DNA from: an uncultured candidatus Brocadiaceae bacterium | GTDB taxonomy: Bacteria > Planctomycetota > UBA1135 > UBA2386 | Direction of reading: 5' to 3' | Length of the DNA stretch: 64,000 nucleotides | Assembly (NCBI GenBank): GCA_964418595.1 | Contig: CAYQMF010000003.1 | Span: 28,630-92,629 of the forward strand | Shown here: piece by piece, positions 1 through 64,000 of the stretch | Layout: every line of letters begins with the position of its first letter | Numbering within the stretch: the first letter of the stretch is position 1 | Notes under the pieces: generated by a model | The model's database searches: none | Seen by the model: only the letters and a program-made list of their open reading frames with translations | What the model was told of the DNA's origin: nothing | Program-made: the position numbers and the translations under genes

Positions 1-1
1 C

Positions 2-640
2 GACGAGACGCAACTGGTCGTGATCGCGGACCGGCGCGGCAACCAGGCGGTCTATGCCAACGGCTTCTCGACCGGACGGCAGAGCCTCGGCCCGGCGCCG
101 GTGCTCGTCGCCCTGCGCGTCGAGGCGGACGACACGACGACGCTGAGCCTCGGCCGGTTGCGGCTGGGGCTGCGCGCCCTGGCCACCGACAGCGCCGGCG
201 GGGTCCGCGACGTGAGCGGGCTCGTGACGTGGAGCGTGCAGGGTCCGCCGGTCGTGGACGTCGGCCGGCAGGGGGCGCTCGTGGCGCGCGCCCACGGCAG
301 CACGCTCGTGCGCGCCGATCTCGCGAGCCCCGCGCTGAGTGCGACGCTGCCGGTGCAGGTCGATGCGTACCCGCAGGTGGGGCCGCTGGGCGTCGAAGCC
401 CGCACCAGCCGCCTCACGATGGTGAGCTTTGCGACCGACACGTCGGCATCGATCGCGGCGGTGATCGTGGAGGAGATCGGCACGGCCAACGCGTTCCTGG
501 TCTTCGCGAGTCCGGATCCCGTCGCCAAGCAGCACCGTGCCTTCCTCACGACGCTCCGGGCGGGCGTCGCGTACCGCCTCACGCCGGCGGCGTTGAATGC
601 GTTCGGGCTGGTCGGCGTCGGGCCCGCGCTGAACCTGTAG
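2..640 (+). CDS. C-terminal part of a secreted Ig-like (Big_2-type) domain protein; the 5' end lies upstream of the window
   Basis: The frame of track ORF 20..640 stays open back to base 2. The segment LRALATDSAGGVRDVSGLVTWSV...STLVRADL...ATLPVQV resembles a bacterial Ig-like group 2 domain. GC3 bias is strong. Confidence 0.55.
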   Translation, partial: DETQLVVIADRRGNQAVYANGFSTGRQSLGPAPVLVALRVEADDTTTLSLGRLRLGLRALATDSAGGVRDVSGLVTWSVQGPPVVDVGRQGALVARAHGSTLVRADLASPALSATLPVQVDAYPQVGPLGVEARTSRLTMVSFATDTSASIAAVIVEEIGTANAFLVFASPDPVAKQHRAFLTTLRAGVAYRLTPAALNAFGLVGVGPALNL

Positions 641-687
641 GTCGCTTCGTTGCTCGTCGCGGCCCTGGCCTCTAGAAGGGGCCGGCC

Positions 688-2127
688 GTGAACGCGACGC
701 ACAAGGTGCTCCTGCTCTCCACCGTGCTGGGGCTGGCTGCGGCGATCGTTGCGCTCGGGATGCACGTCGACAGCGCGCGCCTGCTGACGCACACCGTCGG
801 CGTGTTCGCGCTGCTCGCGGAACTGCTGCGCGAGGGTGTGCTCTACCCCCACGAGCCGACGACGGACCTCGTCTACGGCGTTTTCTATCACCCGCTGGCG
901 TTCGCGCCGATCGCGCTCCTGCCGGGCGAGGGCCTCGCCCTGATCCGCGGCATGCGCATCCTGGTGGGGACCGAGACCCTGGTCGTGCTGGGCCTCGCGG
1001 GCGCGCTCGTGCGGGGCATGTCGTTCTGGTTGCGCCTGCAGCCGTGCCTGTGGGTGCTGTGCTGCGTGCCCGGGGCATTCGCGCTGATCGGGATGCGCGA
1101 CGACAGTCGCGCCCTGCTCATGGGCTTGTTGGCGCTCGTGGTGTACGGTCGCGGGCTCGGCTGGCGGCCGGCCGTCGCCGGCGTGCTGCTGGCGCTCGCG
1201 TTCTTCACCAAGGTCACCGCGCCCGTCGCGCCGGGCGTGGCGCTCTTGTGGGCTGCCCTGCGCGATGGTCACGGCGGCCGGCGGGGCGCCGCACACGTCG
1301 TCGTTGCCGCCACGGCGGGTACGCTGCTCGGCGTCGCCTTCCTGCAGTGGGGGCTCGGCTGCGACTTCCTCCACAACGGTCTCTACTACATGGTGGTCGC
1401 GCCGGCGCGGGCAGCCCGGCCGCTGGGGGACCTCGTTGCGGCGCTGTGGCGCGACATCACCTACGACTGGTGGACGCCCATCCTGCTCGGGCTCGCGATC
1501 GCCGGCGCGAGCTGGCGGCTCGTCCGCGCCCGTGCGGATCACCTCGACGTGCTGCTGCTCGCGAGTATCGCCAAGACCGCGATCGTGTACCGGAGCTGGG
1601 GCAGCGACCTCAACCACATGCTCGACACGGTGGTCTTCGCGGCGATCGTGTCGGCGCAGCAGTTGCGCGCCTGGCTCACGCCGGCCCGCGCGCTCTGCGT
1701 CCTGGCGATCGCCTTGGGTCTGGGCGCGCCGTGGCGCTGGCTCATCCCCGATCCGGGCACCCCCACCATCGCGGCGAGTCCGCTTGCGGCGGCGGCCGCG
1801 GCCCTGCGCGCGGAGCCGGCGACGCCGACCCTGTGCGAGGAGCCGTTCCTGGCGTGGCTCGCCGGCACCCGCCCGCTGGCGGTGGACCCGTTCCTGACGT
1901 TCGCCACTGGCGCACGTGATCCCGAGATCCGCCGCCGCTGGTTCGGTCCCACGTCGGATCCCGTGGCGCTGCGTCGCCTCGTCCTCATGCACGATCCGCG
2001 CCGCACCGACCCGGCCCTCGCCGAGTGGTACGAGCGGATCCACTTCGATCTCGAGTTCCTGGCCACCGTCCGTCGCGAGTGGAAGGTCCTCGTGACCACG
2101 CCCAACGCCACGGTACTGGTGCGTTGA
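688..2127 (+). CDS. polytopic membrane protein, possibly a GT-C type (DUF2029/PMT_2-like) glycosyltransferase
   Basis: GTG start at 688 preceded by AGAAGGGG. The 479-aa product has many hydrophobic helices and short basic loops. The functional call is a weak family-level impression. Confidence 0.6.
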   Translation: MNATHKVLLLSTVLGLAAAIVALGMHVDSARLLTHTVGVFALLAELLREGVLYPHEPTTDLVYGVFYHPLAFAPIALLPGEGLALIRGMRILVGTETLVVLGLAGALVRGMSFWLRLQPCLWVLCCVPGAFALIGMRDDSRALLMGLLALVVYGRGLGWRPAVAGVLLALAFFTKVTAPVAPGVALLWAALRDGHGGRRGAAHVVVAATAGTLLGVAFLQWGLGCDFLHNGLYYMVVAPARAARPLGDLVAALWRDITYDWWTPILLGLAIAGASWRLVRARADHLDVLLLASIAKTAIVYRSWGSDLNHMLDTVVFAAIVSAQQLRAWLTPARALCVLAIALGLGAPWRWLIPDPGTPTIAASPLAAAAAALRAEPATPTLCEEPFLAWLAGTRPLAVDPFLTFATGARDPEIRRRWFGPTSDPVALRRLVLMHDPRRTDPALAEWYERIHFDLEFLATVRREWKVLVTTPNATVLVR

Positions 2128-2128
2128 A

Positions 2129-4684
2129 TCAGGATGCCTGCGTTCGAGGGCGGGCCATCGCGGCCTGGACGGCGACGCGCAGCTCCGGCAGCGTGAACGG
2201 CTTCTGCAGGAGGTGGTCGACCTCGCCGGCTTGCTGCAGGGCGGCGTCGCGGTCGTAGCCGGTCGCGAGGATGACGGGGGTGTCGGGCGCGACGGCGCGC
2301 AGGCGGGTCAGAGTCTCCGCCCCGGTCATGCCCGGCAGGGCGAAGTCGAGGAGGATCAAATCGATGGTCGCGCCGAACCGTTCGACGCGCGCGACGCCGT
2401 CGCTGCCATCGACCGCGGTCAGCGCGTGGCAGCCGAGGCGTTCGAGCAGGTGAGCGGTGGCGGTGCGCACGGCTTCGTCGTCGTCGATCACGAGGACGGT
2501 GGTCCGCTCGCCACGTCCGGTCGCGGCCGGCGGGGGCACCTGGGCGGGCTCGCCGTCGACGGGGAGACGCACGCGGAACACGGTGCCGCGGAGCGGGTCA
2601 CTGTCGACCGTGATCGAGCCCATGTGGCGCTGCACGATCCCGTGTGCGGTGGCGAGTCCCAGGCCCCGTCCCTTCGGCTTGGTGCTGACGAACGGCTCGA
2701 AGAGGCGCGCGCGCACCTCTTCCGGCACGCCGGGACCGCAGTCGGCCACGGCCAGTTCGACCCCGCGCGCTCCGCCGGACTCGCCCGCCGGCACGATCCG
2801 CGCCTCGACGCGGACTGCGCCTTCGCTCTCGCCCAGCGCCTCGGCGGCGTTGGTCGCGAGGTTGTGGATCACGCGGCCGAGTTGCACGGGGTCGGCGTCG
2901 ATCGCTGGCAGGCCCGGTTCCACCACCAGCGCGAACGTCCGGCGGGGGAAGACGCCGCGCACGAGGCGGACGGTGCGGGTGAGCAGGTCGCCGACGTCGA
3001 TGCGCTCGCGCCGCACCGTCGCGCGACCGGAGATCGTGAGCATGTCGGCCGCGAGGCTCGCGGCGCGCCGGCATGCCTCCTCGATGTCGTCGAGGCGATC
3101 GTCGACGTCGGCGCTGCCGGGGGTCGCGTTGCGCGCCAGCCGGACGTTGCCGATCACGCCGGTGAGCAGGTTGTTGAAGTCGTGGGCCAGGCCGCCCGCC
3201 ACCAGGGCCACGCTCTCGAGCTTGCGCGCTTCGGTCATCCGTTCCTGCAGGGCGACGGTCTCGGCGAGGGCGGCGAGCGCACGGCGGCGATGCAGGAACA
3301 GACTCCAACCCAGGAGCGCGATCACCACCAGGCCCGCGGCGCCGAAGAGGAGTACGTTGCGCCACAGCTCCTCGCGCGCGAGCCGACTCGCCTGCAGGGC
3401 ACGCTCGGTCTCGAGCAGGGCGATCCGCCGCTCGCGGGCCTCGCTCTCGAACCCGGCCTCGCGTGCGGCGAAGGCGGCGGACATCTCCAGGGAGTCGACT
3501 TCTTCGTCGAGACGGAAAGCGTCGCGCGCAGTGTCGAGTGCCTTGGCGTGCTCGCCCGCCGCCGCCTGGGCCTCGGCGAGTGCGAGCAGCACGCTCACGC
3601 GCTTGGCCTTGCCTTCGATCGCCTGGGTCAGTTCGAGACCCTGATGGGCTGCGCTCAGCGCCTCGGCAGGGTGATCCAGGGCCGCGTGTGCGCGCGCGAG
3701 GCACGCGAGGGTCGCTGCGACCTCCGGGACGAGGCCCCGTCGTCGCTGGGTCGCCAGTGCCGGTTCGAGTTCGGCGATTGCGAGGCGAGGCTCACCCAGG
3801 GCCAGCAGGGTGTCCCCGAGGCGCGTCCGCGCCAGGGCGATCGCCGACGGCGCGCCGAGCTCTTCGCGCAACGTGACCGCCTCCTCGTGCAGGGTCCTGG
3901 CCGCCGCGGGTCGGCAACGCAGCAGTTCGATGTCGCCCTGGTTCGCGACGATCGCGGCCAGCGCCTCGCGCAGGCCCGCACCTTCCGCGGCGCGCCGGGC
4001 GGCGACGAGCTTCTCGAACGCGCGGTCGAGCTGGCCGGCGTTGAGCAGCAGGACGCTCATGTTGTTGAGGACGGTGCAGGTCGCGTTCGCATCCCCGATC
4101 GCCTCGGCCAGTTCGACGCAGTGATTCCACGCGACCAGGGCGGCCTGCCGTTCGCTGCGCCGCTCGTTGGTGGCGCCGAGGAGGTTGGCGGCCGAGAACT
4201 CCAGCCGGCGCTCGCCGAGTTGCGCCGCTAGGCGGGTCGACTCGGCTGCTTCATCCACAGCGGTGGCGAACGCACCGATCCGGTCGGAGGCGATGCCGGC
4301 GTGCAGGAGGCCGAAGGCGAGGCTCCGGGTCGCGCCCTGAGCCCGCGCCAGCGCGCAGCCGCGTTCCAGATGCTCGTGCGCGGCGCGGGCATCGCCCGCG
4401 TCGAGGAGGGCCTCGCCGAGGGCGAGGTGCACGCGCCGCGCCGTCTCGCTCGTCGAGCCGTCCGCCAGCTCTGCCAGCGCGGCACGGGCCTTGGCGACCC
4501 GTGCGTCGACCGCCGCGGGCGCGATGGCGCGTTCCTCTCCGATCAGCCGGGCCGCGGTCGCCTCGTCCTGGGCCGTGAGCCGCGCCAGGGTGCTCGGGCC
4601 GACGAGCAGGGCGGTGGCCGCGAGCCAGGTGAGTCGCTGCGCACCCCGGCGCGGGGTGCGCGTGGAAGGAAACAGGAACCGCAC
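2129..4684 (-). CDS. hybrid sensor histidine kinase / response regulator with an N-terminal TPR-like sensor region
   Basis: Signal/TM region, long TPR-like Ala/Leu-rich repeats, a second TM segment, an H-box (GGLAHDFNNLLTGV), HATPase G-boxes (DCGPGV, GRGLGLA) and a C-terminal receiver (VLVIDDDE...DLILLDFALPGMTG...KPF). Confidence 0.9.
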   Translation of the reverse strand: MRFLFPSTRTPRRGAQRLTWLAATALLVGPSTLARLTAQDEATAARLIGEERAIAPAAVDARVAKARAALAELADGSTSETARRVHLALGEALLDAGDARAAHEHLERGCALARAQGATRSLAFGLLHAGIASDRIGAFATAVDEAAESTRLAAQLGERRLEFSAANLLGATNERRSERQAALVAWNHCVELAEAIGDANATCTVLNNMSVLLLNAGQLDRAFEKLVAARRAAEGAGLREALAAIVANQGDIELLRCRPAAARTLHEEAVTLREELGAPSAIALARTRLGDTLLALGEPRLAIAELEPALATQRRRGLVPEVAATLACLARAHAALDHPAEALSAAHQGLELTQAIEGKAKRVSVLLALAEAQAAAGEHAKALDTARDAFRLDEEVDSLEMSAAFAAREAGFESEARERRIALLETERALQASRLAREELWRNVLLFGAAGLVVIALLGWSLFLHRRRALAALAETVALQERMTEARKLESVALVAGGLAHDFNNLLTGVIGNVRLARNATPGSADVDDRLDDIEEACRRAASLAADMLTISGRATVRRERIDVGDLLTRTVRLVRGVFPRRTFALVVEPGLPAIDADPVQLGRVIHNLATNAAEALGESEGAVRVEARIVPAGESGGARGVELAVADCGPGVPEEVRARLFEPFVSTKPKGRGLGLATAHGIVQRHMGSITVDSDPLRGTVFRVRLPVDGEPAQVPPPAATGRGERTTVLVIDDDEAVRTATAHLLERLGCHALTAVDGSDGVARVERFGATIDLILLDFALPGMTGAETLTRLRAVAPDTPVILATGYDRDAALQQAGEVDHLLQKPFTLPELRVAVQAAMARPRTQAS

Positions 4685-4804
4685 GAGGTGCTAGCGTAGC
4701 GAGGCGCCGGGACCCGTGATTGCGATGGGCGAGAATCACTCGCGAAGCCTGTCCGCGGCAACCTGTCCGTTGTGCCCGCGCGGCGTTCGCGGCCAAATGC
4801 GCGC

Positions 4805-5584
4805 GTGAGCAATCTTGATCCTCGTTGGCGCCTCGACGGTCGCGTGGCCGTCGTCACCGGGGCGAGTCGCGGCATCGGTCGCGCGATCGCCGATGAACTG
4901 GTCGGCCGGGGCGTTCGCCACCTCGTCCTCGTCGCGCGCGGCGCCGCGGACCTCGATGCAGAGGCCGGCCGCCATCGGGCCGCCGGCGTCGGCGCGACCG
5001 CGGTCGTGGGCGACGTCGCGACGAAGGAAACCCGTCGCACCGTCGGCGACGCCGTGCAGGCGGTGGGGAGCCTCGACATCCTGGTGAACAACGCCGGCAC
5101 GAACATCCGCAAGCGGAGCGCGGACTACACGGGAGAAGAGGTGGCCCATCTCCTCGACGCGAACCTCCTGTCGGCCATCGAGCTGTCGCGCGCCTTGTAC
5201 CCGGCGCTGGCCGCCGCCCGCGGCTGCGTGGTCAACATCGCGTCGGTCGCAGGCCTCACCAGCACCGGCACCGGCGTCCCCTACGCGATGGCGAAGGCCG
5301 CGCTCCTGCACGGCACGCGCTACCTCGCGGTCGAGTGGGGCGGGGCGGGGGTCCGCGTCAACGCCGTGGCGCCCTGGTACGTCCGCACGCCGCTCGTCGA
5401 ACCGGTCCTCGCCGACCCCGACTATCGCGCGCGGGTGCTGGCCCGCACGCCCTTGGGCCGGCTCGGCGCACCGGCCGACGTCGCGGCCGCCGTCGCCTTC
5501 CTGTGCCTTCCCGCCGCCGGCTGGATCACCGGCCAGTGTCTCGCGGTCGACGGGGGGTTCGCGGGCGTCGGCTTCCAGCCCTGA
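4805..5584 (+). CDS. short-chain dehydrogenase/reductase (SDR) family oxidoreductase
   Basis: Cofactor motif VTGASRGIGRAIA, NNAG, and catalytic S...YAMAKAA (YxxxK). I prefer the GTG at 4805; the track start at 4772 is an alternative. Confidence 0.9.
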   Translation: MSNLDPRWRLDGRVAVVTGASRGIGRAIADELVGRGVRHLVLVARGAADLDAEAGRHRAAGVGATAVVGDVATKETRRTVGDAVQAVGSLDILVNNAGTNIRKRSADYTGEEVAHLLDANLLSAIELSRALYPALAAARGCVVNIASVAGLTSTGTGVPYAMAKAALLHGTRYLAVEWGGAGVRVNAVAPWYVRTPLVEPVLADPDYRARVLARTPLGRLGAPADVAAAVAFLCLPAAGWITGQCLAVDGGFAGVGFQP

Positions 5585-5594
5585 CGCGCACGGT

Positions 5595-5909
5595 TCAAAA
5601 CAGCTCGATCCCCTCCTGGGCGATGGCGAAGAACACGCAGTCCTCGCCCGGCAACGCCACCGGATGGTGCACGGATCCGTCCTCGTAGCGCACGAACTCA
5701 CCGGCGCGGTGTTCGCCCAGTTCGTCGCGGTAGCCGCCCTGCAGGATCAGCAGCTCCTCCGGACCCTTGTGGCGATGTCGCGGATAGCTGCTTCCCGGCG
5801 CCATCCTGATCATCACGGCGGCGTGACCGTGCGCCCGGTCACGGTGGTAGAAGTGGATGGTCACGCCCGCGTAGCGCGTCGGTTGGAAGGGAATGCCTTG
5901 CAGATCCAT
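5595..5909 (-). CDS. cupin domain protein (ChrR-like cupin)
   Basis: 104-aa product with the cupin metal motif region GSSYPRHRHKGPEELLILQG...GSVHHP. Confidence 0.7.
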   Translation of the reverse strand: MDLQGIPFQPTRYAGVTIHFYHRDRAHGHAAVMIRMAPGSSYPRHRHKGPEELLILQGGYRDELGEHRAGEFVRYEDGSVHHPVALPGEDCVFFAIAQEGIELF

Positions 5910-5983
5910 CGCGGGCTATTGTCCGCGCCGGCGTGATCCGTGCCACGATCACACCGGCCACATCACCGAGACCCGCCATCGCG

Positions 5984-6478
5984 ATGGAGACCTGGTCGAT
6001 CCGCATCCACAAGGACTACCTGAAGTTCAGCGCCGCGCACTTCCTCATCTTCCCGGACGGCACGGCGGAGCGGTTGCACGGTCACAACTACAAGGTGTTC
6101 GTGGAACTGCACGGGCCGCTGGACCCGCACGGGCTCGTGATGAACTTCAAGGAGATCAAGCCGCTGATCCGCGAGCTGGTCGACGAACTCGACGAGCACC
6201 TGCTCATCCCGGGCAAGCATCCGGTGCTGCGGTGCACCAACGGCGACGCGGGCGCCGAGATCGTCTATCGGGAGCGACGCTACCTGGTCCCACGGGACGA
6301 GGTTCGCGTGCTGCCGATCTCGAACACGAGCGCCGAGAACCTCGCCTCCTGGGTCTCGAGCGAGATCCGGATGCGCCTGCTCGCCCGCTTCCCGCACATG
6401 GTCGTGCACGCGCTCGACGTCGGTGTGGAGGAGACGCCCGGCCAGTGCGGGACCCACCACTGGCGCATCGAGCGGTAG
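5984..6478 (+). CDS. 6-pyruvoyl-tetrahydropterin synthase / QueD family (COG0720) protein, non-canonical
   Basis: FSAAHF...ERLHGHNY matches the Zn-binding His triad of PTPS/QueD. The Cys four residues before the HGH is replaced (AERLHGH). The ATG at 5984 is in frame with track ORF 5933..6478. Confidence 0.8.
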   Translation: METWSIRIHKDYLKFSAAHFLIFPDGTAERLHGHNYKVFVELHGPLDPHGLVMNFKEIKPLIRELVDELDEHLLIPGKHPVLRCTNGDAGAEIVYRERRYLVPRDEVRVLPISNTSAENLASWVSSEIRMRLLARFPHMVVHALDVGVEETPGQCGTHHWRIER

Positions 6479-6482
6479 CGAT

Positions 6483-8999
6483 GTGAGCGCACCCGGCGAG
6501 ACGCTTCCTGGGCTGGCGGGCGCCGACGATCTCCCCGTCGGCCGCGAGTTCGGACCCTACGAGATCCTGCGTCAGCTCGGCCGGGGGGGGATGGGCATCG
6601 TGTACCTCGCCCGGCATCGCGAACTCGGGCGCCAGGTCGCCCTGAAGGTCCTCGCCGCGCACCACTCGACGAGCGACAAGGCGCTGGAGCGCTTCGAGCG
6701 CGAGATCCGCGCTGTGGCGCGTCTGCGTGATCCCGGCATCATCCCGATCTACGACGTGGGCCGCGTCGATGGCGTCCCGTACTTCACCATGGAGTACGTC
6801 GAAGGCGTCACCCTCCACGACGTGCTGCAGGCGCTCCGCACGCGGGGCGTCGCCGTCGATGCGCTCGCCGGACGCGACCTGTTCGACTCGACCTTCGATG
6901 CACACGCGGTGGATCGGGTGGCGGCCTCCGTGCAGGGCTCCTGGCTGCACGCGGCGTGCTTCACGGTGGCCACCATCGCCGATGCCCTGAGCCACGTGCA
7001 CGCGCACGGCGTCATCCATCGCGACGTCAAGCCGAAGAACATCCTGCTGGCGCGCGACGGGCGCGTCCTCCTCTTCGACTTCGGGCTGGCCCGCGTCGAG
7101 GCGGAGGCCGCGATGACCGTGACCGGCGAGTTCCTGGGCACACCGTACTACGTGTCGCCGGAGCAGCTCGATCCGCCGGAGACCGGCGTCGACGAGCGCG
7201 CCGACATCTACTCGTTGGGCGTGACCCTCTACGAGATGCTCACGCTGCAGGTGCCGTTCGACGGCGACAGCCCGCAGCAGATCTTCCGGCGCATCGGCAC
7301 GCGGGCGGTGCGCTCGCCGCGGCGTCTCAATCCGACGGTACCTCGGGTCCTCGAGACCGTGTGCCTCGTGGCGATGGCGCGCGAGCGCAGCCGACGCTAC
7401 CCGGGCGCCGCCGACTTCGCCGCCGACCTCCGGCGCTTCCTGGAGTTCAAGCCGGTGTTTGCGCGACCCGCGGGACCGTTGCAGCGGTTGGGTCTCTGGG
7501 CGCGACGCAAGCCGACCACGGCCGGGCTCATCGTGCTCACGCTCCTGCTCGCCGCGGTGCTGCTCGTGAACTGGCGCCAGCGGGGCACCATCCTCGCCGA
7601 ACGCCGCGCCCACGCGCTGGCGTCGTTCCAGACGGGGCAGCTCCTGGCGCAACAGGGGCGGTTCCGCGCCGCCCTCGCGGAGATCGATGCCGCGGCGGCG
7701 AGCGGCTACGACCCGGTCGCGGTCGAACTGCTGCGGATCGAGGCGCTCGAGGCCACCGGCATGCAGCGCGAAGCTCTCGCCGTGCTGAACCGGATGCCGC
7801 CGCGCAGCGAACTCGGCGCGCACCTCGCGGCCGTCCAGCTCCTGGAGGCGGACCTGGGCGCGGACCGGCTCCGCGACGCCGACGCCGGGCTGACGCTCGC
7901 GGCCCGGGCGATCGAGGCCGGCACGCTCTCGCCCGCGGACACGAGCTACGCGCGCGCGCTGCTGGCGACGGGCGCCGAGGACGCGCTGCGTGAACTGCGG
8001 CAGACCCTCTTCCATGCGCCGTTCCATCGCCGGGCGCGCGAGTCGCTGGTGCCGACGCTGCTGGGCCTCGGTCGCCACGCCGAGGCGGTGGAGTTTGCCC
8101 AGCATCTGCGCTCGTCCGCCGCGGAGGATCCGTATGCAAACCTGGCCGCTGCGGCCGCGCACGCGCTGCAGGGCGACCTGGCCACCGCCGGCGCGGACTT
8201 CGCGTTGATCGGCAGGTTGCTGGGGGAGAACGGCAAGGCATCCTTGGACGCGTGGGCCGGCGAACTCGCGGTGCTCGCGAACGCACCGGCGACCTTGCTC
8301 GCAGCCGTGCTGGCCGGACAGGAGAGCCTCGGGGACACCTCGATCGGCATCCTGCGGGCGGTGTCGTCGCTCGCGGCGGGCATCGAGTTCGACGACCAGG
8401 ACGGCGTGCACCGCGTCATCCGGTTCCGTCTCCCGCCGGCCCTGGCCCGCGGCTACGCCGGCGTCGTGCAGGCGGTGACTGCTCGCCTTGGCGCTGCCGA
8501 GGTGGAGGCGCTTTCGGCGCGCGAGCACGAGTCGCTGCGCGTCCTCATCGACGACTCGCTCCAACGTCGACCCGACGGTTTCCGCTTCTTCCTCCGCGCC
8601 GTCCTCGGCTTCCAGACCGCGGGGATCGAGCGCGTGGTGAGCGACCTCGACGCCGCGGCGACCACGCCGAGCATCGTGCGCATCGCGCGGGCGGCGAGCT
8701 TCCTGGGCGCCCAAGCCCGGGTGTTTGCGCTGCAGGCGGGGGACGCGGGACGCGATCGTGGGCCGGAGCGGCGCGCGCTGCGCGATCTGGTGCTCCGCAT
8801 CCTGACCGACGGGGCAGTCGAGGAGGGGGGCTACCGCATCCTCCTCGAGGCGGCGCGCGCTGCGGAGGACGAAGACCTCGGGCTCGAGCTGGTCGCGAGG
8901 TGGCGCCGGCAGCAGCCGCAGGCCCAGCCCGCAGCGGAACTTGCGCCGTGGCTCGAGGCGGCCTTCCGCCGCCACGAAGCCTGGCTGCGCGGGCGCTGA
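6483..8999 (+). CDS. Ser/Thr protein kinase with TM segment and C-terminal TPR-like repeats
   Basis: Hanks kinase motifs: GRGGMGIVYLA, ALK, HRDVKPKNILL, DFGLA, SPEQ. A TM helix (GLIVLTLLLAAVLLV) is followed by about 480 aa of helical repeats. The GTG at 6483 lies 5 nt after the upstream stop. Confidence 0.9.
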   Translation: MSAPGETLPGLAGADDLPVGREFGPYEILRQLGRGGMGIVYLARHRELGRQVALKVLAAHHSTSDKALERFEREIRAVARLRDPGIIPIYDVGRVDGVPYFTMEYVEGVTLHDVLQALRTRGVAVDALAGRDLFDSTFDAHAVDRVAASVQGSWLHAACFTVATIADALSHVHAHGVIHRDVKPKNILLARDGRVLLFDFGLARVEAEAAMTVTGEFLGTPYYVSPEQLDPPETGVDERADIYSLGVTLYEMLTLQVPFDGDSPQQIFRRIGTRAVRSPRRLNPTVPRVLETVCLVAMARERSRRYPGAADFAADLRRFLEFKPVFARPAGPLQRLGLWARRKPTTAGLIVLTLLLAAVLLVNWRQRGTILAERRAHALASFQTGQLLAQQGRFRAALAEIDAAAASGYDPVAVELLRIEALEATGMQREALAVLNRMPPRSELGAHLAAVQLLEADLGADRLRDADAGLTLAARAIEAGTLSPADTSYARALLATGAEDALRELRQTLFHAPFHRRARESLVPTLLGLGRHAEAVEFAQHLRSSAAEDPYANLAAAAAHALQGDLATAGADFALIGRLLGENGKASLDAWAGELAVLANAPATLLAAVLAGQESLGDTSIGILRAVSSLAAGIEFDDQDGVHRVIRFRLPPALARGYAGVVQAVTARLGAAEVEALSAREHESLRVLIDDSLQRRPDGFRFFLRAVLGFQTAGIERVVSDLDAAATTPSIVRIARAASFLGAQARVFALQAGDAGRDRGPERRALRDLVLRILTDGAVEEGGYRILLEAARAAEDEDLGLELVARWRRQQPQAQPAAELAPWLEAAFRRHEAWLRGR

Positions 9000-9289
9000 T
9001 CGAAGCCGATGCGGCTGCTGCGGAAATCCCATCCGCAGGACGGAACATCGGCTCGCGCGCGCTCCGTCTCAGTTCGCGGCAGGTGGTCAACGACCTGCCG
9101 CGTTCTCTGCAAATCACATCCTCCTGGTGGTTCAGGGCGAGCCGCGTCGACAAACCGAGGCTCGAAAGCGTGTGGACACCACATCCCAGAGGGGTCTTCG
9201 ACGGGGTGCAACGCCCCCGCGCCGGACCGGCATCCGCCGGTCCAAACCTCGGTTGACCCGACGGTTCCTTCGCTTGCTATGGATCACCC

Positions 9290-9371
9290 AGCCGTGCGGG
9301 GTGCGAGCCGCACGGCTTCTCTCGGAGCGGGGCGCGCCGACCATGCCCGGTTGCGCCCCGCGTTTTTTTTT
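9290..9371 (+). terminator. tandem hairpins plus T9 run (intrinsic terminator-like; could also act on the minus strand)
   Basis: Hairpin 1 is AGCCGTGCGG/CCGCACGGCT (9290-9317, 10-bp stem). Hairpin 2 is GCGGGGCGC/GCGCCCCGC (9327-9361), followed by nine T at 9363-9371. Confidence 0.6.
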
Positions 9372-9376
9372 CGGCA

Positions 9377-9427
9377 GGTTGATTCGCGGAGTCGGTTGAT
9401 TCGCGGAGTCGGTTGATTCGCGGAGTC
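9377..9427. repeat. perfect 17-bp tandem repeat x3 (GGTTGATTCGCGGAGTC)
   Basis: The copies at 9377-9393, 9394-9410 and 9411-9427 are identical. The last copy overlaps the stop codon (9426-9428) of the minus-strand gene. Confidence 0.95.
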
Positions 9428-10763
9428 AGGCGAACGTCGGCCGCGCCGGCGCGCCGGACGCGGCGATCTCCCGCACGTGCCGGTGGACCTCCATCGCGCG
9501 CGCGATGCACTGGTCGCTGTTGTGGTAGTCGTAGCGGCCGAACCGACCGAAGGTGATGTAGCCGGACGCGTCGAACCACGCGCGCACGCGGCCCACACGT
9601 GCCGGGAACTCGAGGTTCTGGTCGATGTACGCGAAGCGGTGGTCGAGCCAGTCGGTCATCACCACCTGCGAGCGGTGGAACAGGCCGCAGCGCGCCAGGT
9701 TCGCCACCAGTTCGTCGATGTACGCCCGGTTCACCTCGAGGTCGCCGCGGTGCGTGACCTCCGCCATGAACGAGGCGTGGCCCGGCGGCGCATTCTCCGG
9801 TGAGTAGTTGCTGAAGTAGGTCACGCGGTTGGCGTCGCCCTGGTCCGGGAACGGCAGGTAGATCCACGACAGTGGCGCGATCGGGGCGTCGACCTTGACG
9901 CCGATGATCACGTTGAGGAGCGAGATCGGTTGCAGCGCGCGGATGTCGGCGCGGATGGCCGCGGGGATGTCGGCGATGTGCGGCTCGATCAGCGGCAGCG
10001 GTACCGTGTTGACGACGAGGTCGAAGTCCTCGCCATCGACGGCGAAGCGCGAGCCGACCTTCGCGATGCGTTCGGCGGTGGTGCCGGTGCGCAGGGTGAA
10101 GCCGCCGCCGTGGACGGTGCCCCGCACGAGCGCCTCGAAGCCGCCGCGGCGCGGGAACCAGAACACCGACTGGTGGGTGTAGCCGTCGGTGTCCATGCCC
10201 ACGGCGGAGCTGATCACGTCGCGCAGCGGCGCCTCCGGCACGCGCCCCGCGACCCACGCCGACGTCATGGTGGCGAGGTCGCAGTTCCAGATCTTCTCGT
10301 TGTAGGGGACCATGAAGTGGCGCGCGAAACCGTCGCCCATGCGCCATTGGATCCAGTCCTTGAAGTTCGGCGGCGTCGGCTCGCCCTTCTGGCGCCGGAC
10401 GTACGCCTCGACGTAGCCCGTCATGCAGTCGACGATGGCGTCCTTGGTGAGGTGGCCGACGCCGTTCTCGAACGGATACGGGACGAACCGGTCGTGCCAG
10501 AGGATGCGGGTCTGGCGCTGGATCTCGCACAGGTCGGTGACCGCGCGCGTGCGCGCCTGCTGCCACGCCAGCACGTCCTTGTTCTTGCTGAACACGATGT
10601 GGCCGCCCGCCTCGTCCCAGGTGAAGCCGTCGGTCACCTTGGTGCGACACAGGCCGCCGGGGCGCGCCGCCTTCTCCAGGCACACGACGTCGTGGCCATC
10701 GGCGGCGAGCAGGCGGGCGAGGGTGGTGCCGGAGATTCCGGCGCCGAGGATGCAGATCTTCAA
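9426..10763 (-). CDS. FAD/NAD(P)-binding oxidoreductase (amine oxidase / protoporphyrinogen oxidase / UDP-galactopyranose mutase-like)
   Basis: N-terminal Rossmann motif KICILGAGISGTTLARLL...LEKAARPGG. The start codon is TTG at 10763, with GGAG 9 nt upstream. Confidence 0.8.
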   Translation of the reverse strand: MKICILGAGISGTTLARLLAADGHDVVCLEKAARPGGLCRTKVTDGFTWDEAGGHIVFSKNKDVLAWQQARTRAVTDLCEIQRQTRILWHDRFVPYPFENGVGHLTKDAIVDCMTGYVEAYVRRQKGEPTPPNFKDWIQWRMGDGFARHFMVPYNEKIWNCDLATMTSAWVAGRVPEAPLRDVISSAVGMDTDGYTHQSVFWFPRRGGFEALVRGTVHGGGFTLRTGTTAERIAKVGSRFAVDGEDFDLVVNTVPLPLIEPHIADIPAAIRADIRALQPISLLNVIIGVKVDAPIAPLSWIYLPFPDQGDANRVTYFSNYSPENAPPGHASFMAEVTHRGDLEVNRAYIDELVANLARCGLFHRSQVVMTDWLDHRFAYIDQNLEFPARVGRVRAWFDASGYITFGRFGRYDYHNSDQCIARAMEVHRHVREIAASGAPARPTFA

Positions 10764-11061
10764 ACGGGGCTCCGCAGCGGGTCGGACAAGGGTTCGGTAG
10801 CTCAGCAGGTGATCGGCTTCGATGCGAGGACAGGCTGAGAGAACACGCTGCGTCCGACCCTATGATCCCCGCCCCCATCGCGGCTGGCGGCCGCAACCCT
10901 TCGGGTTGGATGCGTCGCTGCGCGACGCCGGAAGGGGCCGCCGGCGATCGCTATCGTCGGGGCTTCCAGGGCCGCTCGGGTGTGGCGAATACCACGGGAG
11001 CCGCGAAATCGAGATCTCGCCAGTTTGCGCGCGCCGCGACAATCCGCGACCCTTGCAGCCC

Positions 11062-12258
11062 ATGACCGAGCCGCTGGACCCACGCCGCGAACGCATCGCC
11101 GTGCTCGCTCTCACCAGCGGCGCATTCGCCATGGCACTGAACACTCAGGTCATGGCGGCGCTCCTGCCGTTCCTCGAGCCCGCGCTCGCGCCCGACAAGG
11201 CGGCGAAGGGGCAGCTCGTCGCGGCGGCGGGGTTCGCGGGGGCCCTCGGCGCGCTGCTGCTCGGTCCGTTCGTGGATCGGGCCGGGCGGCGGCTGCCGCT
11301 GGCGGTCGGGCTCGCGGTCTTCGCGGTGGCGAGCGCGCTGCACGCGTTCGCCACCGACGCGACCACCTTGCTGGCGCTGCGCGCGCTCGCCGGGTTCAGC
11401 GTCGGCGTGGCCTACACCGGCGCCTCGGCGGCGGTCGCGGACCTGGTGCCCTACTCGCGGCGCGGGGCGGCGATGGGAGTGTTCACGGCGGGGATCTTCC
11501 TCGCCACGCCCGTCGGCCTGCCGCTCGCCAACCTGTGGGCGTCGGCCGGACACTGGCGGTGGATCTTCGTCGCGCAGGCGATCTTCGGCCTCGGGGCCAT
11601 GGTCGCGTGCATGCGCGTGCTGCCGCCGGGGCTCGGCGTCGCGGGCGTGCGCACGTCGCTGGTCGGCGTGGTGCGCCGGCCGATGGTGGTGCCGCTGCTG
11701 CTCGCCATCGCGCTCGCCACCGGCAGCTTCTTCGCCTTCGTGCAGTTCGCTGGCGAGTGGCTGCACGACACCGGGATCGTGCCGCGTGGGCAGCAGGCAT
11801 GGATGTGGATCACGCTCGGGCTGTGCTCGGCCCTCGGCAGCATCGCGCTCGGCCGGCTGGTGGATCGCGTCGGCAAGCGTACCTTCGTGCTGGTCTCGAC
11901 CGCCGCACTCGCTCTCCTGCTCGGACTCATGATGCGCGTCGAGAGCCTGGGCCTGCTCCTTTGCGTGGGCTTGCCGATGACGCTCGTCGCGGCCGCGCGC
12001 ACCGCCGCGTTCCAGACCCTGTCGTCGGAGATCGTGCCGTCGGCCATGCGCGGCAGCCTGATGGGCCTGCGCGGCGCGGCGGTGCAGGGTGGTCAGGGCG
12101 TGTTCCTCGCGGTCGGTGGCGAGGTGTACGCGGCGCATGGCTTCGATACCTTCCTGTGGCTGACGGTGGGGGGCGTGGCGGCGTCGTACGTGCTCATCCG
12201 GATGTTCGTGCGCGACGAAGAAGGCGAGGTCTCGGCCTCCGTGGAGGTGGGCAGGTGA
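11062..12258 (+). CDS. MFS transporter
   Basis: About 12 predicted TM helices and the MFS loop motif GPFVDRAGRR. The ATG at 11062 is in frame with track ORF 10822..12258, whose first 80 aa look non-coding. Confidence 0.85.
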   Translation: MTEPLDPRRERIAVLALTSGAFAMALNTQVMAALLPFLEPALAPDKAAKGQLVAAAGFAGALGALLLGPFVDRAGRRLPLAVGLAVFAVASALHAFATDATTLLALRALAGFSVGVAYTGASAAVADLVPYSRRGAAMGVFTAGIFLATPVGLPLANLWASAGHWRWIFVAQAIFGLGAMVACMRVLPPGLGVAGVRTSLVGVVRRPMVVPLLLAIALATGSFFAFVQFAGEWLHDTGIVPRGQQAWMWITLGLCSALGSIALGRLVDRVGKRTFVLVSTAALALLLGLMMRVESLGLLLCVGLPMTLVAAARTAAFQTLSSEIVPSAMRGSLMGLRGAAVQGGQGVFLAVGGEVYAAHGFDTFLWLTVGGVAASYVLIRMFVRDEEGEVSASVEVGR

Positions 12259-13064
12259 TCACGTTGCACGGTGACATGTTCGAAGAGGCTCGCGACGAGC
12301 TGCAGGAAGGCCACCTCGACGACGCGGCGGAACTCGCGCGGCGAGGGCTCGAGGCGTGGAAGCGATCAGGTGCGCCGCGGGTTGCGTCGGCGCCAGGCCA
12401 CTACGTGCTCGCGGCGGTGGCGTTCGACAAGGAGGAACTGGAGGACGCCGCACGCCACGTCGCGCGGGCGCGCGCTGCCGACCCGGCGCTCGGTGAAGCC
12501 GCGCACCTCGATGCCTCCATCCGGATCGACCTCGGTGATCTCGACGGTGCAGCGACGGCACTCGAGACGTGCACCGAGCGCCCGGTGCAGGGCGACATCG
12601 TCTATCTCGCGGCGGTCGTCGCCGAACTGCGCGGGCGCTTTGCGGAGGCGGAAGAGGGATACCGCGCCGCCGCGGCCCTCGACGCAGACGCGTATCCCCT
12701 GCCGGTGCGGATCAGCGACGCGGAGTTGCAGGCGCTCGTGGCATCGACGATCGAGGACATGCCCACGGACGTCGTCGCCACCTTCCGCAACCTCACCATC
12801 GACGTCCACGAGGTGCCCGACCCGGTTCTCCACCGCGACATCCATCCCGAGACCCTGGGTCTCTACGCGGGCACGCCGGTGGGTGACGCAGACGCCCTGC
12901 CGGTCGGCCTTCCCGATCGCATCTACCTCTTCAAGCGCAACATCGAGCGCATCGCCCAGGACCGCGACGAACTGCTCGAGCAACTCCGCATCACCCTGCT
13001 GCACGAACTCGGCCATCACCTCGGCTGGGACGAGGACGACCTCGAGGAACGCGGGCTCGCGTGA
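12255..13064 (+). CDS. zinicin-like (DUF1025) metallopeptidase family protein with a helical N-terminal extension
   Basis: C-terminal ITLLHELGHHLG motif. The GTG at 12255 overlaps the MFS stop (GTGA). Confidence 0.75.
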   Translation: MITLHGDMFEEARDELQEGHLDDAAELARRGLEAWKRSGAPRVASAPGHYVLAAVAFDKEELEDAARHVARARAADPALGEAAHLDASIRIDLGDLDGAATALETCTERPVQGDIVYLAAVVAELRGRFAEAEEGYRAAAALDADAYPLPVRISDAELQALVASTIEDMPTDVVATFRNLTIDVHEVPDPVLHRDIHPETLGLYAGTPVGDADALPVGLPDRIYLFKRNIERIAQDRDELLEQLRITLLHELGHHLGWDEDDLEERGLA

Positions 13065-13723
13065 GCGCCGTGCCGGGCAGCGCGAAGCGCAGTGAAGGTG
13101 GGCCGCGCGCGTGGTTGCTCCCGGCCTGTGGGGTGATCTGCGTCGCGCTGGCGATCTGGTCGTTCGCCGGCGCCGGCGACAAGGCGACCTGGGCGTTCGA
13201 GGTGCTGCCGCTGAGCGCAGTGCTGGTCGTGTTCGTCGTGCGCACACGGTGGTTCCGCTTCAGCGATCTCGCGTACGTGCTGCTCACGTGGTTCTTCCTC
13301 ATCCAGAGCCTGGGCGGTCGCTACACCTTCGCGGAGGTGCCGTTCCCGCAAGCGGTGACGGACCTGCTGGGCCTCGCCCGCAACCCGGCCGATCGGATCG
13401 GTCACTTCTTCCAGGGCTTCGTGCCGGCGATCCTGCTGCGCGAGTGGCTCCTGCGCCGGCGGTCGATGCGGCCGGGCGGGACCGTGTTCTGGCTCGTCAC
13501 CGGGTGCTGCCTCGCCTTCAGTGCGGCCTACGAGCTGCTCGAGATGGCGGTGGTCCTGTGCTTCTACCCGGCGGCGGGCCCCGAGTGGCTCGGCATGCAG
13601 GGCGACCCGTGGGACGCGCAGTGGGACATGACCACGGCGTTGGCCGGGGCGATCCTCGCGCAGGTGCTGTTGCGGCGAATGCACGACCGTGGCATTGCGA
13701 GGATGGAGCAGGCCCAACGCTGA
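13061..13723 (+). CDS. YjdF/DUF2238 family inner-membrane protein
   Basis: Six hydrophobic helices and family-like segments (GGRYTFAEVPF, NPADRIGHFFQGF, GDPWDAQWDM). The GTG at 13061 overlaps the upstream stop (GTGA). Confidence 0.75.
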   Translation: MSAVPGSAKRSEGGPRAWLLPACGVICVALAIWSFAGAGDKATWAFEVLPLSAVLVVFVVRTRWFRFSDLAYVLLTWFFLIQSLGGRYTFAEVPFPQAVTDLLGLARNPADRIGHFFQGFVPAILLREWLLRRRSMRPGGTVFWLVTGCCLAFSAAYELLEMAVVLCFYPAAGPEWLGMQGDPWDAQWDMTTALAGAILAQVLLRRMHDRGIARMEQAQR

Positions 13724-13790
13724 CCGGATCCGCCGCCGGAGCACGGGTCGCGTTCGTGCCGCGGTCGTGAGACACTCGCGCGCGCCCCAC

Positions 13791-14507
13791 ATGTCGAACC
13801 TGCTGCCCGAGACGTCGCGGCCCGAACAGGTCGTCTACGCCGTCTGCCGGCCGGTGCACTTCGTCACCATGGCGACGGCGCTGCCGGTCGGGTATCTGGC
13901 GCTGCAGAGCGCCGGGGTGTCCGGCGTGCCCGTGTGGTTGCTGTGGTTGGCGTGGCTCGGCGCCGCGTTCTGGGCGCTGGCGTACTTCGGCCTGCACAGC
14001 TTCTCCTATCCCACTCGCGCGCTCGAGGCGCTGTTCACGACGGGTTCACCGCTGCTCAACCTGTGGCTCGCCGGCTCGGAGTCGTTCGTCGAGGGCGCGC
14101 TGTCGGTGGTGCAAGCCTCGATGGTCGCGTCATGCGTGGGTTTCGTGGTCGTGCTCGTGATCCTGCGCGTGCCGGCGCTGCGCGAACAGCACCTGGCGAC
14201 GGCGCCGCCCTGGGCCGGCAAGCTGCTGCTGGGCCTGCTGGTGCCGATGCTGTTCGTGGCCTGGGTGTTCGGCGCGTTCACGTTCGGCGGCTGGCCACGC
14301 GACACATGGTCGACGCTCGGCGCATTCGGGTTCCTGAACCAGGTCGGCTCCGAACTGCGCGTGCTGTACGCGGGCAGCGTGTTTGCCGGTCCGATCGATC
14401 AGGGATCCGAGCGCTCGAGGCTGCACCAGGCATGGGGTCCGCTCGTGGCGATCTGCATGCTGGGTTCGGTGACGGCGTTCCTCGGGATCGCGATGTGGTA
14501 CTCGTGA
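13791..14507 (+). CDS. hypothetical polytopic membrane protein
   Basis: The ATG at 13791 is in frame with track ORF 13689..14507. The product has about 6 TM helices. I recognise no family. Confidence 0.55.
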   Translation: MSNLLPETSRPEQVVYAVCRPVHFVTMATALPVGYLALQSAGVSGVPVWLLWLAWLGAAFWALAYFGLHSFSYPTRALEALFTTGSPLLNLWLAGSESFVEGALSVVQASMVASCVGFVVVLVILRVPALREQHLATAPPWAGKLLLGLLVPMLFVAWVFGAFTFGGWPRDTWSTLGAFGFLNQVGSELRVLYAGSVFAGPIDQGSERSRLHQAWGPLVAICMLGSVTAFLGIAMWYS

Positions 14508-14525
14508 GGCACGTCGACGCGCGGC

Positions 14526-15653
14526 ATGCTTAGGGGCGTGTCGAACCTCCGCTGTCCCGGTCTCCTCGTCGCGATCGCGCTGACGCTCGTCGCCTGCCAG
14601 TCGATGCCCATGTCCCTCGAACAGTCGTTCGGAACGACGTCGCGTGGCGAGCCCGCCCGGCTCTTCGTCCTGCGCAACGCGCACGGCATCACCGCGCGCC
14701 TCACCGACTACGGCGCGACCCTGGTCGGCCTGTCGCTCCCCGATCGCGCCGGCATCTTCGAGGATGTCCTGCTCGGCTTCGACGACGTGTCGGGCTACGA
14801 GTCGGACGCCAACCAGTACTTCGGCTGCACCACCGGCCGCGTCGCCAACCGCATCGCCAAGGGACGGTTCAAGCTGGGGGCGCGGACGTACAGCGTGGCG
14901 ACCAACAACGGACCCAACCATCTGCACGGCGGTGGGCCGCGCGCGTTGTCGCGCGTGATGTGGCAGGCGGAACGGCTCGACCCACAGGCCCTGCGCTTCA
15001 CGTACGTGAGTCCCGACGGCGAGGAAGGCTATCCCGGCGCGCTCACCATCGCGGTGACGTTCAGCCTCACCGACGACGACGAGCTGACGATCGAGTACGA
15101 GGCGACGACCGATGCCGCAACGCCCGTCAATCTCACCAACCATGCGTACTGGAACCTCGCAGGGCACGGCTCGCCGACCGTCCTCGACCACGAACTCGTG
15201 TTGATGGCCGATCAGTACACACCCACCGACGACACCTTGATCCCCACCGGCGAACTGGCCAGCGTCGGGGACACCGCCTTCGACTTCCGCACGGCAAAGA
15301 CCATCCGCCGCGATCTCGGCCGCGTCGCCGACACCGCGGCGGGAGGCTTCGACCACAACTTCGTCCTGCGCGGCGAGGCGGGGAAGCTGCGCCTCGCGGC
15401 CGCACTGCGCGACCCGGCATCCGGGCGCACGCTGCAGATCCTCACCACCGAGCCGGGGATCCAGTTCTACTCCGGCAACTTCCTGCACGGGCAGATCGGC
15501 AAGCAGGGCCGCCTCTACGAGCACCGCTCGGCGTGCTGCCTGGAGACGCAGCACTTCCCCGACTCCGTGAACCAACCCGCCTTCCCGTCGGTGATCCTGA
15601 AGCCGGGCGAGACCTACCGCCACAAGACGGTGCATCGGTTCACCGTGCGCTGA
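14526..15653 (+). CDS. galM: aldose 1-epimerase (galactose mutarotase), lipoprotein form
   Basis: Motifs GCTTGRVANRI, NNGPNHLHGG, NLTNHAYWNL and ETQHFPDS are typical of GalM. The N-terminus has a lipobox (LTLVAC). Confidence 0.9.
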   Translation: MLRGVSNLRCPGLLVAIALTLVACQSMPMSLEQSFGTTSRGEPARLFVLRNAHGITARLTDYGATLVGLSLPDRAGIFEDVLLGFDDVSGYESDANQYFGCTTGRVANRIAKGRFKLGARTYSVATNNGPNHLHGGGPRALSRVMWQAERLDPQALRFTYVSPDGEEGYPGALTIAVTFSLTDDDELTIEYEATTDAATPVNLTNHAYWNLAGHGSPTVLDHELVLMADQYTPTDDTLIPTGELASVGDTAFDFRTAKTIRRDLGRVADTAAGGFDHNFVLRGEAGKLRLAAALRDPASGRTLQILTTEPGIQFYSGNFLHGQIGKQGRLYEHRSACCLETQHFPDSVNQPAFPSVILKPGETYRHKTVHRFTVR

Positions 15654-15731
15654 TCGGCCGAGCGTGGCCCTGGGCAACCCGGCGGGGCTCCGGTACCCTG
15701 CCGCCCTCCCCGCCGCCCCGCCGCGCTCGCC

Positions 15732-18700
15732 ATGGCAAACACGCTCTTCGGTCGCACATCCCTCGCCTTCGCCTTCGCCGCGTTGCTCGTCGCCCCGGGC
15801 CTCTCCGGCCAGGAGACCGTCGTGCAGGCCAACTGGCGGCAGGCGGAGAAGTTCTCCAGCGAGAACCTGCGCAAGTTCGTGTACGGCACGAGCGTCTCGC
15901 CGACCTGGATCGGCAAGACCGAACGCTTCTGGTACTCGTTCAAGACCAGTGCGGGCACGTCGTTCTGGCTGGTCGACGCCGACCAGCGCACGCGCAAGCC
16001 GATGTTCGACCACGTGAGCCTCGCCACGGCGCTGTCGGTCGCGACGAAGAAGCCGCAGGTGGAGACGCAACTCGCGCTGGGCGGACTCAAGATCGACGAT
16101 GCGGCGACGAAGCTCGAGTTCACGAGCGAAGGACGCCAGTTCGAGTACGAGCTGGCCACGAACAAGCTCACCGACAAGGGGCCGGCGCAGCGGCAGCCGG
16201 CGGCTGGCGGGCGCGGCGGACGCGAGGGTGTCGACGGCGAGGAGATGCGGCGTCGGTTCGAGGAGCGCATGCGCGAACTCGGCATCCGCAACGAACAGCA
16301 GCAAGAGCAACAGGAGCAGCAACAGGAACAACAGCAAGAGCAGCGCCAGGAGCAACAGCAGGAGCAGCAGCAGCAGGAGCAACGCGAAGGCGGGCGCGGG
16401 GGCCGACGGGGCGGGGGAGAACCATTCGCGGAGCGCGGCGACGTGCGCGTGTTCAGTCCCGACCGCAAGGCGTACGTGATCGTGCGCGACCACGAGCTGT
16501 ACTTCGTGGAGGGCGTCGAGGAGGCAGTTGCGCCTCCGCCGGCGGAGGCGAAGACCGACGGTGAGGGCACCGAGGACTACACCAAGCAGGTGGCGGAGGC
16601 GGCGGTGAAGGCTGTCGGCGAGGGCGTCACCGTGGGAACCGAGAAGGCGGGGACCGAGAAGAAGGAGAACGCCGACGTCATCGGTGGCACCCAGGCCGCG
16701 GCCGCGGGCGGCGAACCAGCGCCCGCGGCGGCGCCGGCGCCGGCCGCCAGGGCTCCGCGCCTCAAGTTCGACGAGGCGACGGCCGTGAAGCTGAGCAAGG
16801 ACAGCGCCGAGTCGTACTCGTTCGGCAGCAGCGGCGGCTTCGGGCAGGGTGCGCGCGGCGGCAGCCAGCGTGGCGGTGGCAGCGGCGCCGCCGCTCCGGC
16901 GTCGACGCGCGCGCGCGCCAACGCCACCTGGTCGAAGGACGGCAAGGCCTTCTATGCCACGCGCCGCGACACGCGCGGCGTGCAGGAGCTGTTCCTCGTC
17001 GACTCGCTGGGGACGCCCCGCCCCACCCTGCAGACCTATTCGTACGCGATGCCGGGCGAAGCCGCCGTGGCGCACTCCGAGCTGTGGGCGTTCGACCGCG
17101 CGAGCAAGCAACTGCGGCAGGTGCCGCTGAAGTGGCCGCACGAGAGCTACCAGAACGTCCACTTCTTCGGCGAGGGCAGCGAGCTGCGCTTCCTCCGTCG
17201 CGACCGTCTGCAGCGCAATGCCGAGCTGTGCGCCCTCGATCCCGTGACCAACGCCGTGCGAGTCCTGCTGAGCGAGTCGATCGAGGACGCGACCCTCGCC
17301 CTGCAGAGCCACCGCTACCTGGAGAAGCGCAAGCAGATCGTGTGGTGGTCGGAGCGCAGCGGCTGGGGCCACTTCTACCTGCACGACATCCAGACTGGCG
17401 CGCTGGTCAACCCGATCACCAGCGGGACCTTCCGCGCCAGCCGCCTGCTCGAGGTCGACGAGGACGCGGGGGTCATGTGGTTCCGCGGCAACGGCCGTGA
17501 GCGCGGCGAGAACGTGTACCACGAGCACCTGTATCGCGTGAATCTCGACGGCACCGACCTCGCCTGCCTCGACCCCGGCGACGCGTCGCACCGCTCGACC
17601 CTGTCGCCGTCACGCCGTTACGTCGTCGACTCCTACTCGCGCGTCGACCTCGCGCCGCGGTGCGTCCTGCGCAGCGGTCGCGACGGCGGCGTGCTCCTCG
17701 AACTGGAGGTCGCCGACCTGAGCCGGCTCACGGAGATGGGCTGGCACATGCCGGAGCGCTTCACCGTGAAGGCGGCCGACGGCGTCACCGACCTGTACGG
17801 CAACCTGTGGAAGCCGTTCGACTTCGACGCCAACCGTCGCTACCCGGTGATCGTCAACGTCTACCCCGGTCCGCAGCAGGAAGGCGTGACGCACACCTTC
17901 TCGGCGACGGCCAGCACCCAGCAGCTCGCCCAGCTCGGCTTCGTGGTGATCCAGGTCGGCCACCGGGGTGGCACGCCGGACCGCGACAAGGCCTACGGCG
18001 CGTACGGCTTCGGCAACCTGCGCGACTACGGCCTCGAGGACAAGAAGGCGGCCATCGAGCAGCTCGCCGACCGCTTCCCCTTCGTCGACATCGGCCGCGT
18101 CGGCATCTACGGCCACTCCGGCGGTGGGTTCATGACCGCGGCCGCGCTGCTCAAGCCGCCGTACAACCGCTTCTTCAAGGTCGGGGTCGCTTCCGCCGGC
18201 AACCACGACAACAACATCTACAACGCCAACTGGTCGGAGAAGTGGCACGGGCTCACCGAGAGGTCGGCGGGCACTACCACGAGTGGGGCGGTCTCGACGG
18301 CGACGATCGGCATGACGGGGACCCTGGGCACCACCCAAGGCACGACCCAGGGTACGACCCAGGGTACGACGCAGGGCACCCAGACCGGCGGCACCCAGGA
18401 GCGCGGTCAGCGCGGCCGCGGCCGTCGCGGCGACGGCGGGCAGCGCGCCGGCGAGACCAGCCAGGCCACCACGGCGACGCAGAGCCCGTTCGAGATCAAG
18501 GTCCCGACCAACGCTGAGCTGGCGGTGAACCTCGAGGGCAAGCTCCTCCTCGTGCACGGCGAGATCGACAACAACGTGCACCCCGCCAACACCATGCGGC
18601 TCGTCGACGCGCTCATCAAGGCGAACAAGCGCTTCGACATGCTCATCATCCCCGGCGCACGCCACAGCTTCGGCGCAGCCAACGAGTACTTCCGGCAGCG

Positions 18701-18776
18701 GATGTACGAGTACTTCGCCGAACACCTCCTGGGCGACCGCGAGCGCGGCGCCGACATCACGCGCAAGGACGGCTGA
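15732..18776 (+). CDS. S9 family serine peptidase (DPP IV / prolyl oligopeptidase type) with large low-complexity insertions
   Basis: Signal peptide, a DPPIV_N-like propeller, catalytic GHSGGG, and later LLLVHGEIDNNV...PGARHSF (Asp/His). It contains Q/E, RGG and GTTQ low-complexity segments. Confidence 0.9.
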   Translation: MANTLFGRTSLAFAFAALLVAPGLSGQETVVQANWRQAEKFSSENLRKFVYGTSVSPTWIGKTERFWYSFKTSAGTSFWLVDADQRTRKPMFDHVSLATALSVATKKPQVETQLALGGLKIDDAATKLEFTSEGRQFEYELATNKLTDKGPAQRQPAAGGRGGREGVDGEEMRRRFEERMRELGIRNEQQQEQQEQQQEQQQEQRQEQQQEQQQQEQREGGRGGRRGGGEPFAERGDVRVFSPDRKAYVIVRDHELYFVEGVEEAVAPPPAEAKTDGEGTEDYTKQVAEAAVKAVGEGVTVGTEKAGTEKKENADVIGGTQAAAAGGEPAPAAAPAPAARAPRLKFDEATAVKLSKDSAESYSFGSSGGFGQGARGGSQRGGGSGAAAPASTRARANATWSKDGKAFYATRRDTRGVQELFLVDSLGTPRPTLQTYSYAMPGEAAVAHSELWAFDRASKQLRQVPLKWPHESYQNVHFFGEGSELRFLRRDRLQRNAELCALDPVTNAVRVLLSESIEDATLALQSHRYLEKRKQIVWWSERSGWGHFYLHDIQTGALVNPITSGTFRASRLLEVDEDAGVMWFRGNGRERGENVYHEHLYRVNLDGTDLACLDPGDASHRSTLSPSRRYVVDSYSRVDLAPRCVLRSGRDGGVLLELEVADLSRLTEMGWHMPERFTVKAADGVTDLYGNLWKPFDFDANRRYPVIVNVYPGPQQEGVTHTFSATASTQQLAQLGFVVIQVGHRGGTPDRDKAYGAYGFGNLRDYGLEDKKAAIEQLADRFPFVDIGRVGIYGHSGGGFMTAAALLKPPYNRFFKVGVASAGNHDNNIYNANWSEKWHGLTERSAGTTTSGAVSTATIGMTGTLGTTQGTTQGTTQGTTQGTQTGGTQERGQRGRGRRGDGGQRAGETSQATTATQSPFEIKVPTNAELAVNLEGKLLLVHGEIDNNVHPANTMRLVDALIKANKRFDMLIIPGARHSFGAANEYFRQRMYEYFAEHLLGDRERGADITRKDG
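16290..16388 (+). repeat. CAR/GAR trinucleotide-type repeat encoding NEQQQEQQEQQQEQQQEQRQEQQQEQQQQEQRE inside the S9 peptidase
   Basis: 33 consecutive codons are almost exclusively CAG/CAA/GAG/GAA. GC content is visibly lower here. Confidence 0.9.
18327..18398 (+). repeat. 12-bp in-frame tandem repeat encoding (GTTQ)n inside the S9 peptidase
   Basis: GGCACCACCCAA GGCACGACCCAG GGTACGACCCAG GGTACGACGCAG GGCACCCAG..., followed by an RG-rich stretch (ERGQRGRGRRGDGGQRAGE). Confidence 0.9.
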
Positions 18777-18881
18777 GCGCGGGCGGGGCACGTTCGCGAC
18801 GGGTACGGGCAACGTGCAACTCAGTCCGCCCGCACACGCGGCGACCGAGCCACGTTCCCGTCGTGAACGTGCCCGTGCCCA

Positions 18882-18908
18882 GCTCGGTGGCGCTGCGCGC
18901 CACCGAGC
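18882..18908. terminator. 12-bp GC-rich hairpin between convergent genes (bidirectional terminator candidate)
   Basis: GCTCGGTGGCGC-tgc-GCGCCACCGAGC, a perfect stem. There is no clear U tract. Confidence 0.45.
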
Positions 18909-18964
18909 GGAGCCCGAGCCCGAAACCGTGTCCCCTCCCTCCCCCTCTCCCTCTCTGTCCCCCT

Positions 18965-20368
18965 CTACGCCACGATCTCCCTCAGCACCCTCCCCGCGAC
19001 ATCCGTCAACCGGAACCGTCGCCCGTTGTGCAGGAAGGTCAACTGCTCGTGGTCGATCCCCAACTGGTGCAGGATCGTCGCGTGCACGTCGTTGACCTCC
19101 ACCGGATCCACCACCGCGCGATGGCCGATCTCGTCGGTCTCGCCGAGGCTCGCGCCCGGCTTCATCCCGCCGCCCGCGAACCACATCAGGAACCCATCCG
19201 GGTTGTGATCGCGGCCACCGTTGTTGCCCTGTGACATCGGCATCCGCCCGAACTCGCCGCCCCACACGACCAGCGTCTGGTCCAGCAACCCCCGCCGCTC
19301 CAGGTCGATGAGCAGGCCCGCCATCGGCACGTCGGTCTCCGCACAGTGCAGGTCGTGGTTGGGCTTCAGCCCGAAGTGCGCGTCCCAGCTCTCCTGCTGG
19401 TGGCCGCCGCCGGAGTAGAGCTGCACGAAGCGCACGCCGCGCTCCACCAGTCGGCGCGCGATCAGGCACTGCGTGCCGAAGAAGCGGGTCACGTCCCGAT
19501 CGAGCCCGTACAGCCGCCTCGTCTCCTCGCTCTCGCCCGCGGTCTCGATGGCATCCGGCGCCGCCGTCTGCATCCGCCACGCCAGTTCGTAGCTGGCGAT
19601 CCGCGCCTCCAGCGCACCTTGGCCGGGGCGCGCCTGCGCGTGCCGTCCGTTCAGCTCCGCCAGCAGATCGAGCTGCGCGCGCTGGCGTTCGGCGGTCTGC
19701 CCCTCCGGCAATGCCAGGTTGAGGATCGGGCTGCCCGTCGCCCGCAGCGGCACGCCCTGATGCTCGCCGGGCAGGAACCCCGCGCCCCAGTTCTGCGGGC
19801 CCGCGATCGGGCCGCCGCGCCAGTCGTACATCACCACGTACGCCGGCAGGTCGCTCGCCTCCGACCCGAGCCCGTAGTGCAGCCACGAGCCCACGCTCGG
19901 GTAGCCGACGCGCGGGTGTCCCGTGTTCAGGTGCAGGAGTGCTGGCGCGTGGTTGTTGCTCGCGCAGCGCACGGACTTCACGAACGTCAGCTTGTCGACC
20001 ACCTGCGCCAGCGCCGGGTAGACCTCGCTCACCCATTGGCCGGTCTGGCCGTGGCGGCGGAAGCGGTACGGCGAGCGCATCAGGTTGCCGTTGTCCTTGA
20101 AGAACGTGTCGATCCCTGCCGGCGGTTTCTTGCCGTGCATGCGGTCGAGTTCCGGCTTGGGGTCGAAGAGGTCGATCGCGCTCGGACCCCCGTACATGAA
20201 GAGCGAGATCACCGACCGCGCGCGCGGCGCGTGATGGAGCCGCGGATCGTTTTGGCGGATGAGGCGGCCGTCGCGACGCAGGAGGTCGAGCAGGCCGAGC
20301 CAGCCGATGCCGCCGCCCGCGTGGCGCAGGAAGGTCCGCCGGTCGTGCAGAGGGATGGGCTCGATCAT
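18965..20368 (-). CDS. DUF1501 family protein (sulfatase-like fold) with Tat signal
   Basis: The internal ATG at 20368 gives MIEPIPLHDRRTFLRHAGGGIGWLGL, a twin-arginine signal. It starts 1 nt after the upstream PSD gene's stop, which is the usual pairing. Confidence 0.9.
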   Translation of the reverse strand: MIEPIPLHDRRTFLRHAGGGIGWLGLLDLLRRDGRLIRQNDPRLHHAPRARSVISLFMYGGPSAIDLFDPKPELDRMHGKKPPAGIDTFFKDNGNLMRSPYRFRRHGQTGQWVSEVYPALAQVVDKLTFVKSVRCASNNHAPALLHLNTGHPRVGYPSVGSWLHYGLGSEASDLPAYVVMYDWRGGPIAGPQNWGAGFLPGEHQGVPLRATGSPILNLALPEGQTAERQRAQLDLLAELNGRHAQARPGQGALEARIASYELAWRMQTAAPDAIETAGESEETRRLYGLDRDVTRFFGTQCLIARRLVERGVRFVQLYSGGGHQQESWDAHFGLKPNHDLHCAETDVPMAGLLIDLERRGLLDQTLVVWGGEFGRMPMSQGNNGGRDHNPDGFLMWFAGGGMKPGASLGETDEIGHRAVVDPVEVNDVHATILHQLGIDHEQLTFLHNGRRFRLTDVAGRVLREIVA

Positions 20369-20369
20369 C

Positions 20370-23300
20370 TCAGTCGATGTAGAGGAACTCGTTGAGGTTG
20401 AGCGCCACGAGGCACAGGTCGGTGAGCGCCGCGGCCTGGTCGCCGTCGTGTCGGGCGGTCTGCGCCGAGAGGAACGCCGCCGCGCGCGCCCGTTCCCGCT
20501 CATCCGGGCTGCGCTGCAGGGTGATCCGGAACAACTGCTCGATGGCGTCACCGTCGCCGAGGCGCCGCGCGAGATGCCCGGCCTGGTTGCGCATGAAGGC
20601 ATCGTTGAGCATCGCCAGCGCCTGCAGCGGCGTCGTCGTCTCCATGCGCCGGCCGCAGCTCGCGGTGGCATCCGGCGCGTCGAACACCTCGAGCATGGGG
20701 AAGCGCACCGACCGCCGCATGAACACGTACAGGCTGCGTCGCCACGTGTCCGGGCCGTCCTTGGCGTCCTGGTCCCACTTCTTCGTGCTGCCGGTGGCGA
20801 TCGCGTCGGGGTGCATGCGCGGCATGACGCTGCGCCCACCGACGGTGGGGTTGAGGCAGGCGCTGGCCACGAGCACCGCATCGCGGATCGACTCGGCATC
20901 GAGGCGCATCACTTCGCGCCGGTGCCAGAGACGGTTGCTCGGATCCTCGGCCGCGTCCGCACGGTGCGCACTGGCCTGCCGATAGAGGGCGCTGGTGACG
21001 ATCAACCGATGGATGGGCTTGGTTCGCCAGCCGCCGGCGATCAGGCGCTGCGCCAGCCACTCGAGCAGCTCCTGGTGCGTCGGCGCATCGCCCTGGATGC
21101 CGAAATCGTTGGGCGTGCCCACGAGACCGCGGCCCATGTGCTGCTGCCAGATGCGGTTGACGATGACGCGGGCCAGCAGGCTGCCGGCGCCGTGCTCCAC
21201 GTCGGTGAGCCAGCGCGCCAGCGCCGCGCGACGGCCGGTGGTCTCCGCCTTGGCGGGGGGCTCCGCGTAGAACGCCGCCTGCGCGGCGCGCGGCGTGAGC
21301 ACCTGGAGGAACCCGGGCTCCAGCTCCTCGCGCTTGTCGTTCGGATCGCCGCGGCCGAGCAGGAAGGCCTTCGCCGGCGCGCTGCCGCGGTCGGTCATGA
21401 TCAGTGCCGTCGGCACCTCGGGCTTGTCGCGGTGCGGCACGGCCAGCGCCCGCATCTCGGCGCGTTCGTCCTCGGTGAGCGCGGCGCGCGCGAAGCGGTC
21501 CGAGATCGCGAGCGTGTCCGCGTGCGCAGCGAGGAGGGCATCGCGTTGCGTCGTGATCGCGGCGCGCAGCGTCGACTCCGCCAGCGCCGTCCGCGCGACC
21601 GGCACCACGTCGAGCAACTGGGCGCCGACCGTCTGCCGGCAGTGCACGGCGAGGAGGTTGGGGCCCTGCCGCAGCGCGGCGCGCCCGGCCGGCGTCGGAG
21701 TCAGGACCACGTAGTCGGTCGTGTAGCCCTGTCCCTGCGCGGCGAGCACGCCGTTGACGAACACCTCGACGTCCTCGTCGTGGTAGGCGACGAAGGTCAA
21801 CGCCGCTGGATCGCCTTCCCACTGGAACGAGCGTCGGGCCCAGACGTCGGGCCCGGTCCACGGCGTTGCGATCCGCACGTCGTCACGCCCGGCGCCGAAC
21901 GGAGCTTCGCCCTCCGGCCAGCCCGCGTCATCGAACGTCGGCGTCATCCACGTCTCGTCGGGCCGCGAGAACGTGAATCGCCACCGGCGCGCCGGGTCGA
22001 ACTCGCTCGCCAGCAGCGCGCAGGATGCGGCGTCGAGACCGAGCGCCTGCGCGCGCTGGGCGCGCACGCGCGCGCGACCGCGCGCCAGCACCGCGTCGCG
22101 CTGCGCGCGCAGCGTCTTCTCGTCCGCGTCCCGTTGGCGCTTGTCCTCTTCCCGGGCGGCCACGGTCGCCGCGTCGGCGAGCGGGTACACCACGCGCTGG
22201 CTGGTGCTGAACGCCGCCACCAGCCGGTAGTAGTCGCGCGTCGGGATGGGATCGAACTTGTGGTCGTGGCAGCGCGCGCAACCCACCGTGAGTCCGAGGA
22301 ACGCCGAGCCGAGCGTGCTCACCACGTCGTCGTACTCGTCGTAGCGCGTCTGCTCGTTCTCCTGGTTGTCGACGGTCGGGCCGGCGCACAGGAACCCCGT
22401 CGCACGCCACGCGCGCGGGTCGTCGGGCCGGAGTTCGTCGGCCGCCACCTGCAGGCGGACGAACTCGTCGAAGGGCAGGTCAGCGTGGAAGGCCTCGATC
22501 ACGAAGTCGCGGTACGGCCATGCCTGCGGCCGCTCGTGGTCGAACTCGTACCCGCCGCTGTCGGCGTAGCGGGCGACGTCGAGCCACCAGCGCGCCTGCC
22601 GCTCGGCGAAGTGCGGCCCGGCCATCAGGTCGTCGACCAGCCGCGCGAAGGGGTCGGGCCCCGGGGTCGCGACGTACGCCGCGAACTGCTCCGGCGTCGG
22701 TGGCAGCCCGATCAGCGTGTGGTAGGCACGCCGCACCAGCGTGCGTGCGTCGGCCTCCGGGCTCGGCGCGATCCCGGCCGCGTCGAGGCGCGCGATCCAG
22801 AAGCGGTCGAGGTCGTTGCGTGCGCGTTCCGGTGCGGTGATCGCAGGTGGGACCGGCTCCCCGAGCGGCACGAACGACCAGAACGCGCGGTCGGCGTCGG
22901 TCACCTGCATCTCGCCAGCCGCGCCCTTGGCCTTCGCCTCGGGCGGCACGACCAGCGAGCGCGGGTACGGGGCGCCCGCTTCGATCCACGCGCGCAGCGC
23001 GGCGCGCTCCGCGGCCACGAGCTGCGCCTTGCGCAGCGGCATGAACGGCTTGCGCGCGTGCTCGACCACGGCCAGCAGGAGGCTCGTGTCGGGATCGCCG
23101 GGGACGACTGCCGGCCCCTTGCTCCCGCCCTGCAGCAAGGTCGCGCGCTCGGTCAGGTCGAGGTCGGACTTGCGCCGCGCCGGGTTGTGGCAGGCGACGC
23201 AGTGCTGCTCGAGGATCGCCAGCGGATCCTGGGCGGGGAGCAGCGCACCGAAGCCGACGGCGAGGTGGAGAAAGCGACGCATGGTCTGCGCGCAGACCAT
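20370..23300 (-). CDS. PSCyt1/PSCyt2/PSD (DUF1549-DUF1553, planctomycete cytochrome c) protein with an inserted jelly-roll sugar-binding-like module
   Basis: N-terminal CVACHNP heme motif after a signal peptide, and RCHDHKFDP (DUF1549/1553 hallmark). The alternative start is the ATG at 23282 (MRRFLHL...). Confidence 0.9.
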   Translation of the reverse strand: MVCAQTMRRFLHLAVGFGALLPAQDPLAILEQHCVACHNPARRKSDLDLTERATLLQGGSKGPAVVPGDPDTSLLLAVVEHARKPFMPLRKAQLVAAERAALRAWIEAGAPYPRSLVVPPEAKAKGAAGEMQVTDADRAFWSFVPLGEPVPPAITAPERARNDLDRFWIARLDAAGIAPSPEADARTLVRRAYHTLIGLPPTPEQFAAYVATPGPDPFARLVDDLMAGPHFAERQARWWLDVARYADSGGYEFDHERPQAWPYRDFVIEAFHADLPFDEFVRLQVAADELRPDDPRAWRATGFLCAGPTVDNQENEQTRYDEYDDVVSTLGSAFLGLTVGCARCHDHKFDPIPTRDYYRLVAAFSTSQRVVYPLADAATVAAREEDKRQRDADEKTLRAQRDAVLARGRARVRAQRAQALGLDAASCALLASEFDPARRWRFTFSRPDETWMTPTFDDAGWPEGEAPFGAGRDDVRIATPWTGPDVWARRSFQWEGDPAALTFVAYHDEDVEVFVNGVLAAQGQGYTTDYVVLTPTPAGRAALRQGPNLLAVHCRQTVGAQLLDVVPVARTALAESTLRAAITTQRDALLAAHADTLAISDRFARAALTEDERAEMRALAVPHRDKPEVPTALIMTDRGSAPAKAFLLGRGDPNDKREELEPGFLQVLTPRAAQAAFYAEPPAKAETTGRRAALARWLTDVEHGAGSLLARVIVNRIWQQHMGRGLVGTPNDFGIQGDAPTHQELLEWLAQRLIAGGWRTKPIHRLIVTSALYRQASAHRADAAEDPSNRLWHRREVMRLDAESIRDAVLVASACLNPTVGGRSVMPRMHPDAIATGSTKKWDQDAKDGPDTWRRSLYVFMRRSVRFPMLEVFDAPDATASCGRRMETTTPLQALAMLNDAFMRNQAGHLARRLGDGDAIEQLFRITLQRSPDERERARAAAFLSAQTARHDGDQAAALTDLCLVALNLNEFLYID

Positions 23301-23337
23301 ACCGGGTGATCGCGACGGTGTCCGTCAGCCGGTCGAC

Positions 23338-24387
23338 TCACCAGCGCAACAAGAGCAGCTCCGTGCAGAAGCCGGGTCCCATGGCGAGCATCACGCCGTA
23401 CGCCCCGGGCGGCGGCGGCGCGGCCAACGTGTCGGCGAGGATGAGGAGCACCGACGCGCTCGACAGGTTTCCGACACCGGCGAGGTTGCGCCAGCTCGCC
23501 TGCACGGCATCGGCATCGAGGTCCAGCGCCGCCTGCAGGGCCTCGAGGACCTTGGGGCCGCCGGGGTGACAGATCCACCGCGCGATGTCGGTTCGTGCCA
23601 GCCCCTGCGCGCGAAGGAACGCGTCGACGTCGCCGCCGAGGCGCTCGCGCGCGATCGTCGGCACGGCGGGGGAGAGCACGATGCTGAAGCCGTGCTCGCC
23701 GATCCGCCAGCCCATCGCATCCTCCGTGTCTGGATAGAACACCGAGCGCGTGGCCAGGACACGGGGCCCGGCGGCTGCCGGGTGGTCGGCGCCGACGACG
23801 ATGGCGGCGCACGCACCATCGCCGAAGAGACCCGTCGAGATGATGTTGGCGACGGAGAGGTCGTTCCGCTGCAGGGTCAGCGAGCAGAGTTCGATCGTGA
23901 GCACGACCGCGGCGTGGCCGGGGAACGCACGCACGTAGTCGGCGGCGCGGGCCACGGCGGCGGCACCCGCGACGCAGCCCAGGCCGAACATCGGCGTGCG
24001 CTTGATGTCCGGGCGGAACCCGAGCCGATTCACCAGCCGGGCGTCGATGGACGGGCTGGCCAGCCCGGTGACGGTCGAGAAGAAGATCGCATCGACGTCA
24101 CGCGCGCGGAGCCCCGCGGTTGCGAGCGCATCGCCAACCGCCTGCTCCCCCAGATCGGTGGCGGCCGCGATCCATGCGTCGTTGCAGCGCGTGAAGGTCG
24201 TGAGGTCGTCGTAGGCCTCGATCGGCAGGGCCAGGTGGCGGCCTTGCACTTGCACGCTCGCGTGCAGGCGATCGATGCGACTCGCCATCTGCGGCTCGTG
24301 CGTCCAGACCTTGCGCAGGTACGCGGTGAGGGTCGCCTGCGGGTAGTAGTGCCGAGGCAGGGCGCGGCGGGCGGATGCGATTCTCAT
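23338..24387 (-). CDS. type III polyketide synthase (chalcone/stilbene synthase superfamily; alkylresorcinol/alkylpyrone synthase-like)
   Basis: Catalytic triad contexts MFGLGCVAG (Cys), WICHPGGPKVL (His) and GVGNLSSASVL (Asn). 349 aa from the internal ATG at 24387, which overlaps the upstream stop (ATGA). Confidence 0.95.
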   Translation of the reverse strand: MRIASARRALPRHYYPQATLTAYLRKVWTHEPQMASRIDRLHASVQVQGRHLALPIEAYDDLTTFTRCNDAWIAAATDLGEQAVGDALATAGLRARDVDAIFFSTVTGLASPSIDARLVNRLGFRPDIKRTPMFGLGCVAGAAAVARAADYVRAFPGHAAVVLTIELCSLTLQRNDLSVANIISTGLFGDGACAAIVVGADHPAAAGPRVLATRSVFYPDTEDAMGWRIGEHGFSIVLSPAVPTIARERLGGDVDAFLRAQGLARTDIARWICHPGGPKVLEALQAALDLDADAVQASWRNLAGVGNLSSASVLLILADTLAAPPPPGAYGVMLAMGPGFCTELLLLRW

Positions 24388-25118
24388 GAGCGTCGGGGCA
24401 GGGTGGGCAGGAAGTACGCGGTGCGCGCGCGATACGCGAGGAACGCCTCGCCGTACCGGGTCAGGTAGCGACGCTCCTTGAGCAGCGGGCCCAGCACACA
24501 GTAGAGCGTCCAACCGACGGCGAGGATGAATCGATCCAGGGTCCAGGTGGGCGCGGTCCACAGCACGAGGGCGAAGGCCAGGTAGATCGGTTGCCGGCAC
24601 ATGGTGAACGTCCCGCGCTGGGCGAAGCTCGGGTACCGCGGGGTCCGGCCGCGGAACACGGCGGCCCAGCCGACGAAGCCGGTCTGCACGCCCATGCCGC
24701 CGTCGAAGATCGCCTTGACCAGGAACAGCCACGCGAGCGCGAAGGCCGCGGCGTGCACGACGAGCCAGGCCCCATCGGGTCGCCACAGGACCGGCCCCAG
24801 CGGTGACCAGACCCAGAACGTCACCAGCAACTGGAGCGAGGCGACCGTCGCGTAGCTGGTGGTGACGAGGTGTCGGCCGTGCGGCGCGGGGAACAGCCGG
24901 GCCAGCAGGCGGCCGCCCCCGCGGCCGAGCAGCGCCGAGTGCAGCAAGGGGAAGGCGGCGACGAGGGCGAGGTCGGCCGCGAGCGCGGCTGCGCCGTGCA
25001 GGACCCCGCGCCCGAGCGCGAGTCCGGTCCACAGCGCCGCCGCCATGCTGGCGATGGCGGCCGCGAACAGCGCGTGGTTCAGGACGCCGAAGGCCAGCGC
25101 CAGCCAGCGCACTCTCAT
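24384..25118 (-). CDS. isoprenylcysteine carboxyl methyltransferase (ICMT)-family membrane methyltransferase (SrsB/BpsB-like)
   Basis: 244-aa polytopic membrane protein with a C-terminal RQPIYLAF...GPLLKERRYLTRYGEAFLAYR signature. GAAGGAGG lies 4 nt before the ATG at 25118. It overlaps the PKS start. Confidence 0.8.
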   Translation of the reverse strand: MRVRWLALAFGVLNHALFAAAIASMAAALWTGLALGRGVLHGAAALAADLALVAAFPLLHSALLGRGGGRLLARLFPAPHGRHLVTTSYATVASLQLLVTFWVWSPLGPVLWRPDGAWLVVHAAAFALAWLFLVKAIFDGGMGVQTGFVGWAAVFRGRTPRYPSFAQRGTFTMCRQPIYLAFALVLWTAPTWTLDRFILAVGWTLYCVLGPLLKERRYLTRYGEAFLAYRARTAYFLPTLPRRS

Positions 25119-25837
25119 GCCGCCTCCTTCACGAACAGGCCCGCGTAGGCGATGGCGAGGCTGCTGCTTCGACGCAGATGGATCGCGCCGGTGCGCAGGG
25201 TTGCCACGAACCTGGGCGCTTCGCCCTCGAGGTGCGCGCAGCGCAGCCGGTGCTGCGCGGCGACCGCGCACAGTTCCGCAGGCGTGACGAAGAGAGCGGG
25301 ATCGTGCGTGCCGCGGGGCACGAGCCCGACACCCTCCGCCAGCCGCACCGCGAGCCAACGCGCCCGCCACGTGCGGTTGATCGTGTTCACATACAGCCGG
25401 CCACCGGGGCGGAGCAGGCGCGCCGCGGTGGCGATTGCCGCGGGCCACGTCGGCAGGTGTTCCAACACGTCGGCCAGCAACACGAGATCGAAGGCCCCGT
25501 CCGGCAACGGACACGCGTGGAGATCGGCACACACGAACTGCGCCGTCGTGCTCGCGTGCGGCGCAGCGGCGCGCAGACTGCCGCGGCTGACGTCCACGCC
25601 GACGACCCTGGCCCCGGCGCGCGCGAGCGGAATCGCGAGGAGGCCGCCGCCGCAACCGAGATCGGCGACATCGGCGCCGACGAGCGATGCGCCCACGTGC
25701 GCACGCAGCCAGCGCAACCGGTGGTCGGTGATGGCGCGCAGCGAGGCGAACGTCTTGTCCGTCGCGTCCCACCAGCCTGCCGCGTGCCGCTCGTAGATCG
25801 ACAGGTCGTTGCGCGGTGCGACGTGATGTGACGCCAT
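25115..25837 (-). CDS. class I SAM-dependent methyltransferase (UbiG-like O-methyltransferase)
   Basis: Motif I VADLGCGGGLLAIPLA, plus DLVLLADVLEHL and LLRPGGRLYVNTINRT. The stop overlaps the downstream start (ATGA). Confidence 0.85.
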   Translation of the reverse strand: MASHHVAPRNDLSIYERHAAGWWDATDKTFASLRAITDHRLRWLRAHVGASLVGADVADLGCGGGLLAIPLARAGARVVGVDVSRGSLRAAAPHASTTAQFVCADLHACPLPDGAFDLVLLADVLEHLPTWPAAIATAARLLRPGGRLYVNTINRTWRARWLAVRLAEGVGLVPRGTHDPALFVTPAELCAVAAQHRLRCAHLEGEAPRFVATLRTGAIHLRRSSSLAIAYAGLFVKEAA

Positions 25838-25842
25838 GGCGC

Positions 25843-26265
25843 TCAATCGCCCACCCGCCGGAACACGATCTGGCCGTCGTCCGTGCTCATGCGGACGTGC
25901 CCCGGCGCCGCCGCAAGGCTCGCGGGCTCGGCGTCGACGCCCAGCGTGATCCTGCCGTCCGCGATCCGGTACTCGCCGGCCAGCGTCTGGAAGGTCGGCA
26001 GGCCGTTCTCGAGCACCAGCGCCGCCCCGGTGAAGCGACCGCCCGTCGCGAAGTGGTAGTAGACCTTCCACATCGCGTGCGCGATGGCACCGTCGATCTG
26101 CACCGACTCGTACAGCCCCTCCAGCGTCGCGGGCACCGGCGCGTCGAAGGTCAGCCTCGCCGGCGCGGCGGCGATCGCGCGATCCTCGGCGGCCACGACG
26201 TTGGAGGGGATGCACCCCGACGGCAGCGCCGCCGCCAGGAGTGTCAGCGCGCGTAGGTTCCTCAT
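25843..26265 (-). CDS. small hypothetical lipoprotein
   Basis: Signal sequence MRNLRALTLLAAALPSGC with an imperfect lipobox. The ATGA overlaps the upstream gene, and there is a 5-nt gap to the downstream gene. Confidence 0.6.
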   Translation of the reverse strand: MRNLRALTLLAAALPSGCIPSNVVAAEDRAIAAAPARLTFDAPVPATLEGLYESVQIDGAIAHAMWKVYYHFATGGRFTGAALVLENGLPTFQTLAGEYRIADGRITLGVDAEPASLAAAPGHVRMSTDDGQIVFRRVGD

Positions 26266-27371
26266 CGGCCCGCTTCCGTGGCTTCGCCCAGCGAGCGTGC
26301 CTGCAGCGCGATCCAGATCTTCACCTCGGGCTGCATGCTGATCACGCCGAGCTGGCTCGGCACCGGCACGCCGTAGTCGGGGAGCGAGATCGTCGCCTCA
26401 CCCTCGGCGTGCACGCGCTGGCTCTCGTCCACGCGCAGGCGCACGGGCATGGCCACGGCGCGCGTCTGTCCGCGGATGGTCAGCTTGCCGCGGACCGTGC
26501 CCTGTGTCGTCCTTGCGTCCGCGTCGACCTTCGCGTCGCCCATCGCCTCGACGACGAACGCGATCTCCCTGTGGTCGGTGGTGGCGAGATGCTGGCGCAT
26601 CGCCTCGTTGCGGCCGGCGAGACCCGTGTCGAGTGCGTCGGCCTGGACGCGGATCGCGCCGGTGCACGCCGCCTCCGGGTCGGCGAGATCGAGCGTGACG
26701 GTGCCCGTCAGGGAGGACGTGACGCCGGTGAAGTCGTGCAGCGTGCTCTTCGCATCGAATCCGACGCGCGAGAGGCTCGGCAGGATCTCGAGGCGTTGCC
26801 GGCCGGCGAAGCGGAAGGACTCCGAGGGCAGGGTGAAGGCGAACGCCGAGCGTCGTCGTGGCGGCGCCACCGGCGTCGCGGCCACCGGTTGCGAGGGCGG
26901 CGTGACGATGATGTCGATGGCGGGGTCGGCCACACCTTGCGGCGCGGTGACAGGAGGGGCGACGGGAGGTGTCGCGGTGAGGCGGGTCGCGGACTCGGCG
27001 ATGGCGTCGCGGATCGCGCGTTGACCGCTCGCGAGTGCAGCTACCTCCCTGGCCAGCGCGGCTTGCGCGCCGTGTGCCTGGGCGAGATCGCGGGCGATGG
27101 CTTCGGCGCGCGTCGTCGCTCCCTCTTCCATGGTGTCGGTCACGTGCTGGATCCCCGCAGTCAGCGCCGCGGCGAGAGCGCGGACGTCGCGCTGGATCTG
27201 GCCGATCTCGTCGCGGAGCTGTGCCGTCGCCTGCAGCGCGGGATCCTGGGCGAGGTCCGGCGACACGACGACGCGGACCCGATCGTGCAAGACGGCGAGC
27301 CCGGCTGCGGTGCCGCCCGCGAGCGTCAGCAGCGCGAGGAGGCCGAACCACGCGAGCAGAGTCTTTCGCAT
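26262..27371 (-). CDS. membrane-anchored coiled-coil / Pro-rich linker / YceI-like domain protein
   Basis: N-terminal TM segment (LLAWFGLLALLTLAGG), then about 110 aa of heptad-like Ala/Gln/Arg-rich sequence and a PPVAPPVTAP linker. The C-terminal YceI-like region has VGFDAKSTLHDFTG, GKLTIRGQTRAV and a terminal beta strand KIWIALQA. Confidence 0.75.
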   Translation of the reverse strand: MRKTLLAWFGLLALLTLAGGTAAGLAVLHDRVRVVVSPDLAQDPALQATAQLRDEIGQIQRDVRALAAALTAGIQHVTDTMEEGATTRAEAIARDLAQAHGAQAALAREVAALASGQRAIRDAIAESATRLTATPPVAPPVTAPQGVADPAIDIIVTPPSQPVAATPVAPPRRRSAFAFTLPSESFRFAGRQRLEILPSLSRVGFDAKSTLHDFTGVTSSLTGTVTLDLADPEAACTGAIRVQADALDTGLAGRNEAMRQHLATTDHREIAFVVEAMGDAKVDADARTTQGTVRGKLTIRGQTRAVAMPVRLRVDESQRVHAEGEATISLPDYGVPVPSQLGVISMQPEVKIWIALQARSLGEATEAGR

Positions 27372-27403
27372 CCTGCGCCCCTGGCAAACCCGATGCCGGT
27401 CCG

Positions 27404-27418
27404 GCAGTGCCCGTGCCG
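27404..27418 (-). promoter_or_regulatory. candidate sigma-54 (-24/-12) promoter for the YceI-lipoprotein-MT-MT-PKS operon
   Basis: The minus strand reads CGGCACG-GGCA-CTGC against the consensus TGGCACG-N4-TTGC, with correct GG-N10-GC spacing. The predicted +1 is about 21 nt upstream of the ATG at 27371. Confidence 0.4.
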
Positions 27419-27460
27419 TGCGGCGCGGCAGGCGCATGGCGCCGGGCCGGCTGGTAGGAC

Positions 27461-27486
27461 TTGCACGACCTTTGCAGATCCTGCAA
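27461..27486. promoter_or_regulatory. three phased YTGCA motifs (candidate activator binding site / UAS)
   Basis: TTGCAC-gacc-TTTGCAG-atcc-CTGCAA. The TGCA cores at 27462, 27473 and 27482 are 11 and 9 bp apart and lie between the two sigma-54-like motifs. Confidence 0.3.
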
Positions 27487-27550
27487 CGAGCCGGCCCCGC
27501 TCGACCCGGCGCGCCGCGGCCGCACGCGGCCGAGCTGGCGCGCGGCGGGC

Positions 27551-27566
27551 CGGCACGGCGCGTGCT
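27551..27566 (+). promoter_or_regulatory. candidate sigma-54 (-24/-12) promoter for the MMPL-flavoprotein-YceI-kinase operon
   Basis: CGGCACG-GCGC-GTGCT with correct GG-N10-GC spacing. The predicted +1 (about 27577) is only 2 nt before the ATG at 27579, so the mRNA would be leaderless. This is a weakness of the call. Confidence 0.35.
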
Positions 27567-27578
27567 TGGCGCCGGGCG

Positions 27579-29540
27579 ATGCTGTTCCCCTCCACGCGTC
27601 GCGGGGCCTGGCTGCTGCTGCTGGCGTTGGGCGTGCCGACTGCGTGGCTCGCCCACGTGCAGGCGGGCACGCCCATCGACCCTCGCAACCGGGCGATGAA
27701 GTCGGCGACAGGAGCCGACGCTGCCGCGATCGCGCGCCGGGTCGCCTTGTTCGGTGACGATCGTGCCTTGCTCGCGGGCTTCCACCCTCGCTCGCCGGAC
27801 CTCACGTTCGCGCCCGCCGACGCCGAGCTGCTTGCGCGGCTGGCCCGCACGGTGGGCGGGGTCGACGGTGTGCATCGCGTGGAGCAGATCCCGGCTCCGA
27901 CCGCCAGCGAGCGCCTGTGGCTGATCCACCTGGCCGCGGCCAACGGCGGCGCGGGCGACGAACTCGTCGTCGCGACCGTCGAGGGCAAGCTGCGCGAAGG
28001 TTGCCCCACTCACCTCGCCGTCGACTTCACGGGCCTGCCGGCCGTCGAGGCCGCGATCGCCGCGGCGGTCACCACGGAGCAGCGCCAGATCGTGCCGGCG
28101 ATCGCCGGTGCGCTCTTCGTCCTGCTCGCGGTTCTCTTCCGCAGCGTCGGTGCCGCCGTCGCGGCCATGCTCCCGGCCGGGATCGCGATCGCATGCGCTG
28201 GCGGGGTCTTCGCGCTGACCGGGCACCGGCTCGATCCCGTCGCCGGGCTGTTGCAGCCCGTGCTGCTCACGGTCGGCGTCGCGTACTCGGTGCACGTCGT
28301 CGAGGGGTGTCGTGCGCGCGCCGCCCGCATGGGTCCGGGGCAAGCCGTGCGTCGCACGGTGCGGGATCTCCTCGAACCGAGTCTCCTCGCGACGGGGACG
28401 ACCGTGCTCGGCCTGATCGTCAACGCGCTGAGTCCCATCCCTTCCGTCGTCGACTTCGCGGTGTACGCGGGCTTCGGCGTGGCGGTCGGGATGGCCGCCG
28501 TGTTCTGGGTCTCGCCGGCCGTCCTGCTCGCCTGGCCGGGTGCGCTCGCCGCTCGGCCCCGCGGTAGCCCGACGCGGGCGCGGGGCCTGACTGGGTTTTC
28601 GCGGCGACACGCCGCCAGCATCCTCACCGGCAGCGTGTTGAGCCTGGGCTTCGCCGTCGATGCGTGCCTGCGCCTGACGGTGGACAACGACCCGTTGCGC
28701 ATCCTGCCGGCTGCGCACGGGCTGCGCGTGGAGACGGAACGGCTCGCCGGTCGGCTCGGCGGGGTGGAGCCCTTCGATGTCCTGGTGCCGGCGGGAAGCG
28801 CGCTGATGGAGCCTGCGGCGTTGCGGATGCTCGCCGCGGATCTCGGCAGCCGCGCGGGCGTGGTCGGCCTCGCCGGGCCACCGATCCAGGCCGCCACCGG
28901 CGACGTCCTCCTCCGCGCCATCCTGCCGCGCGCCGGCAGCACGGAGCGCGGCCGGGTCTTCGACGACTTCGAGCGCAGCCTGCGTTGCGCAGGGCATCCG
29001 GAGGTCCTGGTCACTGGCTCGGCGGTGCAGGTCGCGCGCGACTCCAATCGCCTCGTCGCCGGCCAGATCGGCAGCCTGGCGATCACGCTGGTCGTGCTGT
29101 TCGTGGCGATGCTGTTCGGCCTCCGCTCGTTCCGCCTGAGCTGCATCGGGCTGGCGCCGAGTGTCCTGACCAGCCTCGTCGTGTACGGGACGCTCGGCGC
29201 GCTGCATCGGCCGCTCTCGGTCGCCACCGCGCTGATCGGGTCGGTGATGCTGGGGCTGATCGTCGACACGACGATCCACCTGCTCGTGCGCTTCCGGCGC
29301 GCCCGCGCGCACGGGGCGACGCGCGCGGCAGCGGTGGCGAGCGCGCTGGCCCGCGCCGGGCGTGCGGTCGTGTTGACCAGTCTCGTCCTCGGCACCGGCT
29401 TCTCCGTGGCCGGGTTCGGGCGGTTGTCGACCACGGCCGAGTTCGGCCTCCTGGCCGCGCTGACGATCGGCGTTGCCGCGGTGGTCTCGCTCCTGCTCGT
29501 GCCCGCGCTGCTGCTCGTGCGCGAAGGAGGCCGGCGATGA
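27579..29540 (+). CDS. MMPL / RND-superfamily membrane exporter
   Basis: 653 aa from the internal ATG, in frame with track ORF 26241..29540. Topology is TM1, a periplasmic domain, a 5-TM bundle, a second periplasmic domain and a 5-TM bundle, as in MMPL/HpnN-type lipid exporters. Confidence 0.8.
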   Translation: MLFPSTRRGAWLLLLALGVPTAWLAHVQAGTPIDPRNRAMKSATGADAAAIARRVALFGDDRALLAGFHPRSPDLTFAPADAELLARLARTVGGVDGVHRVEQIPAPTASERLWLIHLAAANGGAGDELVVATVEGKLREGCPTHLAVDFTGLPAVEAAIAAAVTTEQRQIVPAIAGALFVLLAVLFRSVGAAVAAMLPAGIAIACAGGVFALTGHRLDPVAGLLQPVLLTVGVAYSVHVVEGCRARAARMGPGQAVRRTVRDLLEPSLLATGTTVLGLIVNALSPIPSVVDFAVYAGFGVAVGMAAVFWVSPAVLLAWPGALAARPRGSPTRARGLTGFSRRHAASILTGSVLSLGFAVDACLRLTVDNDPLRILPAAHGLRVETERLAGRLGGVEPFDVLVPAGSALMEPAALRMLAADLGSRAGVVGLAGPPIQAATGDVLLRAILPRAGSTERGRVFDDFERSLRCAGHPEVLVTGSAVQVARDSNRLVAGQIGSLAITLVVLFVAMLFGLRSFRLSCIGLAPSVLTSLVVYGTLGALHRPLSVATALIGSVMLGLIVDTTIHLLVRFRRARAHGATRAAAVASALARAGRAVVLTSLVLGTGFSVAGFGRLSTTAEFGLLAALTIGVAAVVSLLLVPALLLVREGGRR

Positions 29541-30772
29541 GCGGTGCCCGTGCAGACGTCGACGTGGCCATCGTCGGTGGCGGACCCGCCGGCGCGTCGC
29601 TGGCGATGCGGCTCGGGCGGGCCGGCCTGCAGGTGCTCGTGCTCGAGAAGAAGCGGTTCCCGCGCTTCAAGCCGTGCGGCGAGTTCATGAGTCCGGAGTG
29701 CCTGCCGATCCTCGCCGGCCTCGGGGTGGGGGAAGACGTCGCCGCGCTGGGCGTGCGGCGCGTGGGCGGCATGGAGTTGCATGGCTACGAGCGGCGGGCC
29801 GAAGGTCACTTCGCGCCCGTGGGGGAGACGCCGGCGCCGGCGCCCTTCGGCTGGGCTGTCCGGCGGGAGCGGTTCGACGCCGTGCTGCTCGCCGCGGCCG
29901 CGGCGACCGACGGCGTGACGGTGGCGGAGCGGGCGACCGTCGATGGGCTCGTGCGCGATGCGCGCGGCGTGGTGCGGGGTGTCGTAGTGCGCGAAGGCGA
30001 GGGCCAGCGCGAGGTGCGCGCGCGCTGCGTGATCGGCGCCGATGGCGTTCGTTCGCGCGTTGCGCGGGATCTCGGGGTGCAGCGCCCGGTGCCCTGGCTG
30101 CAGCGCGTCGCGTTGACGACGCGCTACGCGGGCGTCACGCCGCGTGCGTGCGCCGAGGTACACCTGTTCCCCGGTGGGTACTTCGCCGCGACCCCGGTCG
30201 ACGATGGTCTCTTCAGCCTCAACCTCGTGCTCGATCGGGCGGCGGTGCGGGCGCACGACGGGGACTGGGACGCCTTCCTCCGCCGGCACCTGGCTGCCGC
30301 GCCTCTGCTCCGCGATCGGCTCGCCGACGCCGTGCGCGTCGATCCGGTGCGCGGCTGCGGTCCGCTCGCGATGTCGACGACGCGGCAGGTGGCCGACGGC
30401 GCCGCGCTGGTCGGCGACGCGTGCGGGTACGTCGACCCGATCACCGGCGAGGGCGTGTTCTTCGCCCTGCGCGGTGCGCAGCTGCTGGCGCCGATCCTGG
30501 TGGACGCGCTGGCCGGCGGTCGCGCCGACCGGCGCTCGCTGCGCGCCTACGCGCACGCCCGCCGCGCCGAGTTCGGGCCGCGCCTGATGTTCGCGCGGCT
30601 CCTGCAGCGCGGCCTGCGCCATCCGTGGCTCGTGGCCGGCGCGCTGTCGCTACTGGCGGCCCGGCCACGCCTCGCCGACCTCCTGGTGGCGATCACCGGC
30701 GACTACGTACCGGGCCGTGAGCTGTTGCGGCCGGCGGTGTGGTGGCGCGCGCTGCGGGGAGTACCGGCATGA
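29537..30772 (+). CDS. FAD-dependent oxidoreductase, geranylgeranyl reductase / aromatic hydroxylase-like family
   Basis: DVAIVGGGPAGASLAMRL (GxGxxG), GADGVRSRVARDLG and LVGDACGYVDPITGEG. The ATG overlaps the MMPL stop (ATGA). Confidence 0.85.
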   Translation: MSGARADVDVAIVGGGPAGASLAMRLGRAGLQVLVLEKKRFPRFKPCGEFMSPECLPILAGLGVGEDVAALGVRRVGGMELHGYERRAEGHFAPVGETPAPAPFGWAVRRERFDAVLLAAAAATDGVTVAERATVDGLVRDARGVVRGVVVREGEGQREVRARCVIGADGVRSRVARDLGVQRPVPWLQRVALTTRYAGVTPRACAEVHLFPGGYFAATPVDDGLFSLNLVLDRAAVRAHDGDWDAFLRRHLAAAPLLRDRLADAVRVDPVRGCGPLAMSTTRQVADGAALVGDACGYVDPITGEGVFFALRGAQLLAPILVDALAGGRADRRSLRAYAHARRAEFGPRLMFARLLQRGLRHPWLVAGALSLLAARPRLADLLVAITGDYVPGRELLRPAVWWRALRGVPA

Positions 30773-31446
30773 GCGAGCGTCGCGTGGCAGCGCTCGCGCT
30801 GTTGCCCGCCTTCGTCATGACCGCGGTGCTCGTGCTCCACGAGATCCGGCGGCCTGGCCTCGAGCCGGTCGCTGGTTCGCAGGCTCCGACGATCACGTTG
30901 CCGCGACTCCCGGTACCGCGGCTTCGGAGCGGGACGTACGTCGCGTACGATGGCCGGCTGGCCATCTCCGTGCAGGATGCCTTCGACGAACAGATCGTGG
31001 TCGACGACGCGGTGACCATCACGCTGGACCTGGGTGCCGACCGGCGCCCGACGGCGGTCGACATCGCCGTCGACCTCCTGCCGTTTTGCGCGGGGGCCTC
31101 CGACCCCTGGCAGGGCGAGGCGGTGTACGCGCTCCTCGATGCGGGTGCGTTGCGGCAGGCGCGCTTCCTCAGTGAGTCCATCACGACGTCGACGACGACT
31201 GTCGACGGTGTGGATCGCCTGCGCTGCCTCGGCAACCTGACCCTGCACGGCGAGGTGCGGCGCACGATCCTCGATCTGTGTCTCGGCGCCGAGCGCAAGG
31301 ACCGGGCGCGGATGGTGGGGGATCTGGATCTCGATACGCGCGCGTTCGGTCTGCCGGCGAGCTGGCGCTTCGGCGTGGTGCGGCTCGACCCGATCGTGCA
31401 CGTCCGTCTCGACGCCGCCCTCACGCAGCGGCGGAAGGACGACTGA
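30769..31446 (+). CDS. hypothetical membrane-anchored protein, weakly YceI-like
   Basis: N-terminal TM segment (VAALALLPAFVMTAVLVL). The C-terminal GNLTLHGEVRRT...FGLPASWRFGVVRLDPIVHVRLDA resembles the YceI C-terminal strands. The ATGA overlaps the upstream gene, and the stop directly abuts the next start. Confidence 0.5.
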   Translation: MSERRVAALALLPAFVMTAVLVLHEIRRPGLEPVAGSQAPTITLPRLPVPRLRSGTYVAYDGRLAISVQDAFDEQIVVDDAVTITLDLGADRRPTAVDIAVDLLPFCAGASDPWQGEAVYALLDAGALRQARFLSESITTSTTTVDGVDRLRCLGNLTLHGEVRRTILDLCLGAERKDRARMVGDLDLDTRAFGLPASWRFGVVRLDPIVHVRLDAALTQRRKDD

Positions 31447-33003
31447 GTGGCCGGTTCCGACCGCGTCACCCGCCAGGATCGCCGCCTGTCCATCGCCGGA
31501 CAGATGCGGTGGATCGTTGTCATCCTGCTCGCCCTCGTCCTCGGGATGCTCGGCATCGTCGTCGTCGAGGTGCACGGCATCCGGGTCGATCTGCGCCGCG
31601 TCGCAGAGGAGAGACGCGAGGCCGAACTCGCCCAGGCGCTCGTGCTCGACGTCCGCGGCTTCCAGCGGGTGGTCCGGCTGCGCGCCACGAGCGACGTCCC
31701 GGCCGACGCGACGCTGGGAGCACGCGATCAGGTCGGGCACATCGAGGAGGCGATCGCGACCCTCGATCGACTGTCGGCGCCCTCGCAGGACGATCCGTCG
31801 GAGCGTTCGCACGAGGCGGCAGAGACGAGGACGCGCGCGGAGCTGCGGGATCTGCTGCAGCGGGCGCGCATCGCCACCGCGACCGGAGAGGTGAGCGCGC
31901 CGGAGTGGGCGGAGCACGCGGCCACGATGTGTCGCATCGCCGAGTCGCTGGCGATGGAGATCGGCCGTGAAGCGCACGCCGCCAGCCTCGACCTGGATGC
32001 CCGCGGTGGCAGCCTCATGCGCCTCGTGGGCCTGCTCGCGATCGGCGCGGTCTCGCTCCTGATCGCCATCTGCCTGTATGTGCAGCGGCGTGTCGTGCAG
32101 CCGTTGCGCGAGTTGCGCGAGGGCGCGCGGCATATCGGACGCGGTCGCCTGGACCATCCCCTGGCCGAAGTCGGCGGCGCCGAGATCGTCGACCTCGGGC
32201 GTGAGATCAAGGCGATGGCGCGCCAGCTCGCGAGCCACAACGAGGACCTGGCGGCGCGCGTCGAGCAGCGCACGCGTGAACTGATCCGGACTGCGCGGTT
32301 CGCGGACCTCGGCGCGCTAGCGGCGGGGCTGGCGCACGAGATCAACACGCCGCTGGCGTCGATCAGCGCCTGTGCCGAAGGTCTGCTGCGCCGCGGCGCC
32401 AAGAGCCGGCGGCTCGACGACGCGGAGCGCGAATACCTGGAGACCATCGGCCAGGAGGCGGAGCGCGTGCACGAGATCGCGGCGCGCCTGCTCGAGATCG
32501 GCCGCAGCGACTCGCCGGCGCTTGGGCCGGTGGATGTCGCCGCGGCGATTCGCGCGGCGGTGACCCTGTCGCGGCACCGATTCGAAGGGGCGTCGGTGCG
32601 CCTGGTCGCGGAGATCCAGTCCGAGCTGCCGGAGATCGTGAGCAACCCGCAAGAACTGCGGCAGGTGTTGCTCAACCTGCTGAACAACGCCCTCGACGTG
32701 AGCTCGCCGGGCAAGCGCGTGCGGGTGTGCGCCGAGCGGATCGGTTCCGAGGTCGTCGTCGATGTCGACGACGAAGGGCCGGGCGTGCCGCCAGATCTCG
32801 TCGACCGGGTCTTCGAGCCGTTCTTCACGACCAAGGCGGTGGGGCAGGGAACCGGCCTCGGCCTGGCGATCGTGCAGCGCATCGTGGAGCGGCACGGCGG
32901 CCACATCGAGATCGTGGATCGCAAGCCCGGCGCGCGCTTCCGCGTTCGCTTCGCCGTGGCGGAGGACGATCAGTCGGCGCGGTCGACGGCCAGCCGGTTG
33001 TAG
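31447..33003 (+). CDS. sensor histidine kinase (2 TM, periplasmic helical sensor, HAMP, HisKA, HATPase)
   Basis: H-box LAAGLAHEINTPLASI, N-box LLNLLNNALD, and G-boxes DDEGPGVP and GTGLGLAIV. GTG start at 31447. Confidence 0.85.
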   Translation: MAGSDRVTRQDRRLSIAGQMRWIVVILLALVLGMLGIVVVEVHGIRVDLRRVAEERREAELAQALVLDVRGFQRVVRLRATSDVPADATLGARDQVGHIEEAIATLDRLSAPSQDDPSERSHEAAETRTRAELRDLLQRARIATATGEVSAPEWAEHAATMCRIAESLAMEIGREAHAASLDLDARGGSLMRLVGLLAIGAVSLLIAICLYVQRRVVQPLRELREGARHIGRGRLDHPLAEVGGAEIVDLGREIKAMARQLASHNEDLAARVEQRTRELIRTARFADLGALAAGLAHEINTPLASISACAEGLLRRGAKSRRLDDAEREYLETIGQEAERVHEIAARLLEIGRSDSPALGPVDVAAAIRAAVTLSRHRFEGASVRLVAEIQSELPEIVSNPQELRQVLLNLLNNALDVSSPGKRVRVCAERIGSEVVVDVDDEGPGVPPDLVDRVFEPFFTTKAVGQGTGLGLAIVQRIVERHGGHIEIVDRKPGARFRVRFAVAEDDQSARSTASRL

Positions 33004-34313
33004 AGCGTCTTCAGCGAGATCCCCACCGCCTCCGCTACGCGCTTCTTGTCGCCGTCGAAGCGCTCCATCGCCGCCTGGATCGCCAGGCGTTCGAGCTCGG
33101 CGGCGTTCAACGTGGGGAGTTCCTGGCGGCCGGCGCGGGCGCGGGCCAGGACGAACGTGTCGACGTGCTCGGCCTCGATGCGGTCACTGCCGACCATCGT
33201 GGCGAGGCGGGTGATGGCGTTCTGCAGCTCGCGCACGTTGCCCGGCCACGCATGGCCCTGCAGGCGAGCCAGCGCCGCCGGGGTCAGGACCATGGCGCGT
33301 CCCTGCCGGTGCGCGCAGCGCTCGAGGAACCTCGTCGCGAGCAGCGGGATGTCGGCGCTGCGGTCGCGCAACGCCGGCACCGCGAGTTCGAGCGTGGCGA
33401 GGCGGTAGTAGAGGTCTTCGCGGAAGGCGCCCTCGCGCATGAGCACGTGCAGGTCGCGGTTGGTCGCGCAGACCACGCGCACGTCGACGGTGCGCGTGCG
33501 GTCGTCGCCGACCGGTCGGATCTCGCCGAACTGAACCGCCCGCAGCAGTGCCGGCTGCAACTCGCGGGGCAGGTCGCCGATCTCGTCGAGGAACAGCGTG
33601 CCCCGGTGCGCGGCCTCGAACAGGCCGACCCGGGCCCGATCCGCCCCGGTGAACGCGCCCTTGGCGTGACCGAAGAGTTCGCTGTGCACGAGGTTGTCGG
33701 CGATCGCGCCGCAGTTCACCACCACGAAGCTCTCGTCGCATCGCGGGCTCATCGCGTGCACGGCGCGCGCGATCAGCTCCTTGCCCGTACCGTTCTCACC
33801 GAGGATGAGGACGCTGTCGTCGCTGGCGGCGACACGTGCGAGGCTGGTGCGCAGCTCGCGCATGCCGACGCTCTCGCCGACGATGTCGGGGTCTACCGTC
33901 GCTGAGTTGGCGCGACGCAGCCGCGCGTTCTCCTCGCCGAGGCGGCGGTGTTCGCAGGCGCGGCGCAGGGTCTGCTCGAGGATCGCGGTCCGCGTCGGCT
34001 TCTGCAGGAAGTCGTACGCGCCGCCCTGCATGGCGCGGACGGCGTCGGCGACGCTGCCGTGGCCGGTCAGCACCACGACGGGGACTGCGGGCTCGGCACC
34101 GTGCAGCGTCGCCAGCGCCTGATGGCCGTCGACGCCCGGCATCTTCAGGTCGAGCAGCACCACGTCCGGTCGATCGGCGAGCACGCGCGCCACGAGATCG
34201 CGGGCATCGGCGGCGGTGGTGACCGAGAAGCCCAGGTCGGTCAGCTCCCGCGACAGCACCCGGCGCAGCGTGGCATCGTCGTCGACGACCAGGACCTTGG
34301 GGTCAGGCGGCAC
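32970..34313 (-). CDS. sigma-54-dependent response regulator (NtrC family bacterial enhancer-binding protein)
   Basis: Receiver (VLVVDDD...LLDLKMPG...KP), AAA+ Walker A GENGTGKE, GAFTGA loop, Walker B LFLDEIG, and a C-terminal HTH. The GTG at 34313 is my choice and is uncertain. The 3' end overlaps the kinase gene by 34 nt. Confidence 0.9.
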   Translation of the reverse strand: MPPDPKVLVVDDDATLRRVLSRELTDLGFSVTTAADARDLVARVLADRPDVVLLDLKMPGVDGHQALATLHGAEPAVPVVVLTGHGSVADAVRAMQGGAYDFLQKPTRTAILEQTLRRACEHRRLGEENARLRRANSATVDPDIVGESVGMRELRTSLARVAASDDSVLILGENGTGKELIARAVHAMSPRCDESFVVVNCGAIADNLVHSELFGHAKGAFTGADRARVGLFEAAHRGTLFLDEIGDLPRELQPALLRAVQFGEIRPVGDDRTRTVDVRVVCATNRDLHVLMREGAFREDLYYRLATLELAVPALRDRSADIPLLATRFLERCAHRQGRAMVLTPAALARLQGHAWPGNVRELQNAITRLATMVGSDRIEAEHVDTFVLARARAGRQELPTLNAAELERLAIQAAMERFDGDKKRVAEAVGISLKTLYNRLAVDRAD

Positions 34314-34503
34314 GGGCGCGATCGTCGGCCAACCACTCGGCGCGGACAAGCGTCGCCATGCAACCTCGATCGACGACGTCAGGGGTCCGCGTCGGTCGGT
34401 GTCCGGACCCCGGGCGAGGAAACCGATGCGAGACGTGCGCCCCGCGCACATGAGTGTCGCCAAGTCCTTGCGCCCGGTGACGGCAGCGGTACCCACTTCC
34501 CGC

Positions 34504-35703
34504 ATGCTCCGCCTCGCACCGCGCGCGTCGCTCCCCTGGCTCGCCGTGTCCCTCGCCGCCCAGGCCGCGTGGCGCGACCTTCCGGAGCGCGCCCCCGACG
34601 GGGTGATCAGCAACACCGGCGCGTTCATCATCGGCAAGAAGCAGAAGACCGACTGGGTCCGACCGGCGTTCCGCTACGACGCCCGCGTCGCCAGCGGCCG
34701 CAAGCGCGCCAAGGTGGTGGTCGTGATCTACGACCCGATCCTGGAAGCGCACGCGGGCAAGACCCTGCGCGCGCACGTGGGTGGCAACGACCCGCGCCAC
34801 TTCTCGCGCATCCTGGTCGACGTGATCCGGCAGGCGAGCTGGGGCTACATCGACTACGAGATCGTCGACATCCTCGAGATCGACGGCTTCCCCAAGAAGG
34901 TCGACGGCTTCCGCTACACCGACGAGTCGTTCCTGGCGGTGCGGCAGACCCAGCAGTGGCAGCCAGCCACGACGTCGTATCGCTGTGTGCTCGAGGAGAA
35001 CGGGCTCATCGAGCGCTTCCGCAAGGAGGGCATCACGGAGCTGTGGCTGTGGGGTGCGTCGGGGATGCACTTCGACGAGTTCGCGGGCTACATCCCCAAC
35101 CGCTACGCGCGCTTCGGTCCCACCGACAACCCGTGGCTGTATCGGCCGTACGACATCCCCCCCGAACTCGGCCGGACCACGTGGGTGATGGGCTTCAACT
35201 ACGAGGTCGGCGCCGACAACATGGTGCACAGCTACACGCACCGCGTGGAGAGCATGGCGGCGCTCGCCTTCGCCGACGGCATCTGGGATCCCAAGACCCG
35301 CCGCGACCCGTGGAACGTGTTCTCGTGGCTCGAGATGGACACGCCCGGCACGCCGTCGATGGTCGGCAACTGCCACGTGCCACCCAACGGCGAGAAGGGC
35401 TACGACTACGCCAACCCGCGCGTCGTGCGATCATGGAGCGACAACTGGGCGCGCTACCCCGACCTGCGCGGCGACCCGCGCGGCGTGTCGAGCCTGGATT
35501 GGGGCGGCACCCAGTTCGGCTACCAGAAGTGGATCCTCGAGCGGCTGCCGAAGGGGCCGGGGTACACGACCTTCGGCTACGACAACTGGTGGGTGTACGT
35601 GGCGAACACCGACGAGGATCTGCCCGACCTCGCGCAGCGAGACCCCTCGGCCGGGCCCGGCGCCTTCACGCTGCCGGAGGGGTTGCCGGCGGTCGGGCGC
35701 TGA
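34504..35703 (+). CDS. secreted protein of unknown function
   Basis: Signal peptide MLRLAPRASLPWLAVSLAAQAAW. The 399-aa product is Trp/Tyr/Asp-rich and globular-looking, with strong coding bias. I recognise no family. Confidence 0.65.
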   Translation: MLRLAPRASLPWLAVSLAAQAAWRDLPERAPDGVISNTGAFIIGKKQKTDWVRPAFRYDARVASGRKRAKVVVVIYDPILEAHAGKTLRAHVGGNDPRHFSRILVDVIRQASWGYIDYEIVDILEIDGFPKKVDGFRYTDESFLAVRQTQQWQPATTSYRCVLEENGLIERFRKEGITELWLWGASGMHFDEFAGYIPNRYARFGPTDNPWLYRPYDIPPELGRTTWVMGFNYEVGADNMVHSYTHRVESMAALAFADGIWDPKTRRDPWNVFSWLEMDTPGTPSMVGNCHVPPNGEKGYDYANPRVVRSWSDNWARYPDLRGDPRGVSSLDWGGTQFGYQKWILERLPKGPGYTTFGYDNWWVYVANTDEDLPDLAQRDPSAGPGAFTLPEGLPAVGR

Positions 35704-37015
35704 CCCGCGGGGCGCGCCGGCGACGCAGCACGGCGGCGAAGAACCCGTCGGTGCCGTGCCGGTGGGGGAGCGTGAAGAGGCAGCGTCCCGCCGCGATCGG
35801 CGCGGCTGCCTCGCCGCCCAGCACTTCCGCGATCGGGACGAGTTCGAGGCCGGGGTCGGCGGCGAGGGCGGCCTCGACGATGTCCTGGTTGGCGCTGCGG
35901 AAGATCGTGCAGGTCGAATACACGAGACGCGCGCCGGGCGCGAGGAGCGCGAGGGAGCGCGCCAGCAGCGCGCGCTGCGTGGCGGTCACCGCGTCGACGT
36001 GCGCGGGATCGAGGCGCCAGCGTGCGTCGGGGCGACGGCGCCACGCACCCACGCCGTCGCACGGCACGTCCAGCAGGATGCGATCGGCGCGGCGCGCGAA
36101 CGCCTCCACCTCCGCTGGCCAGGCGTCGTCGGTCACGACGAGGCTGCGCACGTTGTCGGTCCCGGCGCGGCGCCGTCGCGTCACCAGCTCGGCGAGCTTC
36201 CTGGCGCTGGTGTCGGTGGCGAGCACCGTGCCGCGGTTGCCGAGCGCGGCGGCCAGCGCCAGGGTCTTGCCGCCGGACCCGGCGCAGGCGTCGAGCACGT
36301 TGCCTCCCGGCGGCGGCGCGACGAGGTGCGCGCAGAGCTGGCTCGCCTCGTCCTGCTGCTCGAACCAGCCGTCCTGGAAGGTCTGCGTCGCGAACAGGTT
36401 GACGTCGCCGTCGAGGACGAGGCCGTGCGGCGCGAAGCGCGTCGGCTCGAGGCGCAGGCCGTGATCCTGCAATGCGGCCTGCAGCCGGGTGCGGTCGGTG
36501 CGCAGCGTGTTGGTGCGCACGGTGAGCGGGGGCGGCCCGTTGAGTGCGGCCATCACCGCGTCGGCCTCGGCGCCGAACTCCGTGCGGAAGCGGTCGGCCA
36601 GCCAGTCCGGCAGCGAGTGCTGCAGCGCGAAGCGGACCGTCGGGTCGGGCTCGCGCGCGACGGCTGCGTCGAGGTCACGCATCGCCGCCCAGTCGATGCG
36701 AGCGCGCGATTGACGGAAGTGGTCGGGTGCGGCGTCGGTGCCGATCTCGCCGGCGAGGACGAGGCTGGTCACGAAGCGGGCGCGGGTCCGCGCCTGCCCC
36801 TCCGGCGCGCGCCGCGTCGCCAGCGACAGGGCGAGGTCGATGCGGCGCCGCAGGCGGAGCATCCGGTAGAACGCGACGGCGACCACGCGGCGGTCCGCGG
36901 GAGCGAGGCGCAGGTCCGGGAACGCGTCGGCGAGGACCGCACGCGCGGGGACTCCTGCCACGGCATGGCGCTCGTACAACTCCACCACGAGGTCTTGCAG
37001 CAGCGCGTCGTCCAT
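35666..37015 (-). CDS. rsmB: 16S rRNA (cytosine-C5)-methyltransferase, RsmB/Sun family
   Basis: NusB-like N-terminus, FQDGWFEQQDEASQ, SAM motif DACAGSGGKT, DVPCDG and YSTCT. Confidence 0.85.
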   Translation of the reverse strand: MDDALLQDLVVELYERHAVAGVPARAVLADAFPDLRLAPADRRVVAVAFYRMLRLRRRIDLALSLATRRAPEGQARTRARFVTSLVLAGEIGTDAAPDHFRQSRARIDWAAMRDLDAAVAREPDPTVRFALQHSLPDWLADRFRTEFGAEADAVMAALNGPPPLTVRTNTLRTDRTRLQAALQDHGLRLEPTRFAPHGLVLDGDVNLFATQTFQDGWFEQQDEASQLCAHLVAPPPGGNVLDACAGSGGKTLALAAALGNRGTVLATDTSARKLAELVTRRRRAGTDNVRSLVVTDDAWPAEVEAFARRADRILLDVPCDGVGAWRRRPDARWRLDPAHVDAVTATQRALLARSLALLAPGARLVYSTCTIFRSANQDIVEAALAADPGLELVPIAEVLGGEAAAPIAAGRCLFTLPHRHGTDGFFAAVLRRRRAPRVSARPPATPPAA

Positions 37016-37134
37016 GCCGCGAGGCAGGCTACGTCACGGCCGATTCCGTTCCAGCGTCAGCGTGTGTCACGCGGAGCGGCCGGCGCGGTATGTTCTGCGC
37101 CGTCCTGCCTCTCCCCAACCCTCACGGAGTCTCC

Positions 37135-38919
37135 ATGACCGCATCGATCCTGGCCCGCGCAGTCGCGACCGTCCTCCTCACCGTCGCCGCCACTGCGCAG
37201 ATCGAGCCGAGCTTCCAGAAGAAGCTGCTCGACACCGCGCCCGCCCAGCAAGTCCCGATCGTCATCGTGCTGGGTGAACAGCTCGATGTCGTGAGCTTGA
37301 CCTCGCGCCTGGATCGAGGCAACGCGACCCGCGCCCAGCGCCACGAGCTGGTGGTCCGCGCCGCGCAGGAACTGGCGGATCGCTCGCAGGCGGCGCTGCT
37401 CGGCAAGCTGCGCGACCTGGAGACGCGCGGCCACGTGTCGGCCCTGCAGCCGTTCTGGGTCGTCAACGCCGTCGGCGCTTGGGCGACTGTCGACGCGATC
37501 GTCACGCTGTCCGCGTTCCCCGGGATCCTGCACATCGAGGATGGCGGCACGGGGCTCGCGATGATCGAGCCGGTGGCGAACCGCGAGGCCCCCGTCGGCC
37601 CGCTGGCGGCCGCGGAGCCCGGTCTCCTCGACATCAAGGCCGACTTCCTTTGGGGCCTCGGCTTCACCGGCGCCGGTCGCATCGTCAGCAACATCGACAC
37701 CGGCGTCGACGGCACGCACAACGCGTTCCGCACGCGATGGCGCGGCAACCGCTCCGGCGTGCTGGCGTCCGCGGCGTGGCACTCGCCGACGCTGCGCGCG
37801 CCGACGCCCCGCGACGGCAACGGCCACGGCACGCACACGATGGGCACGATGTGCGGCGATGACGGTACCAACCGCGTCGGCGTCGCGTTCGACGCCGACT
37901 GGATCGCATCCGACGCGATCGCCGGCTCGAACCTCGCGCAGATCCGGATCGACGCGATCGCGGCATTCCAGTGGAGCGCGGATCCGGACGGCAACCCGAC
38001 CACCGTGGACGACGTCCCCGACGTGAGCAGCAACAGCTGGGGGTACGCCCCGGCTTTCCACCAGGTGCCGATGTGCGACCAGGCGTTCTGGCAAGGGATC
38101 GACATCGCGGAGGCGGCCGGCGTGGTCGTGGTGTTCGCGGCGGGCAACGAAGGCTCGCGCGGCGCGATGTCGCTGCGCACGCCGAGCGATCGAGCCACGA
38201 CGCCGTTCAACACGTTCAGCGTCGGCGCGCTCCTCACCGGGAGCAACAGCATCGCGAGCTTCAGCAGCCTCGGCCCGTCGGGCTGCCCGGGCAATCCGAT
38301 CAAGCCGGAGGTTTGCGCCCAGGGCGACAACGTGCGTTCGTCGTACCCCGGCAACCAGTACCGCAACCTGAGCGGCACGTCGATGGCGTGCCCGCACGTC
38401 GCCGGTGCGGTCGCCCTGCTCCGGCAGGTCGATCCGAACCTCAGCGCCGACCAGGTGAAGAGCCTCCTCTACCGGTCGGCGATCGATCTCGGCGCCGCGG
38501 GCGAAGACAACACCTACGGCAACGGGCGGATCAACCTGCAGGCGGCCTACAACCTGTTGCGCGCGGAACAAGGCGCGGTGTCGGTCGGCGTCGTCACCAC
38601 GACCGGCCGCGTGCAGCGCGGGCGCAACCTCGTGTACGCGCTCTCGCTCACCAACAACACGGCGGCGCCGCAGAACCTGGTGCTGGTCCTCGAGATCGCC
38701 GCCAACGGTCTCTCGGCGCCACTGCTCGGCCCGGCGTTCGTGTCGTTGCCGCCGAACTTCGCCGTCGATCCGAACTGGTTGTCGGGCAGCATCGCCATTC
38801 CGGCGAACCTCGATCCGTTCAACACGACCTTCCCGTTCCGCTTCCGCTTCAAGGCGATCGACCCGAGCAACAACCAGATCGTCTCGCAGGCGGAAGCGGA
38901 GTTCTGGATCACGTTGTGA
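37135..38919 (+). CDS. secreted subtilisin-like serine protease (peptidase S8) with I9-like propeptide
   Basis: Signal peptide. Catalytic contexts SNIDTGVDGTH (Asp), GHGTHTMG (His) and SGTSMACPHVAG (Ser). ATG at 37135, with GGAG upstream. Confidence 0.9.
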   Translation: MTASILARAVATVLLTVAATAQIEPSFQKKLLDTAPAQQVPIVIVLGEQLDVVSLTSRLDRGNATRAQRHELVVRAAQELADRSQAALLGKLRDLETRGHVSALQPFWVVNAVGAWATVDAIVTLSAFPGILHIEDGGTGLAMIEPVANREAPVGPLAAAEPGLLDIKADFLWGLGFTGAGRIVSNIDTGVDGTHNAFRTRWRGNRSGVLASAAWHSPTLRAPTPRDGNGHGTHTMGTMCGDDGTNRVGVAFDADWIASDAIAGSNLAQIRIDAIAAFQWSADPDGNPTTVDDVPDVSSNSWGYAPAFHQVPMCDQAFWQGIDIAEAAGVVVVFAAGNEGSRGAMSLRTPSDRATTPFNTFSVGALLTGSNSIASFSSLGPSGCPGNPIKPEVCAQGDNVRSSYPGNQYRNLSGTSMACPHVAGAVALLRQVDPNLSADQVKSLLYRSAIDLGAAGEDNTYGNGRINLQAAYNLLRAEQGAVSVGVVTTTGRVQRGRNLVYALSLTNNTAAPQNLVLVLEIAANGLSAPLLGPAFVSLPPNFAVDPNWLSGSIAIPANLDPFNTTFPFRFRFKAIDPSNNQIVSQAEAEFWITL

Positions 38920-39141
38920 GCCGTCCCGCCCTGCGGGCGGTGCGGCTCACTCGCCTCTGGAGCCGTCGCAACGCGGGGCACCAACCTCGACCCGGAGACG
39001 CATCGGCCCCGCTGCGACGGCTCGTTGGAGGCCGTCCCGCCCTGCGGGCGGTGCGGTTCACTCGCCTCTGGAGCCGTGGCAACGCGGGGCACCAACCTCG
39101 ACCAGGAGACGCATCGGCCCCGCTGCGCCGTCTCTTTGGAA
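38920..39141. repeat. 111-bp tandem direct repeat x2 (7 mismatches), each copy hairpin-rich
   Basis: Copy 1 is 38920-39030 and copy 2 is 39031-39141. Each copy holds CCGCCC-tgc-GGGCGG plus a long imperfect inverted repeat GAGCCGTCGCAACGCGGGGC...GCCCCGCTGCGACGGCTC. Confidence 0.95.
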
Positions 39142-39166
39142 GTCCATCGCCGCCGGCACGAGCAGG

Positions 39167-40453
39167 TCACCGCACGGGCAGCAGTTCGTGCGCGCCGGCC
39201 ACGAGCGCCGCGATCCCCGTCGGCAGGCACTCGTCGACATCGGGATAGAAGCCGCCGGAGTGCAGTGGCGGCGGCTGCGCCCCGGCCTGCCGCAAGGCGG
39301 CGAGGCGCGCGGCGCTGACCACGCCCAGGCGGAACATGAACACCGGCACGCCGGCGCGCGCGTAGCGCGAGAAGTCTTCGCCGCCCATCGCAGCGGGGAC
39401 CTCGAGCACGTTGTCGGTGCCCAAGGCCGTGCGCAGCACGGGCACGACGCGGGACACCAGCGCCTCGTCGTTGAACAGGGCGGGGGTACCTTCGCTGAAG
39501 GTCACCGTCGGCTCCGGTGCGCGATGGGCTGCCGCCACCGCGGCGGCCTTGCGGCGGATGGCGGCGTGGATGTGCTCGCGCACGGCGTCGCTGTAGCTGC
39601 GCACCGTGAGCTGCAGCTCGCACTGGTCGGGGATGATGTTGTGCTTGCTGCCGCCGTGGATGGCCCCGACCGTGACGACCGCGGGTTCCTGCGCGGCCAG
39701 TTCGCGCGACACGATGGTCTGCAGGTCGACCACGAGTTGCGCCGCGATCACGATCGGGTCGATGGTGAGGTGGGGTGTCGAACCGTGCCCACCGCGTCCG
39801 TGCACGACGATGTCGACGCTGTCGACGTTGGCCATGGCCCAGCCGGCGCGGTGGCCGATGGTGCCCGCGGTCAGGTCGTGGGCGACGTGCAGGGCGAGCG
39901 CGAAGTCGGGCTTGCCGAAGCGCGCGAAGAGCTGGTCGTCGAGCATCTGCTTCGCGCCGAGACCGCGCTCCTCCGCGGGCTGGAACAGGCACAGGATCGT
40001 GCCTCGCCACGCGCTCTTGTCGGCGGCGAGGCGGCCGGCGGCGCCGAGCAGGCAGGTCATGTGCAGGTCGTGCCCGCAGGCGTGCATCACGCCGACGGCG
40101 CGACCTTCGTCGCTCTCGCCACGGATCGTCGACGCGTACGGGAGGCCGGTCGTCTCGGCGATGGGGAGCGCATCCATGTCGGCGCGCAGCATGAGGAGCG
40201 GGCCTTCGCCGTTGCGCAGCACGCCGACGACGCCGAGTCCGCCGATGCGCTCCGTGACCGCCGCCCCGAGCGCGCGCAGCTCGGCGGCCATGCGGGAGGC
40301 GGTCTTCACCTCGCGGTTGGAGAGTTCGGGATGCCGGTGCAGCTCGCGATACAGCTCACGCAGGCGCTCGAGTTCAGGCGGCGAGGTCGGTTGCGCCGGC
40401 TGTGCCGGCAACGTTGCGAGGGCGAGGAACAGCGTGGGCACGCGCGCGAGCAT
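39167..40453 (-). CDS. M20 family amidohydrolase (hippurate hydrolase / N-acyl-amino acid amidohydrolase type), secreted
   Basis: LYRELHRHPELSNRE, LLMLRADMDALP and MHACGHDLH motifs, plus an N-terminal signal peptide. Confidence 0.9.
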   Translation of the reverse strand: MLARVPTLFLALATLPAQPAQPTSPPELERLRELYRELHRHPELSNREVKTASRMAAELRALGAAVTERIGGLGVVGVLRNGEGPLLMLRADMDALPIAETTGLPYASTIRGESDEGRAVGVMHACGHDLHMTCLLGAAGRLAADKSAWRGTILCLFQPAEERGLGAKQMLDDQLFARFGKPDFALALHVAHDLTAGTIGHRAGWAMANVDSVDIVVHGRGGHGSTPHLTIDPIVIAAQLVVDLQTIVSRELAAQEPAVVTVGAIHGGSKHNIIPDQCELQLTVRSYSDAVREHIHAAIRRKAAAVAAAHRAPEPTVTFSEGTPALFNDEALVSRVVPVLRTALGTDNVLEVPAAMGGEDFSRYARAGVPVFMFRLGVVSAARLAALRQAGAQPPPLHSGGFYPDVDECLPTGIAALVAGAHELLPVR

Positions 40454-40536
40454 GGCCCCGGGGAATACCGCGGGCGCGGTGCGAGGGCAACGACAGGCGC
40501 GTTGACGCTCGCCGCGGGCTCGTCGACGATGCCGCC

Positions 40537-41502
40537 ATGCTGGCTCGCGCTGCGCTGCTCTTCGTCACGATCGTGCCTCTCCGCGCCCAGGGTCCCGCCA
40601 GCCCGAACCTCGTGCGCACGGCGGACACGATCCGCGTGGAACTCGGGGGCGAGGCCTTCGCGACGTTCGTGCCACAGACGTTCGGGCGGCCGATCCTGTG
40701 GCCACTGCTGGCGCCAGGCGGCCTGCCGGTCACGCGGGCCTGGCCCATGCAGCAGGAACCCGGTGCGGCGGAGGACCACCCGCACCAGAAGTCGCTGTGG
40801 TTCGCGCACGGCGACGTCAACGGCGTCGACTTCTGGACGGAGGGCGACAACGCGGGGCGCATCGAGCCGACGGAGCCGATCACCGCCGAGGTCGTGGAGC
40901 ATCGCGCGCGCATCGTCACCAGCAACCGGTGGCTGGCACCCGACGGCAAGGTCGTGTGCACCGACCGCCGGACGCACGAGTTCTTCGCCAGTGGCGCGCT
41001 GCGCGGGATCGATGTCACGCTCGTGCTGCGCGCGTCGCACGGCGCGCTGCACTTCGGCGACACCAAGGAGGGCACGATGGCGCTCCGGTTGCCGCGCGGC
41101 CTGTGCTTCGACCGCGCGCAGGATCCCGGCCACGCGTACACGAGCGAGGGCAAGGTCGACGCCGCGGCGTGGGGCACGCGCGCGCGGTGGGTTGCCTACA
41201 GCGGCGAGGTCGACGGCAAGGCGGTGGGCGTGGCGCTCCTAGACCACGTCGAGAACCTGCGGCATCCGACGTGGTGGCACGCGCGGTCGTACGGTCTGCT
41301 CGCGGCGAATCCGTTCGGGCGGCACGACTTCGAGAAGGCACCGCCGAAGGCGGGCGACTTCCATCTCGCCGCCGACGATGTGCTGACGCTGCGCTACCGC
41401 GTGCTGGTGTTCGCGGGACCGTTCGAGCGCGATGCGATCGAGGCGAGCTGGCGCGAGTTCACCCGGCCGGCGGCCGAGGCGAACGGCGGGAAGTGGCCGT
41501 GA
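40537..41502 (+). CDS. PmoA-like / DUF6807 family protein
   Basis: Signal peptide. HPHQKSLWFAHGDVNGVDFW and HPTWWHARSYGLLAANPFG are typical of this family. The ATG at 40537 is in frame with track ORF 40402..41502. Confidence 0.7.
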   Translation: MLARAALLFVTIVPLRAQGPASPNLVRTADTIRVELGGEAFATFVPQTFGRPILWPLLAPGGLPVTRAWPMQQEPGAAEDHPHQKSLWFAHGDVNGVDFWTEGDNAGRIEPTEPITAEVVEHRARIVTSNRWLAPDGKVVCTDRRTHEFFASGALRGIDVTLVLRASHGALHFGDTKEGTMALRLPRGLCFDRAQDPGHAYTSEGKVDAAAWGTRARWVAYSGEVDGKAVGVALLDHVENLRHPTWWHARSYGLLAANPFGRHDFEKAPPKAGDFHLAADDVLTLRYRVLVFAGPFERDAIEASWREFTRPAAEANGGKWP

Positions 41503-44006
41503 TCCGCGCGGGCGTGCTCTGGGTGGCCGCGGGCGCGGCGGCGCAGGCCGGCGACGGCAAGGATCGACCCGGCACCGTGCAGGCGCCGCCTTCCGGCTAC
41601 GTGATCCCAGACGCGCCGGCGCTGTCGCCGCAGGAAGCGCTGCGCACCTTCGTCGTCGAGCACGGCTTCCGCATCGAGCTGGCCGCGGCGGAGCCCATGG
41701 TCGTGGCGCCCGTGTGCATGGCCTTCGATGGCGATGGCCGGCTGTGGGTGGTCGAGATGCGCAGCTACATGCCGGACGTCGACGGCAAGGGCGAGACCAA
41801 CCCCGACGGCGCCGTGGCGATCCTGACCGACGGCGACGGCGACGGCCGCTTCGAGCGACGCGTGACCTTCCTCGATGGACTGGTGCTGCCGCGCGCGGTG
41901 TGCCCGCTGCGCGGCGGGGCGCTGGTGATCGAGCCGCCGCACCTGTGGTGGTGTCCCGATCGCGACGGCGACGGCAAGGCGGATGGCAAGGCGGAGGTCG
42001 CCGCCGGGCTCGGCGGCATCGACAGCCCGGAGCATGCGCCCAATGGCCTGCTGTGGGCGCTCGACAACCGGATCTACCTCGCCAAGCACGACGTGTGCTA
42101 CGTGCGCGACGGCGACCGCTTCGTGGCGGAACCATCGCCGGCGCTGGGCCAGTGGGGGATCGCGCAGGACGACCTCGGCCGCCTGTTCCACGACGACAAC
42201 AGCACGCAGTTGCGCGTCGATCTGCTGCCGCGGCAGCTCGCGATCGGCAACCCCCGCCTCGGCCGCGCGCGCGGGCTCGACCACGTCGCGGTGAAGGACC
42301 AGTCGGTGTGGCCGGTGCGGGTGACCCCCGGCGTCAACCGCGGCTACCAGCCGGGGACGCTCACCGACGGGCGACTCGCGCGCTTCACGGCCGCTTGCAG
42401 TCCGTGGGTCTATCGCGGCGATCTCTTCCCGGAGACGCATCGTGGCAATGCGTTCGTGTGCGAACCCTCGGCGAACCTGATCAAGCGCAACGTGCTGCGC
42501 GACGAGGACGGGATCGTCAACGGCGCGCCGGCGACGCGCGGCAGCGAGTTCCTGGCGTCGCACGACGAGCGCTTCCGTCCGGTCGCGCTGGCCGAGGGGC
42601 CGGACGGCGCGCTCTACGTCGCCGACATGTATCGCGGGGTCCTCCAGCATCGGTTGTTCGTGACGACCTTCCTGCGCCGGCAGATCCTCGAACGGAAGCT
42701 GGAGGCGCCGCTCGACCTCGGTCGGATCTGGCGGGTCGTGCCGGCGGGAGCGCCGACGCGGCAACCCATGCACGTGTCGCGCGCGAGCGGCAACGCGCTG
42801 GTCGACCTGCTGGGCTCGGCGTCTGGCGTCGCGCGCGATGCCGCGCAGCGGGAGCTCGTGCAGCGAGGCGATCTGGCGGCGGTGCCCGCCCTGCACGCAC
42901 GCGCACAAGAGGGCCAGGACCTCGCCCGGCTGCACGCGCTGTGGACGCTCGAGGGTCTCGGCGCGCTCGAGCGCGGGCCGCTGCTCGCCGCGATCTTCGC
43001 GCGCTCCGGGGCTCTGCGCGCCGCGGGGTACGAGCTGGCCCGGGCGCGCCTGTGCCGCGCTCCCGACCCGATCCTGACCGGCGCCCTCCTTCGCGCGGTC
43101 GGGACCGAGGCCGACCCCCGGGCGCAACGACTCGCCGTGTTCGCGCTCGGTGCGACCGCGGACGCCGACGCGCTCGGCGCGGCGGTGGCGCTCGTGGTCC
43201 GGGTCCGCGACGACGAGCTGCTCGGCTCGGCGCTCGTCGCTGGCTTCGCGGCGCGCGAACTGGCGCTGCTGCAGCAAGGCCTGAGCGCGTGGACCGAGGG
43301 CGGCAAGACCGCACGCGAGGCGTGTCGCGCGGCCGCGATCGCGATCTGTCGCGGCCGCGACGCCGCAGAGCTGTCGACGCTGCTCGTGCTGCTGGCGGCG
43401 GCGGATCGCTCGGCGTGGCAGCGCGCGGCGCTCCTCGACGGCATCGACGCGGCGGTGCGCAAGGACGCGAAGCGGCAGGTCGTGCCCGGCAGCCTGCGGC
43501 TCGCCGGCGCTGTGCCGGAGACTCTGGCGGGCGGCGCAGGCGAAGAGAGCACGCGCCTCGCTGCGCGCTATGCCGCGCTGCGGCCGGCGTTCGCCGCCGC
43601 CCCGGCGGCGACGAACCTGCGTGCCCTGACCGCGGACGAGCAGGCGCGCTTCGCGCGCGGTCAGGCCCTGTTCGTGATCTGCGCCGGATGCCACGGGCCA
43701 GCCGGTGCGGGCACCGCCGAGGGCCCGCCGCTCGTCGCCAGCGAGTGGCTGGCGGGGCCGGTGGGGCGCCCGATGCGGATCCTCCTGCATGGTCTCGAAG
43801 GCCCCCTCGAGGTCGACGGCACGACCTGGGACAAGGCCATGCCGCCCGTGGCGCTCGGCGATGCGGAGCTGGCGGCCGTGCTGACCTTCGCGCGCCGCAC
43901 GTTCGGCGAGGGCGCGGATCCGGTCACCGCCGACGAGATCGCAGCCGTGCGCGCGCAGCCACGCGACCGGCCGTGGACCGCAGCCGAGCTGGAAACCATC
44001 CAGTGA
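41499..44006 (+). CDS. PVC-type membrane-bound-dehydrogenase-domain / HEAT-repeat / cytochrome c protein
   Basis: N-terminal propeller-like region (DGDGRLWVVEMRSY, DGDGDGRFE), HEAT-like repeats and a C-terminal CAGCHG heme motif. The GTG at 41499 overlaps the upstream stop (GTGA). Confidence 0.8.
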   Translation: MIRAGVLWVAAGAAAQAGDGKDRPGTVQAPPSGYVIPDAPALSPQEALRTFVVEHGFRIELAAAEPMVVAPVCMAFDGDGRLWVVEMRSYMPDVDGKGETNPDGAVAILTDGDGDGRFERRVTFLDGLVLPRAVCPLRGGALVIEPPHLWWCPDRDGDGKADGKAEVAAGLGGIDSPEHAPNGLLWALDNRIYLAKHDVCYVRDGDRFVAEPSPALGQWGIAQDDLGRLFHDDNSTQLRVDLLPRQLAIGNPRLGRARGLDHVAVKDQSVWPVRVTPGVNRGYQPGTLTDGRLARFTAACSPWVYRGDLFPETHRGNAFVCEPSANLIKRNVLRDEDGIVNGAPATRGSEFLASHDERFRPVALAEGPDGALYVADMYRGVLQHRLFVTTFLRRQILERKLEAPLDLGRIWRVVPAGAPTRQPMHVSRASGNALVDLLGSASGVARDAAQRELVQRGDLAAVPALHARAQEGQDLARLHALWTLEGLGALERGPLLAAIFARSGALRAAGYELARARLCRAPDPILTGALLRAVGTEADPRAQRLAVFALGATADADALGAAVALVVRVRDDELLGSALVAGFAARELALLQQGLSAWTEGGKTAREACRAAAIAICRGRDAAELSTLLVLLAAADRSAWQRAALLDGIDAAVRKDAKRQVVPGSLRLAGAVPETLAGGAGEESTRLAARYAALRPAFAAAPAATNLRALTADEQARFARGQALFVICAGCHGPAGAGTAEGPPLVASEWLAGPVGRPMRILLHGLEGPLEVDGTTWDKAMPPVALGDAELAAVLTFARRTFGEGADPVTADEIAAVRAQPRDRPWTAAELETIQ

Positions 44007-44608
44007 CCCGCGGTCCGCTGCCGGACTTCGCCGCGCTCTACGCCGGACTGCCGACCGGACACGACACCTCGGTCGAGGAGCGCCGCTCTGCCGACGCGCG
44101 CGCCGGCACCGGCACCGCGACGTACGGCGAGATCACCGTCGCGGGAGCGGCGCGCCTGCTCCGCTGGTTTGCGCCGACGCCCACCGACATGATCTGCGAC
44201 CTCGGCTCCGGCACCGGCAAGTTCATCCTGCAGGCGGCGTCGACCACCGACGTCGGGTTGGCGCTGGGCATCGAGATCAGTCCGCACCGGCACGCCGTCG
44301 CGGTCGCGGCCCGCGCGCGGCTCGCCGTGGCGAGGCCGGAAACCGGCCCTCGGGTACGCCTGGAGCTCGCGGACTTCGCCGAGGTCGACCTCAGCGCCGT
44401 GACGCTGGCCTTCGCGTGCTCGCTCACCTACCCGGCGTCGGCGATGGCGGCGATGGGGCGCGCGCTCGCACGTGCGCCTCGACTGCGGGCGCTGGTGACG
44501 CTCAAGCCGCTGCTGCCGCCGTGGCCGCGCATCCTCGGCGAGCGCGGCCAGTTGCGGGTGGAGACGTCCTGGAACGAGCGGGAGCGCGCGTTCGTGTACG
44601 GGCGGTGA
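44003..44608 (+). CDS. class I SAM-dependent methyltransferase-like protein
   Basis: Motif I ICDLGSGTGKFILQAA. The GTG at 44003 overlaps the upstream stop (GTGA). Confidence 0.6.
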   Translation: MTRGPLPDFAALYAGLPTGHDTSVEERRSADARAGTGTATYGEITVAGAARLLRWFAPTPTDMICDLGSGTGKFILQAASTTDVGLALGIEISPHRHAVAVAARARLAVARPETGPRVRLELADFAEVDLSAVTLAFACSLTYPASAMAAMGRALARAPRLRALVTLKPLLPPWPRILGERGQLRVETSWNERERAFVYGR

Positions 44609-44623
44609 GCGACGGCCTCGTCG

Positions 44624-45976
44624 TCAGAGCGGCAGGACCCACACGTTGCGGAAGCGCACGCCGCTGCCGTGATCCTGGAGCATCAGCGGTTGCGGCTCGG
44701 GACCCTCGGCGATGCCGGCCCCGGTCTGCCGCGAGAGTTCCACGTCGTCGTGCACGACGATCCCGTTGTGCACGATCGTGAACCGCGCGTTGGCGGTCTT
44801 CTGGTCGCCGTCGTAGCGGGCGGCACGGAACCAGATGTCGAAGGTCTGCCACTCATCCGCCGGCAGGGCTGCGTTGAAGTCGGCCGCGCGAGCGTGGTAC
44901 AGCGCGCCGCAGTTGCCCGGCGTGGGGGCCTGACCCGCGGAGTCGAGGATCTGCACCTCGTAGCGACGCTGGATGTAGACGCCCGAGTTGCCGTGCTGCG
45001 CCGCGTCGTCCTTGGGCACGGCGAACTCGACGTGGATGCGCGCGTCGGCGAACGGCTGCCTCGACACCGCGCTGCCGCTGCCGGGCACCACGACCATGAC
45101 GCCGGCGTCGACGTTCCAGCGCAGCGCGCCGCCATCGGCGTGCTGGACGGTCGGCGTCGGCCCGGTCGGATCGAAGACCACCGAGTCCGTCGGCGCGCGG
45201 GTCAGCACGTCGGTGCGCGCCATGACCCAGCGCATTCCGGCGAGCAGGTGGGTGAGGAAGCGGCGGTCTTCCCACACCTCCGGGCGATGGCCGAGCGCGG
45301 TGTAGAACATCCGGCCCGCCTCGACGTCGCGGCACCACGAGAGCGCGTAGTCCCCGTCGGTGCGCTTGCCCTTGCTCAGGTCGGTGAGGTCCTTGGTGAG
45401 GCTCAGCAGCACGTGCACGCGATCGCGCGACCACGCCTTGAACTGGTAGATCTCGTCGGTGATCTCGAACGTCTCGCCGAGGTGGAAGGTGGTGGGGTGG
45501 CTGCGGTCCTCCACGCGCACGCGCACCTCCTGGTGCCAGGGGTGTCCGTCGAACCAGCCGCCGATGAGTTCACCGTAGGCGGGGAAGTCGTAGAAGGTGT
45601 CGGTCGCCGAGTGCACGCCGACGAACCCGCCGCCGCCGCGCACGTAGGCGATCAGCGCTGCCTTGTCGGCATCGGCGAGCGGCAGCTCACCGGTCGTGTA
45701 GAACATCACCGCCGCGTAGCGCGCGAGGTTGGTGGCGGTGATCGTGCCGCAGTCCTGCGTGCACTCGAGGTCGAACATCGGTCCCGCCGCACGTTGCAGG
45801 CAGCGCTCCGCGTGCGCCATCTGGCCGCGTTGCACGCGCGCGACCACCGGATGGGTGAACCCGGCCGAGTGCGTCAGGAAGAGGACGCGCGGCGTAGCTG
45901 GCGGCGGCGGGGCCGTCGCCGCCTCGTCCTGGCAGGGGAGCGCGGCAGCGAGAACGAGGCTGAGGAGGGCGGACAC
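44624..45976 (-). CDS. ThuA-like domain fused to a DUF1080 (3-keto-disaccharide hydrolase-like) domain
   Basis: The ThuA part has GGGFVGVHSATDTF...YTALGH. The DUF1080 part has NSGVYIQRRYEVQILDS...NGIVVHD...LMLQDHGSGVRFRNVWV. I prefer the GTG at 45976 (signal-like VSALLSLVLAAALPC). The track start at 46180 would place a 17-bp-stem hairpin inside the coding sequence. Confidence 0.75.
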   Translation of the reverse strand: MSALLSLVLAAALPCQDEAATAPPPPATPRVLFLTHSAGFTHPVVARVQRGQMAHAERCLQRAAGPMFDLECTQDCGTITATNLARYAAVMFYTTGELPLADADKAALIAYVRGGGGFVGVHSATDTFYDFPAYGELIGGWFDGHPWHQEVRVRVEDRSHPTTFHLGETFEITDEIYQFKAWSRDRVHVLLSLTKDLTDLSKGKRTDGDYALSWCRDVEAGRMFYTALGHRPEVWEDRRFLTHLLAGMRWVMARTDVLTRAPTDSVVFDPTGPTPTVQHADGGALRWNVDAGVMVVVPGSGSAVSRQPFADARIHVEFAVPKDDAAQHGNSGVYIQRRYEVQILDSAGQAPTPGNCGALYHARAADFNAALPADEWQTFDIWFRAARYDGDQKTANARFTIVHNGIVVHDDVELSRQTGAGIAEGPEPQPLMLQDHGSGVRFRNVWVLPL

Positions 45977-46132
45977 TTGGGCTGCAGCGTAACGACGCGT
46001 TGTCGTCTTCCGCAACGCCGCGCAGGGGATGCACTGGGCAACGGTGCGTCGCCCGCACTGGCCGCCTCCCCGTGTCGGTGGGAGGTGACCGGCTTGCCCG
46101 GGCAGCCTCCCGGAGGTGGCCCTGGAAACGGC

Positions 46133-46169
46133 GATCCCCTGCCACGCGCATCGCGTGTGGCAGGGGATC
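46133..46169 (-). terminator. 37-nt near-perfect palindrome (17-bp stem, 3-nt loop) downstream of gene 46218..47240
   Basis: GATCCCCTGCCACGCGC-atc-GCGTGTGGCAGGGGATC, with one G-T pair. On the minus strand it is followed by GCCGTTTCC, a weak U tract. Confidence 0.5.
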
Positions 46170-46217
46170 CGGCCTGGCACGAGGCGGGGTCACCGCCTCG
46201 CGTCGGGTATCAGCCTC

Positions 46218-47240
46218 TCAGCTCCCGAGCAGCAGCTCGATCGCGTTCGACGTGCCGATCTGCAGCGGGTTGAGGCCCGGCCAGAAGGCGACGATCTGGA
46301 CGTTCAACCGCACGCCGCACAGCGACAACTGGTTGGGGATGTCGAAGTTCGGCCGCGTCGCGTCGCCGAGCCCATCGAACGTGCAGGGGATGTTCACGAT
46401 CCCGGCGAGGTTGACCGACGCGGTGCAGCCCGGCGCGCCCAGGAAGCCCAGGTCGATGTTGGCCTGGCCGCCGCCGACCATGTACACGCCAGCGGAGTTG
46501 GCGGGGCCCCAACGGCCGGCCAGCATGCCAGGCGTGCCGAGGCGCGGGATCACGTGCGTGTTGCCGACGCCCATCGGGCCGCTGGCGTGGTTGCCGCAGC
46601 CGACGCCGTAGAACGTACGGTTCGCCGCGGTGTTGCAGGTCAGCGGGCCGCACAGGATGCCGATCTTGCCGCCGCCGGTGCCGGTCAGCGGGATCTGCGT
46701 CTGGTCGCTCACCCAGTTGAAGCGGAAGGCGCGGCTGATGGCGGCGCTGTTGGCCGGGAAGAGGAAGTTGCTGGGCAGGGGCTGGCCCTGCACGTCCCAG
46801 CAGATCACTTCGAGGCAGACGTTGCTCGTGCCGTTGTAGGCGAACGGCGTGGTCAGGTTGAGGTCGGTCCAGGTGTTGGCGTTCAGCACGAGGACCGCCG
46901 GGCCGTCGTGGCACACCGTCGGGCTCGGGTTGTTGGTGTTCCAGTCGGCGATTGGAGCCGCCTGCGTCGTGTGGCCGAGGCGGATCTCGATCCGGTTGTA
47001 CGTGATGGTGAACGCCGCCGTCTGGGCCGTGTCACCCGGCACGCGCAGCCCCGTGATCGCGAACGGCGCGGCGCCGAGCACGGCCTGCGGGATGATCATC
47101 TGGTAGCGCACGCCGTGGCTGCCCCACGGGAACGCGTTGCGCCCGCCGGTTGGATTGGGGTCGTCGTAGTAGTACGGGCCGCACTGGGCCGCCGCGCTGG
47201 CGGCGAGGAGACTGAAGGCGACGAACGATGCGAGCTTCAT
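46218..47240 (-). CDS. secreted Gly/Asn/Thr/Cys-containing beta-rich protein of unknown function (paralog of 53051..54121)
   Basis: Clear signal peptide MKLASFVAFSLLAASAAAQ. Its composition differs from its neighbours. It shares ordered motifs with the 53-54 kb gene. Confidence 0.75.
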   Translation of the reverse strand: MKLASFVAFSLLAASAAAQCGPYYYDDPNPTGGRNAFPWGSHGVRYQMIIPQAVLGAAPFAITGLRVPGDTAQTAAFTITYNRIEIRLGHTTQAAPIADWNTNNPSPTVCHDGPAVLVLNANTWTDLNLTTPFAYNGTSNVCLEVICWDVQGQPLPSNFLFPANSAAISRAFRFNWVSDQTQIPLTGTGGGKIGILCGPLTCNTAANRTFYGVGCGNHASGPMGVGNTHVIPRLGTPGMLAGRWGPANSAGVYMVGGGQANIDLGFLGAPGCTASVNLAGIVNIPCTFDGLGDATRPNFDIPNQLSLCGVRLNVQIVAFWPGLNPLQIGTSNAIELLLGS

Positions 47241-47337
47241 GTTGACCTCGTGAGGTGGAAGAGAAGAGGAAGCGGTCCAGCGTGGACCAACCGACCGGCA
47301 AGGCTAACCAGCCAGAGCTGCGAGGGGCGCGCAACCC

Positions 47338-47367
47338 GAACAAAAAGTAACAACGTCGCTGACGTTG
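47338..47367 (-). terminator. intrinsic terminator candidate for gene 47459..49924
   Basis: The minus strand reads CAACGTC-agc-GACGTTG followed by TTACTTTTTGTT. It lies 92 nt after the stop, in a lower-GC spacer. Confidence 0.45.
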
Positions 47368-47458
47368 CGGTCGGTCGCCCGGTCTCATGCGGTGCAATGC
47401 ATACGAGCGGAGCCGGATGCAACCATGGCATCGCGTTGCCGACGTCGTCCGCGCTCGA

Positions 47459-49924
47459 TCAGCGCACGAGCATCGGCTCCACGCCGCGCACGAGGACGGG
47501 CACACTGCGGACCTCGTTCGCGTGCTCGACGTGCAACGTGTACGAGCCGGCGGGGAGCGCGCACGGAAGCCGCGCGACCATCGCGCCATCCGCGTCACGC
47601 GTAGCGCGCACGAGCGCGTTCAGTACGAGGTTCTCGCCCTGCGTGACCCGCACGGTCGTATGGGTCGCGGCGGATGGTGGCGCAGCGATCGTGATCGGCG
47701 CGCCGCGCGTCAGCTCGATGTCGAGGGACTCTTCGTCGGCGCGTCCCTCGGGCGCGGGCACGGCGACCACCTTCGGCAGGAAACCGGGGTGGAACACCGC
47801 GAGGCGATGTGCGGCACGATCGCGCGCGCGCCATTCGGGAACGCCGTCCACCAGTTCGATCGGTCCCGCCTCGTTGGCGTCGAAGCTCTTCGGGACGCCT
47901 GGCGTGAAGCACGGCACGACCCGGGCGCCGTCGACACGCTTGCCAGCGCCGTCGGTGATCCGCAGCGCGATGCGACGCACGATGTCGCATCGGGACAGCG
48001 TGACGCAGCGTCCCGGCTCGCCAAGCTCGTCGGCGAGCACGACCGCGGGTGGCCCCGAGGCGAGCACGAGATCGACGCGCACCACATGTGCGGGCACGGA
48101 CAGGTACACGCGCGACGCCGCGAACCGGAGGTGCTCGGTCGTGGTATCGGTGGCGCTCGCGTATGCGGCGCGCAGCACCTCGGCGTCGGCGGGCAAGCTG
48201 ACGATCGCGTTGCGGGTGGGGATCGTGTGGATCTCCGCGACGCGTGACGGGGACAGCGTCTCCCTGGCCGCGACCTCGTCGAGGAACGTCACGATCCGGT
48301 CGTGGGACTGGAACGGCAGTTCGATCCGGCCGAGGGCGTCGGTATGCGACCTGGTCTTCTGCGGCGCCGACGCGCCGCGGTTGTCGATCGCGAACGGGGC
48401 AAAGGCCACGCGCTGCCCGCGGTCGTCGCGGGCCACACCGCGCAGGTGACTCCCTGTGGGCGCGACGACGACCTCCCCGGTGTCGCCGGGGCGAAGCTGT
48501 GCAACCGCGCGCCCGAGAGTGCCGTCGCCGACGACGACGATCTCGATCGAGCCGGGGCGCAGGCCGTCCACGCGGCACGTGCCGGTGTCATCGGTGTGGT
48601 GCAAATGCGCGCGCGCTTGGGGCAGGACGGCCGACGCCGGCACGCGCACATCGAACCCGGCGAGTGGGCGCGCGCCGGTGTCGACGACTTTCACGAGCAG
48701 CGAAGCGGTCGGGGTCGCGTCCAGCCGGAGGATTCGATCCGACGCCACGAGGTCTTGCGGCTCGAAGATGCGCGGCGCGCAGCCGGTGGCCTCGACGACC
48801 AGCGCGTGCGTGCACGCGTCGGCGACGGTGAGCTCGAGCCCGCCGTCCTCGGCGACCATCACCTGCCGGGCGAGGCTGCGGCCGCGTGGCGGTGCCGCCG
48901 CGTTCTCCGCCAGCGGCACCAGCCACGCCTCGGCGTCGGCGCGAGCCCGATCGCCGTCGCGCACCTGCAGCGAGAGGATCGCATCGGCGGGCCGCGCGGC
49001 CAGGGAGATGGTCTCGGCGTCCGGCGGCACGGAACGGGTGACGAAGCCTGCGGCGCCGACCGCGAGCAGCGTGAGCACGTCGTCGCGCGCGGCGTGGGAG
49101 TCAGCCGCCGGGAACCAGCGGGCCGAGCCATCCGGCAGGCGATACAGCGCGCGCACGTGCGGGATGGCGTGGCCCGCCCCATCCCGCACGGCGACGGCCC
49201 CGCGGGCGTGGGGGGCGGCGCGCAGTTCGAGGGTGTGGGAGTCGGGATCCAGGAGCGCCGCCGGCGTGCTGCTTCCCGGCGCAAGCAGTTGCACCTCGTG
49301 TCCGAGCGCCAGCGTGTTGCGCCAGTCGGGACGCACGAGGGGCGTCGGCACGAGAGGCGCCAGCACGGTCACGCGCCCGTCCGCGGGCACGTCATGGAAG
49401 CTGGCGTCCTCTGGCATGCCCAAGCCGCCGAGGCGCCGCACCCACAGCACGGTGCCGGGGGCTGGATCGGCGACCCGCACTTCGAACCGATCGGCAGCGA
49501 CGTAGCGGTGCAGCACCGCGTGCGTGCCCTGGAACCCGGCGAGGCCGAAGGGCAGCGACTCGCGCCAGGGCTGATACCCCTCGGCTTCGACGACGAGCAC
49601 GAGCGGCGGCTCCGTACCGGTGCCGAGGCGGCGGTGCTCCGGGAGCAGCGGCAGGACGAAGCTGCCGTCCTTCGTCGACTGGACCGCCGGCGCGGGTCGA
49701 CGTGCCAAGGCCGCGCGAAGCCATGCGGCGTACTCGTGCGAGACGTGCGCGAGTGGCTCGATCCGCACGCGCGCGCCGACGATCGGCGCCCCGGTCTCGT
49801 CGACCACGCGCCCGATGGGATCCTGGCCGGTGGCGAAGGCGGCGAGCCACGCGACGCTCGCGAGGGTGCCGAGCCAGGAACAGCCGCGGCGCGCAGCGGA
49901 AGGAACGCCAGCGGATCGGTGCAC
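47459..49924 (-). CDS. large secreted protein with repeated carboxypeptidase-regulatory-like (CarboxypepD_reg) beta-sandwich modules
   Basis: Recurrent G-x-V-x-D-x-x-G-x-P/R-x-x-G-A-x-V modules (GRVVDETGAPIVGARVRI, VKVVDTGARPLAGFDVRV, ITDGAGKRVDGARVV). The GTG at 49924 gives a signal-like N-terminus. Earlier starts would run into the divergent sppA gene. Confidence 0.7.
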   Translation of the reverse strand: MHRSAGVPSAARRGCSWLGTLASVAWLAAFATGQDPIGRVVDETGAPIVGARVRIEPLAHVSHEYAAWLRAALARRPAPAVQSTKDGSFVLPLLPEHRRLGTGTEPPLVLVVEAEGYQPWRESLPFGLAGFQGTHAVLHRYVAADRFEVRVADPAPGTVLWVRRLGGLGMPEDASFHDVPADGRVTVLAPLVPTPLVRPDWRNTLALGHEVQLLAPGSSTPAALLDPDSHTLELRAAPHARGAVAVRDGAGHAIPHVRALYRLPDGSARWFPAADSHAARDDVLTLLAVGAAGFVTRSVPPDAETISLAARPADAILSLQVRDGDRARADAEAWLVPLAENAAAPPRGRSLARQVMVAEDGGLELTVADACTHALVVEATGCAPRIFEPQDLVASDRILRLDATPTASLLVKVVDTGARPLAGFDVRVPASAVLPQARAHLHHTDDTGTCRVDGLRPGSIEIVVVGDGTLGRAVAQLRPGDTGEVVVAPTGSHLRGVARDDRGQRVAFAPFAIDNRGASAPQKTRSHTDALGRIELPFQSHDRIVTFLDEVAARETLSPSRVAEIHTIPTRNAIVSLPADAEVLRAAYASATDTTTEHLRFAASRVYLSVPAHVVRVDLVLASGPPAVVLADELGEPGRCVTLSRCDIVRRIALRITDGAGKRVDGARVVPCFTPGVPKSFDANEAGPIELVDGVPEWRARDRAAHRLAVFHPGFLPKVVAVPAPEGRADEESLDIELTRGAPITIAAPPSAATHTTVRVTQGENLVLNALVRATRDADGAMVARLPCALPAGSYTLHVEHANEVRSVPVLVRGVEPMLVR

Positions 49925-49977
49925 CGTTCGCACGCGGCGGCCACAATAGCGGCCTTCGACTCGCGAACCGAAGCACC

Positions 49978-51795
49978 ATGACCCGACTCCCCTCCCTCCT
50001 CCTCTCCGCATGTCTCCTTCCGCTCGCACCGCTCCCGGCGCAGGAGAGCGTGTTCGGGCCGGGCAGCGCCGAAGTCGCGCGCAAGACACCGTCGCCAGGA
50101 GTGAAGGCCCGGGTCGACCGCGTCGACCTGCGCGGGGCCTTCGCCGACCTGCCGGAGCAGGGCTTCGACCTCACTGCGCTCCTGGCCGGTGGGGGCAGCC
50201 CACCCAAGGACTTCTACGCGATGCTCGGCCAGCTCGAGGCGCTCAGCAAGGGCGACAAGGCCGTGCCCGTGCTCTTCGACCTCACCCAGCCGGTGACGCT
50301 GAACGGGCCCCAGCTCACGGAGATCGCGCGCGTGATCGGCAAGGCGCGCGCCGCCGGACGTCGCACGTTCGCGTACCTCGAGGGCGGCGGCACCACGCAA
50401 CTGCAGATCGCCGCGCTCTGCGAACACGTGATGATGGCGGAGATGGGCACGCTCGACTTCACCGCGCCGGCGATGAGCGTGTCGTTCATGAAGGACCTGT
50501 TCGATCTGCTGGGCGTGCAGTTCGACGTGGTCCGCTGCGGCGACTTCAAGGGCGCGGTCGAGCCCTACATCCTGCCGCGCATGAGCGAGCACCTGCGCAA
50601 CCACTACCTCGACATGGTGAAGCGCATGAACGCCGAGATCGTGGCCCGCATCGCCGCCGGGCGCAGGCTCACCAAGGAGCGCGTGCGCGAGCTGCAGGGG
50701 CAGCGCCTGATCCGCGGCAGCGAGGCGAAGGAACTCGGGCTGGTCGATCGGCTCGTCCCGTGGGCCGGCGCGGAGGCGGCGATCAAGACGGCGCTCGGTG
50801 GACCCGAGATCGAGTTCACCGCGGTGCTCGAGGGCGAGAAGAAGCGGCAGAGCTTCAACCCGCTCGCCATGCTCACGGAGCTGTTCGCGCCCAAGAAGGA
50901 GAAGGAACTCGACGAGCCGGCGCTCGCCGTGCTGCACCTCAACGGCGCCATCGTCGACGGCGACAAGGCGCAGGCGGGGTCGATGGTCTCCGGTGCGACG
51001 GTGAAGCTCATCCGGCAGGTTGCCGCCGACCCTGACGTGAAGGGGGTGGTGCTGCGCGTGAACTCGCCCGGCGGCTCGGCGACGGCGAGCGAAGCGATCC
51101 GGCTGGCGCTGGCCGACCTCGCCGCGAAGAAGCCGGTCGTGTACTCGATGGGGCGTGTCGCCGGCTCCGGCGGCTACTGGATCACCTGCATCGGTCGTCC
51201 GATCCTCGCCGAGATCGGCACGATCACCGGCTCGATCGGCGTGTTCGGCATGAAGCCCGACCTCGGCACGCTGTTCCGCCGCGTCGGCATGCACGAGGAG
51301 CTGATCGCGCTGGACGAGAGCGCCGGCATGATGCTGCCCGACCGCGGTTGGACGGAGGCGGAGCAGGCCCGCATGCAGGGGATGGTCGACGAGGTGTACG
51401 AGCGCTTCCTGGCGCTGGTCGCCAAGTCACGGCGCCTCGACGTCAAGACCGTCCTCCCGCTCGCGGGCGGGCGCGTGTACTCCGGCGATCACGCCAAGGA
51501 GCTGAAGCTCGTCGACGACATCGGCGGGCTCGACGCCGCACTCGCGATGGTGCGCGACGAGGCGGGCGTCGGCGCCGACATCGACGTGACCCACCTCCCG
51601 CGCCCCCGCAACTTCATGGAGTCGATCACGGAGCAGATGCTGTCGGCCAAGGCGCTGGTGCCGGAGGGCCCGGCGCGCCTCCTGCTGGGCCGGCTGGGCT
51701 CGTCGTTGTCGGCGATGACCCTGCTGCTCGATGCGTTCGGGGGCGACGGTGCGATGCGCGTCTGGGCCCTGACGCCGGACCTCGTCGTGCGGTGA
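49978..51795 (+). CDS. sppA: signal peptide peptidase SppA (S49 family, two-domain type)
   Basis: Two S49 repeats. The second carries NSPGGSATASE and SMGRVAGSGGYWI. It has an N-terminal signal/anchor. Confidence 0.9.
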   Translation: MTRLPSLLLSACLLPLAPLPAQESVFGPGSAEVARKTPSPGVKARVDRVDLRGAFADLPEQGFDLTALLAGGGSPPKDFYAMLGQLEALSKGDKAVPVLFDLTQPVTLNGPQLTEIARVIGKARAAGRRTFAYLEGGGTTQLQIAALCEHVMMAEMGTLDFTAPAMSVSFMKDLFDLLGVQFDVVRCGDFKGAVEPYILPRMSEHLRNHYLDMVKRMNAEIVARIAAGRRLTKERVRELQGQRLIRGSEAKELGLVDRLVPWAGAEAAIKTALGGPEIEFTAVLEGEKKRQSFNPLAMLTELFAPKKEKELDEPALAVLHLNGAIVDGDKAQAGSMVSGATVKLIRQVAADPDVKGVVLRVNSPGGSATASEAIRLALADLAAKKPVVYSMGRVAGSGGYWITCIGRPILAEIGTITGSIGVFGMKPDLGTLFRRVGMHEELIALDESAGMMLPDRGWTEAEQARMQGMVDEVYERFLALVAKSRRLDVKTVLPLAGGRVYSGDHAKELKLVDDIGGLDAALAMVRDEAGVGADIDVTHLPRPRNFMESITEQMLSAKALVPEGPARLLLGRLGSSLSAMTLLLDAFGGDGAMRVWALTPDLVVR

Positions 51796-51814
51796 GCACT
51801 CTGCCCGATCCTCC

Positions 51815-52927
51815 GTGACCGACCCTCGCGACAAGCAGCGGCAGCGGGAGCGCTACCTGAAGGGCAGCCGGCACCAGCGCACGCGCGAGGAGGAGCGGCT
51901 GCTCGCGGAGGCGCGCAAGGCGAGGTCGCGCCAAACCAGGCCCCGGCGTGAGGGAAGCGACGACGAGGTGGGGGGCGTGGAGAAGATCGCGCGTCGCGAA
52001 CGCGTGCTGCCGCGCACGGCTCCCGTGCTCGCGGTGATCCCGAATTCGGCGGAGGCCACGGGCACGATCGTGTGGCTGTCGCGCGGCCGGGTCCGCGTGC
52101 GCTGCGGCGAGCAGGAACGCGAGGCGGTACTCGCGCCGGCACTCGCCGCCGTGCAACAGTCCGCGGTGGCGGTCGGGGACGATGTCGTCCTGCACGAACG
52201 CGCGGGCACCGACCCCTGCGTGGTCGCCGTCGTGGCGCGCCGGACGGAGCTGGTGCGCAGCGATCCCGGCAACGAGCACCGCCGGCGTGTGCTCGCCGCC
52301 AACGTCGACCTCGTGGTCCTGGTGTTGACGGCGGACCGGGCGCGCACGGGCCTGATCGATCGCCTGCGCCTGGCGTTGACCGACAGCGGTGCGGCGCTCG
52401 CGGTGTGCATCAACAAGTGCGACCTGGCCCACGACCGGGACGAGCTCGAGCGCGCGCTCCTTCCGCACCGGCAGGCAGGTGTGATGATCGTGCAGGTCTC
52501 GGCAACGCGGGGCGACAACCTGAGCGATCTCCTGGACCTCGTGCGCGGTCGGATGGTCGCGTTCGTCGGGCACAGCGGCGTCGGCAAGTCGACGCTGCTC
52601 AATCGCCTCGATCCGGCGCGCGAGCGTGCCACGGGTGAGGTGCGCGAACGCGACGGCAAGGGCCGGCACACCACCGCGGCGTCGAGCCTCAGCGTGCTCG
52701 CCGACGGCACACGCCTCATCGACACCCCAGGCGTGCGCGCCTTCGGTCTCCCGGACGGCACGACCGACGCGCTCGCCGCCTTCGAGGACGTGCTCGCGTT
52801 TGCGGCGGGTTGTCGCTTTCGCGACTGCGCGCACCGGCACGAGCCGGGCTGCGCAGTGCGCGCGGCGGTCGATCGCGGTGACGTCGACCGCGTGCGCTAC
52901 GAGGCGTTCACGAGGTTAGCCCCGTAG
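51815..52927 (+). CDS. rsgA: ribosome small-subunit-dependent GTPase A
   Basis: Circularly permuted GTPase motifs NKCDL, GHSGVGKSTLLN and DTPG, plus a C-terminal zinc knuckle CRFRDCAHRHEPGC. It has a basic N-terminal extension. Confidence 0.9.
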   Translation: MTDPRDKQRQRERYLKGSRHQRTREEERLLAEARKARSRQTRPRREGSDDEVGGVEKIARRERVLPRTAPVLAVIPNSAEATGTIVWLSRGRVRVRCGEQEREAVLAPALAAVQQSAVAVGDDVVLHERAGTDPCVVAVVARRTELVRSDPGNEHRRRVLAANVDLVVLVLTADRARTGLIDRLRLALTDSGAALAVCINKCDLAHDRDELERALLPHRQAGVMIVQVSATRGDNLSDLLDLVRGRMVAFVGHSGVGKSTLLNRLDPARERATGEVRERDGKGRHTTAASSLSVLADGTRLIDTPGVRAFGLPDGTTDALAAFEDVLAFAAGCRFRDCAHRHEPGCAVRAAVDRGDVDRVRYEAFTRLAP

Positions 52928-52937
52928 GCCTCTACTG

Positions 52938-53015
52938 CGCCCCGCACTCGCCGATGCGCGGTGCGGGGCGAGCCCAGACGCCGCTGAGCTGCGCGCCCTT
53001 CGGGCGCGTCAGCTC
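52938..53015. terminator. two GC-rich hairpins between convergent genes
   Basis: CGCCCCGCAC...GTGCGGGGCG (52938-52970) and GAGCTGCGCGCCC-ttc-GGGCGCGTCAGCTC (52986-53015, one bulge). Confidence 0.4.
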
Positions 53016-53050
53016 CAGCATGGGCATGCGAAGCGCGTCCTTCGCGTGGC

Positions 53051-54121
53051 CTAGTAGGTGAACTCGCAGACCAGGCCGTAGCCGATGGTCGACGTGCCGA
53101 AGTAGATGCCCGACGTCGCGGCGAGGCCGTTGGCGTTGTTGAACACGCGCGAGACGAGACCGGCGTTGGTGCCCAGCAGCGGCGTCACGTTCTGACGACC
53201 GTTGGAGTTGCGGATCGGGATCGCGCCGGCCGCCGCGTCGATGCTGTGCACCTGGGTGAACAGGGTGAACCCGGGGAACGGGTTCGGCATGACGAAGGTC
53301 GCCTGCGCGGCCTCGGTGGTGGTGATCGCGCCGGCCGCCGAGGTGTTGCCGATGGGCAGCATCACGATCAGGTCGGTGAGCAGCGGCGAGCACAGGCCCG
53401 GGAAGGGCAGGTTGGGGTTCGACGCGCCGAGCGCGGCGATCGTCGCGGCGGAAGCGGGGCCGCCGGTGACCGTGAAGTTCATCGACACGATGCCGCCGTG
53501 GTCGTAGACGGTGGCGGTGTGCGTCATCGTGGGGCAGCCGACACCCGTGATCGTCGACGCGCCCGCGACGTTGGTCGTGACGTAGGTGTTGGTCGGCACC
53601 GAACCGCCGGTGCAGCTGATCACGCCCAATTCCCAGACGAACGAGTTGGTACCCGTGCCGATGAACGTGTACGGCGTGATCGGCAGGCTCATCGCGGCCT
53701 CGAACGGCGAGACGCCCGGGCAGGCCGTCTGCGGGCCGACCGGGCCCCAGTTCACCGCCTGCGCGGTCATGACCTGGGTCTTCGGCGCAGTGTAGTTGGC
53801 GTCGAAGGCGAAGTTCGTGTTCGACACGGGCAGGCCATCACCGACCCACATGTCGAGCGACATGGTGCGGGTGCCGCCGCCGGCGCTGGTGCCGCAGATC
53901 TGGCGGAAGGCGATGTTGTTGATCACCTTGATGCCGACGCCGAGGTCGCCGTGGAGCTGCATGCAGCGGCGCACGACGGTGCTGTGGAACGGGGGCGCGT
54001 TCGTCGCGGGCCCCGAGGGCCGGCCGGACGGTCCCGCCCGCCGTCGGGTCTCCCGCCTCGAGCCAGGGAGCGGTGGCGTCGTGGTTACCGCGCCGCCTGC
54101 CGCGGCTAGTCGCCACGTCAT
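53051..54121 (-). CDS. paralog of the 46218..47240 protein; N-terminus anomalous (no signal peptide; possible truncated or degenerate copy)
   Basis: It shares the ordered motifs NA-P--S--VR--M, P-x-Y/F-x-x-G-T, GVGC and a PGxC...IPN/MPN...Q-x-x-x-x-D/W block with the 46-kb gene. The only upstream start (ATG 54121) overlaps the divergent gene's ATG by 2 nt. The alternatives are GTG 53974 and ATG 53962. Confidence 0.55.
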   Translation of the reverse strand: MTWRLAAAGGAVTTTPPLPGSRRETRRRAGPSGRPSGPATNAPPFHSTVVRRCMQLHGDLGVGIKVINNIAFRQICGTSAGGGTRTMSLDMWVGDGLPVSNTNFAFDANYTAPKTQVMTAQAVNWGPVGPQTACPGVSPFEAAMSLPITPYTFIGTGTNSFVWELGVISCTGGSVPTNTYVTTNVAGASTITGVGCPTMTHTATVYDHGGIVSMNFTVTGGPASAATIAALGASNPNLPFPGLCSPLLTDLIVMLPIGNTSAAGAITTTEAAQATFVMPNPFPGFTLFTQVHSIDAAAGAIPIRNSNGRQNVTPLLGTNAGLVSRVFNNANGLAATSGIYFGTSTIGYGLVCEFTY

Positions 54122-55871
54122 GCGCGCAGCTCCGCTCCTTACCGGCGTCTCGCTCTCCGGGATCCTCCTGATTCTGGCGTCCTGCTCTGCCGGCGCCGGC
54201 GGTCCGGCGCAGGCCAGCGAATCGGGACTCCGGGTGGTTGCGACCTATCCAGCGGCCCACGAGTGGGCGGTCGAGGGGGCCGACGTCGCCCTCGTCTTCA
54301 ACCGGGCCCTCGATCCGGAATCGGTGCGGCTGCGGTCCATCGTGGTCCGCCACCGGGGCGGCGGAGACGTTGGCGGGGTCACGACGGTCGACGGCGCAAC
54401 CCTGCGTTGGCAGCCGGCTGAGCCGCTCGCGGAGGGGTGGTACGAGCTGGAAGTGAGCCCCGACGTGCGCGCCCGCGACGGGAGCGAGTGGCACACGCTG
54501 CAGGCCCGGCGCTCCGAATTCGCGATCCGGCGCGATGCCGGACGGTGGAGTCACCCGGTGATCCTCGGCGCGGCCGGGAGCGCGAACCCGCTCCTCGCGC
54601 AGGATCCCCTCGGCGGTGCGGCGCTCGCGTGGATGCTGGACGCGACGGTCCAGGTGGCGGAGTTCGATCGCGACCAGGGCTGGCTCGGCGCGACGCCGGT
54701 GATGACGGTTCCGGCGAACTCCGACCCGGTCCAGCTCAGCGTCGCGCGCGGCAGCAGCACGCTCGCCATCGCCACGGCGCAGGCGCAGGCCGGGCTCCTG
54801 GCACCGGCGGTGGTGCGGCTCCGCGTCAGCCGGGGCTTCGATGCCGACGGCAAGCGCACCTTCGACGTGCCGCCGGTGACCTTCTTCGAGGCGCTACGCC
54901 AGCCGCTGCAGATGGTCGTCGATGCCGACGGTGCCGTCGTGATGCTCCTCGTGACGGCAGTCGCGGACCGCCAGGAGCTGCGCCTGCTGCGCTTCGTCGG
55001 GCACGACCTGCGCATGCGCGAACGCCTGGGTGGCGCGGCGGATCAGGTCGCCGTCGAGCGCGTCGAGGTCAGCGCGCAGGGCGACGTCGCGATCGCCTGG
55101 AACGAGATCACCGCCGGCGTCGCCGCACGCTTCGTGCGCGTGCTGCGGCAGACGGGTCTCGACCCGGTCGAACCGCTGGCGACGATCGGTGCACCGCGCG
55201 ACGCCGGGTTCGACGGCACGGGGAATGCGTGGACGCTCGTGCCGGCCAGCTCCACGACGATGCGCTTCCGCACCCAGACGGCACGACACTGGGCGCAGGC
55301 GGGCGTCGAGCTGCCGTACGATCTCGCGCACCTCGTGTCGTTCGACCTCGACCTGCTGGCGCTGGCCTGGCGCTCCACGGGGGGAGCCGGCACGCTCTCG
55401 GCGCAGCGGTTCGATCGGTTGGGCCGCGTGTCGGCCGGCGCCGATCTCTTCGGGCCGACGTTCGAGCCGCTCGTGCCCGTCACGTTCGTCGGGGATCCCG
55501 ACCGCGGCGTGCTCGCCGTCTGGCGCGCGGGCGACAGCCTGATCCACAGCCAGCTCGCGCGCGGCGCGGACGACGTCCTGGCCTGGTCGACGCCGCGCGC
55601 CTGGTATCCCGATCACCTTGCGGTGCCGATCGAGCGCGCCCTGGTCACGCCGGCGGGCCGACGCCGGACCTGGTTCACGTTCGTCGCGGACGGCCGGCTT
55701 GCGGCGACGTTCCACGAGCCCGGCCGCGCCATGCCCCGCCCGATGCGCAACGACCTGCGATCGGCGGAGGACGACCCGCTCGGCCGCGCGATCGTCGCGG
55801 GCACGGCGCAGGGGTACCTCCTGCTCGTGCATCGCAGCGAACGCGGCTTCGAGGGGCAGTGGCTGCGCTGA
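54120..55871 (+). CDS. lipoprotein with an N-terminal SbsA/Big_5-like Ig domain; rest unknown
   Basis: Perfect lipobox signal MRAAPLLTGVSLSGILLILASC. LRVVATYPAAHEWAVEGADVALVFNRALDPESV is Ig-like. The ATG at 54120 is in frame with track ORF 53796..55871. Confidence 0.7.
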   Translation: MRAAPLLTGVSLSGILLILASCSAGAGGPAQASESGLRVVATYPAAHEWAVEGADVALVFNRALDPESVRLRSIVVRHRGGGDVGGVTTVDGATLRWQPAEPLAEGWYELEVSPDVRARDGSEWHTLQARRSEFAIRRDAGRWSHPVILGAAGSANPLLAQDPLGGAALAWMLDATVQVAEFDRDQGWLGATPVMTVPANSDPVQLSVARGSSTLAIATAQAQAGLLAPAVVRLRVSRGFDADGKRTFDVPPVTFFEALRQPLQMVVDADGAVVMLLVTAVADRQELRLLRFVGHDLRMRERLGGAADQVAVERVEVSAQGDVAIAWNEITAGVAARFVRVLRQTGLDPVEPLATIGAPRDAGFDGTGNAWTLVPASSTTMRFRTQTARHWAQAGVELPYDLAHLVSFDLDLLALAWRSTGGAGTLSAQRFDRLGRVSAGADLFGPTFEPLVPVTFVGDPDRGVLAVWRAGDSLIHSQLARGADDVLAWSTPRAWYPDHLAVPIERALVTPAGRRRTWFTFVADGRLAATFHEPGRAMPRPMRNDLRSAEDDPLGRAIVAGTAQGYLLLVHRSERGFEGQWLR

Positions 55872-55887
55872 CGGTACGCCGAGCCGC

Positions 55888-56598
55888 TCAGGCGAGCGCC
55901 GTGTAGATGCGGTGCACGTCGTCGTGGTCGTCGATGGCCTCGAGGAACTCCTCGACCTCGCGGCGCTCGTCCGGGCTCAGGCTCACGGTCTCCTTGGGGA
56001 TGTAGCCCATCTCCGAGGTCGTCACCGTCCAGCCGGCGGCGCGCAGGGCCTTGGTCACCGCGTCGAGGTCGGTGCGGTCGGTGAAGAAGCGCGCGCCGGT
56101 CTGGTCCTCGGCGACGTTCTCGAGCGCCTCGACGTTCTGCGCGTCGGCCTCGATCGCGGCGGTCTCGATGTCGAGACCCGCAGTGGCGTGCGTCGCCTCG
56201 ATGATCCCCAGGTGGTCGAAGAGGAACGCCACGCGCGTGCCGAACTGCCCCTTCTTGAACATGCTGCGGATGTCGGGCGCCGTGCGGTTGCGGTTGTCGG
56301 TGAGGCACTCGATCATCACCGGCACCTTGTGCGGCGCGAAGCCCTCGTAGGTGACGAGTTCGAGGTCGGCCTGCTCACCGAGCTGGCCGGAGCCCTTCTT
56401 GATCGCGCGTGCGATGGTGTCGTTGGGCACCGACTGCTTGCGTGCGGCCTCGACCGCCACCGCGAGGCGGGGGTTCATGTCGGGATCGGGCACGCCCGAC
56501 TTCGCGGCGACGGCGATCTCGCGCACCAGCTTGTTGAAGATCTTGCCGCGCCGGTTGGCGGTGATCTCCTTGTTCTTCTGCAGCCACTGTCGGCCCAT
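55888..56598 (-). CDS. yebC: YebC/PmpR family DNA-binding transcriptional regulator
   Basis: N-terminal W-x-x-K-x-x-x-x-x-RRGKIF-KL-REI and full-length family similarity. Confidence 0.9.
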   Translation of the reverse strand: MGRQWLQKNKEITANRRGKIFNKLVREIAVAAKSGVPDPDMNPRLAVAVEAARKQSVPNDTIARAIKKGSGQLGEQADLELVTYEGFAPHKVPVMIECLTDNRNRTAPDIRSMFKKGQFGTRVAFLFDHLGIIEATHATAGLDIETAAIEADAQNVEALENVAEDQTGARFFTDRTDLDAVTKALRAAGWTVTTSEMGYIPKETVSLSPDERREVEEFLEAIDDHDDVHRIYTALA

Positions 56599-56711
56599 GT
56601 GTCGATGTGTTCGGCGGAGGGGGTTGGTCGGAGGAGCGGCGGAGGATAGCGGATCGACGCTGCGGAGACGGAGCGTGCGTCGCGCGATCCGGGCCCGATA
56701 TCATCCCGCGC

Positions 56712-57428
56712 GTGTCCGCCGACCACCCCCGCGCCGCAGCGTCGCCCGAGTCCTGCCGGGCGCTCGTCGTGGACGACGACGAACGGTTCCGGAGCTTCGT
56801 CGCGGCGGGGCTCGCGGATTCCGGGATCAAGGCCGTGCTGGCGAATGGCGGCGCCGAGGCCGTGGCGATCCTCGAGGATCAGAAGCGAGGACCCTTCGAC
56901 ATCGTCCTGCTCGACATCATGATGCCCGGCGCCAGCGGCTGGGACGTGCTCGCCCACATCCGCGAGCGGGTCGCGGTACCGGTGATCTTCGTGTCGGCGC
57001 GCGAGTCAGTCGAAGAGCGCGTGCGTGGGCTGCGCCTCGGCGCCGACGACTACATCGTCAAGCCGTTCGCGTTCGCAGAGCTGCTGGCGCGCATGGACGC
57101 GGTCATGCGCCGCCGGCGACACCTTCCGACGCTGCAGACCAACGACCTCCGGCTCGATCTCATCCAGCGCCTCGTCGAGGTGCGCGGTATCCCGCTCGAT
57201 CTGAGCCCCAAGGAGTTCGATCTGCTGCGCGTGCTCGTGGAGGCCAAGGATCGGATCGTGTCGCGGCGCGAACTGCTGCGCGAGGTGTGGCAGATGGTCG
57301 ACGACCCCGGCACCAATGTCGTGGAGGTGCACGTCGGTCGCCTACGGCGGAAGCTCGAAGTGGCGCGCGGGCCGTGGGTGCGCACGGTGCGCGGCAAGGG
57401 CTACACGTTGTCGAGCACGGTGGACTAG
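56712..57428 (+). CDS. OmpR/PhoB family response regulator
   Basis: Receiver (ALVVDDDE...LLDIMMPG...KPF) and a winged-helix output domain (LSPKEFDLLRVL...VRGKGY). GTG at 56712. Confidence 0.9.
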   Translation: MSADHPRAAASPESCRALVVDDDERFRSFVAAGLADSGIKAVLANGGAEAVAILEDQKRGPFDIVLLDIMMPGASGWDVLAHIRERVAVPVIFVSARESVEERVRGLRLGADDYIVKPFAFAELLARMDAVMRRRRHLPTLQTNDLRLDLIQRLVEVRGIPLDLSPKEFDLLRVLVEAKDRIVSRRELLREVWQMVDDPGTNVVEVHVGRLRRKLEVARGPWVRTVRGKGYTLSSTVD

Positions 57429-58856
57429 ATGGGCCGCGGCGCGATGATCGCAAAGCGCTGGTCGCTCGCCCGTCGGCTGGCCTGGTGGGTGCTCGCGGTG
57501 ATGGTCACGCCGGGCATCGTGGTGGTCGTGATGGGGGGCGTGTTCTTGCGGTCGTCGATCGAGCGCGAACTCGACGCGCTGGCGCAGGAGGAGATCGAAG
57601 AGCTGCTCGTGCGGGTCCGTTCGGGCGACGATCCGCTGGCCATGTTCCCGGTCATGGCCCGTGAACTCGCGCACCAGCACCCCGACACGCCGCTGGGCTG
57701 GCGGATCGTCGACCGGCACTCCGGCGAGGTGCGGGGAGAGTTCGGGGAGCGCGAGCTGGTGGCGAGCGAACCTGCCCTCGGCCCGGACGACCGCGCTCCT
57801 GCGGAGGAGACCGCCGTCCTCGTCGACCAGCGCGTCAAGCGCGCCTTCGACCTCACGCCGGAGCTGCGCGGCCTGCTCGTCATCGACGGGCGGCAGGAGT
57901 TCGCGATGCTGACGCAGTACTGGCGGTTCGCGATGGCCCTGCTCGGCGCCGGCGGCGTGCTCGCGTTGGTGGCGAGCCGGCTGCTCGCGGCGCGCGTGCG
58001 CCGCCTGGTGGGTCAGGTCGCCGAAGACCTGCGCGCCACGCGCGGCGAGGACGCGCCGCCGCATCCGCGCGTGGGCGCGCCCGACGAGATCCGCGAAGTC
58101 GTCGATGCCCTGGGAGAGGAGATGCGGCGCATCCGTGCAGAGGCGGAGCGCGTGAACCTGTTCACGGCGAGCCTCGCCCATGAGCTGCGTTCACCTCTGC
58201 AGAATCTCATCGGTCAGGTCGAAGTGGCGATGCTCCGCCCTCGCGATCCGACGACCTACGCAGAGATCCTGCGCAGCCAGCTCGCGGAGCTGACCGAACT
58301 GGGCGACGCCGTCGACAACCTGGTAGCGATGTGTGCGCGGCCCACGGCCGTGGCATGGGAGCGGGAGGAGTTCGACCTCGCGGCAGAGGCGCGGCTGCGC
58401 CTGCAGCGCGAACTGGCGCGCGCCGCACGCGACGGCGTCGACCTGCGGATCGAAGTGGCGGGCGAGACGCGCATCCGCGGCGATCGCGAGGGTGTCCTCC
58501 GCGCCATCCGCAACGTGGTGGCCAACGCCATCGACTGGACGCCCGACGCCGGGCGCGTGACCTTGCGGATCGAGGGACGGGAGAAAGACGTCGTCGTGAC
58601 CGCCGACGACTCCGGGCCGGGCGTGCCGGCGGAGGTGCGGCCGCGTGTGTTCGAGCCCTTCGTGCAGGGGCCGCGCCTGCAGCGGCGGCGGGCCGGCTAC
58701 GGCCTCGGACTGGCGATCGCGCGCGAGGCTACGTTGGCGCATGGCGGGACCATCGAGGTGGGAGACGCGCCCAGCGGCGGGGCGCGGTTCACGTTGACGT
58801 TCCAGCGAGTTTCGCCCGCGTCCGCGCCGGTCGCCGCCGTCGCCGCGCCTGCCTGA
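57429..58856 (+). CDS. sensor histidine kinase (cognate of the OmpR-type regulator)
   Basis: The ATG immediately follows the upstream TAG. Two TM segments, H-box FTASLAHELRSPL, N-box NVVANAIDW, and G-boxes DDSGPGVP and GYGLGLAI. Confidence 0.9.
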   Translation: MGRGAMIAKRWSLARRLAWWVLAVMVTPGIVVVVMGGVFLRSSIERELDALAQEEIEELLVRVRSGDDPLAMFPVMARELAHQHPDTPLGWRIVDRHSGEVRGEFGERELVASEPALGPDDRAPAEETAVLVDQRVKRAFDLTPELRGLLVIDGRQEFAMLTQYWRFAMALLGAGGVLALVASRLLAARVRRLVGQVAEDLRATRGEDAPPHPRVGAPDEIREVVDALGEEMRRIRAEAERVNLFTASLAHELRSPLQNLIGQVEVAMLRPRDPTTYAEILRSQLAELTELGDAVDNLVAMCARPTAVAWEREEFDLAAEARLRLQRELARAARDGVDLRIEVAGETRIRGDREGVLRAIRNVVANAIDWTPDAGRVTLRIEGREKDVVVTADDSGPGVPAEVRPRVFEPFVQGPRLQRRRAGYGLGLAIAREATLAHGGTIEVGDAPSGGARFTLTFQRVSPASAPVAAVAAPA

Positions 58857-58992
58857 ACGGGCAGCCGCGTCCGCGCAGGTCCCGACCGCGGATGAACGTA
58901 CCGTCACCGGTCGGCCCTGCGCGAGACGCCTAGGGTGCTCGGCATCTCGGCGAGGGCGGCGCTTGGTCGCCTCGGCTCGCCCCCGACGTGCC

Positions 58993-60525
58993 ATGGTCGA
59001 CATCGACGCATCCTGTCCCGGCCTCGAGCGCTGGGCCTTCGCGGTCTCCTGTTCCGTCGGACTCGGCCTGGCGGTCGCGATGCCCGTGTTCGCGCAGGAG
59101 GCGTACTACTGGAGCTACGCGCAGCACCCTGCACTGTCCTACTTCGACCACCCGCCGATGGCGGCGTGGTTGATCTGGATCGGAACCCGGATGTTCGGAG
59201 ACGGCGCGCTCGGGTTGCGCTTCGGGACGTGGATCTGCAGTTGTGCCACCGCGTGGCTCGGCCTCGTCTGGCTCCGGAGTCTCGGCGTTTCGCCCCGCGG
59301 GCGCGTGGCGTTCCTGGTGTGCACGTTTGGCGTGCCGCTGGTGGGCGTCGCCAGGTTCCTCACCACGCCGGATCCACCGCTCCTCTGCTTCTGGACCGCC
59401 ACGATGGTCGCCCTCTGGCGCGCTCGTGCCGGTTCGCTGCGGTGGTGGGCCGCGGCGGGGGCCGCGGCGGGCTGCGCGTTGCTGAGCAAGTACTCGGCGG
59501 GGTTCCTGGCGCTGGGCGGACTGTCGGTCCTGTTGCTCGATCCACTGATGCGCCGGCAATGGCGACGGCCGGGACCGTACCTCGGCGTCCTGGTCAGCAT
59601 CGTCGTGTTTTCACCGGTGGTGCTGTGGAACCTGGGCAACGACTTCGAGTCGTTCCGCTTCCAGACCGGTCGTTTCGGGCACGCGGCGATCGGAACGCAC
59701 TGGCTGTTCCAGTTCCTCGGTGGGCAACTCCTCGTCCTGCATCCGGTCCTGTTCGCGCTCCTGCCCGGACTGCTGTGGTGGCTCCTGGGCGCTGCCCGCG
59801 GGCGGGACATCGGGGCCCTCTGGAGCCTCGCGTTCGGCGTGCCGATCGTCGCGTTCTTCGCGTCGTCGTCGCTCGTCATCCAGGTGAAGATCAACTGGCT
59901 GCTCCCGGCGTTCGTGCCGCTGATGGGGGCGGGGATCATGTGGTGGGAGGCGCGCGAAGCCACCCTCGCCCGGCGTCGGCCGCGGTTGTGGGCGTGGGCG
60001 CAGCGGTCGGTGCTCGGGATGGCGATCCTCTTCGTCGTGGGGGCGCCGCTGGTGCGGTGGCTGCCGCAGGTCGGGGGCTCGTCGTGGTCGGGCTGGGACC
60101 AGATCGCCAGCCGTGCCGAGCACTGGCGGAGCGACCTCGATCGCGAGGACGACCGGGATGGCAACGTGTTCTTCTTCGCACCGAACTACCGGGACGCGGC
60201 GCAGCTGCTGCGCGAACTCGAACTGCGCCGCGAGGTCACCCCGGAGTCGATGCGGCTGCCGCGCCAGCCCGTACTCGCGCAGAACACGCTGGGCGAGCCG
60301 GCCCTGCAGTTCGATCACTGGGAGACGCCACAGCGGCATGCGGGCGAGAGCGCGGTGTTCGTGCAGAGCAGTCCGGAGCGCGAGCCCGAGCGCGCCCGGC
60401 GCATCTTCGGCTACTTCGCCTCCGTGCAACGCGTCGAGACCGTGCGCGTGCGGAGGTTCGGCGTCGTGGTCGCCAGCGCCGACATCTACGCTTGCCGCGG
60501 CTACCTCGGACCGGATCCGAAGTAG
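58993..60525 (+). CDS. ArnT/PMT_2-like GT-C glycosyltransferase (GT83/GT39-like)
   Basis: EAYYWSYAQHPALSYFDHPPM matches the conserved first periplasmic loop of ArnT/PMT_2 enzymes. The N-terminal two-thirds is polytopic and the C-terminal domain is soluble. The alternative TTG start is at 58963. Confidence 0.75.
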   Translation: MVDIDASCPGLERWAFAVSCSVGLGLAVAMPVFAQEAYYWSYAQHPALSYFDHPPMAAWLIWIGTRMFGDGALGLRFGTWICSCATAWLGLVWLRSLGVSPRGRVAFLVCTFGVPLVGVARFLTTPDPPLLCFWTATMVALWRARAGSLRWWAAAGAAAGCALLSKYSAGFLALGGLSVLLLDPLMRRQWRRPGPYLGVLVSIVVFSPVVLWNLGNDFESFRFQTGRFGHAAIGTHWLFQFLGGQLLVLHPVLFALLPGLLWWLLGAARGRDIGALWSLAFGVPIVAFFASSSLVIQVKINWLLPAFVPLMGAGIMWWEAREATLARRRPRLWAWAQRSVLGMAILFVVGAPLVRWLPQVGGSSWSGWDQIASRAEHWRSDLDREDDRDGNVFFFAPNYRDAAQLLRELELRREVTPESMRLPRQPVLAQNTLGEPALQFDHWETPQRHAGESAVFVQSSPEREPERARRIFGYFASVQRVETVRVRRFGVVVASADIYACRGYLGPDPK

Positions 60526-60540
60526 CGTCGCCGGCAAGCC

Positions 60541-61578
60541 ATGTGGAAGCTGCACCGCTACTACGCAACGGAGGTCCTCCTGGGCACGGCGATCAGCTTC
60601 CTCGTGCTCGCCGCGATCGTGACCGTGTCTCTCGTGTACCGCGGCATCGATCGTGCGCAGGGCGGAACGTTGCTGCACGCGCTGGCGATCACGGTGCTCT
60701 GGACCGCGGACGCGTTTCCACACCTCCTCGCGATCGCGGTGATGTTCGGCACGATCAACGCGTTTGCGCGGGCGGCCGCGGACCGCGAGATCACCGCGAT
60801 CCGCGCGGCGGGGATCGGACTCCACGTGCCCCTGCAGGCGACGCTCCTCGTCGGCGTGCTGTTCGCGCTGGTCTCCGGCGCCGTCGTCGATCGCGTGATC
60901 CCCTGGGCCCACTACCACAAGTTCCGCGTCGTCGCCGAGCTGGTGCGCGAGTTCCTCCGCCATGCGCGTCCGGTCGGCGATCAGCTTGCCCTCGAAGGCG
61001 CGACCATGACCTGGCAACGCGAAGAGGCAGGCCGGCTCCACGAGGTGGTGGTGTTCCAGGGGCGCGAGGTCCTGGTCGCCGACGAGGCGTGGATCGAGGT
61101 GTCAGCCGACGGTTGGGTCAGCGTCGAGCTGCGCGGTGCGAGGAGCCCGGTCAGCGGCATCGCCATCGCGGCTCCGACGCTGCGCAAGCACGTCTACGAC
61201 ATGGGCTTCGTGAACCAGCGGCCGGAGAGCGAAGACGACCTCGTGTCCGAACAACTGGTGTCCGAGATCCGTCGGGGCGTGTCCCCCAACCCCAGTCGTG
61301 CCGCCTACATCGTGCACCGCCGCCACTGCTACGCGTTCCTGCCCTGTCTGCTGATGCCCATCGGCCTGTGCATCGGTGTCCTCGCCCGCGATCGCGGGCG
61401 CGCGTTCGCCATGTCGCTCGGTCTCTTCCCGGTGGCGCTGTTCTACGCCGCCGATCTCGCCGGGCAGGGCGTGCTCCGGACGCAAGGGCCGGAGGTGACC
61501 GCGTGGGCCGCCTACCTGCCGATGGCGATCCTGCTCGCCGCCGGCGTCCCGTTCTGCTGGCGTACCCTCCGCTCGTGA
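60541..61578 (+). CDS. LptF/LptG (YjgP/YjgQ) family permease
   Basis: The layout is typical: 3 TM segments, a periplasmic beta-jellyroll and 3 TM segments. The N-terminus reads LHRYYATEVLLGTAISFLVL. Confidence 0.75.
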   Translation: MWKLHRYYATEVLLGTAISFLVLAAIVTVSLVYRGIDRAQGGTLLHALAITVLWTADAFPHLLAIAVMFGTINAFARAAADREITAIRAAGIGLHVPLQATLLVGVLFALVSGAVVDRVIPWAHYHKFRVVAELVREFLRHARPVGDQLALEGATMTWQREEAGRLHEVVVFQGREVLVADEAWIEVSADGWVSVELRGARSPVSGIAIAAPTLRKHVYDMGFVNQRPESEDDLVSEQLVSEIRRGVSPNPSRAAYIVHRRHCYAFLPCLLMPIGLCIGVLARDRGRAFAMSLGLFPVALFYAADLAGQGVLRTQGPEVTAWAAYLPMAILLAAGVPFCWRTLRS

Positions 61579-62711
61579 CTCGTGCCATCGGGACGATACT
61601 GCGGGCAGGCATCGCCGCTGCGTTGCTCGTCGCCACGGGTTGCACGGCGGTGACCACGATGTTCCCGGCGCGAGCAGACGACGCGCCCGTCCCTCGCGCA
61701 TCGCTCGCTGGGACCGCGCTGCGCGACTGGAAGGGCATCGTCCACTGCCATTCGTACCTCTCGCACGACTCCGAGGGGACCATCGCCGAGATCACCGCTG
61801 CCGCACACGCCGCGCGGATCGACTTCGTCGTGATGACCGACCACCAGTCCGACGTGTCGGCGCGTGACGGGGCGCGGGGAGTGATCGACGGCGTCCTGTT
61901 CGTGGTCGGAGCGGAGGTGCGCACGCCCCAGGGGACGCTGATGGCGTTCCCGCTGCGGGATCGCCTGCGCCGCTGGCAGAGCGCGGGCGCGCTCGTCGCG
62001 GAGGCCGGCCACCAGGGTGCGATCGCGTTGCTCTGCCACGCCGAGCACAACCAGGCCTGGGATGTTTCAGGCCTCGTCGGCGTGGAGATCGTCAACCTGC
62101 ACGCGGGTGCGCTCGCCGCCGATCGGATCGAGACGCTCCTGTATGGATTGCTCCTGCCGTTGCGCGCGACCTTCGCGTTGATCTGCCAGCGCAACGCCGA
62201 CGTGTTCAGCGCGTGGGATCGTCAGCTCGCGCGCCGCCACCCGTTCACGCCCGTGGGTGGCAACGACGCGCACGCCAACGTCCGGATCTTCGGTCCGCTC
62301 GGCGGCACCATCGGGACCTACCGCGAGGTGTTCCTCACCCTGAGCACGCACGTGCTCGCCGAGCGTCTCGATGAGCCGGGCCTGATCGAGGCGCTGCGGC
62401 TCGGCCGCACCTACGTGTGCTTCGATCTGTTCGGCGAAGGGGCGGGCTTCGATTTTCACGCCGAGGACGGCACCACCGTGTCGCCGCCGGGGGCGACGGT
62501 GCCGGCGTCGGCGACGCTGCGGCTGGTCGTGCGCCCGCCGCGGCCGGGGCGCGTGCGCGTGCTCCGCGACGGCGTGACGCTGCTCGCCCAGGATGGCGAG
62601 ACGCTCGCGATCGATGCGCCCGCACCCGGGGTGTACCGGGTCGAGGTCGCGACCAGCGGGGGCGCGCCTTGGATCTTCTCGGGTTCGATCCGGGTGAGTG
62701 CGAAGGGCTGA
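61575..62711 (+). CDS. PHP-domain metal-dependent phosphoesterase-like lipoprotein
   Basis: Lipobox LLVATGC. GIVHCHSYLSHDS...VVMTDH...GGNDAHA are PHP His/Asp metal motifs. The GTG at 61575 overlaps the upstream stop (GTGA). Confidence 0.7.
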   Translation: MTRAIGTILRAGIAAALLVATGCTAVTTMFPARADDAPVPRASLAGTALRDWKGIVHCHSYLSHDSEGTIAEITAAAHAARIDFVVMTDHQSDVSARDGARGVIDGVLFVVGAEVRTPQGTLMAFPLRDRLRRWQSAGALVAEAGHQGAIALLCHAEHNQAWDVSGLVGVEIVNLHAGALAADRIETLLYGLLLPLRATFALICQRNADVFSAWDRQLARRHPFTPVGGNDAHANVRIFGPLGGTIGTYREVFLTLSTHVLAERLDEPGLIEALRLGRTYVCFDLFGEGAGFDFHAEDGTTVSPPGATVPASATLRLVVRPPRPGRVRVLRDGVTLLAQDGETLAIDAPAPGVYRVEVATSGGAPWIFSGSIRVSAKG

Positions 62712-62765
62712 CCACGCTGGCTGCATCACGTTGCGCGCGCCGGGTCAGGGCGCTTGGATGGCCGA

Positions 62766-64000
62766 ATGAGGATCTCCGCCGCCATGCTCGCTGCCCTCGT
62801 GACCGCGTGGTTGCATCCGGTCCCTGGCCAGGGCATCGACGCCCTGCCCACGGAGCATGTGCAGCGGGTGGCGCTCGGGGCGTTCGTCGATCTCGACTCC
62901 GGCATCGTCCTGCCGGCGCGCCTCGCCGCGGGTCAGGCGGATCTGGTCTTCGACCGCGACGGCGGTGGGTTCTACGTGGATGCGCCCGCCGGCGCCGTGC
63001 CGGCGCTCCCCGCCGACACCGTCGCGCCGGAGCGCGATGCCTTCGCGCGGGGGCGGCAACGGATCGACCGCCGACAAGCGGGCGGGACCTGGTTCGTGCG
63101 CACGGATCTGCACGCCGTGGCGCGGGTCACGGTGCAGGTCATCGACCCGTACTCGACGGCCAGCGCCGTGCTGACATGGGTGCTCGCTCCGCCGCAGGCC
63201 GCCGAGTTCTGGCCGGCGCCCGAGGAACTGGCGGCGACCTTCGAGGGCGAAACGCTGCGCGTGCGGTGGCGGGCGGAGGAAGCGCGCTTCCTCGTGCGCG
63301 TCACAGTGGGCGAACGCGAGGAGTCGCTGACCGTCGCGCGCCCGGAGGTGTCGATCGAGCGCGCGCTCGGGGCGCGGTGCGTGGTCGAGGTGCGCGGCCA
63401 GCGCGCGCGCGGCGTGGTGACGCTGCCCGCGCGCCTCGTGCGGGTGGGCAACCCGCGCCCCGCGCAGCGGGCCGTGGTCACCTATCCGGATCGTTGGTAC
63501 GACGGAACCGGTGGGCTGAACCTGCAGCGGGGCGAGCCGGCGACGGAGGACGCCGACATCGCGTTCTATCTGTATGGCGTGTACGCGCCGGGCGGCGGCG
63601 TGCAGAAGGTCGGTGTCGGTGAAACGGCGTTCACGGCACTGGCCACGCTTCCGGAGCGTGGCTACGCGCCGAGCCATGGGCGTCTCGACGCGTGGGACGT
63701 CCTGGCGGTGCGCATCGCCGACGGTCGCGTCGGGAAGGTGATGCTCGTGCCCACCGACAGGAGCAACCTGCGCAGCGGCATGCGGGTGGTCTACGCTTTC
63801 CTGGCCGACGGTCGCACGCGGTTCCTGCCCGCACCCGCGGCCGGCGCGTTCGCGGTCGGGGTCGAGGGCGTGCGCGTCACCTGGTCGGCAGTGGAAGGTG
63901 CCGTCGACTACCGCATCGCGGCTGCAGGACGGCCGGTCGCACAGACGAGGGAACTGCGGCACACGGTCGAAAGCCTGGTGCGCGACCGGTTCCATCGCGT
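62766..64000 (+). CDS. secreted hypothetical protein, 3'-truncated by the window edge (absent from the ORF track)
   Basis: My own translation from the ATG at 62766 runs 411 codons with no stop to base 64000. It has a signal peptide (MRISAAMLAALVTAWLHPVPGQG), strong GC3 bias and an FN3-like segment (VRVTWSAVEGAVDYRI). Track ORF 62745..63995(-) is its antisense shadow. Confidence 0.65.
   Translation, partial: MRISAAMLAALVTAWLHPVPGQGIDALPTEHVQRVALGAFVDLDSGIVLPARLAAGQADLVFDRDGGGFYVDAPAGAVPALPADTVAPERDAFARGRQRIDRRQAGGTWFVRTDLHAVARVTVQVIDPYSTASAVLTWVLAPPQAAEFWPAPEELAATFEGETLRVRWRAEEARFLVRVTVGEREESLTVARPEVSIERALGARCVVEVRGQRARGVVTLPARLVRVGNPRPAQRAVVTYPDRWYDGTGGLNLQRGEPATEDADIAFYLYGVYAPGGGVQKVGVGETAFTALATLPERGYAPSHGRLDAWDVLAVRIADGRVGKVMLVPTDRSNLRSGMRVVYAFLADGRTRFLPAPAAGAFAVGVEGVRVTWSAVEGAVDYRIAAAGRPVAQTRELRHTVESLVRDRFHR

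Follow-up and report, generated by a model that had tools for sequence, protein, structure and literature searches.

Gene organization

All coordinates are positions in the window, the 64,000-nt stretch of DNA that was analysed; the cluster covers positions 23338-34313. The ten ORFs that the first-pass annotation had listed (it spoke elsewhere of "11 ORFs") were all reproduced by a GC-frame plot and the translations. The features are:

23338..24387, minus strand: type III polyketide synthase (PKS), PKS11/SrsA-like alkylresorcinol/alkylpyrone synthase (Pfam, PDB match)
24384..25118, minus strand: candidate polytopic membrane methyltransferase (MT), divergent member of the ICMT/PEMT/MddA superfamily (weak superfamily matches)
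25115..25837, minus strand: soluble class-I SAM methyltransferase, UbiG-like (NCBIfam, Pfam)
25843..26265, minus strand: small lipoprotein with lipobox Cys18, predicted lipocalin-like eight-stranded beta-barrel (AF2 model, Foldseek)
26262..27371, minus strand: YceI1, with TM anchor, Ala/Gln/Arg-rich spacer, Pro-rich linker and C-terminal YceI domain (Pfam)
27383..27398, minus strand: sigma-54 -24/-12-like motif CGGCATCGGGTTTGCC, with its end 11 nt upstream of the YceI1 start codon
27472..27486, no strand assigned: palindrome TTGCAG-N3-CTGCAA within a conserved central GTAAGAgTTGCAC-like element
27551..27566, plus strand: sigma-54 -24/-12-like motif CGGCACGGCGCGTGCT, with its end 12 nt upstream of the MMPL start codon
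27579..29540, plus strand: MmpL-type RND transporter (MMPL), 653 aa, 12 TM segments, two small periplasmic domains (Pfam, AF2)
29537..30772, plus strand: FAD flavoprotein of the geranylgeranyl-reductase/halogenase-like branch, presumed ring hydroxylase (Pfam, PDB, motifs)
30769..31446, plus strand: YceI2, N-terminally anchored, fast-evolving YceI-like protein (profile-profile comparison)
31447..33003, plus strand: sensor histidine kinase (HK) with two TM segments, a periplasmic domain of ~150 aa, HAMP, HisKA and HATPase_c (Pfam, hydropathy)
32970..34313, minus strand: NtrC-type sigma-54 enhancer-binding response regulator with receiver, AAA+ and HTH_8 domains (Pfam; GTG start)

The five minus-strand genes from PKS to YceI1 form one chain, and the MMPL, flavoprotein, YceI2 and HK genes form a second, divergent one. 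Inspection of the junctions agreed with the chaining described earlier: ATGA overlaps on the minus strand (24384-7, 25115-8 and 26262-5) and on the plus strand (29537-40 and 30769-72), a 5-nt gap between the UbiG-like MT and lipoprotein genes (25838-42), and direct abutment of YceI2 and HK (31446/31447). The NtrC-type gene does converge on the end of the plus-strand chain, sharing 34 nt with the 3' end of the HK gene. Pfam and NCBIfam searches bore out the domain assignments, with caveats for the membrane MT and YceI2.

The cluster has PSCyt1/2-PSD1 and DUF1501 genes as neighbours, which, with the source labels of homologues, fit the proposed Planctomycetota-like host; the lineage is one of high-GC MAGs.

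Conservation across related loci

Eleven independent loci from metagenomes or MAGs (L001/L005, L003/L004, L007, L008, L009, L010, L011, L012, L014, L015 and the window) shared the whole divergent architecture, with PKS identity of 55-75%. Searches starting from the MMPL, the lipoprotein and the PKS gave the same result. The recurring layout was YceI, lipoprotein, [UbiG-like MT], [membrane MT] and PKS, divergent from MmpL, flavoprotein, [YceI2] and HK, plus the NtrC-type activator, bracketed genes being optional. YceI, lipoprotein, PKS, MmpL, flavoprotein, HK and NtrC genes constituted the core, and linkage was retained while MMPL identity fell to 36-40%. The co-conservation of pump, YceI, lipoprotein, flavoprotein and regulators with the PKS was confirmed; that of the methyltransferases held in part of the relatives but not in others. 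The UbiG-like MT gene was missing in L008, L009 and L010, both MT genes in L009 and L010, and YceI2 in L010, which means that these loci cannot all make the same end product. A further locus, L006, had YceI, lipoprotein, membrane MT, MmpL, HK and NtrC genes with no PKS or flavoprotein gene nearby, and thus the transport module may not be strictly dedicated to a polyketide.

Biosynthetic proteins

The gene at 23338-24387 encodes, on sequence evidence, a genuine type III PKS. Pfam Chal_sti_synt_N/C scored 74 and 67 bits (cutoff 27), and the best PDB match was full-length Mycobacterium tuberculosis PKS11 (4jao; E 1.9e-101, 343 bits, 49% identity). The motifs GLGCVAG, HPGG and GNLSSAS aligned with the catalytic Cys/His/Asn of PKS11, and the intact contexts reported for these residues were recovered. 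Thousands of homologues carry the name "alkylresorcinol/alkylpyrone synthase". Assignment to FabH/KAS III was ruled out (FabH models ~60 bits, cutoffs ~250-290), the protein grouping with type III PKSs. Homologues in the same identity range stood alone in L013 and beside FAAL/ACP genes, with no pump, in L002.

The soluble methyltransferase exceeded the UbiG cutoff (TIGR01983, 130.6 bits; cutoff 102.95) and also matched Methyltransf_11/25/23, as its UbiG-like designation had implied. The membrane MT, previously called ICMT-family, could be placed weakly at the superfamily level but not in that family. It had no match in Pfam, ICMT included, and scored 73.9 bits against NCBIfam MddA (E 1e-20), far from the cutoff of 270. 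Its profile best matched ICMT 4a2n in the PDB (E 0.018) at the C-terminal cofactor motif, with RQP where RHP is expected. Orthologues weakly matched DUF1295, PEMT and NnrU, and hydropathy predicted at least four TM segments.

The flavoprotein matched FAD_binding_3 (E 3e-31), Trp_halogenase (E 3e-11), GG-red-SF (141 bits, short of its 158.8-bit cutoff) and UbiH/UbiF/Coq6 hydroxylase models (TIGR01988, E 2.5e-32), in line with its assignment to the geranylgeranyl-reductase/hydroxylase family. Its five best PDB matches were FADH2-dependent halogenases (CndH, E 1e-31; 8zop; CmlS; ChlB4; Mpy16). It has Arg in place of the catalytic Lys of halogenases (CndH K76) and GGYFAATP at the position of WxWxIP, so both tryptophans are missing; these losses were common to all its orthologues. 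The motifs K-x-C-G-E and GDAxGYVDxxTGEG were invariant and were shared with the homologous flavoprotein of L002, an SrsABC-like PKS+ICMT+flavoprotein cluster in Thermoanaerobaculia. Ring hydroxylation is presumed; the Cys-Gly-Glu motif of geranylgeranyl reductases means that the protein may be a reductase instead.

Transporter and candidate carriers

The transporter matched Pfam MMPL (72.6 bits), the Sterol-sensing model and TIGR00921 HAE3 (E 2e-35), and was too distant for a phmmer match in the PDB. Its AF2 model (pLDDT 88, pTM 0.84) best matched MmpL4, MmpL5 and MmpL3 in Foldseek (E 1e-22 to 1e-19, TM about 0.8); NCR1/NPC1 and HpnN ranked next. The MMPL/RND identity given earlier is thus upheld, and the protein is predicted to fold like MmpL3/4/5, which export lipids and siderophores. 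The subfamily is rare (14 clusters).

YceI1 had a clear Pfam YceI domain (residues 196-357; E 1.4e-18, 68 bits) and a single TM segment (residues 10-28, hydropathy); in orthologues the domain was strongly conserved and the spacer variable in length. YceI2 fell below the Pfam cutoff (E 0.0035, 18.1 bits; cutoff 23.7) and aligned with the YceI1 profile over the YceI domain (hhalign probability 93%, E 2.5e-7); its single TM segment spans residues 6-24 (hydropathy). The small lipoprotein had no match in Pfam or NCBIfam, and neither its 33 homologues from a word-indexed search nor the 116 clusters from a profile search (E ≤ 1e-10) were named. Its AF2 model (pLDDT 86, core about 97) gave only lipocalins or FABPs as top Foldseek matches against the PDB, with weak E-values (5e-3; probability 0.98-1.0, TM 0.45-0.5), and comparison with YceI profiles found no relation. 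The lipoprotein models as a lipocalin-like beta-barrel and is therefore a third carrier candidate. Of the two lipocalin-like proteins proposed at first, both stand as YceI proteins (YceI2 by profile-profile comparison), but the count rises to three calycin-like proteins, all predicted periplasm-facing barrels with an N-terminal anchor or lipobox.

Regulatory genes and promoter motifs

The HK gene was found in every related locus. The NtrC-type gene was always within the cluster at variable positions, its start overlapping the PKS stop in L015. The activator matched Sigma54_activat (E 2e-65), Response_reg and HTH_8, and its translation contains GAFTGA.

The sigma-54 motifs were recognised by their match to the consensus, in DNA with a GC content of 72%. 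On the MMPL side, CGGCACGGCGCGTGCT scored 10/12, a level reached at only three sites when both strands of the window are counted; sites scoring at least 10 were found in 8 of 10 loci (P 0.002-0.017 each), ending 12-13 nt from the start codon in at least five of those eight. On the YceI side, six of eight loci had positional equivalents of CGGCATCGGGTTTGCC (score at least 9) at 11-21 nt before the YceI gene, individually weak (P 0.01-0.05); the window has a second candidate at 27403-27418. The palindrome, a candidate activator binding site, recurred in L009. TTGCA-type words were 3-10 times above background in most intergenic regions (1-5 found, 0.2-0.9 expected) and absent from that of L006. 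Conserved motifs ahead of both operons argue for the dedicated sigma-54 control proposed earlier, and, with the linkage of the HK and NtrC genes, suggest that this pair regulates both.

Proposed function and alternative explanations

The preferred reading, to which a probability of about 0.6 is given, is a self-contained cluster that makes, tailors and exports an alkylresorcinol-derived phenolic lipid under its own regulation. Joint action of the two operons is suggested by the mixing of biosynthetic with transport genes, the flavoprotein lying beside the pump and the PKS beside the carriers. By analogy with its homologues, the PKS would join a long-chain acyl-CoA starter with malonyl-CoA and perhaps also methylmalonyl-CoA, the product being a 5-alkyl(methyl)resorcinol. 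The flavoprotein, lacking the halogenase residues, would hydroxylate the ring like SrsC/PkqC/HidB, and the membrane MT and UbiG-like MT would then O-methylate it, yielding a methoxylated alkyl-hydroquinone or alkyl-quinone. Given the folds and topology of the transport proteins, the MmpL-type protein, driven by proton-motive force, would probably lift the lipid from the cytoplasmic membrane and hand it to the tethered periplasmic barrels (two YceI proteins and the lipoprotein), toward the outer layers. The kinase may sense an envelope or periplasmic signal and phosphorylate the NtrC-type activator, which would turn on the sigma-54 promoters of both divergent operons. Such a pathway is consistent with the make-modify-extract-shuttle function suggested by the first-pass annotation.

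A possible but unlikely alternative is that the product is a polyketide quinone serving as redox carrier or antioxidant, as with PkqABC in Mycobacterium smegmatis and Streptomyces, and not a structural lipid of the envelope. The combined work of PKS, hydroxylase and both O-methyltransferases would then give a ubiquinone-like methoxylated alkyl-benzoquinone, delivered by the YceI proteins and MmpL to periplasmic or outer redox partners, and the signal for the kinase would be oxygen or the redox state. PKS11 as the nearest solved PKS, a PKS/membrane MT/flavoprotein triad parallel to PkqABC/SrsABC, the UbiG and UbiH/UbiF/Coq6 matches and the tight condition-dependent regulation of PkQ operons agree with this, as does the clustering of the 'Saltatorellus ferox' PKS with PKSs that incorporate methylmalonyl-CoA, which would account for a ubiquinone-like ring methyl. 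However, it is not obvious why a membrane electron carrier should need three periplasmic carriers and an RND exporter, L009 and L010 retain pump, carriers and regulators without either MT, no respiratory genes lie inside or adjoining the cluster, and no quinone has so far been detected in the lineage.

It is distinctly doubtful that the operons are merely linked neighbours with separate jobs, the minus-strand genes making a phenolic lipid and MmpL, flavoprotein, YceI2 and HK/NtrC forming a general envelope-stress efflux or lipid-homeostasis module, possibly for isoprenoids or hopanoid-like lipids. The gene content of L006, the pumpless PKS homologues of L013 and L002, the geranylgeranyl-reductase motifs and the classical role of YceI proteins as isoprenoid binders would fit such a division. 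Linkage in 11 loci despite NtrC rearrangement and gene losses stands against it, as do an MMPL subfamily never seen outside such clusters, a flavoprotein homologue lying elsewhere within a PKS+ICMT cluster, carrier genes divided between both operons and the same promoter type on both.

That the flavoprotein is a flavin-dependent halogenase making a halogenated alkylresorcinol, parallel to DIF-1 (which in Dictyostelium requires a type III PKS, a halogenase and an O-methyltransferase), is scarcely credible despite its PDB and Trp_halogenase matches, being largely refuted by the loss of the catalytic Lys and WxWxIP in all orthologues; the cluster also has no flavin reductase gene.

Comparison with known systems

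The first-pass annotation did not recognise the combined architecture as described, but its minus-strand half has been reported: 'Saltatorellus ferox' has a five-gene operon (Poly30_13900-13920 and two upstream genes) of lipid/isoprenoid-binding protein, lipoprotein, two MTs and PKS (Milke et al. 2024, PMC10896814). Its gene order equals that of the window's minus-strand chain, orthology resting on the published description. In C. glutamicum its PKS made C15/C17/C17:1 alkylresorcinols and methyl derivatives, and its two MTs produced no detectable change in these products, their roles being left open; the PKS clusters with methylmalonyl-CoA-incorporating PKSs and other planctomycetal PKSs with HidC (PMC10896814). 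The divergent MmpL-flavoprotein-YceI2-kinase operon does not appear in that paper, nor do the sigma-54 activator and the promoters, and the lipoprotein is given no fold there. No account of the MmpL operon, of sigma-54 control or of the carriers working as a system was found, and in the library searched no paper contained both "YceI" and "type III polyketide synthase". New here are the lipocalin-like model of the lipoprotein, the MmpL3/4/5-like pump, the flavoprotein without halogenase motifs and the sigma-54 motifs on both operons.

SrsABC (Streptomyces griseus), PkqABC (Mycobacterium smegmatis, Streptomyces sp. MNU77) and HidABC (Cyanobium; three-gene operons also in 58 planctomycetes) likewise combine a type III PKS, a membrane methyltransferase and an FAD oxidoreductase, converting a fatty acyl starter to alkylresorcinol methyl ethers, alkylquinones or hierridins. 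The cluster belongs to this kind, with a putative export mechanism added. It differs in that two divergent operons share the triad between them and in its membrane MT, which is from another superfamily branch with no Pfam ICMT match. A second, UbiG-like MT is present as well, and an MmpL pump, a dedicated sigma-54 two-component system and three candidate beta-barrel carriers are all co-conserved.

The transporter shares its RND fold and two small periplasmic domains with mycobacterial MmpL3/TMM, MmpL4/5-MmpS4/5, MmpL7/PDIM and HpnN (hopanoids), HpnN and NPC1 ranking lower than MmpL3/4/5 against its model. The MmpL7, MmpL8 and MmpL10 genes cluster with biosynthesis genes of polyketide-derived lipids, as does the transporter gene here. 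Unlike mycobacterial MmpLs, it is shorter, has no C-terminal cytoplasmic or coiled-coil domain, belongs to a diderm planctomycete, and is accompanied by YceI and lipocalin-like barrels instead of MmpS, LprG or LpqN-type proteins.

YceI proteins (E. coli YceI, Thermus TT1927b, Helicobacter HP1286) are eight-stranded lipocalin-like barrels with reported polyisoprenoid or fatty-amide ligands, and the family is known to bind isoprenoid quinones and polyprenyl chains. YceI1 has their PF04264 domain, but differs in that an N-terminal membrane anchor and about 170 residues of spacer precede it in the same polypeptide, and in being paired with a divergent paralogue, YceI2, inside a polyketide-lipid cluster.

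Gene organisation and flanks

The ten genes of the cluster (23338-34313) were called from a codon-position GC plot and from their translations, as raw ORF lists were noisy because of the 72% GC content of the window. This recovered exactly the gene set of the first-pass annotation.

Genes of the cluster in window positions, each supported by the codon-position GC plot and translation
23338-24387, minus strand: type III polyketide synthase (PKS)
24384-25118, minus strand: membrane methyltransferase (MT)
25115-25837, minus strand: UbiG-like MT
25843-26265, minus strand: lipoprotein
26262-27371, minus strand: protein with a transmembrane (TM) segment and a YceI domain (YceI1)
27579-29540, plus strand: MMPL transporter
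29537-30772, plus strand: flavoprotein
30769-31446, plus strand: YceI-like protein (YceI2)
31447-33003, plus strand: histidine kinase
32970-34313, minus strand: NtrC-type activator

Three ATGA overlaps and a single gap of 5 nt linked the first five minus-strand genes; among the four plus-strand genes there were two ATGA overlaps, and one pair abutted directly. The NtrC-type gene was convergent on the kinase gene and overlapped its 3' end by 34 nt. Genes flanking the cluster were unrelated (DUF1501, PSCyt1/PSCyt2/PSD1, RsmB, a subtilase and an M20 peptidase), and the boundaries were therefore placed at 23338 and 34313.

Genes of the DUF1501 and PSCyt1/PSCyt2/PSD1 types are typical of Planctomycetota, and here they point to a PVC-group member, in line with the Planctomycetota-like host first proposed. 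This gene pair (18965-23324, minus strand) adjoined the PKS gene, and the same pair was present near the cluster of L001, one of the related metagenomic loci retrieved for comparison (L001-L015); the adjacency is probably lineage synteny and not a part of the system. Directly beyond the NtrC gene, an ORF at 34216-35703 (plus strand) had a strong third-position GC signal (about 400 aa of real coding), had no Pfam match and was not seen beside the cluster in the other loci. An S9/DPP-IV-type peptidase at 15654-18776 (plus strand) contained long low-complexity inserts with runs of EQQQEQQ... and GTTQGTTQ....

Type III polyketide synthase

The PKS matched PF00195 (74.1 bits) and PF02797 (67.3 bits; Pfam gathering cutoff of 27 for each). 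Its nearest solved structure was PKS11 of M. tuberculosis (E 1.9e-101, full length, 49% identity, 343 bits), followed by the alkylresorcinol-forming CylI (220 bits). The GLGCVAG, HPGG and GNLSSAS motifs aligned with the Cys-His-Asn triad of PKS11, the catalytic Cys falling in the column of the position mutated in the C138S entry 4jat. With both Pfam domains passing and the triad aligned, the protein is a genuine type III PKS with an intact triad. Assignment to FabH/KAS III was ruled out, the FabH models scoring 60-63 bits against cutoffs of 249-292 and PKS11 343 bits; the HMM comparison thus sided with the type III PKSs. In a neighbour-joining tree, built without bootstrap, most cluster PKSs grouped with Planctomycetes-labelled matches, the lone PKS of L013 (P0053) fell among the cluster PKSs, and that of L010 branched beside the Thermoanaerobaculia group, whose enzymes formed a separate tight group.

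The PKS of the same operon type from 'Saltatorellus ferox' Poly30 produced C15-C17 alkylresorcinols and ring-methylated derivatives (Milke et al. 2024, PMC10896814). By analogy, the present enzyme would form an alkylresorcinol by aldol cyclisation from a long-chain acyl starter.

Flavoprotein and methyltransferases

The nearest PDB sequence matches of the flavoprotein were flavin-dependent halogenases (CndH, E 1e-31). In the flavoprotein and all its orthologues the catalytic Lys of halogenases was replaced by Arg and WxWxIP by GGYFAATP, and the halogenase reading was rejected because both features are missing. All orthologues had invariant K-x-C-G-E and GDAxGYVDxxTGEG motifs as in the geranylgeranyl-reductase family, the type to which the protein had been assigned at first pass. 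The gene was co-conserved in 11 loci, and its product was 34% identical to, and had invariant motifs in common with, the flavoprotein of a PKS and ICMT cluster in L002. Co-conservation and shared motifs mark it as the predicted FAD-dependent oxidoreductase of the pathway, with a putative role as hydroxylase.

The soluble MT scored 130.6 bits with TIGR01983 (UbiG; equivalog cutoff 102.95). No ubi genes were seen in the neighbourhood of the cluster within the window, and the enzyme is classed, by sequence, as UbiG-like and not as UbiG.

The membrane MT had no Pfam and no PDB match as a single sequence. It matched MddA (NCBIfam) at E 1e-20, below the model cutoff, its profile aligned weakly with the ICMT structure 4a2n at the cofactor-binding C-terminus (E 0.018), and its orthologues gave weak PEMT, DUF1295 and NnrU matches. 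Pairwise comparison with the PF04140 protein of L002 showed no similarity. Of its initial description as an ICMT-family enzyme, a weaker, predicted tie to the ICMT/PEMT/MddA superfamily is kept on three signals (MddA, 4a2n and the weak orthologue matches), and a Pfam ICMT match was absent.

Transporter and predicted barrel proteins

The MMPL protein matched PF03176 (72.6 bits; cutoff 20.5), with MMPL/HAE3 as its sequence models, and had 12 TM segments and two periplasmic loops, on which hydropathy and AF2 helices were concordant. Single-sequence phmmer found no PDB relative. Its AlphaFold model (pLDDT 88, pTM 0.84) matched MmpL4, MmpL5 and MmpL3 in Foldseek (E 4e-22 to 1e-19, TM 0.75-0.82), followed by NCR1/NPC1 and HpnN. 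Pfam, topology and fold all agree with the MmpL/RND superfamily, and genomic linkage suggests that the protein would export the lipid made by the neighbouring genes.

YceI1 matched PF04264 (68.2 bits; cutoff 23.7). A single TM helix at its N-terminus was followed by a spacer of variable length, about 170 residues here, and by a YceI domain that was well conserved. YceI2 scored under the same cutoff (18.1 bits), and aligned with the YceI1 profile over 136 columns (hhalign probability 93%, E 2.5e-7). For the lipoprotein (140 residues), a word-indexed search gave 33 homologues and an exhaustive profile search gave 116 clusters at E≤1e-10; the family comprised about 100 clusters at 50% identity, without annotation, and is newly defined here as a family of small lipocalin-like lipoproteins. 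The lipoprotein was modelled as an eight-stranded barrel (core pLDDT about 97); its PDB neighbours, all with weak E-values, were lipocalins and fatty-acid-binding proteins with few exceptions. A remote YceI origin of the lipoprotein was ruled out (hhalign probability 0.3%), and it had no sequence kinship to YceI. Two lipocalin-like lipid-binding proteins had originally been described; to these two YceI proteins, the second a putative one, the modelled lipoprotein barrel is added, which brings the predicted membrane-tethered barrel proteins of the cluster to three. All three presumably face the periplasm, as suggested by the N-terminal anchors and the lipobox. YceI proteins are a widespread family, and the context of the cluster suggests a possible physiological cargo for them.

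Predicted regulatory elements

The activator matched PF00072, PF00158 (220 bits) and PF02954, so that the receiver, the AAA+ domain with GAFTGA in its translation and the HTH_8 domain of an NtrC-type sigma-54 activator are all present. The divergent intergenic region (207 bp) had a sigma-54-type motif on each side.

Predicted sigma-54-type motifs of the intergenic region
27551-27566, plus strand: motif CGGCACGGCGCGTGCT, ending 12 nt before the MMPL start codon
27383-27398, minus strand: weaker motif CGGCATCGGGTTTGCC, 11 nt from the YceI start

Sites as good as CGGCACGGCGCGTGCT numbered only three in the whole window, both strands included. Before the MMPL gene, 8/10 related loci had a site scoring at least 10 of 12 (each with P 0.002-0.017 by comparison with 120-nt segments drawn at random from that locus), and in at least five of them the site stopped 12-13 nt short of the ATG. 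The YceI-side motif was positionally conserved (score of at least 9, within 11-21 nt, in 6/8 loci). On the plus strand, TGGCAAACCCGATGCC was rejected as a separate sigma-54 site, being the reverse complement of the YceI-directed site. The conserved -24/-12 motifs are predicted promoters of both operons and favour the sigma-54 control put forward at first pass. Internal genes had Shine-Dalgarno sequences (e.g. AAGGAGG before 29537). As the sigma-54 motifs lie only 11-13 nt from the start codons, the predicted promoters imply leaderless or near-leaderless first cistrons in both operons.

An AT-richer conserved element, similar to GTAAGAgTTGCAC, was located between the two predicted promoters. 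A k-mer search for a shared activator site gave nothing distinct, being swamped by the GC-rich background, and a targeted look at TTGCA-type words yielded a candidate: the palindrome TTGCAG-N3-CTGCAA (27472-27486), inside the AT-richer element and present in the window and in L009.

Conservation across related loci

The neighbourhood was approached from the PKS, the MMPL protein and the lipoprotein as queries. Six PKS homologues were looked up (62-74% identity), four of which were in the same cluster (L001, L003, L014 and L015); the L013 PKS stood alone, and that of L002, a Thermoanaerobaculia locus, was accompanied by ICMT, an ACP-like gene, an acyl-AMP ligase and a homologous flavoprotein. 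The MMPL subfamily was rare (14 clusters), and the divergent arrangement was present in every MMPL context examined (L005-L011); a genome-contig scan with degenerate patterns and the MMPL alignment gave at least three loci. The lipoprotein query added L012 with the same arrangement. Altogether 11 independent loci carried the architecture, and the co-conservation of MMPL, YceI and PKS in relatives, on which the initial reading had been made to depend, was thus obtained from three queries.

The core genes were YceI, lipoprotein, PKS, MmpL, flavoprotein, kinase and NtrC. Three genes were optional: L008-L010 lacked the UbiG-like MT, L009 and L010 also the membrane MT, and L010 YceI2 as well. The NtrC gene was always present and mobile in position: it converged on the kinase gene in the window, L005 and L011, followed the kinase gene in the same direction in L006 and L008-L010, and stood next to the PKS gene in L003, L007, L012 and L014; in L015 its start overlapped the PKS stop codon. 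L006 was an exception, with YceI, lipoprotein, membrane MT, MmpL, kinase and NtrC kept and no PKS, flavoprotein or UbiG-like MT nearby.

This reduced variant (L006, 5330-14801, MAG SMAG_U1956), in which YceI/lipoprotein/membrane MT diverged from MMPL/kinase/NtrC, was also without YceI2; an NTP-transferase-like gene and an esterase followed the membrane MT instead. In L002 (10001-17422, Thermoanaerobaculia MAG) the PKS (63% identical), ICMT (PF04140), an 80-aa ACP-like gene, an AMP-binding ligase, the flavoprotein and a radical SAM enzyme were found, with no pump and no YceI. In L001 a 579-aa ORF (4847-6586; no Pfam match) was called between the two divergent operons, widening the intergenic region to 2.3 kb, with the sigma-54 motifs still beside each operon. 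Downstream of the cluster PKS of L011 (1171-4020) were a second, truncated type III PKS (249 aa) and two genes (423 and 258 aa) with no Pfam match.

Proposed function and alternatives

Homology, folds, topology, co-conservation and promoter motifs best support a make-modify-export-regulate system for an alkylresorcinol-derived lipid. The flavoprotein would hydroxylate and the two MTs would O-methylate the polyketide product, MmpL would extract the lipid and hand it over to the barrel proteins, and the kinase/NtrC pair would activate the cluster. A PkQ-like polyketide quinone, respiratory or antioxidant, is the first rival as product; the UbiG-like MT and UbiH-like matches would suit it, and the export machinery argues against it. 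The two operons could also be functionally separate neighbours. The main argument that both act on the same molecule is that each mixes biosynthetic with transport genes, and the flavoprotein homologue in the canonical PKS and ICMT cluster of L002 supports it; what speaks most against a shared molecule is the L006 variant, together with the optional MTs. A halogenated product is essentially excluded by the lack of the catalytic Lys and WxWxIP in the flavoprotein.

Within the export-and-regulation reading, the cluster may encode an unrecognised route across the periplasm, with a probability of roughly one in three. A polyketide phenolic lipid or quinone would pass from the MmpL-type pump to three calycin-fold carriers (two inner-membrane-tethered YceI proteins, one of them on a long spacer, and the new lipocalin-like lipoprotein) and on to the outer layers of a planctomycetal cell. 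Its own sigma-54 two-component system would switch the route on by way of leaderless transcripts. If this reading holds, alkylresorcinol-type lipids would have their first export pathway, and YceI proteins a first defined set of partners and cargo.

The cluster bears on how very hydrophobic phenolic lipids exit the cytoplasmic membrane and on what controls their synthesis, and offers a co-conserved list of candidate parts (MmpL-type pump, three barrel carriers, kinase/activator pair and sigma-54 promoters). It provides a testable hypothesis of how bacteria move phenolic lipids and of what YceI proteins carry. The list is testable in the cultivable, genetically approachable 'Saltatorellus ferox', provided that the divergent pump operon is present there.

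Comparison with known systems

The minus-strand operon resembled the pentacistronic operon of S. ferox Poly30 gene for gene, as judged by the published description alone, and that paper makes no mention of a divergent operon or a regulator (PMC10896814). In the expression work that characterised the S. ferox PKS, adding the two MTs of its operon left the products unchanged (PMC10896814); the missing flavoprotein, which belongs to the other operon and was not co-expressed, may explain this. Among the papers searched, none contained 'YceI' together with 'type III polyketide synthase', and a broader search gave none linking alkylresorcinols to MmpL, YceI, RND transporters or sigma-54. The minus-strand half of the cluster is, on the published description, already in the literature; the half devoted to transport and regulation seems to be undescribed, as does the lipocalin-like lipoprotein family. 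Of the original interpretation, a make-modify-extract-shuttle locus of undescribed architecture, the genes and homology stand, and co-conservation and promoter motifs support it; its architecture is not wholly undescribed given the S. ferox operon, and its predicted barrels are three.

In bacteria, alkylresorcinols and polyketide quinones have been traced to three-gene operons, and the products of PKS, MT and oxidoreductase triads are alkylresorcinol methyl ethers, hierridins or polyketide quinones. SrsABC, PkqABC and HidABC belong to the same chemistry class as the cluster, and the cluster flavoprotein is the predicted counterpart of their FAD oxidoreductase. Whereas those systems are compact three-gene operons, the cluster splits the three functions over two divergent operons and has seven further co-conserved genes, the conserved addition being a pump, carriers and regulation.

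Follow-up and report, generated by a model that had tools for sequence, protein, structure and literature searches.

A candidate bidirectional sigma-54 control region with tandem dyads at an alkylresorcinol gene cluster of Planctomycetota

The 207-bp spacer between two divergent operons of a planctomycete type III polyketide synthase (PKS) locus is very probably a bidirectional sigma-54 control region, in which back-to-back -24/-12 promoters are arranged around two central dyads. The spacer lies in the window, i.e., the whole 64-kb stretch of DNA analysed here (71.7% GC; host, Planctomycetota). This interpretation is supported by comparison with orthologous loci, because conservation is confined to the -24/-12 motifs and the central dyads, the rest of the spacers being unalignable. 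An initial annotation had proposed a shared enhancer between divergent sigma-54 promoters, and footprinting of about 37 syntenic loci supports that proposal. The type of control region is well known, being that of zraP-zraSR; what is new here is its occurrence at a planctomycete alkylresorcinol cluster.

The control region (positions 27372 to 27578; 77% GC) is bounded by two start codons, the ATG of a YceI-like gene at 27371 on the minus strand and the ATG of an MMPL transporter gene at 27579 on the plus strand. These limits, which agree with the initial annotation, were adopted because the N-termini of both proteins are conserved in homologues; that of the MMPL protein is conserved in 14. Operons were called using third-position GC plots and Pfam, and both are tight. 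The minus-strand operon begins with a gene for a YceI-like lipid/isoprenoid-binding protein that carries a membrane anchor at its N-terminus (26262-27371; Pfam PF04264), which is syntenic in loci L001-L033. It continues with a putative lipoprotein of 140 amino acids without a Pfam family (25843-26265), which has its counterpart in the S. ferox operon, a "putative lipoprotein" (PMC10896814), and a SAM-dependent methyltransferase (25115-25831; Pfam Methyltransf_11/25). Next comes a membrane methyltransferase-like protein with three hydrophobic segments and no Pfam family (24384-25109), for which a weak, sub-threshold NCBIfam match to the methanethiol S-methyltransferase MddA was obtained. The last gene encodes a type III PKS of the alkylresorcinol synthase type (23338-24402; Pfam Chal_sti_synt_N/C), and an orthologous operon has been described (PMC10896814). 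On the plus strand, the MMPL/RND-family (HAE3-like) transporter (27579-29540; Pfam PF03176, NCBIfam) is followed by an FAD-dependent monooxygenase (29537-30772; Pfam FAD_binding_3), a membrane-anchored protein of about 225 amino acids with no assigned function (30769-31446) and a sensor histidine kinase (31447-33003). The kinase possesses two transmembrane segments, a periplasmic domain of about 150 amino acids, and HAMP, HisKA and HATPase_c domains. Counterparts of the 225-residue protein occur in loci L081-L086, with lengths of 222-223 amino acids (255 in L086). Convergent with the kinase gene, on the minus strand, lies the gene for an NtrC-family response regulator (32970-34313). A comparison of 27250-27750 with Rfam (E limit of 1) gave no match, a search of the spacer for sigma-70-like promoters and terminators found none, and rpoN is absent among the ORFs of the 64-kb window.

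Relatives were gathered from several sources. Fourteen database homologues of the MMPL protein were available, a scan of species-representative genomes yielded about 33 Planctomycetota loci in which the ten genes and their order are unchanged, and five closer relatives (MMPL identity 54-68%) were taken from metagenome contigs. The set of orthologous spacers numbered 37, with MMPL identities of 37-68%, and in 36 of them conservation is limited to four blocks. The whole ten-gene locus is syntenic in L001-L033 and L081-L086; one of these loci, L027, belongs by taxonomy to a cultured bacterium, Rohdeia mirabilis Pla163. The plus-strand operon of about 27 orthologues extends past the kinase gene to include the activator gene. 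A 14-locus alignment of the spacers contains only four conserved blocks, namely the two promoters and the two dyads, and the remaining spacer DNA is unalignable. Two loci, L001 and L018, fit the model less well. In L018, the motifs are kept with no two-component genes nearby. In L001, a gene of 614 amino acids has been inserted between the YceI and MMPL genes, and the dyads have stayed beside the YceI promoter, at 2.1 kb from that of MMPL; a second dyad pair was sought beside the displaced MMPL promoter, with nothing convincing found. In L014, the biosynthetic genes are present, the kinase and activator genes are missing downstream, with a metalloenzyme gene in their place, and the spacer has neither the two -24/-12 motifs nor the dyads. 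The co-loss of the two-component system and the sites is seen in this single locus.

Candidate promoters were required to have GG and GC and were scored on the remaining ten positions of the consensus TGGCACG-N4-TTGCW. On the plus strand, the putative promoter CGGCACG-GCGC-GTGCT (CGGCACGGCGCGTGCT) occupies 27551-27566, with its -12 C at 27565, 13 nt before the MMPL ATG. Its GG and GC doublets are exactly 10 bp apart, it points toward the MMPL gene, and it is a moderate consensus match (10/12). The initial annotation had placed a motif facing the MMPL operon at this site; it is indeed present and is conserved in all five close relatives; of 36 other orthologous spacers, 35 have it. When close relatives are aligned, GGCAyG..CGTGC is retained, and the orthologue consensus, just upstream of the MMPL gene, is yGGCAcG-N4-kTGCw. 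On the minus strand, the putative promoter of the YceI/PKS operon is CGGCATC-GGGT-TTGCC (CGGCATCGGGTTTGCC) at 27398-27383, with its -12 C at 27384, 12 nt before the YceI-like ATG. Here too, GG and GC are 10 bp apart and the motif points toward the adjacent gene, with a moderate match of 8/12. The close relatives retain GGCAyC.GGTTTGCC on this side, the block TGGCAAACCsGrTGCC (window 27382-27398) is conserved in all of L081-L084, and the orthologue consensus, just upstream of the YceI gene, is TGGCmCG-N4-TTGCw. Matches of at least 9/12 were found in 35 of 37 spacers on the MMPL side and in 32 of 37 on the YceI side (36 of 37 at 8/12 or better), compared with about two expected by chance, given a background of 0.30 per kb per strand. 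Two strong minus-strand matches elsewhere in the window, at 40674 (antisense in a DUF6807 gene) and 16348 (inside a peptidase gene), were treated as chance.

Between the promoters lie two dyads of 15 bp each, of the form TTGNA-N5-TNCAA and 20 bp apart from centre to centre, which together form a candidate enhancer. Dyad 1, TGGTAG-GAC-TTGCAC (TGGTAGGACTTGCAC; 27452-27466), holds the first TGCA and aligns with the TTGTAG-N3-yTGCAA of orthologues. Dyad 2, TTGCAG-ATC-CTGCAA (TTGCAGATCCTGCAA; 27472-27486), is a perfect 6-3-6 palindrome and holds the second and third TGCA. The TTGCA/CTGCA strings, at 27461, 27472 and 27481, had been described in the initial annotation as three phased repeats; they are present and conserved, but as half-sites of two dyads rather than as three equivalent repeats. 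Their suggested likeness to NtrC sites is partial. NtrC sites are 17-bp dyads (TGCACC-N5-GGTGCA) with TGCA cores 13 bp apart, and these are not matched by the 15-bp dyads found here, in which the cores are 9 bp apart. A simple 6-3-6 palindrome search caught only some of the dyads, and a tandem-pattern score was used instead. The statistics are optimistic because the pattern was derived from the same spacers: the spacer in the window scored 14/16, a value reached by none of 300 shuffles of the spacer; at least 12/16 was attained by 17 of 37 spacers versus 3 of 3178 coding chunks of 220 nt; and the exact form TTGNA-N5-TNCAA occurs once in 64 kb (dyad 2) versus 0.01 expected. The spacing of the dyads is 20 bp in nearly all spacers scored.

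The dyad sequence differs among lineages. In the main clade, TTGTAG-N3-yTGCAA is followed, at 20-bp spacing, by TTGcAc-N3-nGACAA. Tandem dyads of the form CGGTAAG-N-CTTACCG occur in L028, L031 and L032, TGTCGA-N3-CGACA in L024, and TTTCA-type dyads in L027 and L033. These variants accompany changes in the recognition helix of the activator (ALKTLYNK, A(T/V)KTLYNK, GLKTLYTK and (S/A)LTTVYNK). The covariation is anecdotal and fits binding of the dyads by the activator encoded in the locus.

The spacing of dyads and promoters follows a regular pattern. Measured between the centre of a dyad and the -12 C of the facing promoter, distances fall into classes of 64, 73-75, 83-88 and 94-96 bp, and the window takes the modal values (minus side, 75 bp; plus side, 86 bp). 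In this comparison across loci, the periodicity of the distances peaks at 10.5-11.5 bp (p of about 0.01 on unique values). Since the classes lie about one turn apart, lineages appear to have gained or lost roughly whole helical turns, as would be expected if the activator must face the polymerase. The tandem dyads also sit within the range of about 70-150 bp upstream expected of bacterial enhancers.

The initial annotation had reported an NtrC-family activator and a kinase in the same locus, and the protein domains bear this out. The activator contains Pfam PF00072 (REC), PF00158 (Sigma54_activat) and PF02954 (HTH_8, Fis-type), with an intact GAFTGA loop, a Walker A motif (GENGTGKE) and a Walker B motif (LFLDE). 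Its closest solved structures are NtrC-family activators, the best PDB match being 4l4u (E = 9e-90). With the NCBIfam models of named regulators (NtrC, ZraR, AtoC and PEP-CTERM PrsR), the best scores were, in descending order, 412, 384, 382 and 343 bits against cut-offs of 503, 559, 714 and 760, the last pair being that of ZraR. By these sequence scores, the protein belongs to the family, but none of the named regulators is its orthologue. Every locus sequence that reaches the region retains a loop of the GAFTGA type (GAFTGA, GSFTGA or GAFSGA), which argues indirectly that sigma-54 is present. Sigma-54 regulons have been documented in Planctomycetota (PMC12316311).

From these elements, a mode of action can be proposed. 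Two closed complexes of RNA polymerase and sigma-54 would stand back to back on 27551-27566 and 27398-27383. The histidine kinase (31447-33003) would sense a periplasmic or envelope signal and phosphorylate the NtrC-family activator (34313-32970), which would then assemble on the two dyads and open both promoters through DNA looping and ATP hydrolysis. Synthesis of an alkylresorcinol phenolic lipid (YceI-like protein, lipoprotein, two methyltransferases and type III PKS) would thus be induced together with its tailoring and export (FAD monooxygenase and MMPL transporter) and with the kinase itself. Most orthologues would induce the activator as well, which amounts to positive feedback. Where the activator gene is inverted, as in the window, L001 and L084, auto-induction would be limited to the kinase.

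Which minus-strand motif serves as the promoter requires some discussion. The initial annotation had assigned this role to CGGCACG-GGCA-CTGC (CGGCACGGGCACTGC; 27418-27404), a string that is present but lies 20 bp farther from the gene than the conserved one. As the orthologous minus-strand promoter, it was ruled out, being conserved in none of the close relatives, whereas the proximal motif at 27398-27383 is retained in all of them. It is unlikely that the distal motif is nevertheless the promoter in the window, with a leader of 21 nt, or that both motifs act here as tandem promoters. By simple consensus count, the distal motif does score higher (9/12 versus 8/12), and it would spare YceI a leaderless mRNA. 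A 9/12 match in a spacer of about 200 bp has a chance expectation of about 6%, however, and it is the proximal motif whose distances, 75 bp to dyad 1 and 12 nt to the ATG, are the modal ones. Most likely, therefore, the orthologous and functional promoter is 27398-27383. The distal motif probably arose by chance, or is at best an extra site specific to the window.

The same question of chance can be put to the whole arrangement. If the GG-N10-GC strings were accidents of 77% GC DNA, transcription would start from sigma-70 or ECF promoters and the dyads would be the operator of a repressor or another regulator. Counts within the window do not contradict such a view: GGCACG-N5-TGC occurs three times versus 2.8 expected (two of the three inside the 207-bp spacer), TGGCACG-N4-TTGC at two mismatches occurs 20 times versus 30 in shuffles, there are 40 matches of at least 9/12, and the minus-strand motif at 27418-27404 is unconserved. 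With motif counts at chance level, the window by itself is not decisive and cannot separate signal from GC-rich noise. The initial annotation had itself warned that GC-rich DNA yields such strings by chance; the decision comes from conservation. The conserved motifs keep their position and orientation in about 36 diverged spacers, whereas their flanks do not. In 687 kb of loci, 27 of 28 matches of at least 11/12 and 53 of 88 of at least 10/12 fall inside the spacers, which make up 1.2% of the DNA, and the top-scoring matches are enriched about 2000-fold there. Together with the lack of a sigma-70-like site in the spacer and the GAFTGA activator encoded in the locus, these results make an origin by chance hardly credible.

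Alternatively, the sigma-54 promoters could be real and the dyads bound by another activator, or the activator encoded at 32970-34313 could act elsewhere. Such an arrangement would suit L018, which keeps the promoters and a dyad-like sequence with no kinase or activator gene nearby, and also the window, L001 and L084, where an inverted activator gene is found outside the operon. It is nonetheless decidedly improbable, given that the kinase and activator genes adjoin the cluster in about 30 of 33 loci, that the dyad variants track the recognition helix of the activator, and that L014 has lost kinase, activator and sites together. Control of both promoters by the locus activator through the central dyads remains the preferred reading.

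Several known systems share parts of this design. In E. coli and Salmonella, ZraR controls the divergent sigma-54 promoters of both zraP and zraSR (PMC4987338). As in that system, putative divergent sigma-54 promoters flank candidate central activator sites, one operon encodes two-component-system gene(s), and a single NtrC-family response regulator would govern an envelope-related output; the function in the present case is predicted from the genes. Unlike ZraR, the activator here (343 bits versus a ZraR cut-off of 760) would act on dyads of a different sequence, and its targets would be a type III PKS phenolic-lipid cluster and an MMPL exporter. The window further differs from zraP-zraSR in having an inverted activator gene beyond the limits of the operon and start codons that abut the promoters. 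Leonhartsberger and colleagues reportedly found, in 2001, that the two zra promoters are separated by inverted repeats to which ZraR binds.

Tandem dyads, helical phasing and looping are classically exemplified by the NtrC enhancer at glnAp2. The spacer resembles it in having tandem dyads with TGCA-containing half-sites about 70-150 bp upstream of a -24/-12 promoter, and the activator has the same REC-AAA+-HTH(Fis) architecture as NtrC. Unlike NtrC, it falls under the NtrC equivalog cut-off, and its predicted targets are non-nitrogen genes. In another example, the FhlA-dependent hyc and hyp operons of enterobacteria, one activator and one type of upstream activating sequence (UAS) serve divergent sigma-54 operons (PMC4987338). 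A single activator and UAS type are likewise predicted here; in contrast, FhlA is not a response regulator, its site is CATTTCGTACGAAATG, and its physiology is different.

The biosynthetic part of the locus has a characterized relative. The pentacistronic operon of 'Saltatorellus ferox' Poly30 encodes a lipid/isoprenoid-binding protein, a lipoprotein, two methyltransferases and a type III PKS (PMC10896814), and the minus-strand operon of the window has the same gene order. In the heterologous host Corynebacterium, the S. ferox PKS made alkylresorcinols and methyl-alkylresorcinols (PMC10896814). The planctomycete alkylresorcinol cluster was thus linked to its product only in 2024, with its regulation left undescribed in that report; a term search of the text found regulators, two-component systems, MMPL and sigma factors unmentioned (PMC10896814). 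The present analysis widens the definition of the cluster to include an MMPL exporter, a monooxygenase, a kinase and an activator, and it defines to the base pair a concrete candidate switch of two promoters and two dyads. It also suggests a route to activating the cluster, using a constitutive activator variant or the kinase signal, in cultured relatives such as Rohdeia mirabilis Pla163 or 'S. ferox'. In addition, the roughly 36 diverged spacers constitute a natural data set on enhancer-promoter geometry.

The position of the promoters relative to the start codons has a further consequence. In most loci, the -12 C stands 12-14 nt from the start codon on both sides, and in the window the gap measures 13 nt before the MMPL gene and 12 nt before the YceI gene. 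By convention, transcription starts 19 bp from the motif centre, i.e., 11 nt after the C (PMC4591121), which places the predicted +1 near 27577 on the plus strand and near 27372 on the minus strand. Canonical initiation would therefore give leaders of 1-2 nt in the window and, by the same convention, of 1-3 nt across the loci. Such short leaders are unusual among sigma-54 transcripts. The initial annotation had counted an almost leaderless MMPL mRNA as an objection to the plus-strand promoter; the prediction itself holds, but it fails as an objection, the arrangement being conserved at both promoters. Exceptions to the short gap are L083 and L084 (107-113 nt), the YceI side of L002 and L008 (34 nt), L010 and L016. 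Since a few lineages differ in leader length yet retain the promoter, the motif appears to be a promoter and not a translation signal.

The conserved gap of 12-14 nt from -12 element to start codon thus hints at leaderless mRNAs driven by sigma-54. Tentatively, and with confidence that falls a little short of even, we suggest that, throughout a deep clade of planctomycetes, these sigma-54 promoters give rise to mRNAs that are gated by an activator and have essentially no leader. If so, enhancer-dependent transcription would be tied directly to Shine-Dalgarno-independent translation. Literature searches found no report of sigma-54-dependent leaderless mRNAs and nothing specific on leaderless mRNAs in planctomycetes; in a comparative study, the single planctomycete analysed has few Shine-Dalgarno genes. 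In the subclade L002-L009, a GGAG-like string lies within the predicted untranscribed gap, at Shine-Dalgarno distance from the start codon. This string may be a chance occurrence in G-rich DNA or the sign of a second, leadered transcript.

In most of the approximately 36 loci, the distance from the -12 C to the start codon is 12-14 nt for both sigma-54-type promoters. In the window, the corresponding stretches lie at 27565-27579 on the MMPL side and at 27384-27371 on the YceI side, with equivalent positions in the orthologous Planctomycetota loci from the genome scan (L001-L033). From this spacing in the DNA, the mRNAs initiated at both promoters are predicted to be nearly leaderless, with leaders of 1-3 nt.

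In L002-L009, a GGAG/GAGGG string is found on the plus strand between the -12 GC and the MMPL start, at Shine-Dalgarno distance; the gap that holds it is 12-18 nt long (e.g., 2101-2116 in L003). Under canonical sigma-54 initiation, this string falls within the stretch that is left untranscribed. The string is either a product of chance or the mark of a second, leadered transcript.

Outside the spacers, the 687 kb of orthologous-locus DNA scored against the sigma-54 consensus (TGGCACG-N4-TTGCW, 12 positions) yielded a sole match of at least 11/12, namely TGGCACGCGTGATGCT at ~18891 (+) in L012, which may represent another sigma-54 promoter.

The kinase and activator genes are colinear within the MMPL operon in approximately 27 other loci. 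Compared with L002-L033, an inverted activator gene, convergent with the kinase gene, was found in the window, in L001 and in L084, a closer relative from a metagenome contig. In the window, the inverted gene occupies 32970-34313 on the minus strand, and its 3' end overlaps that of the kinase gene by 34 bp (32970-33003). The activator frame appears broken in L020 (14823-15515), where the 495-aa product ends in an unrelated tail, and in L026 (~14711-16024), where the product has 265 aa; these are frameshifts attributable either to assembly errors or to pseudogenes.

L001 is the closest of the genome-scan loci, with an MMPL identity of 57%. Between its YceI and MMPL genes, a 614-aa gene whose only match is weak and NIDO-like is inserted (7951-9795, minus strand); the dyads remain beside the YceI promoter, which leaves 2.1 kb between them and the MMPL promoter. 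In L014 (7430-7647 and 10840-13032), the biosynthetic and MMPL genes are present, a metalloenzyme-superfamily gene takes the place of the absent kinase and activator genes, and the spacer contains neither of the -24/-12 motifs nor the dyads. L018 (9700-9940 and 13000-21896) retains both -24/-12 motifs; neither kinase nor activator was found within 10 kb downstream, where an alcohol dehydrogenase-like gene lies instead, together with genes whose function is unknown.

A long ORF of the window (34123-35703, plus strand) is located between the gene for the activator and one for an RsmB-like methyltransferase. Its composition is coding-like (GC3 0.92), it has no Pfam match, and no such gene occurs at the equivalent place in L084. 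Beginning 14 nt past the PKS stop, a PSCyt1/PSCyt2/PSD1 (DUF1549/DUF1553) gene and a DUF1501 gene occupy 18965-23324 on the minus strand, and neither is syntenic with the cluster in the other loci. Further signalling genes of the window (2129-4690, 6168-8999 and 56565-58856) encode a TPR hybrid histidine kinase, a Ser/Thr protein kinase, and an OmpR-type response regulator with its kinase.
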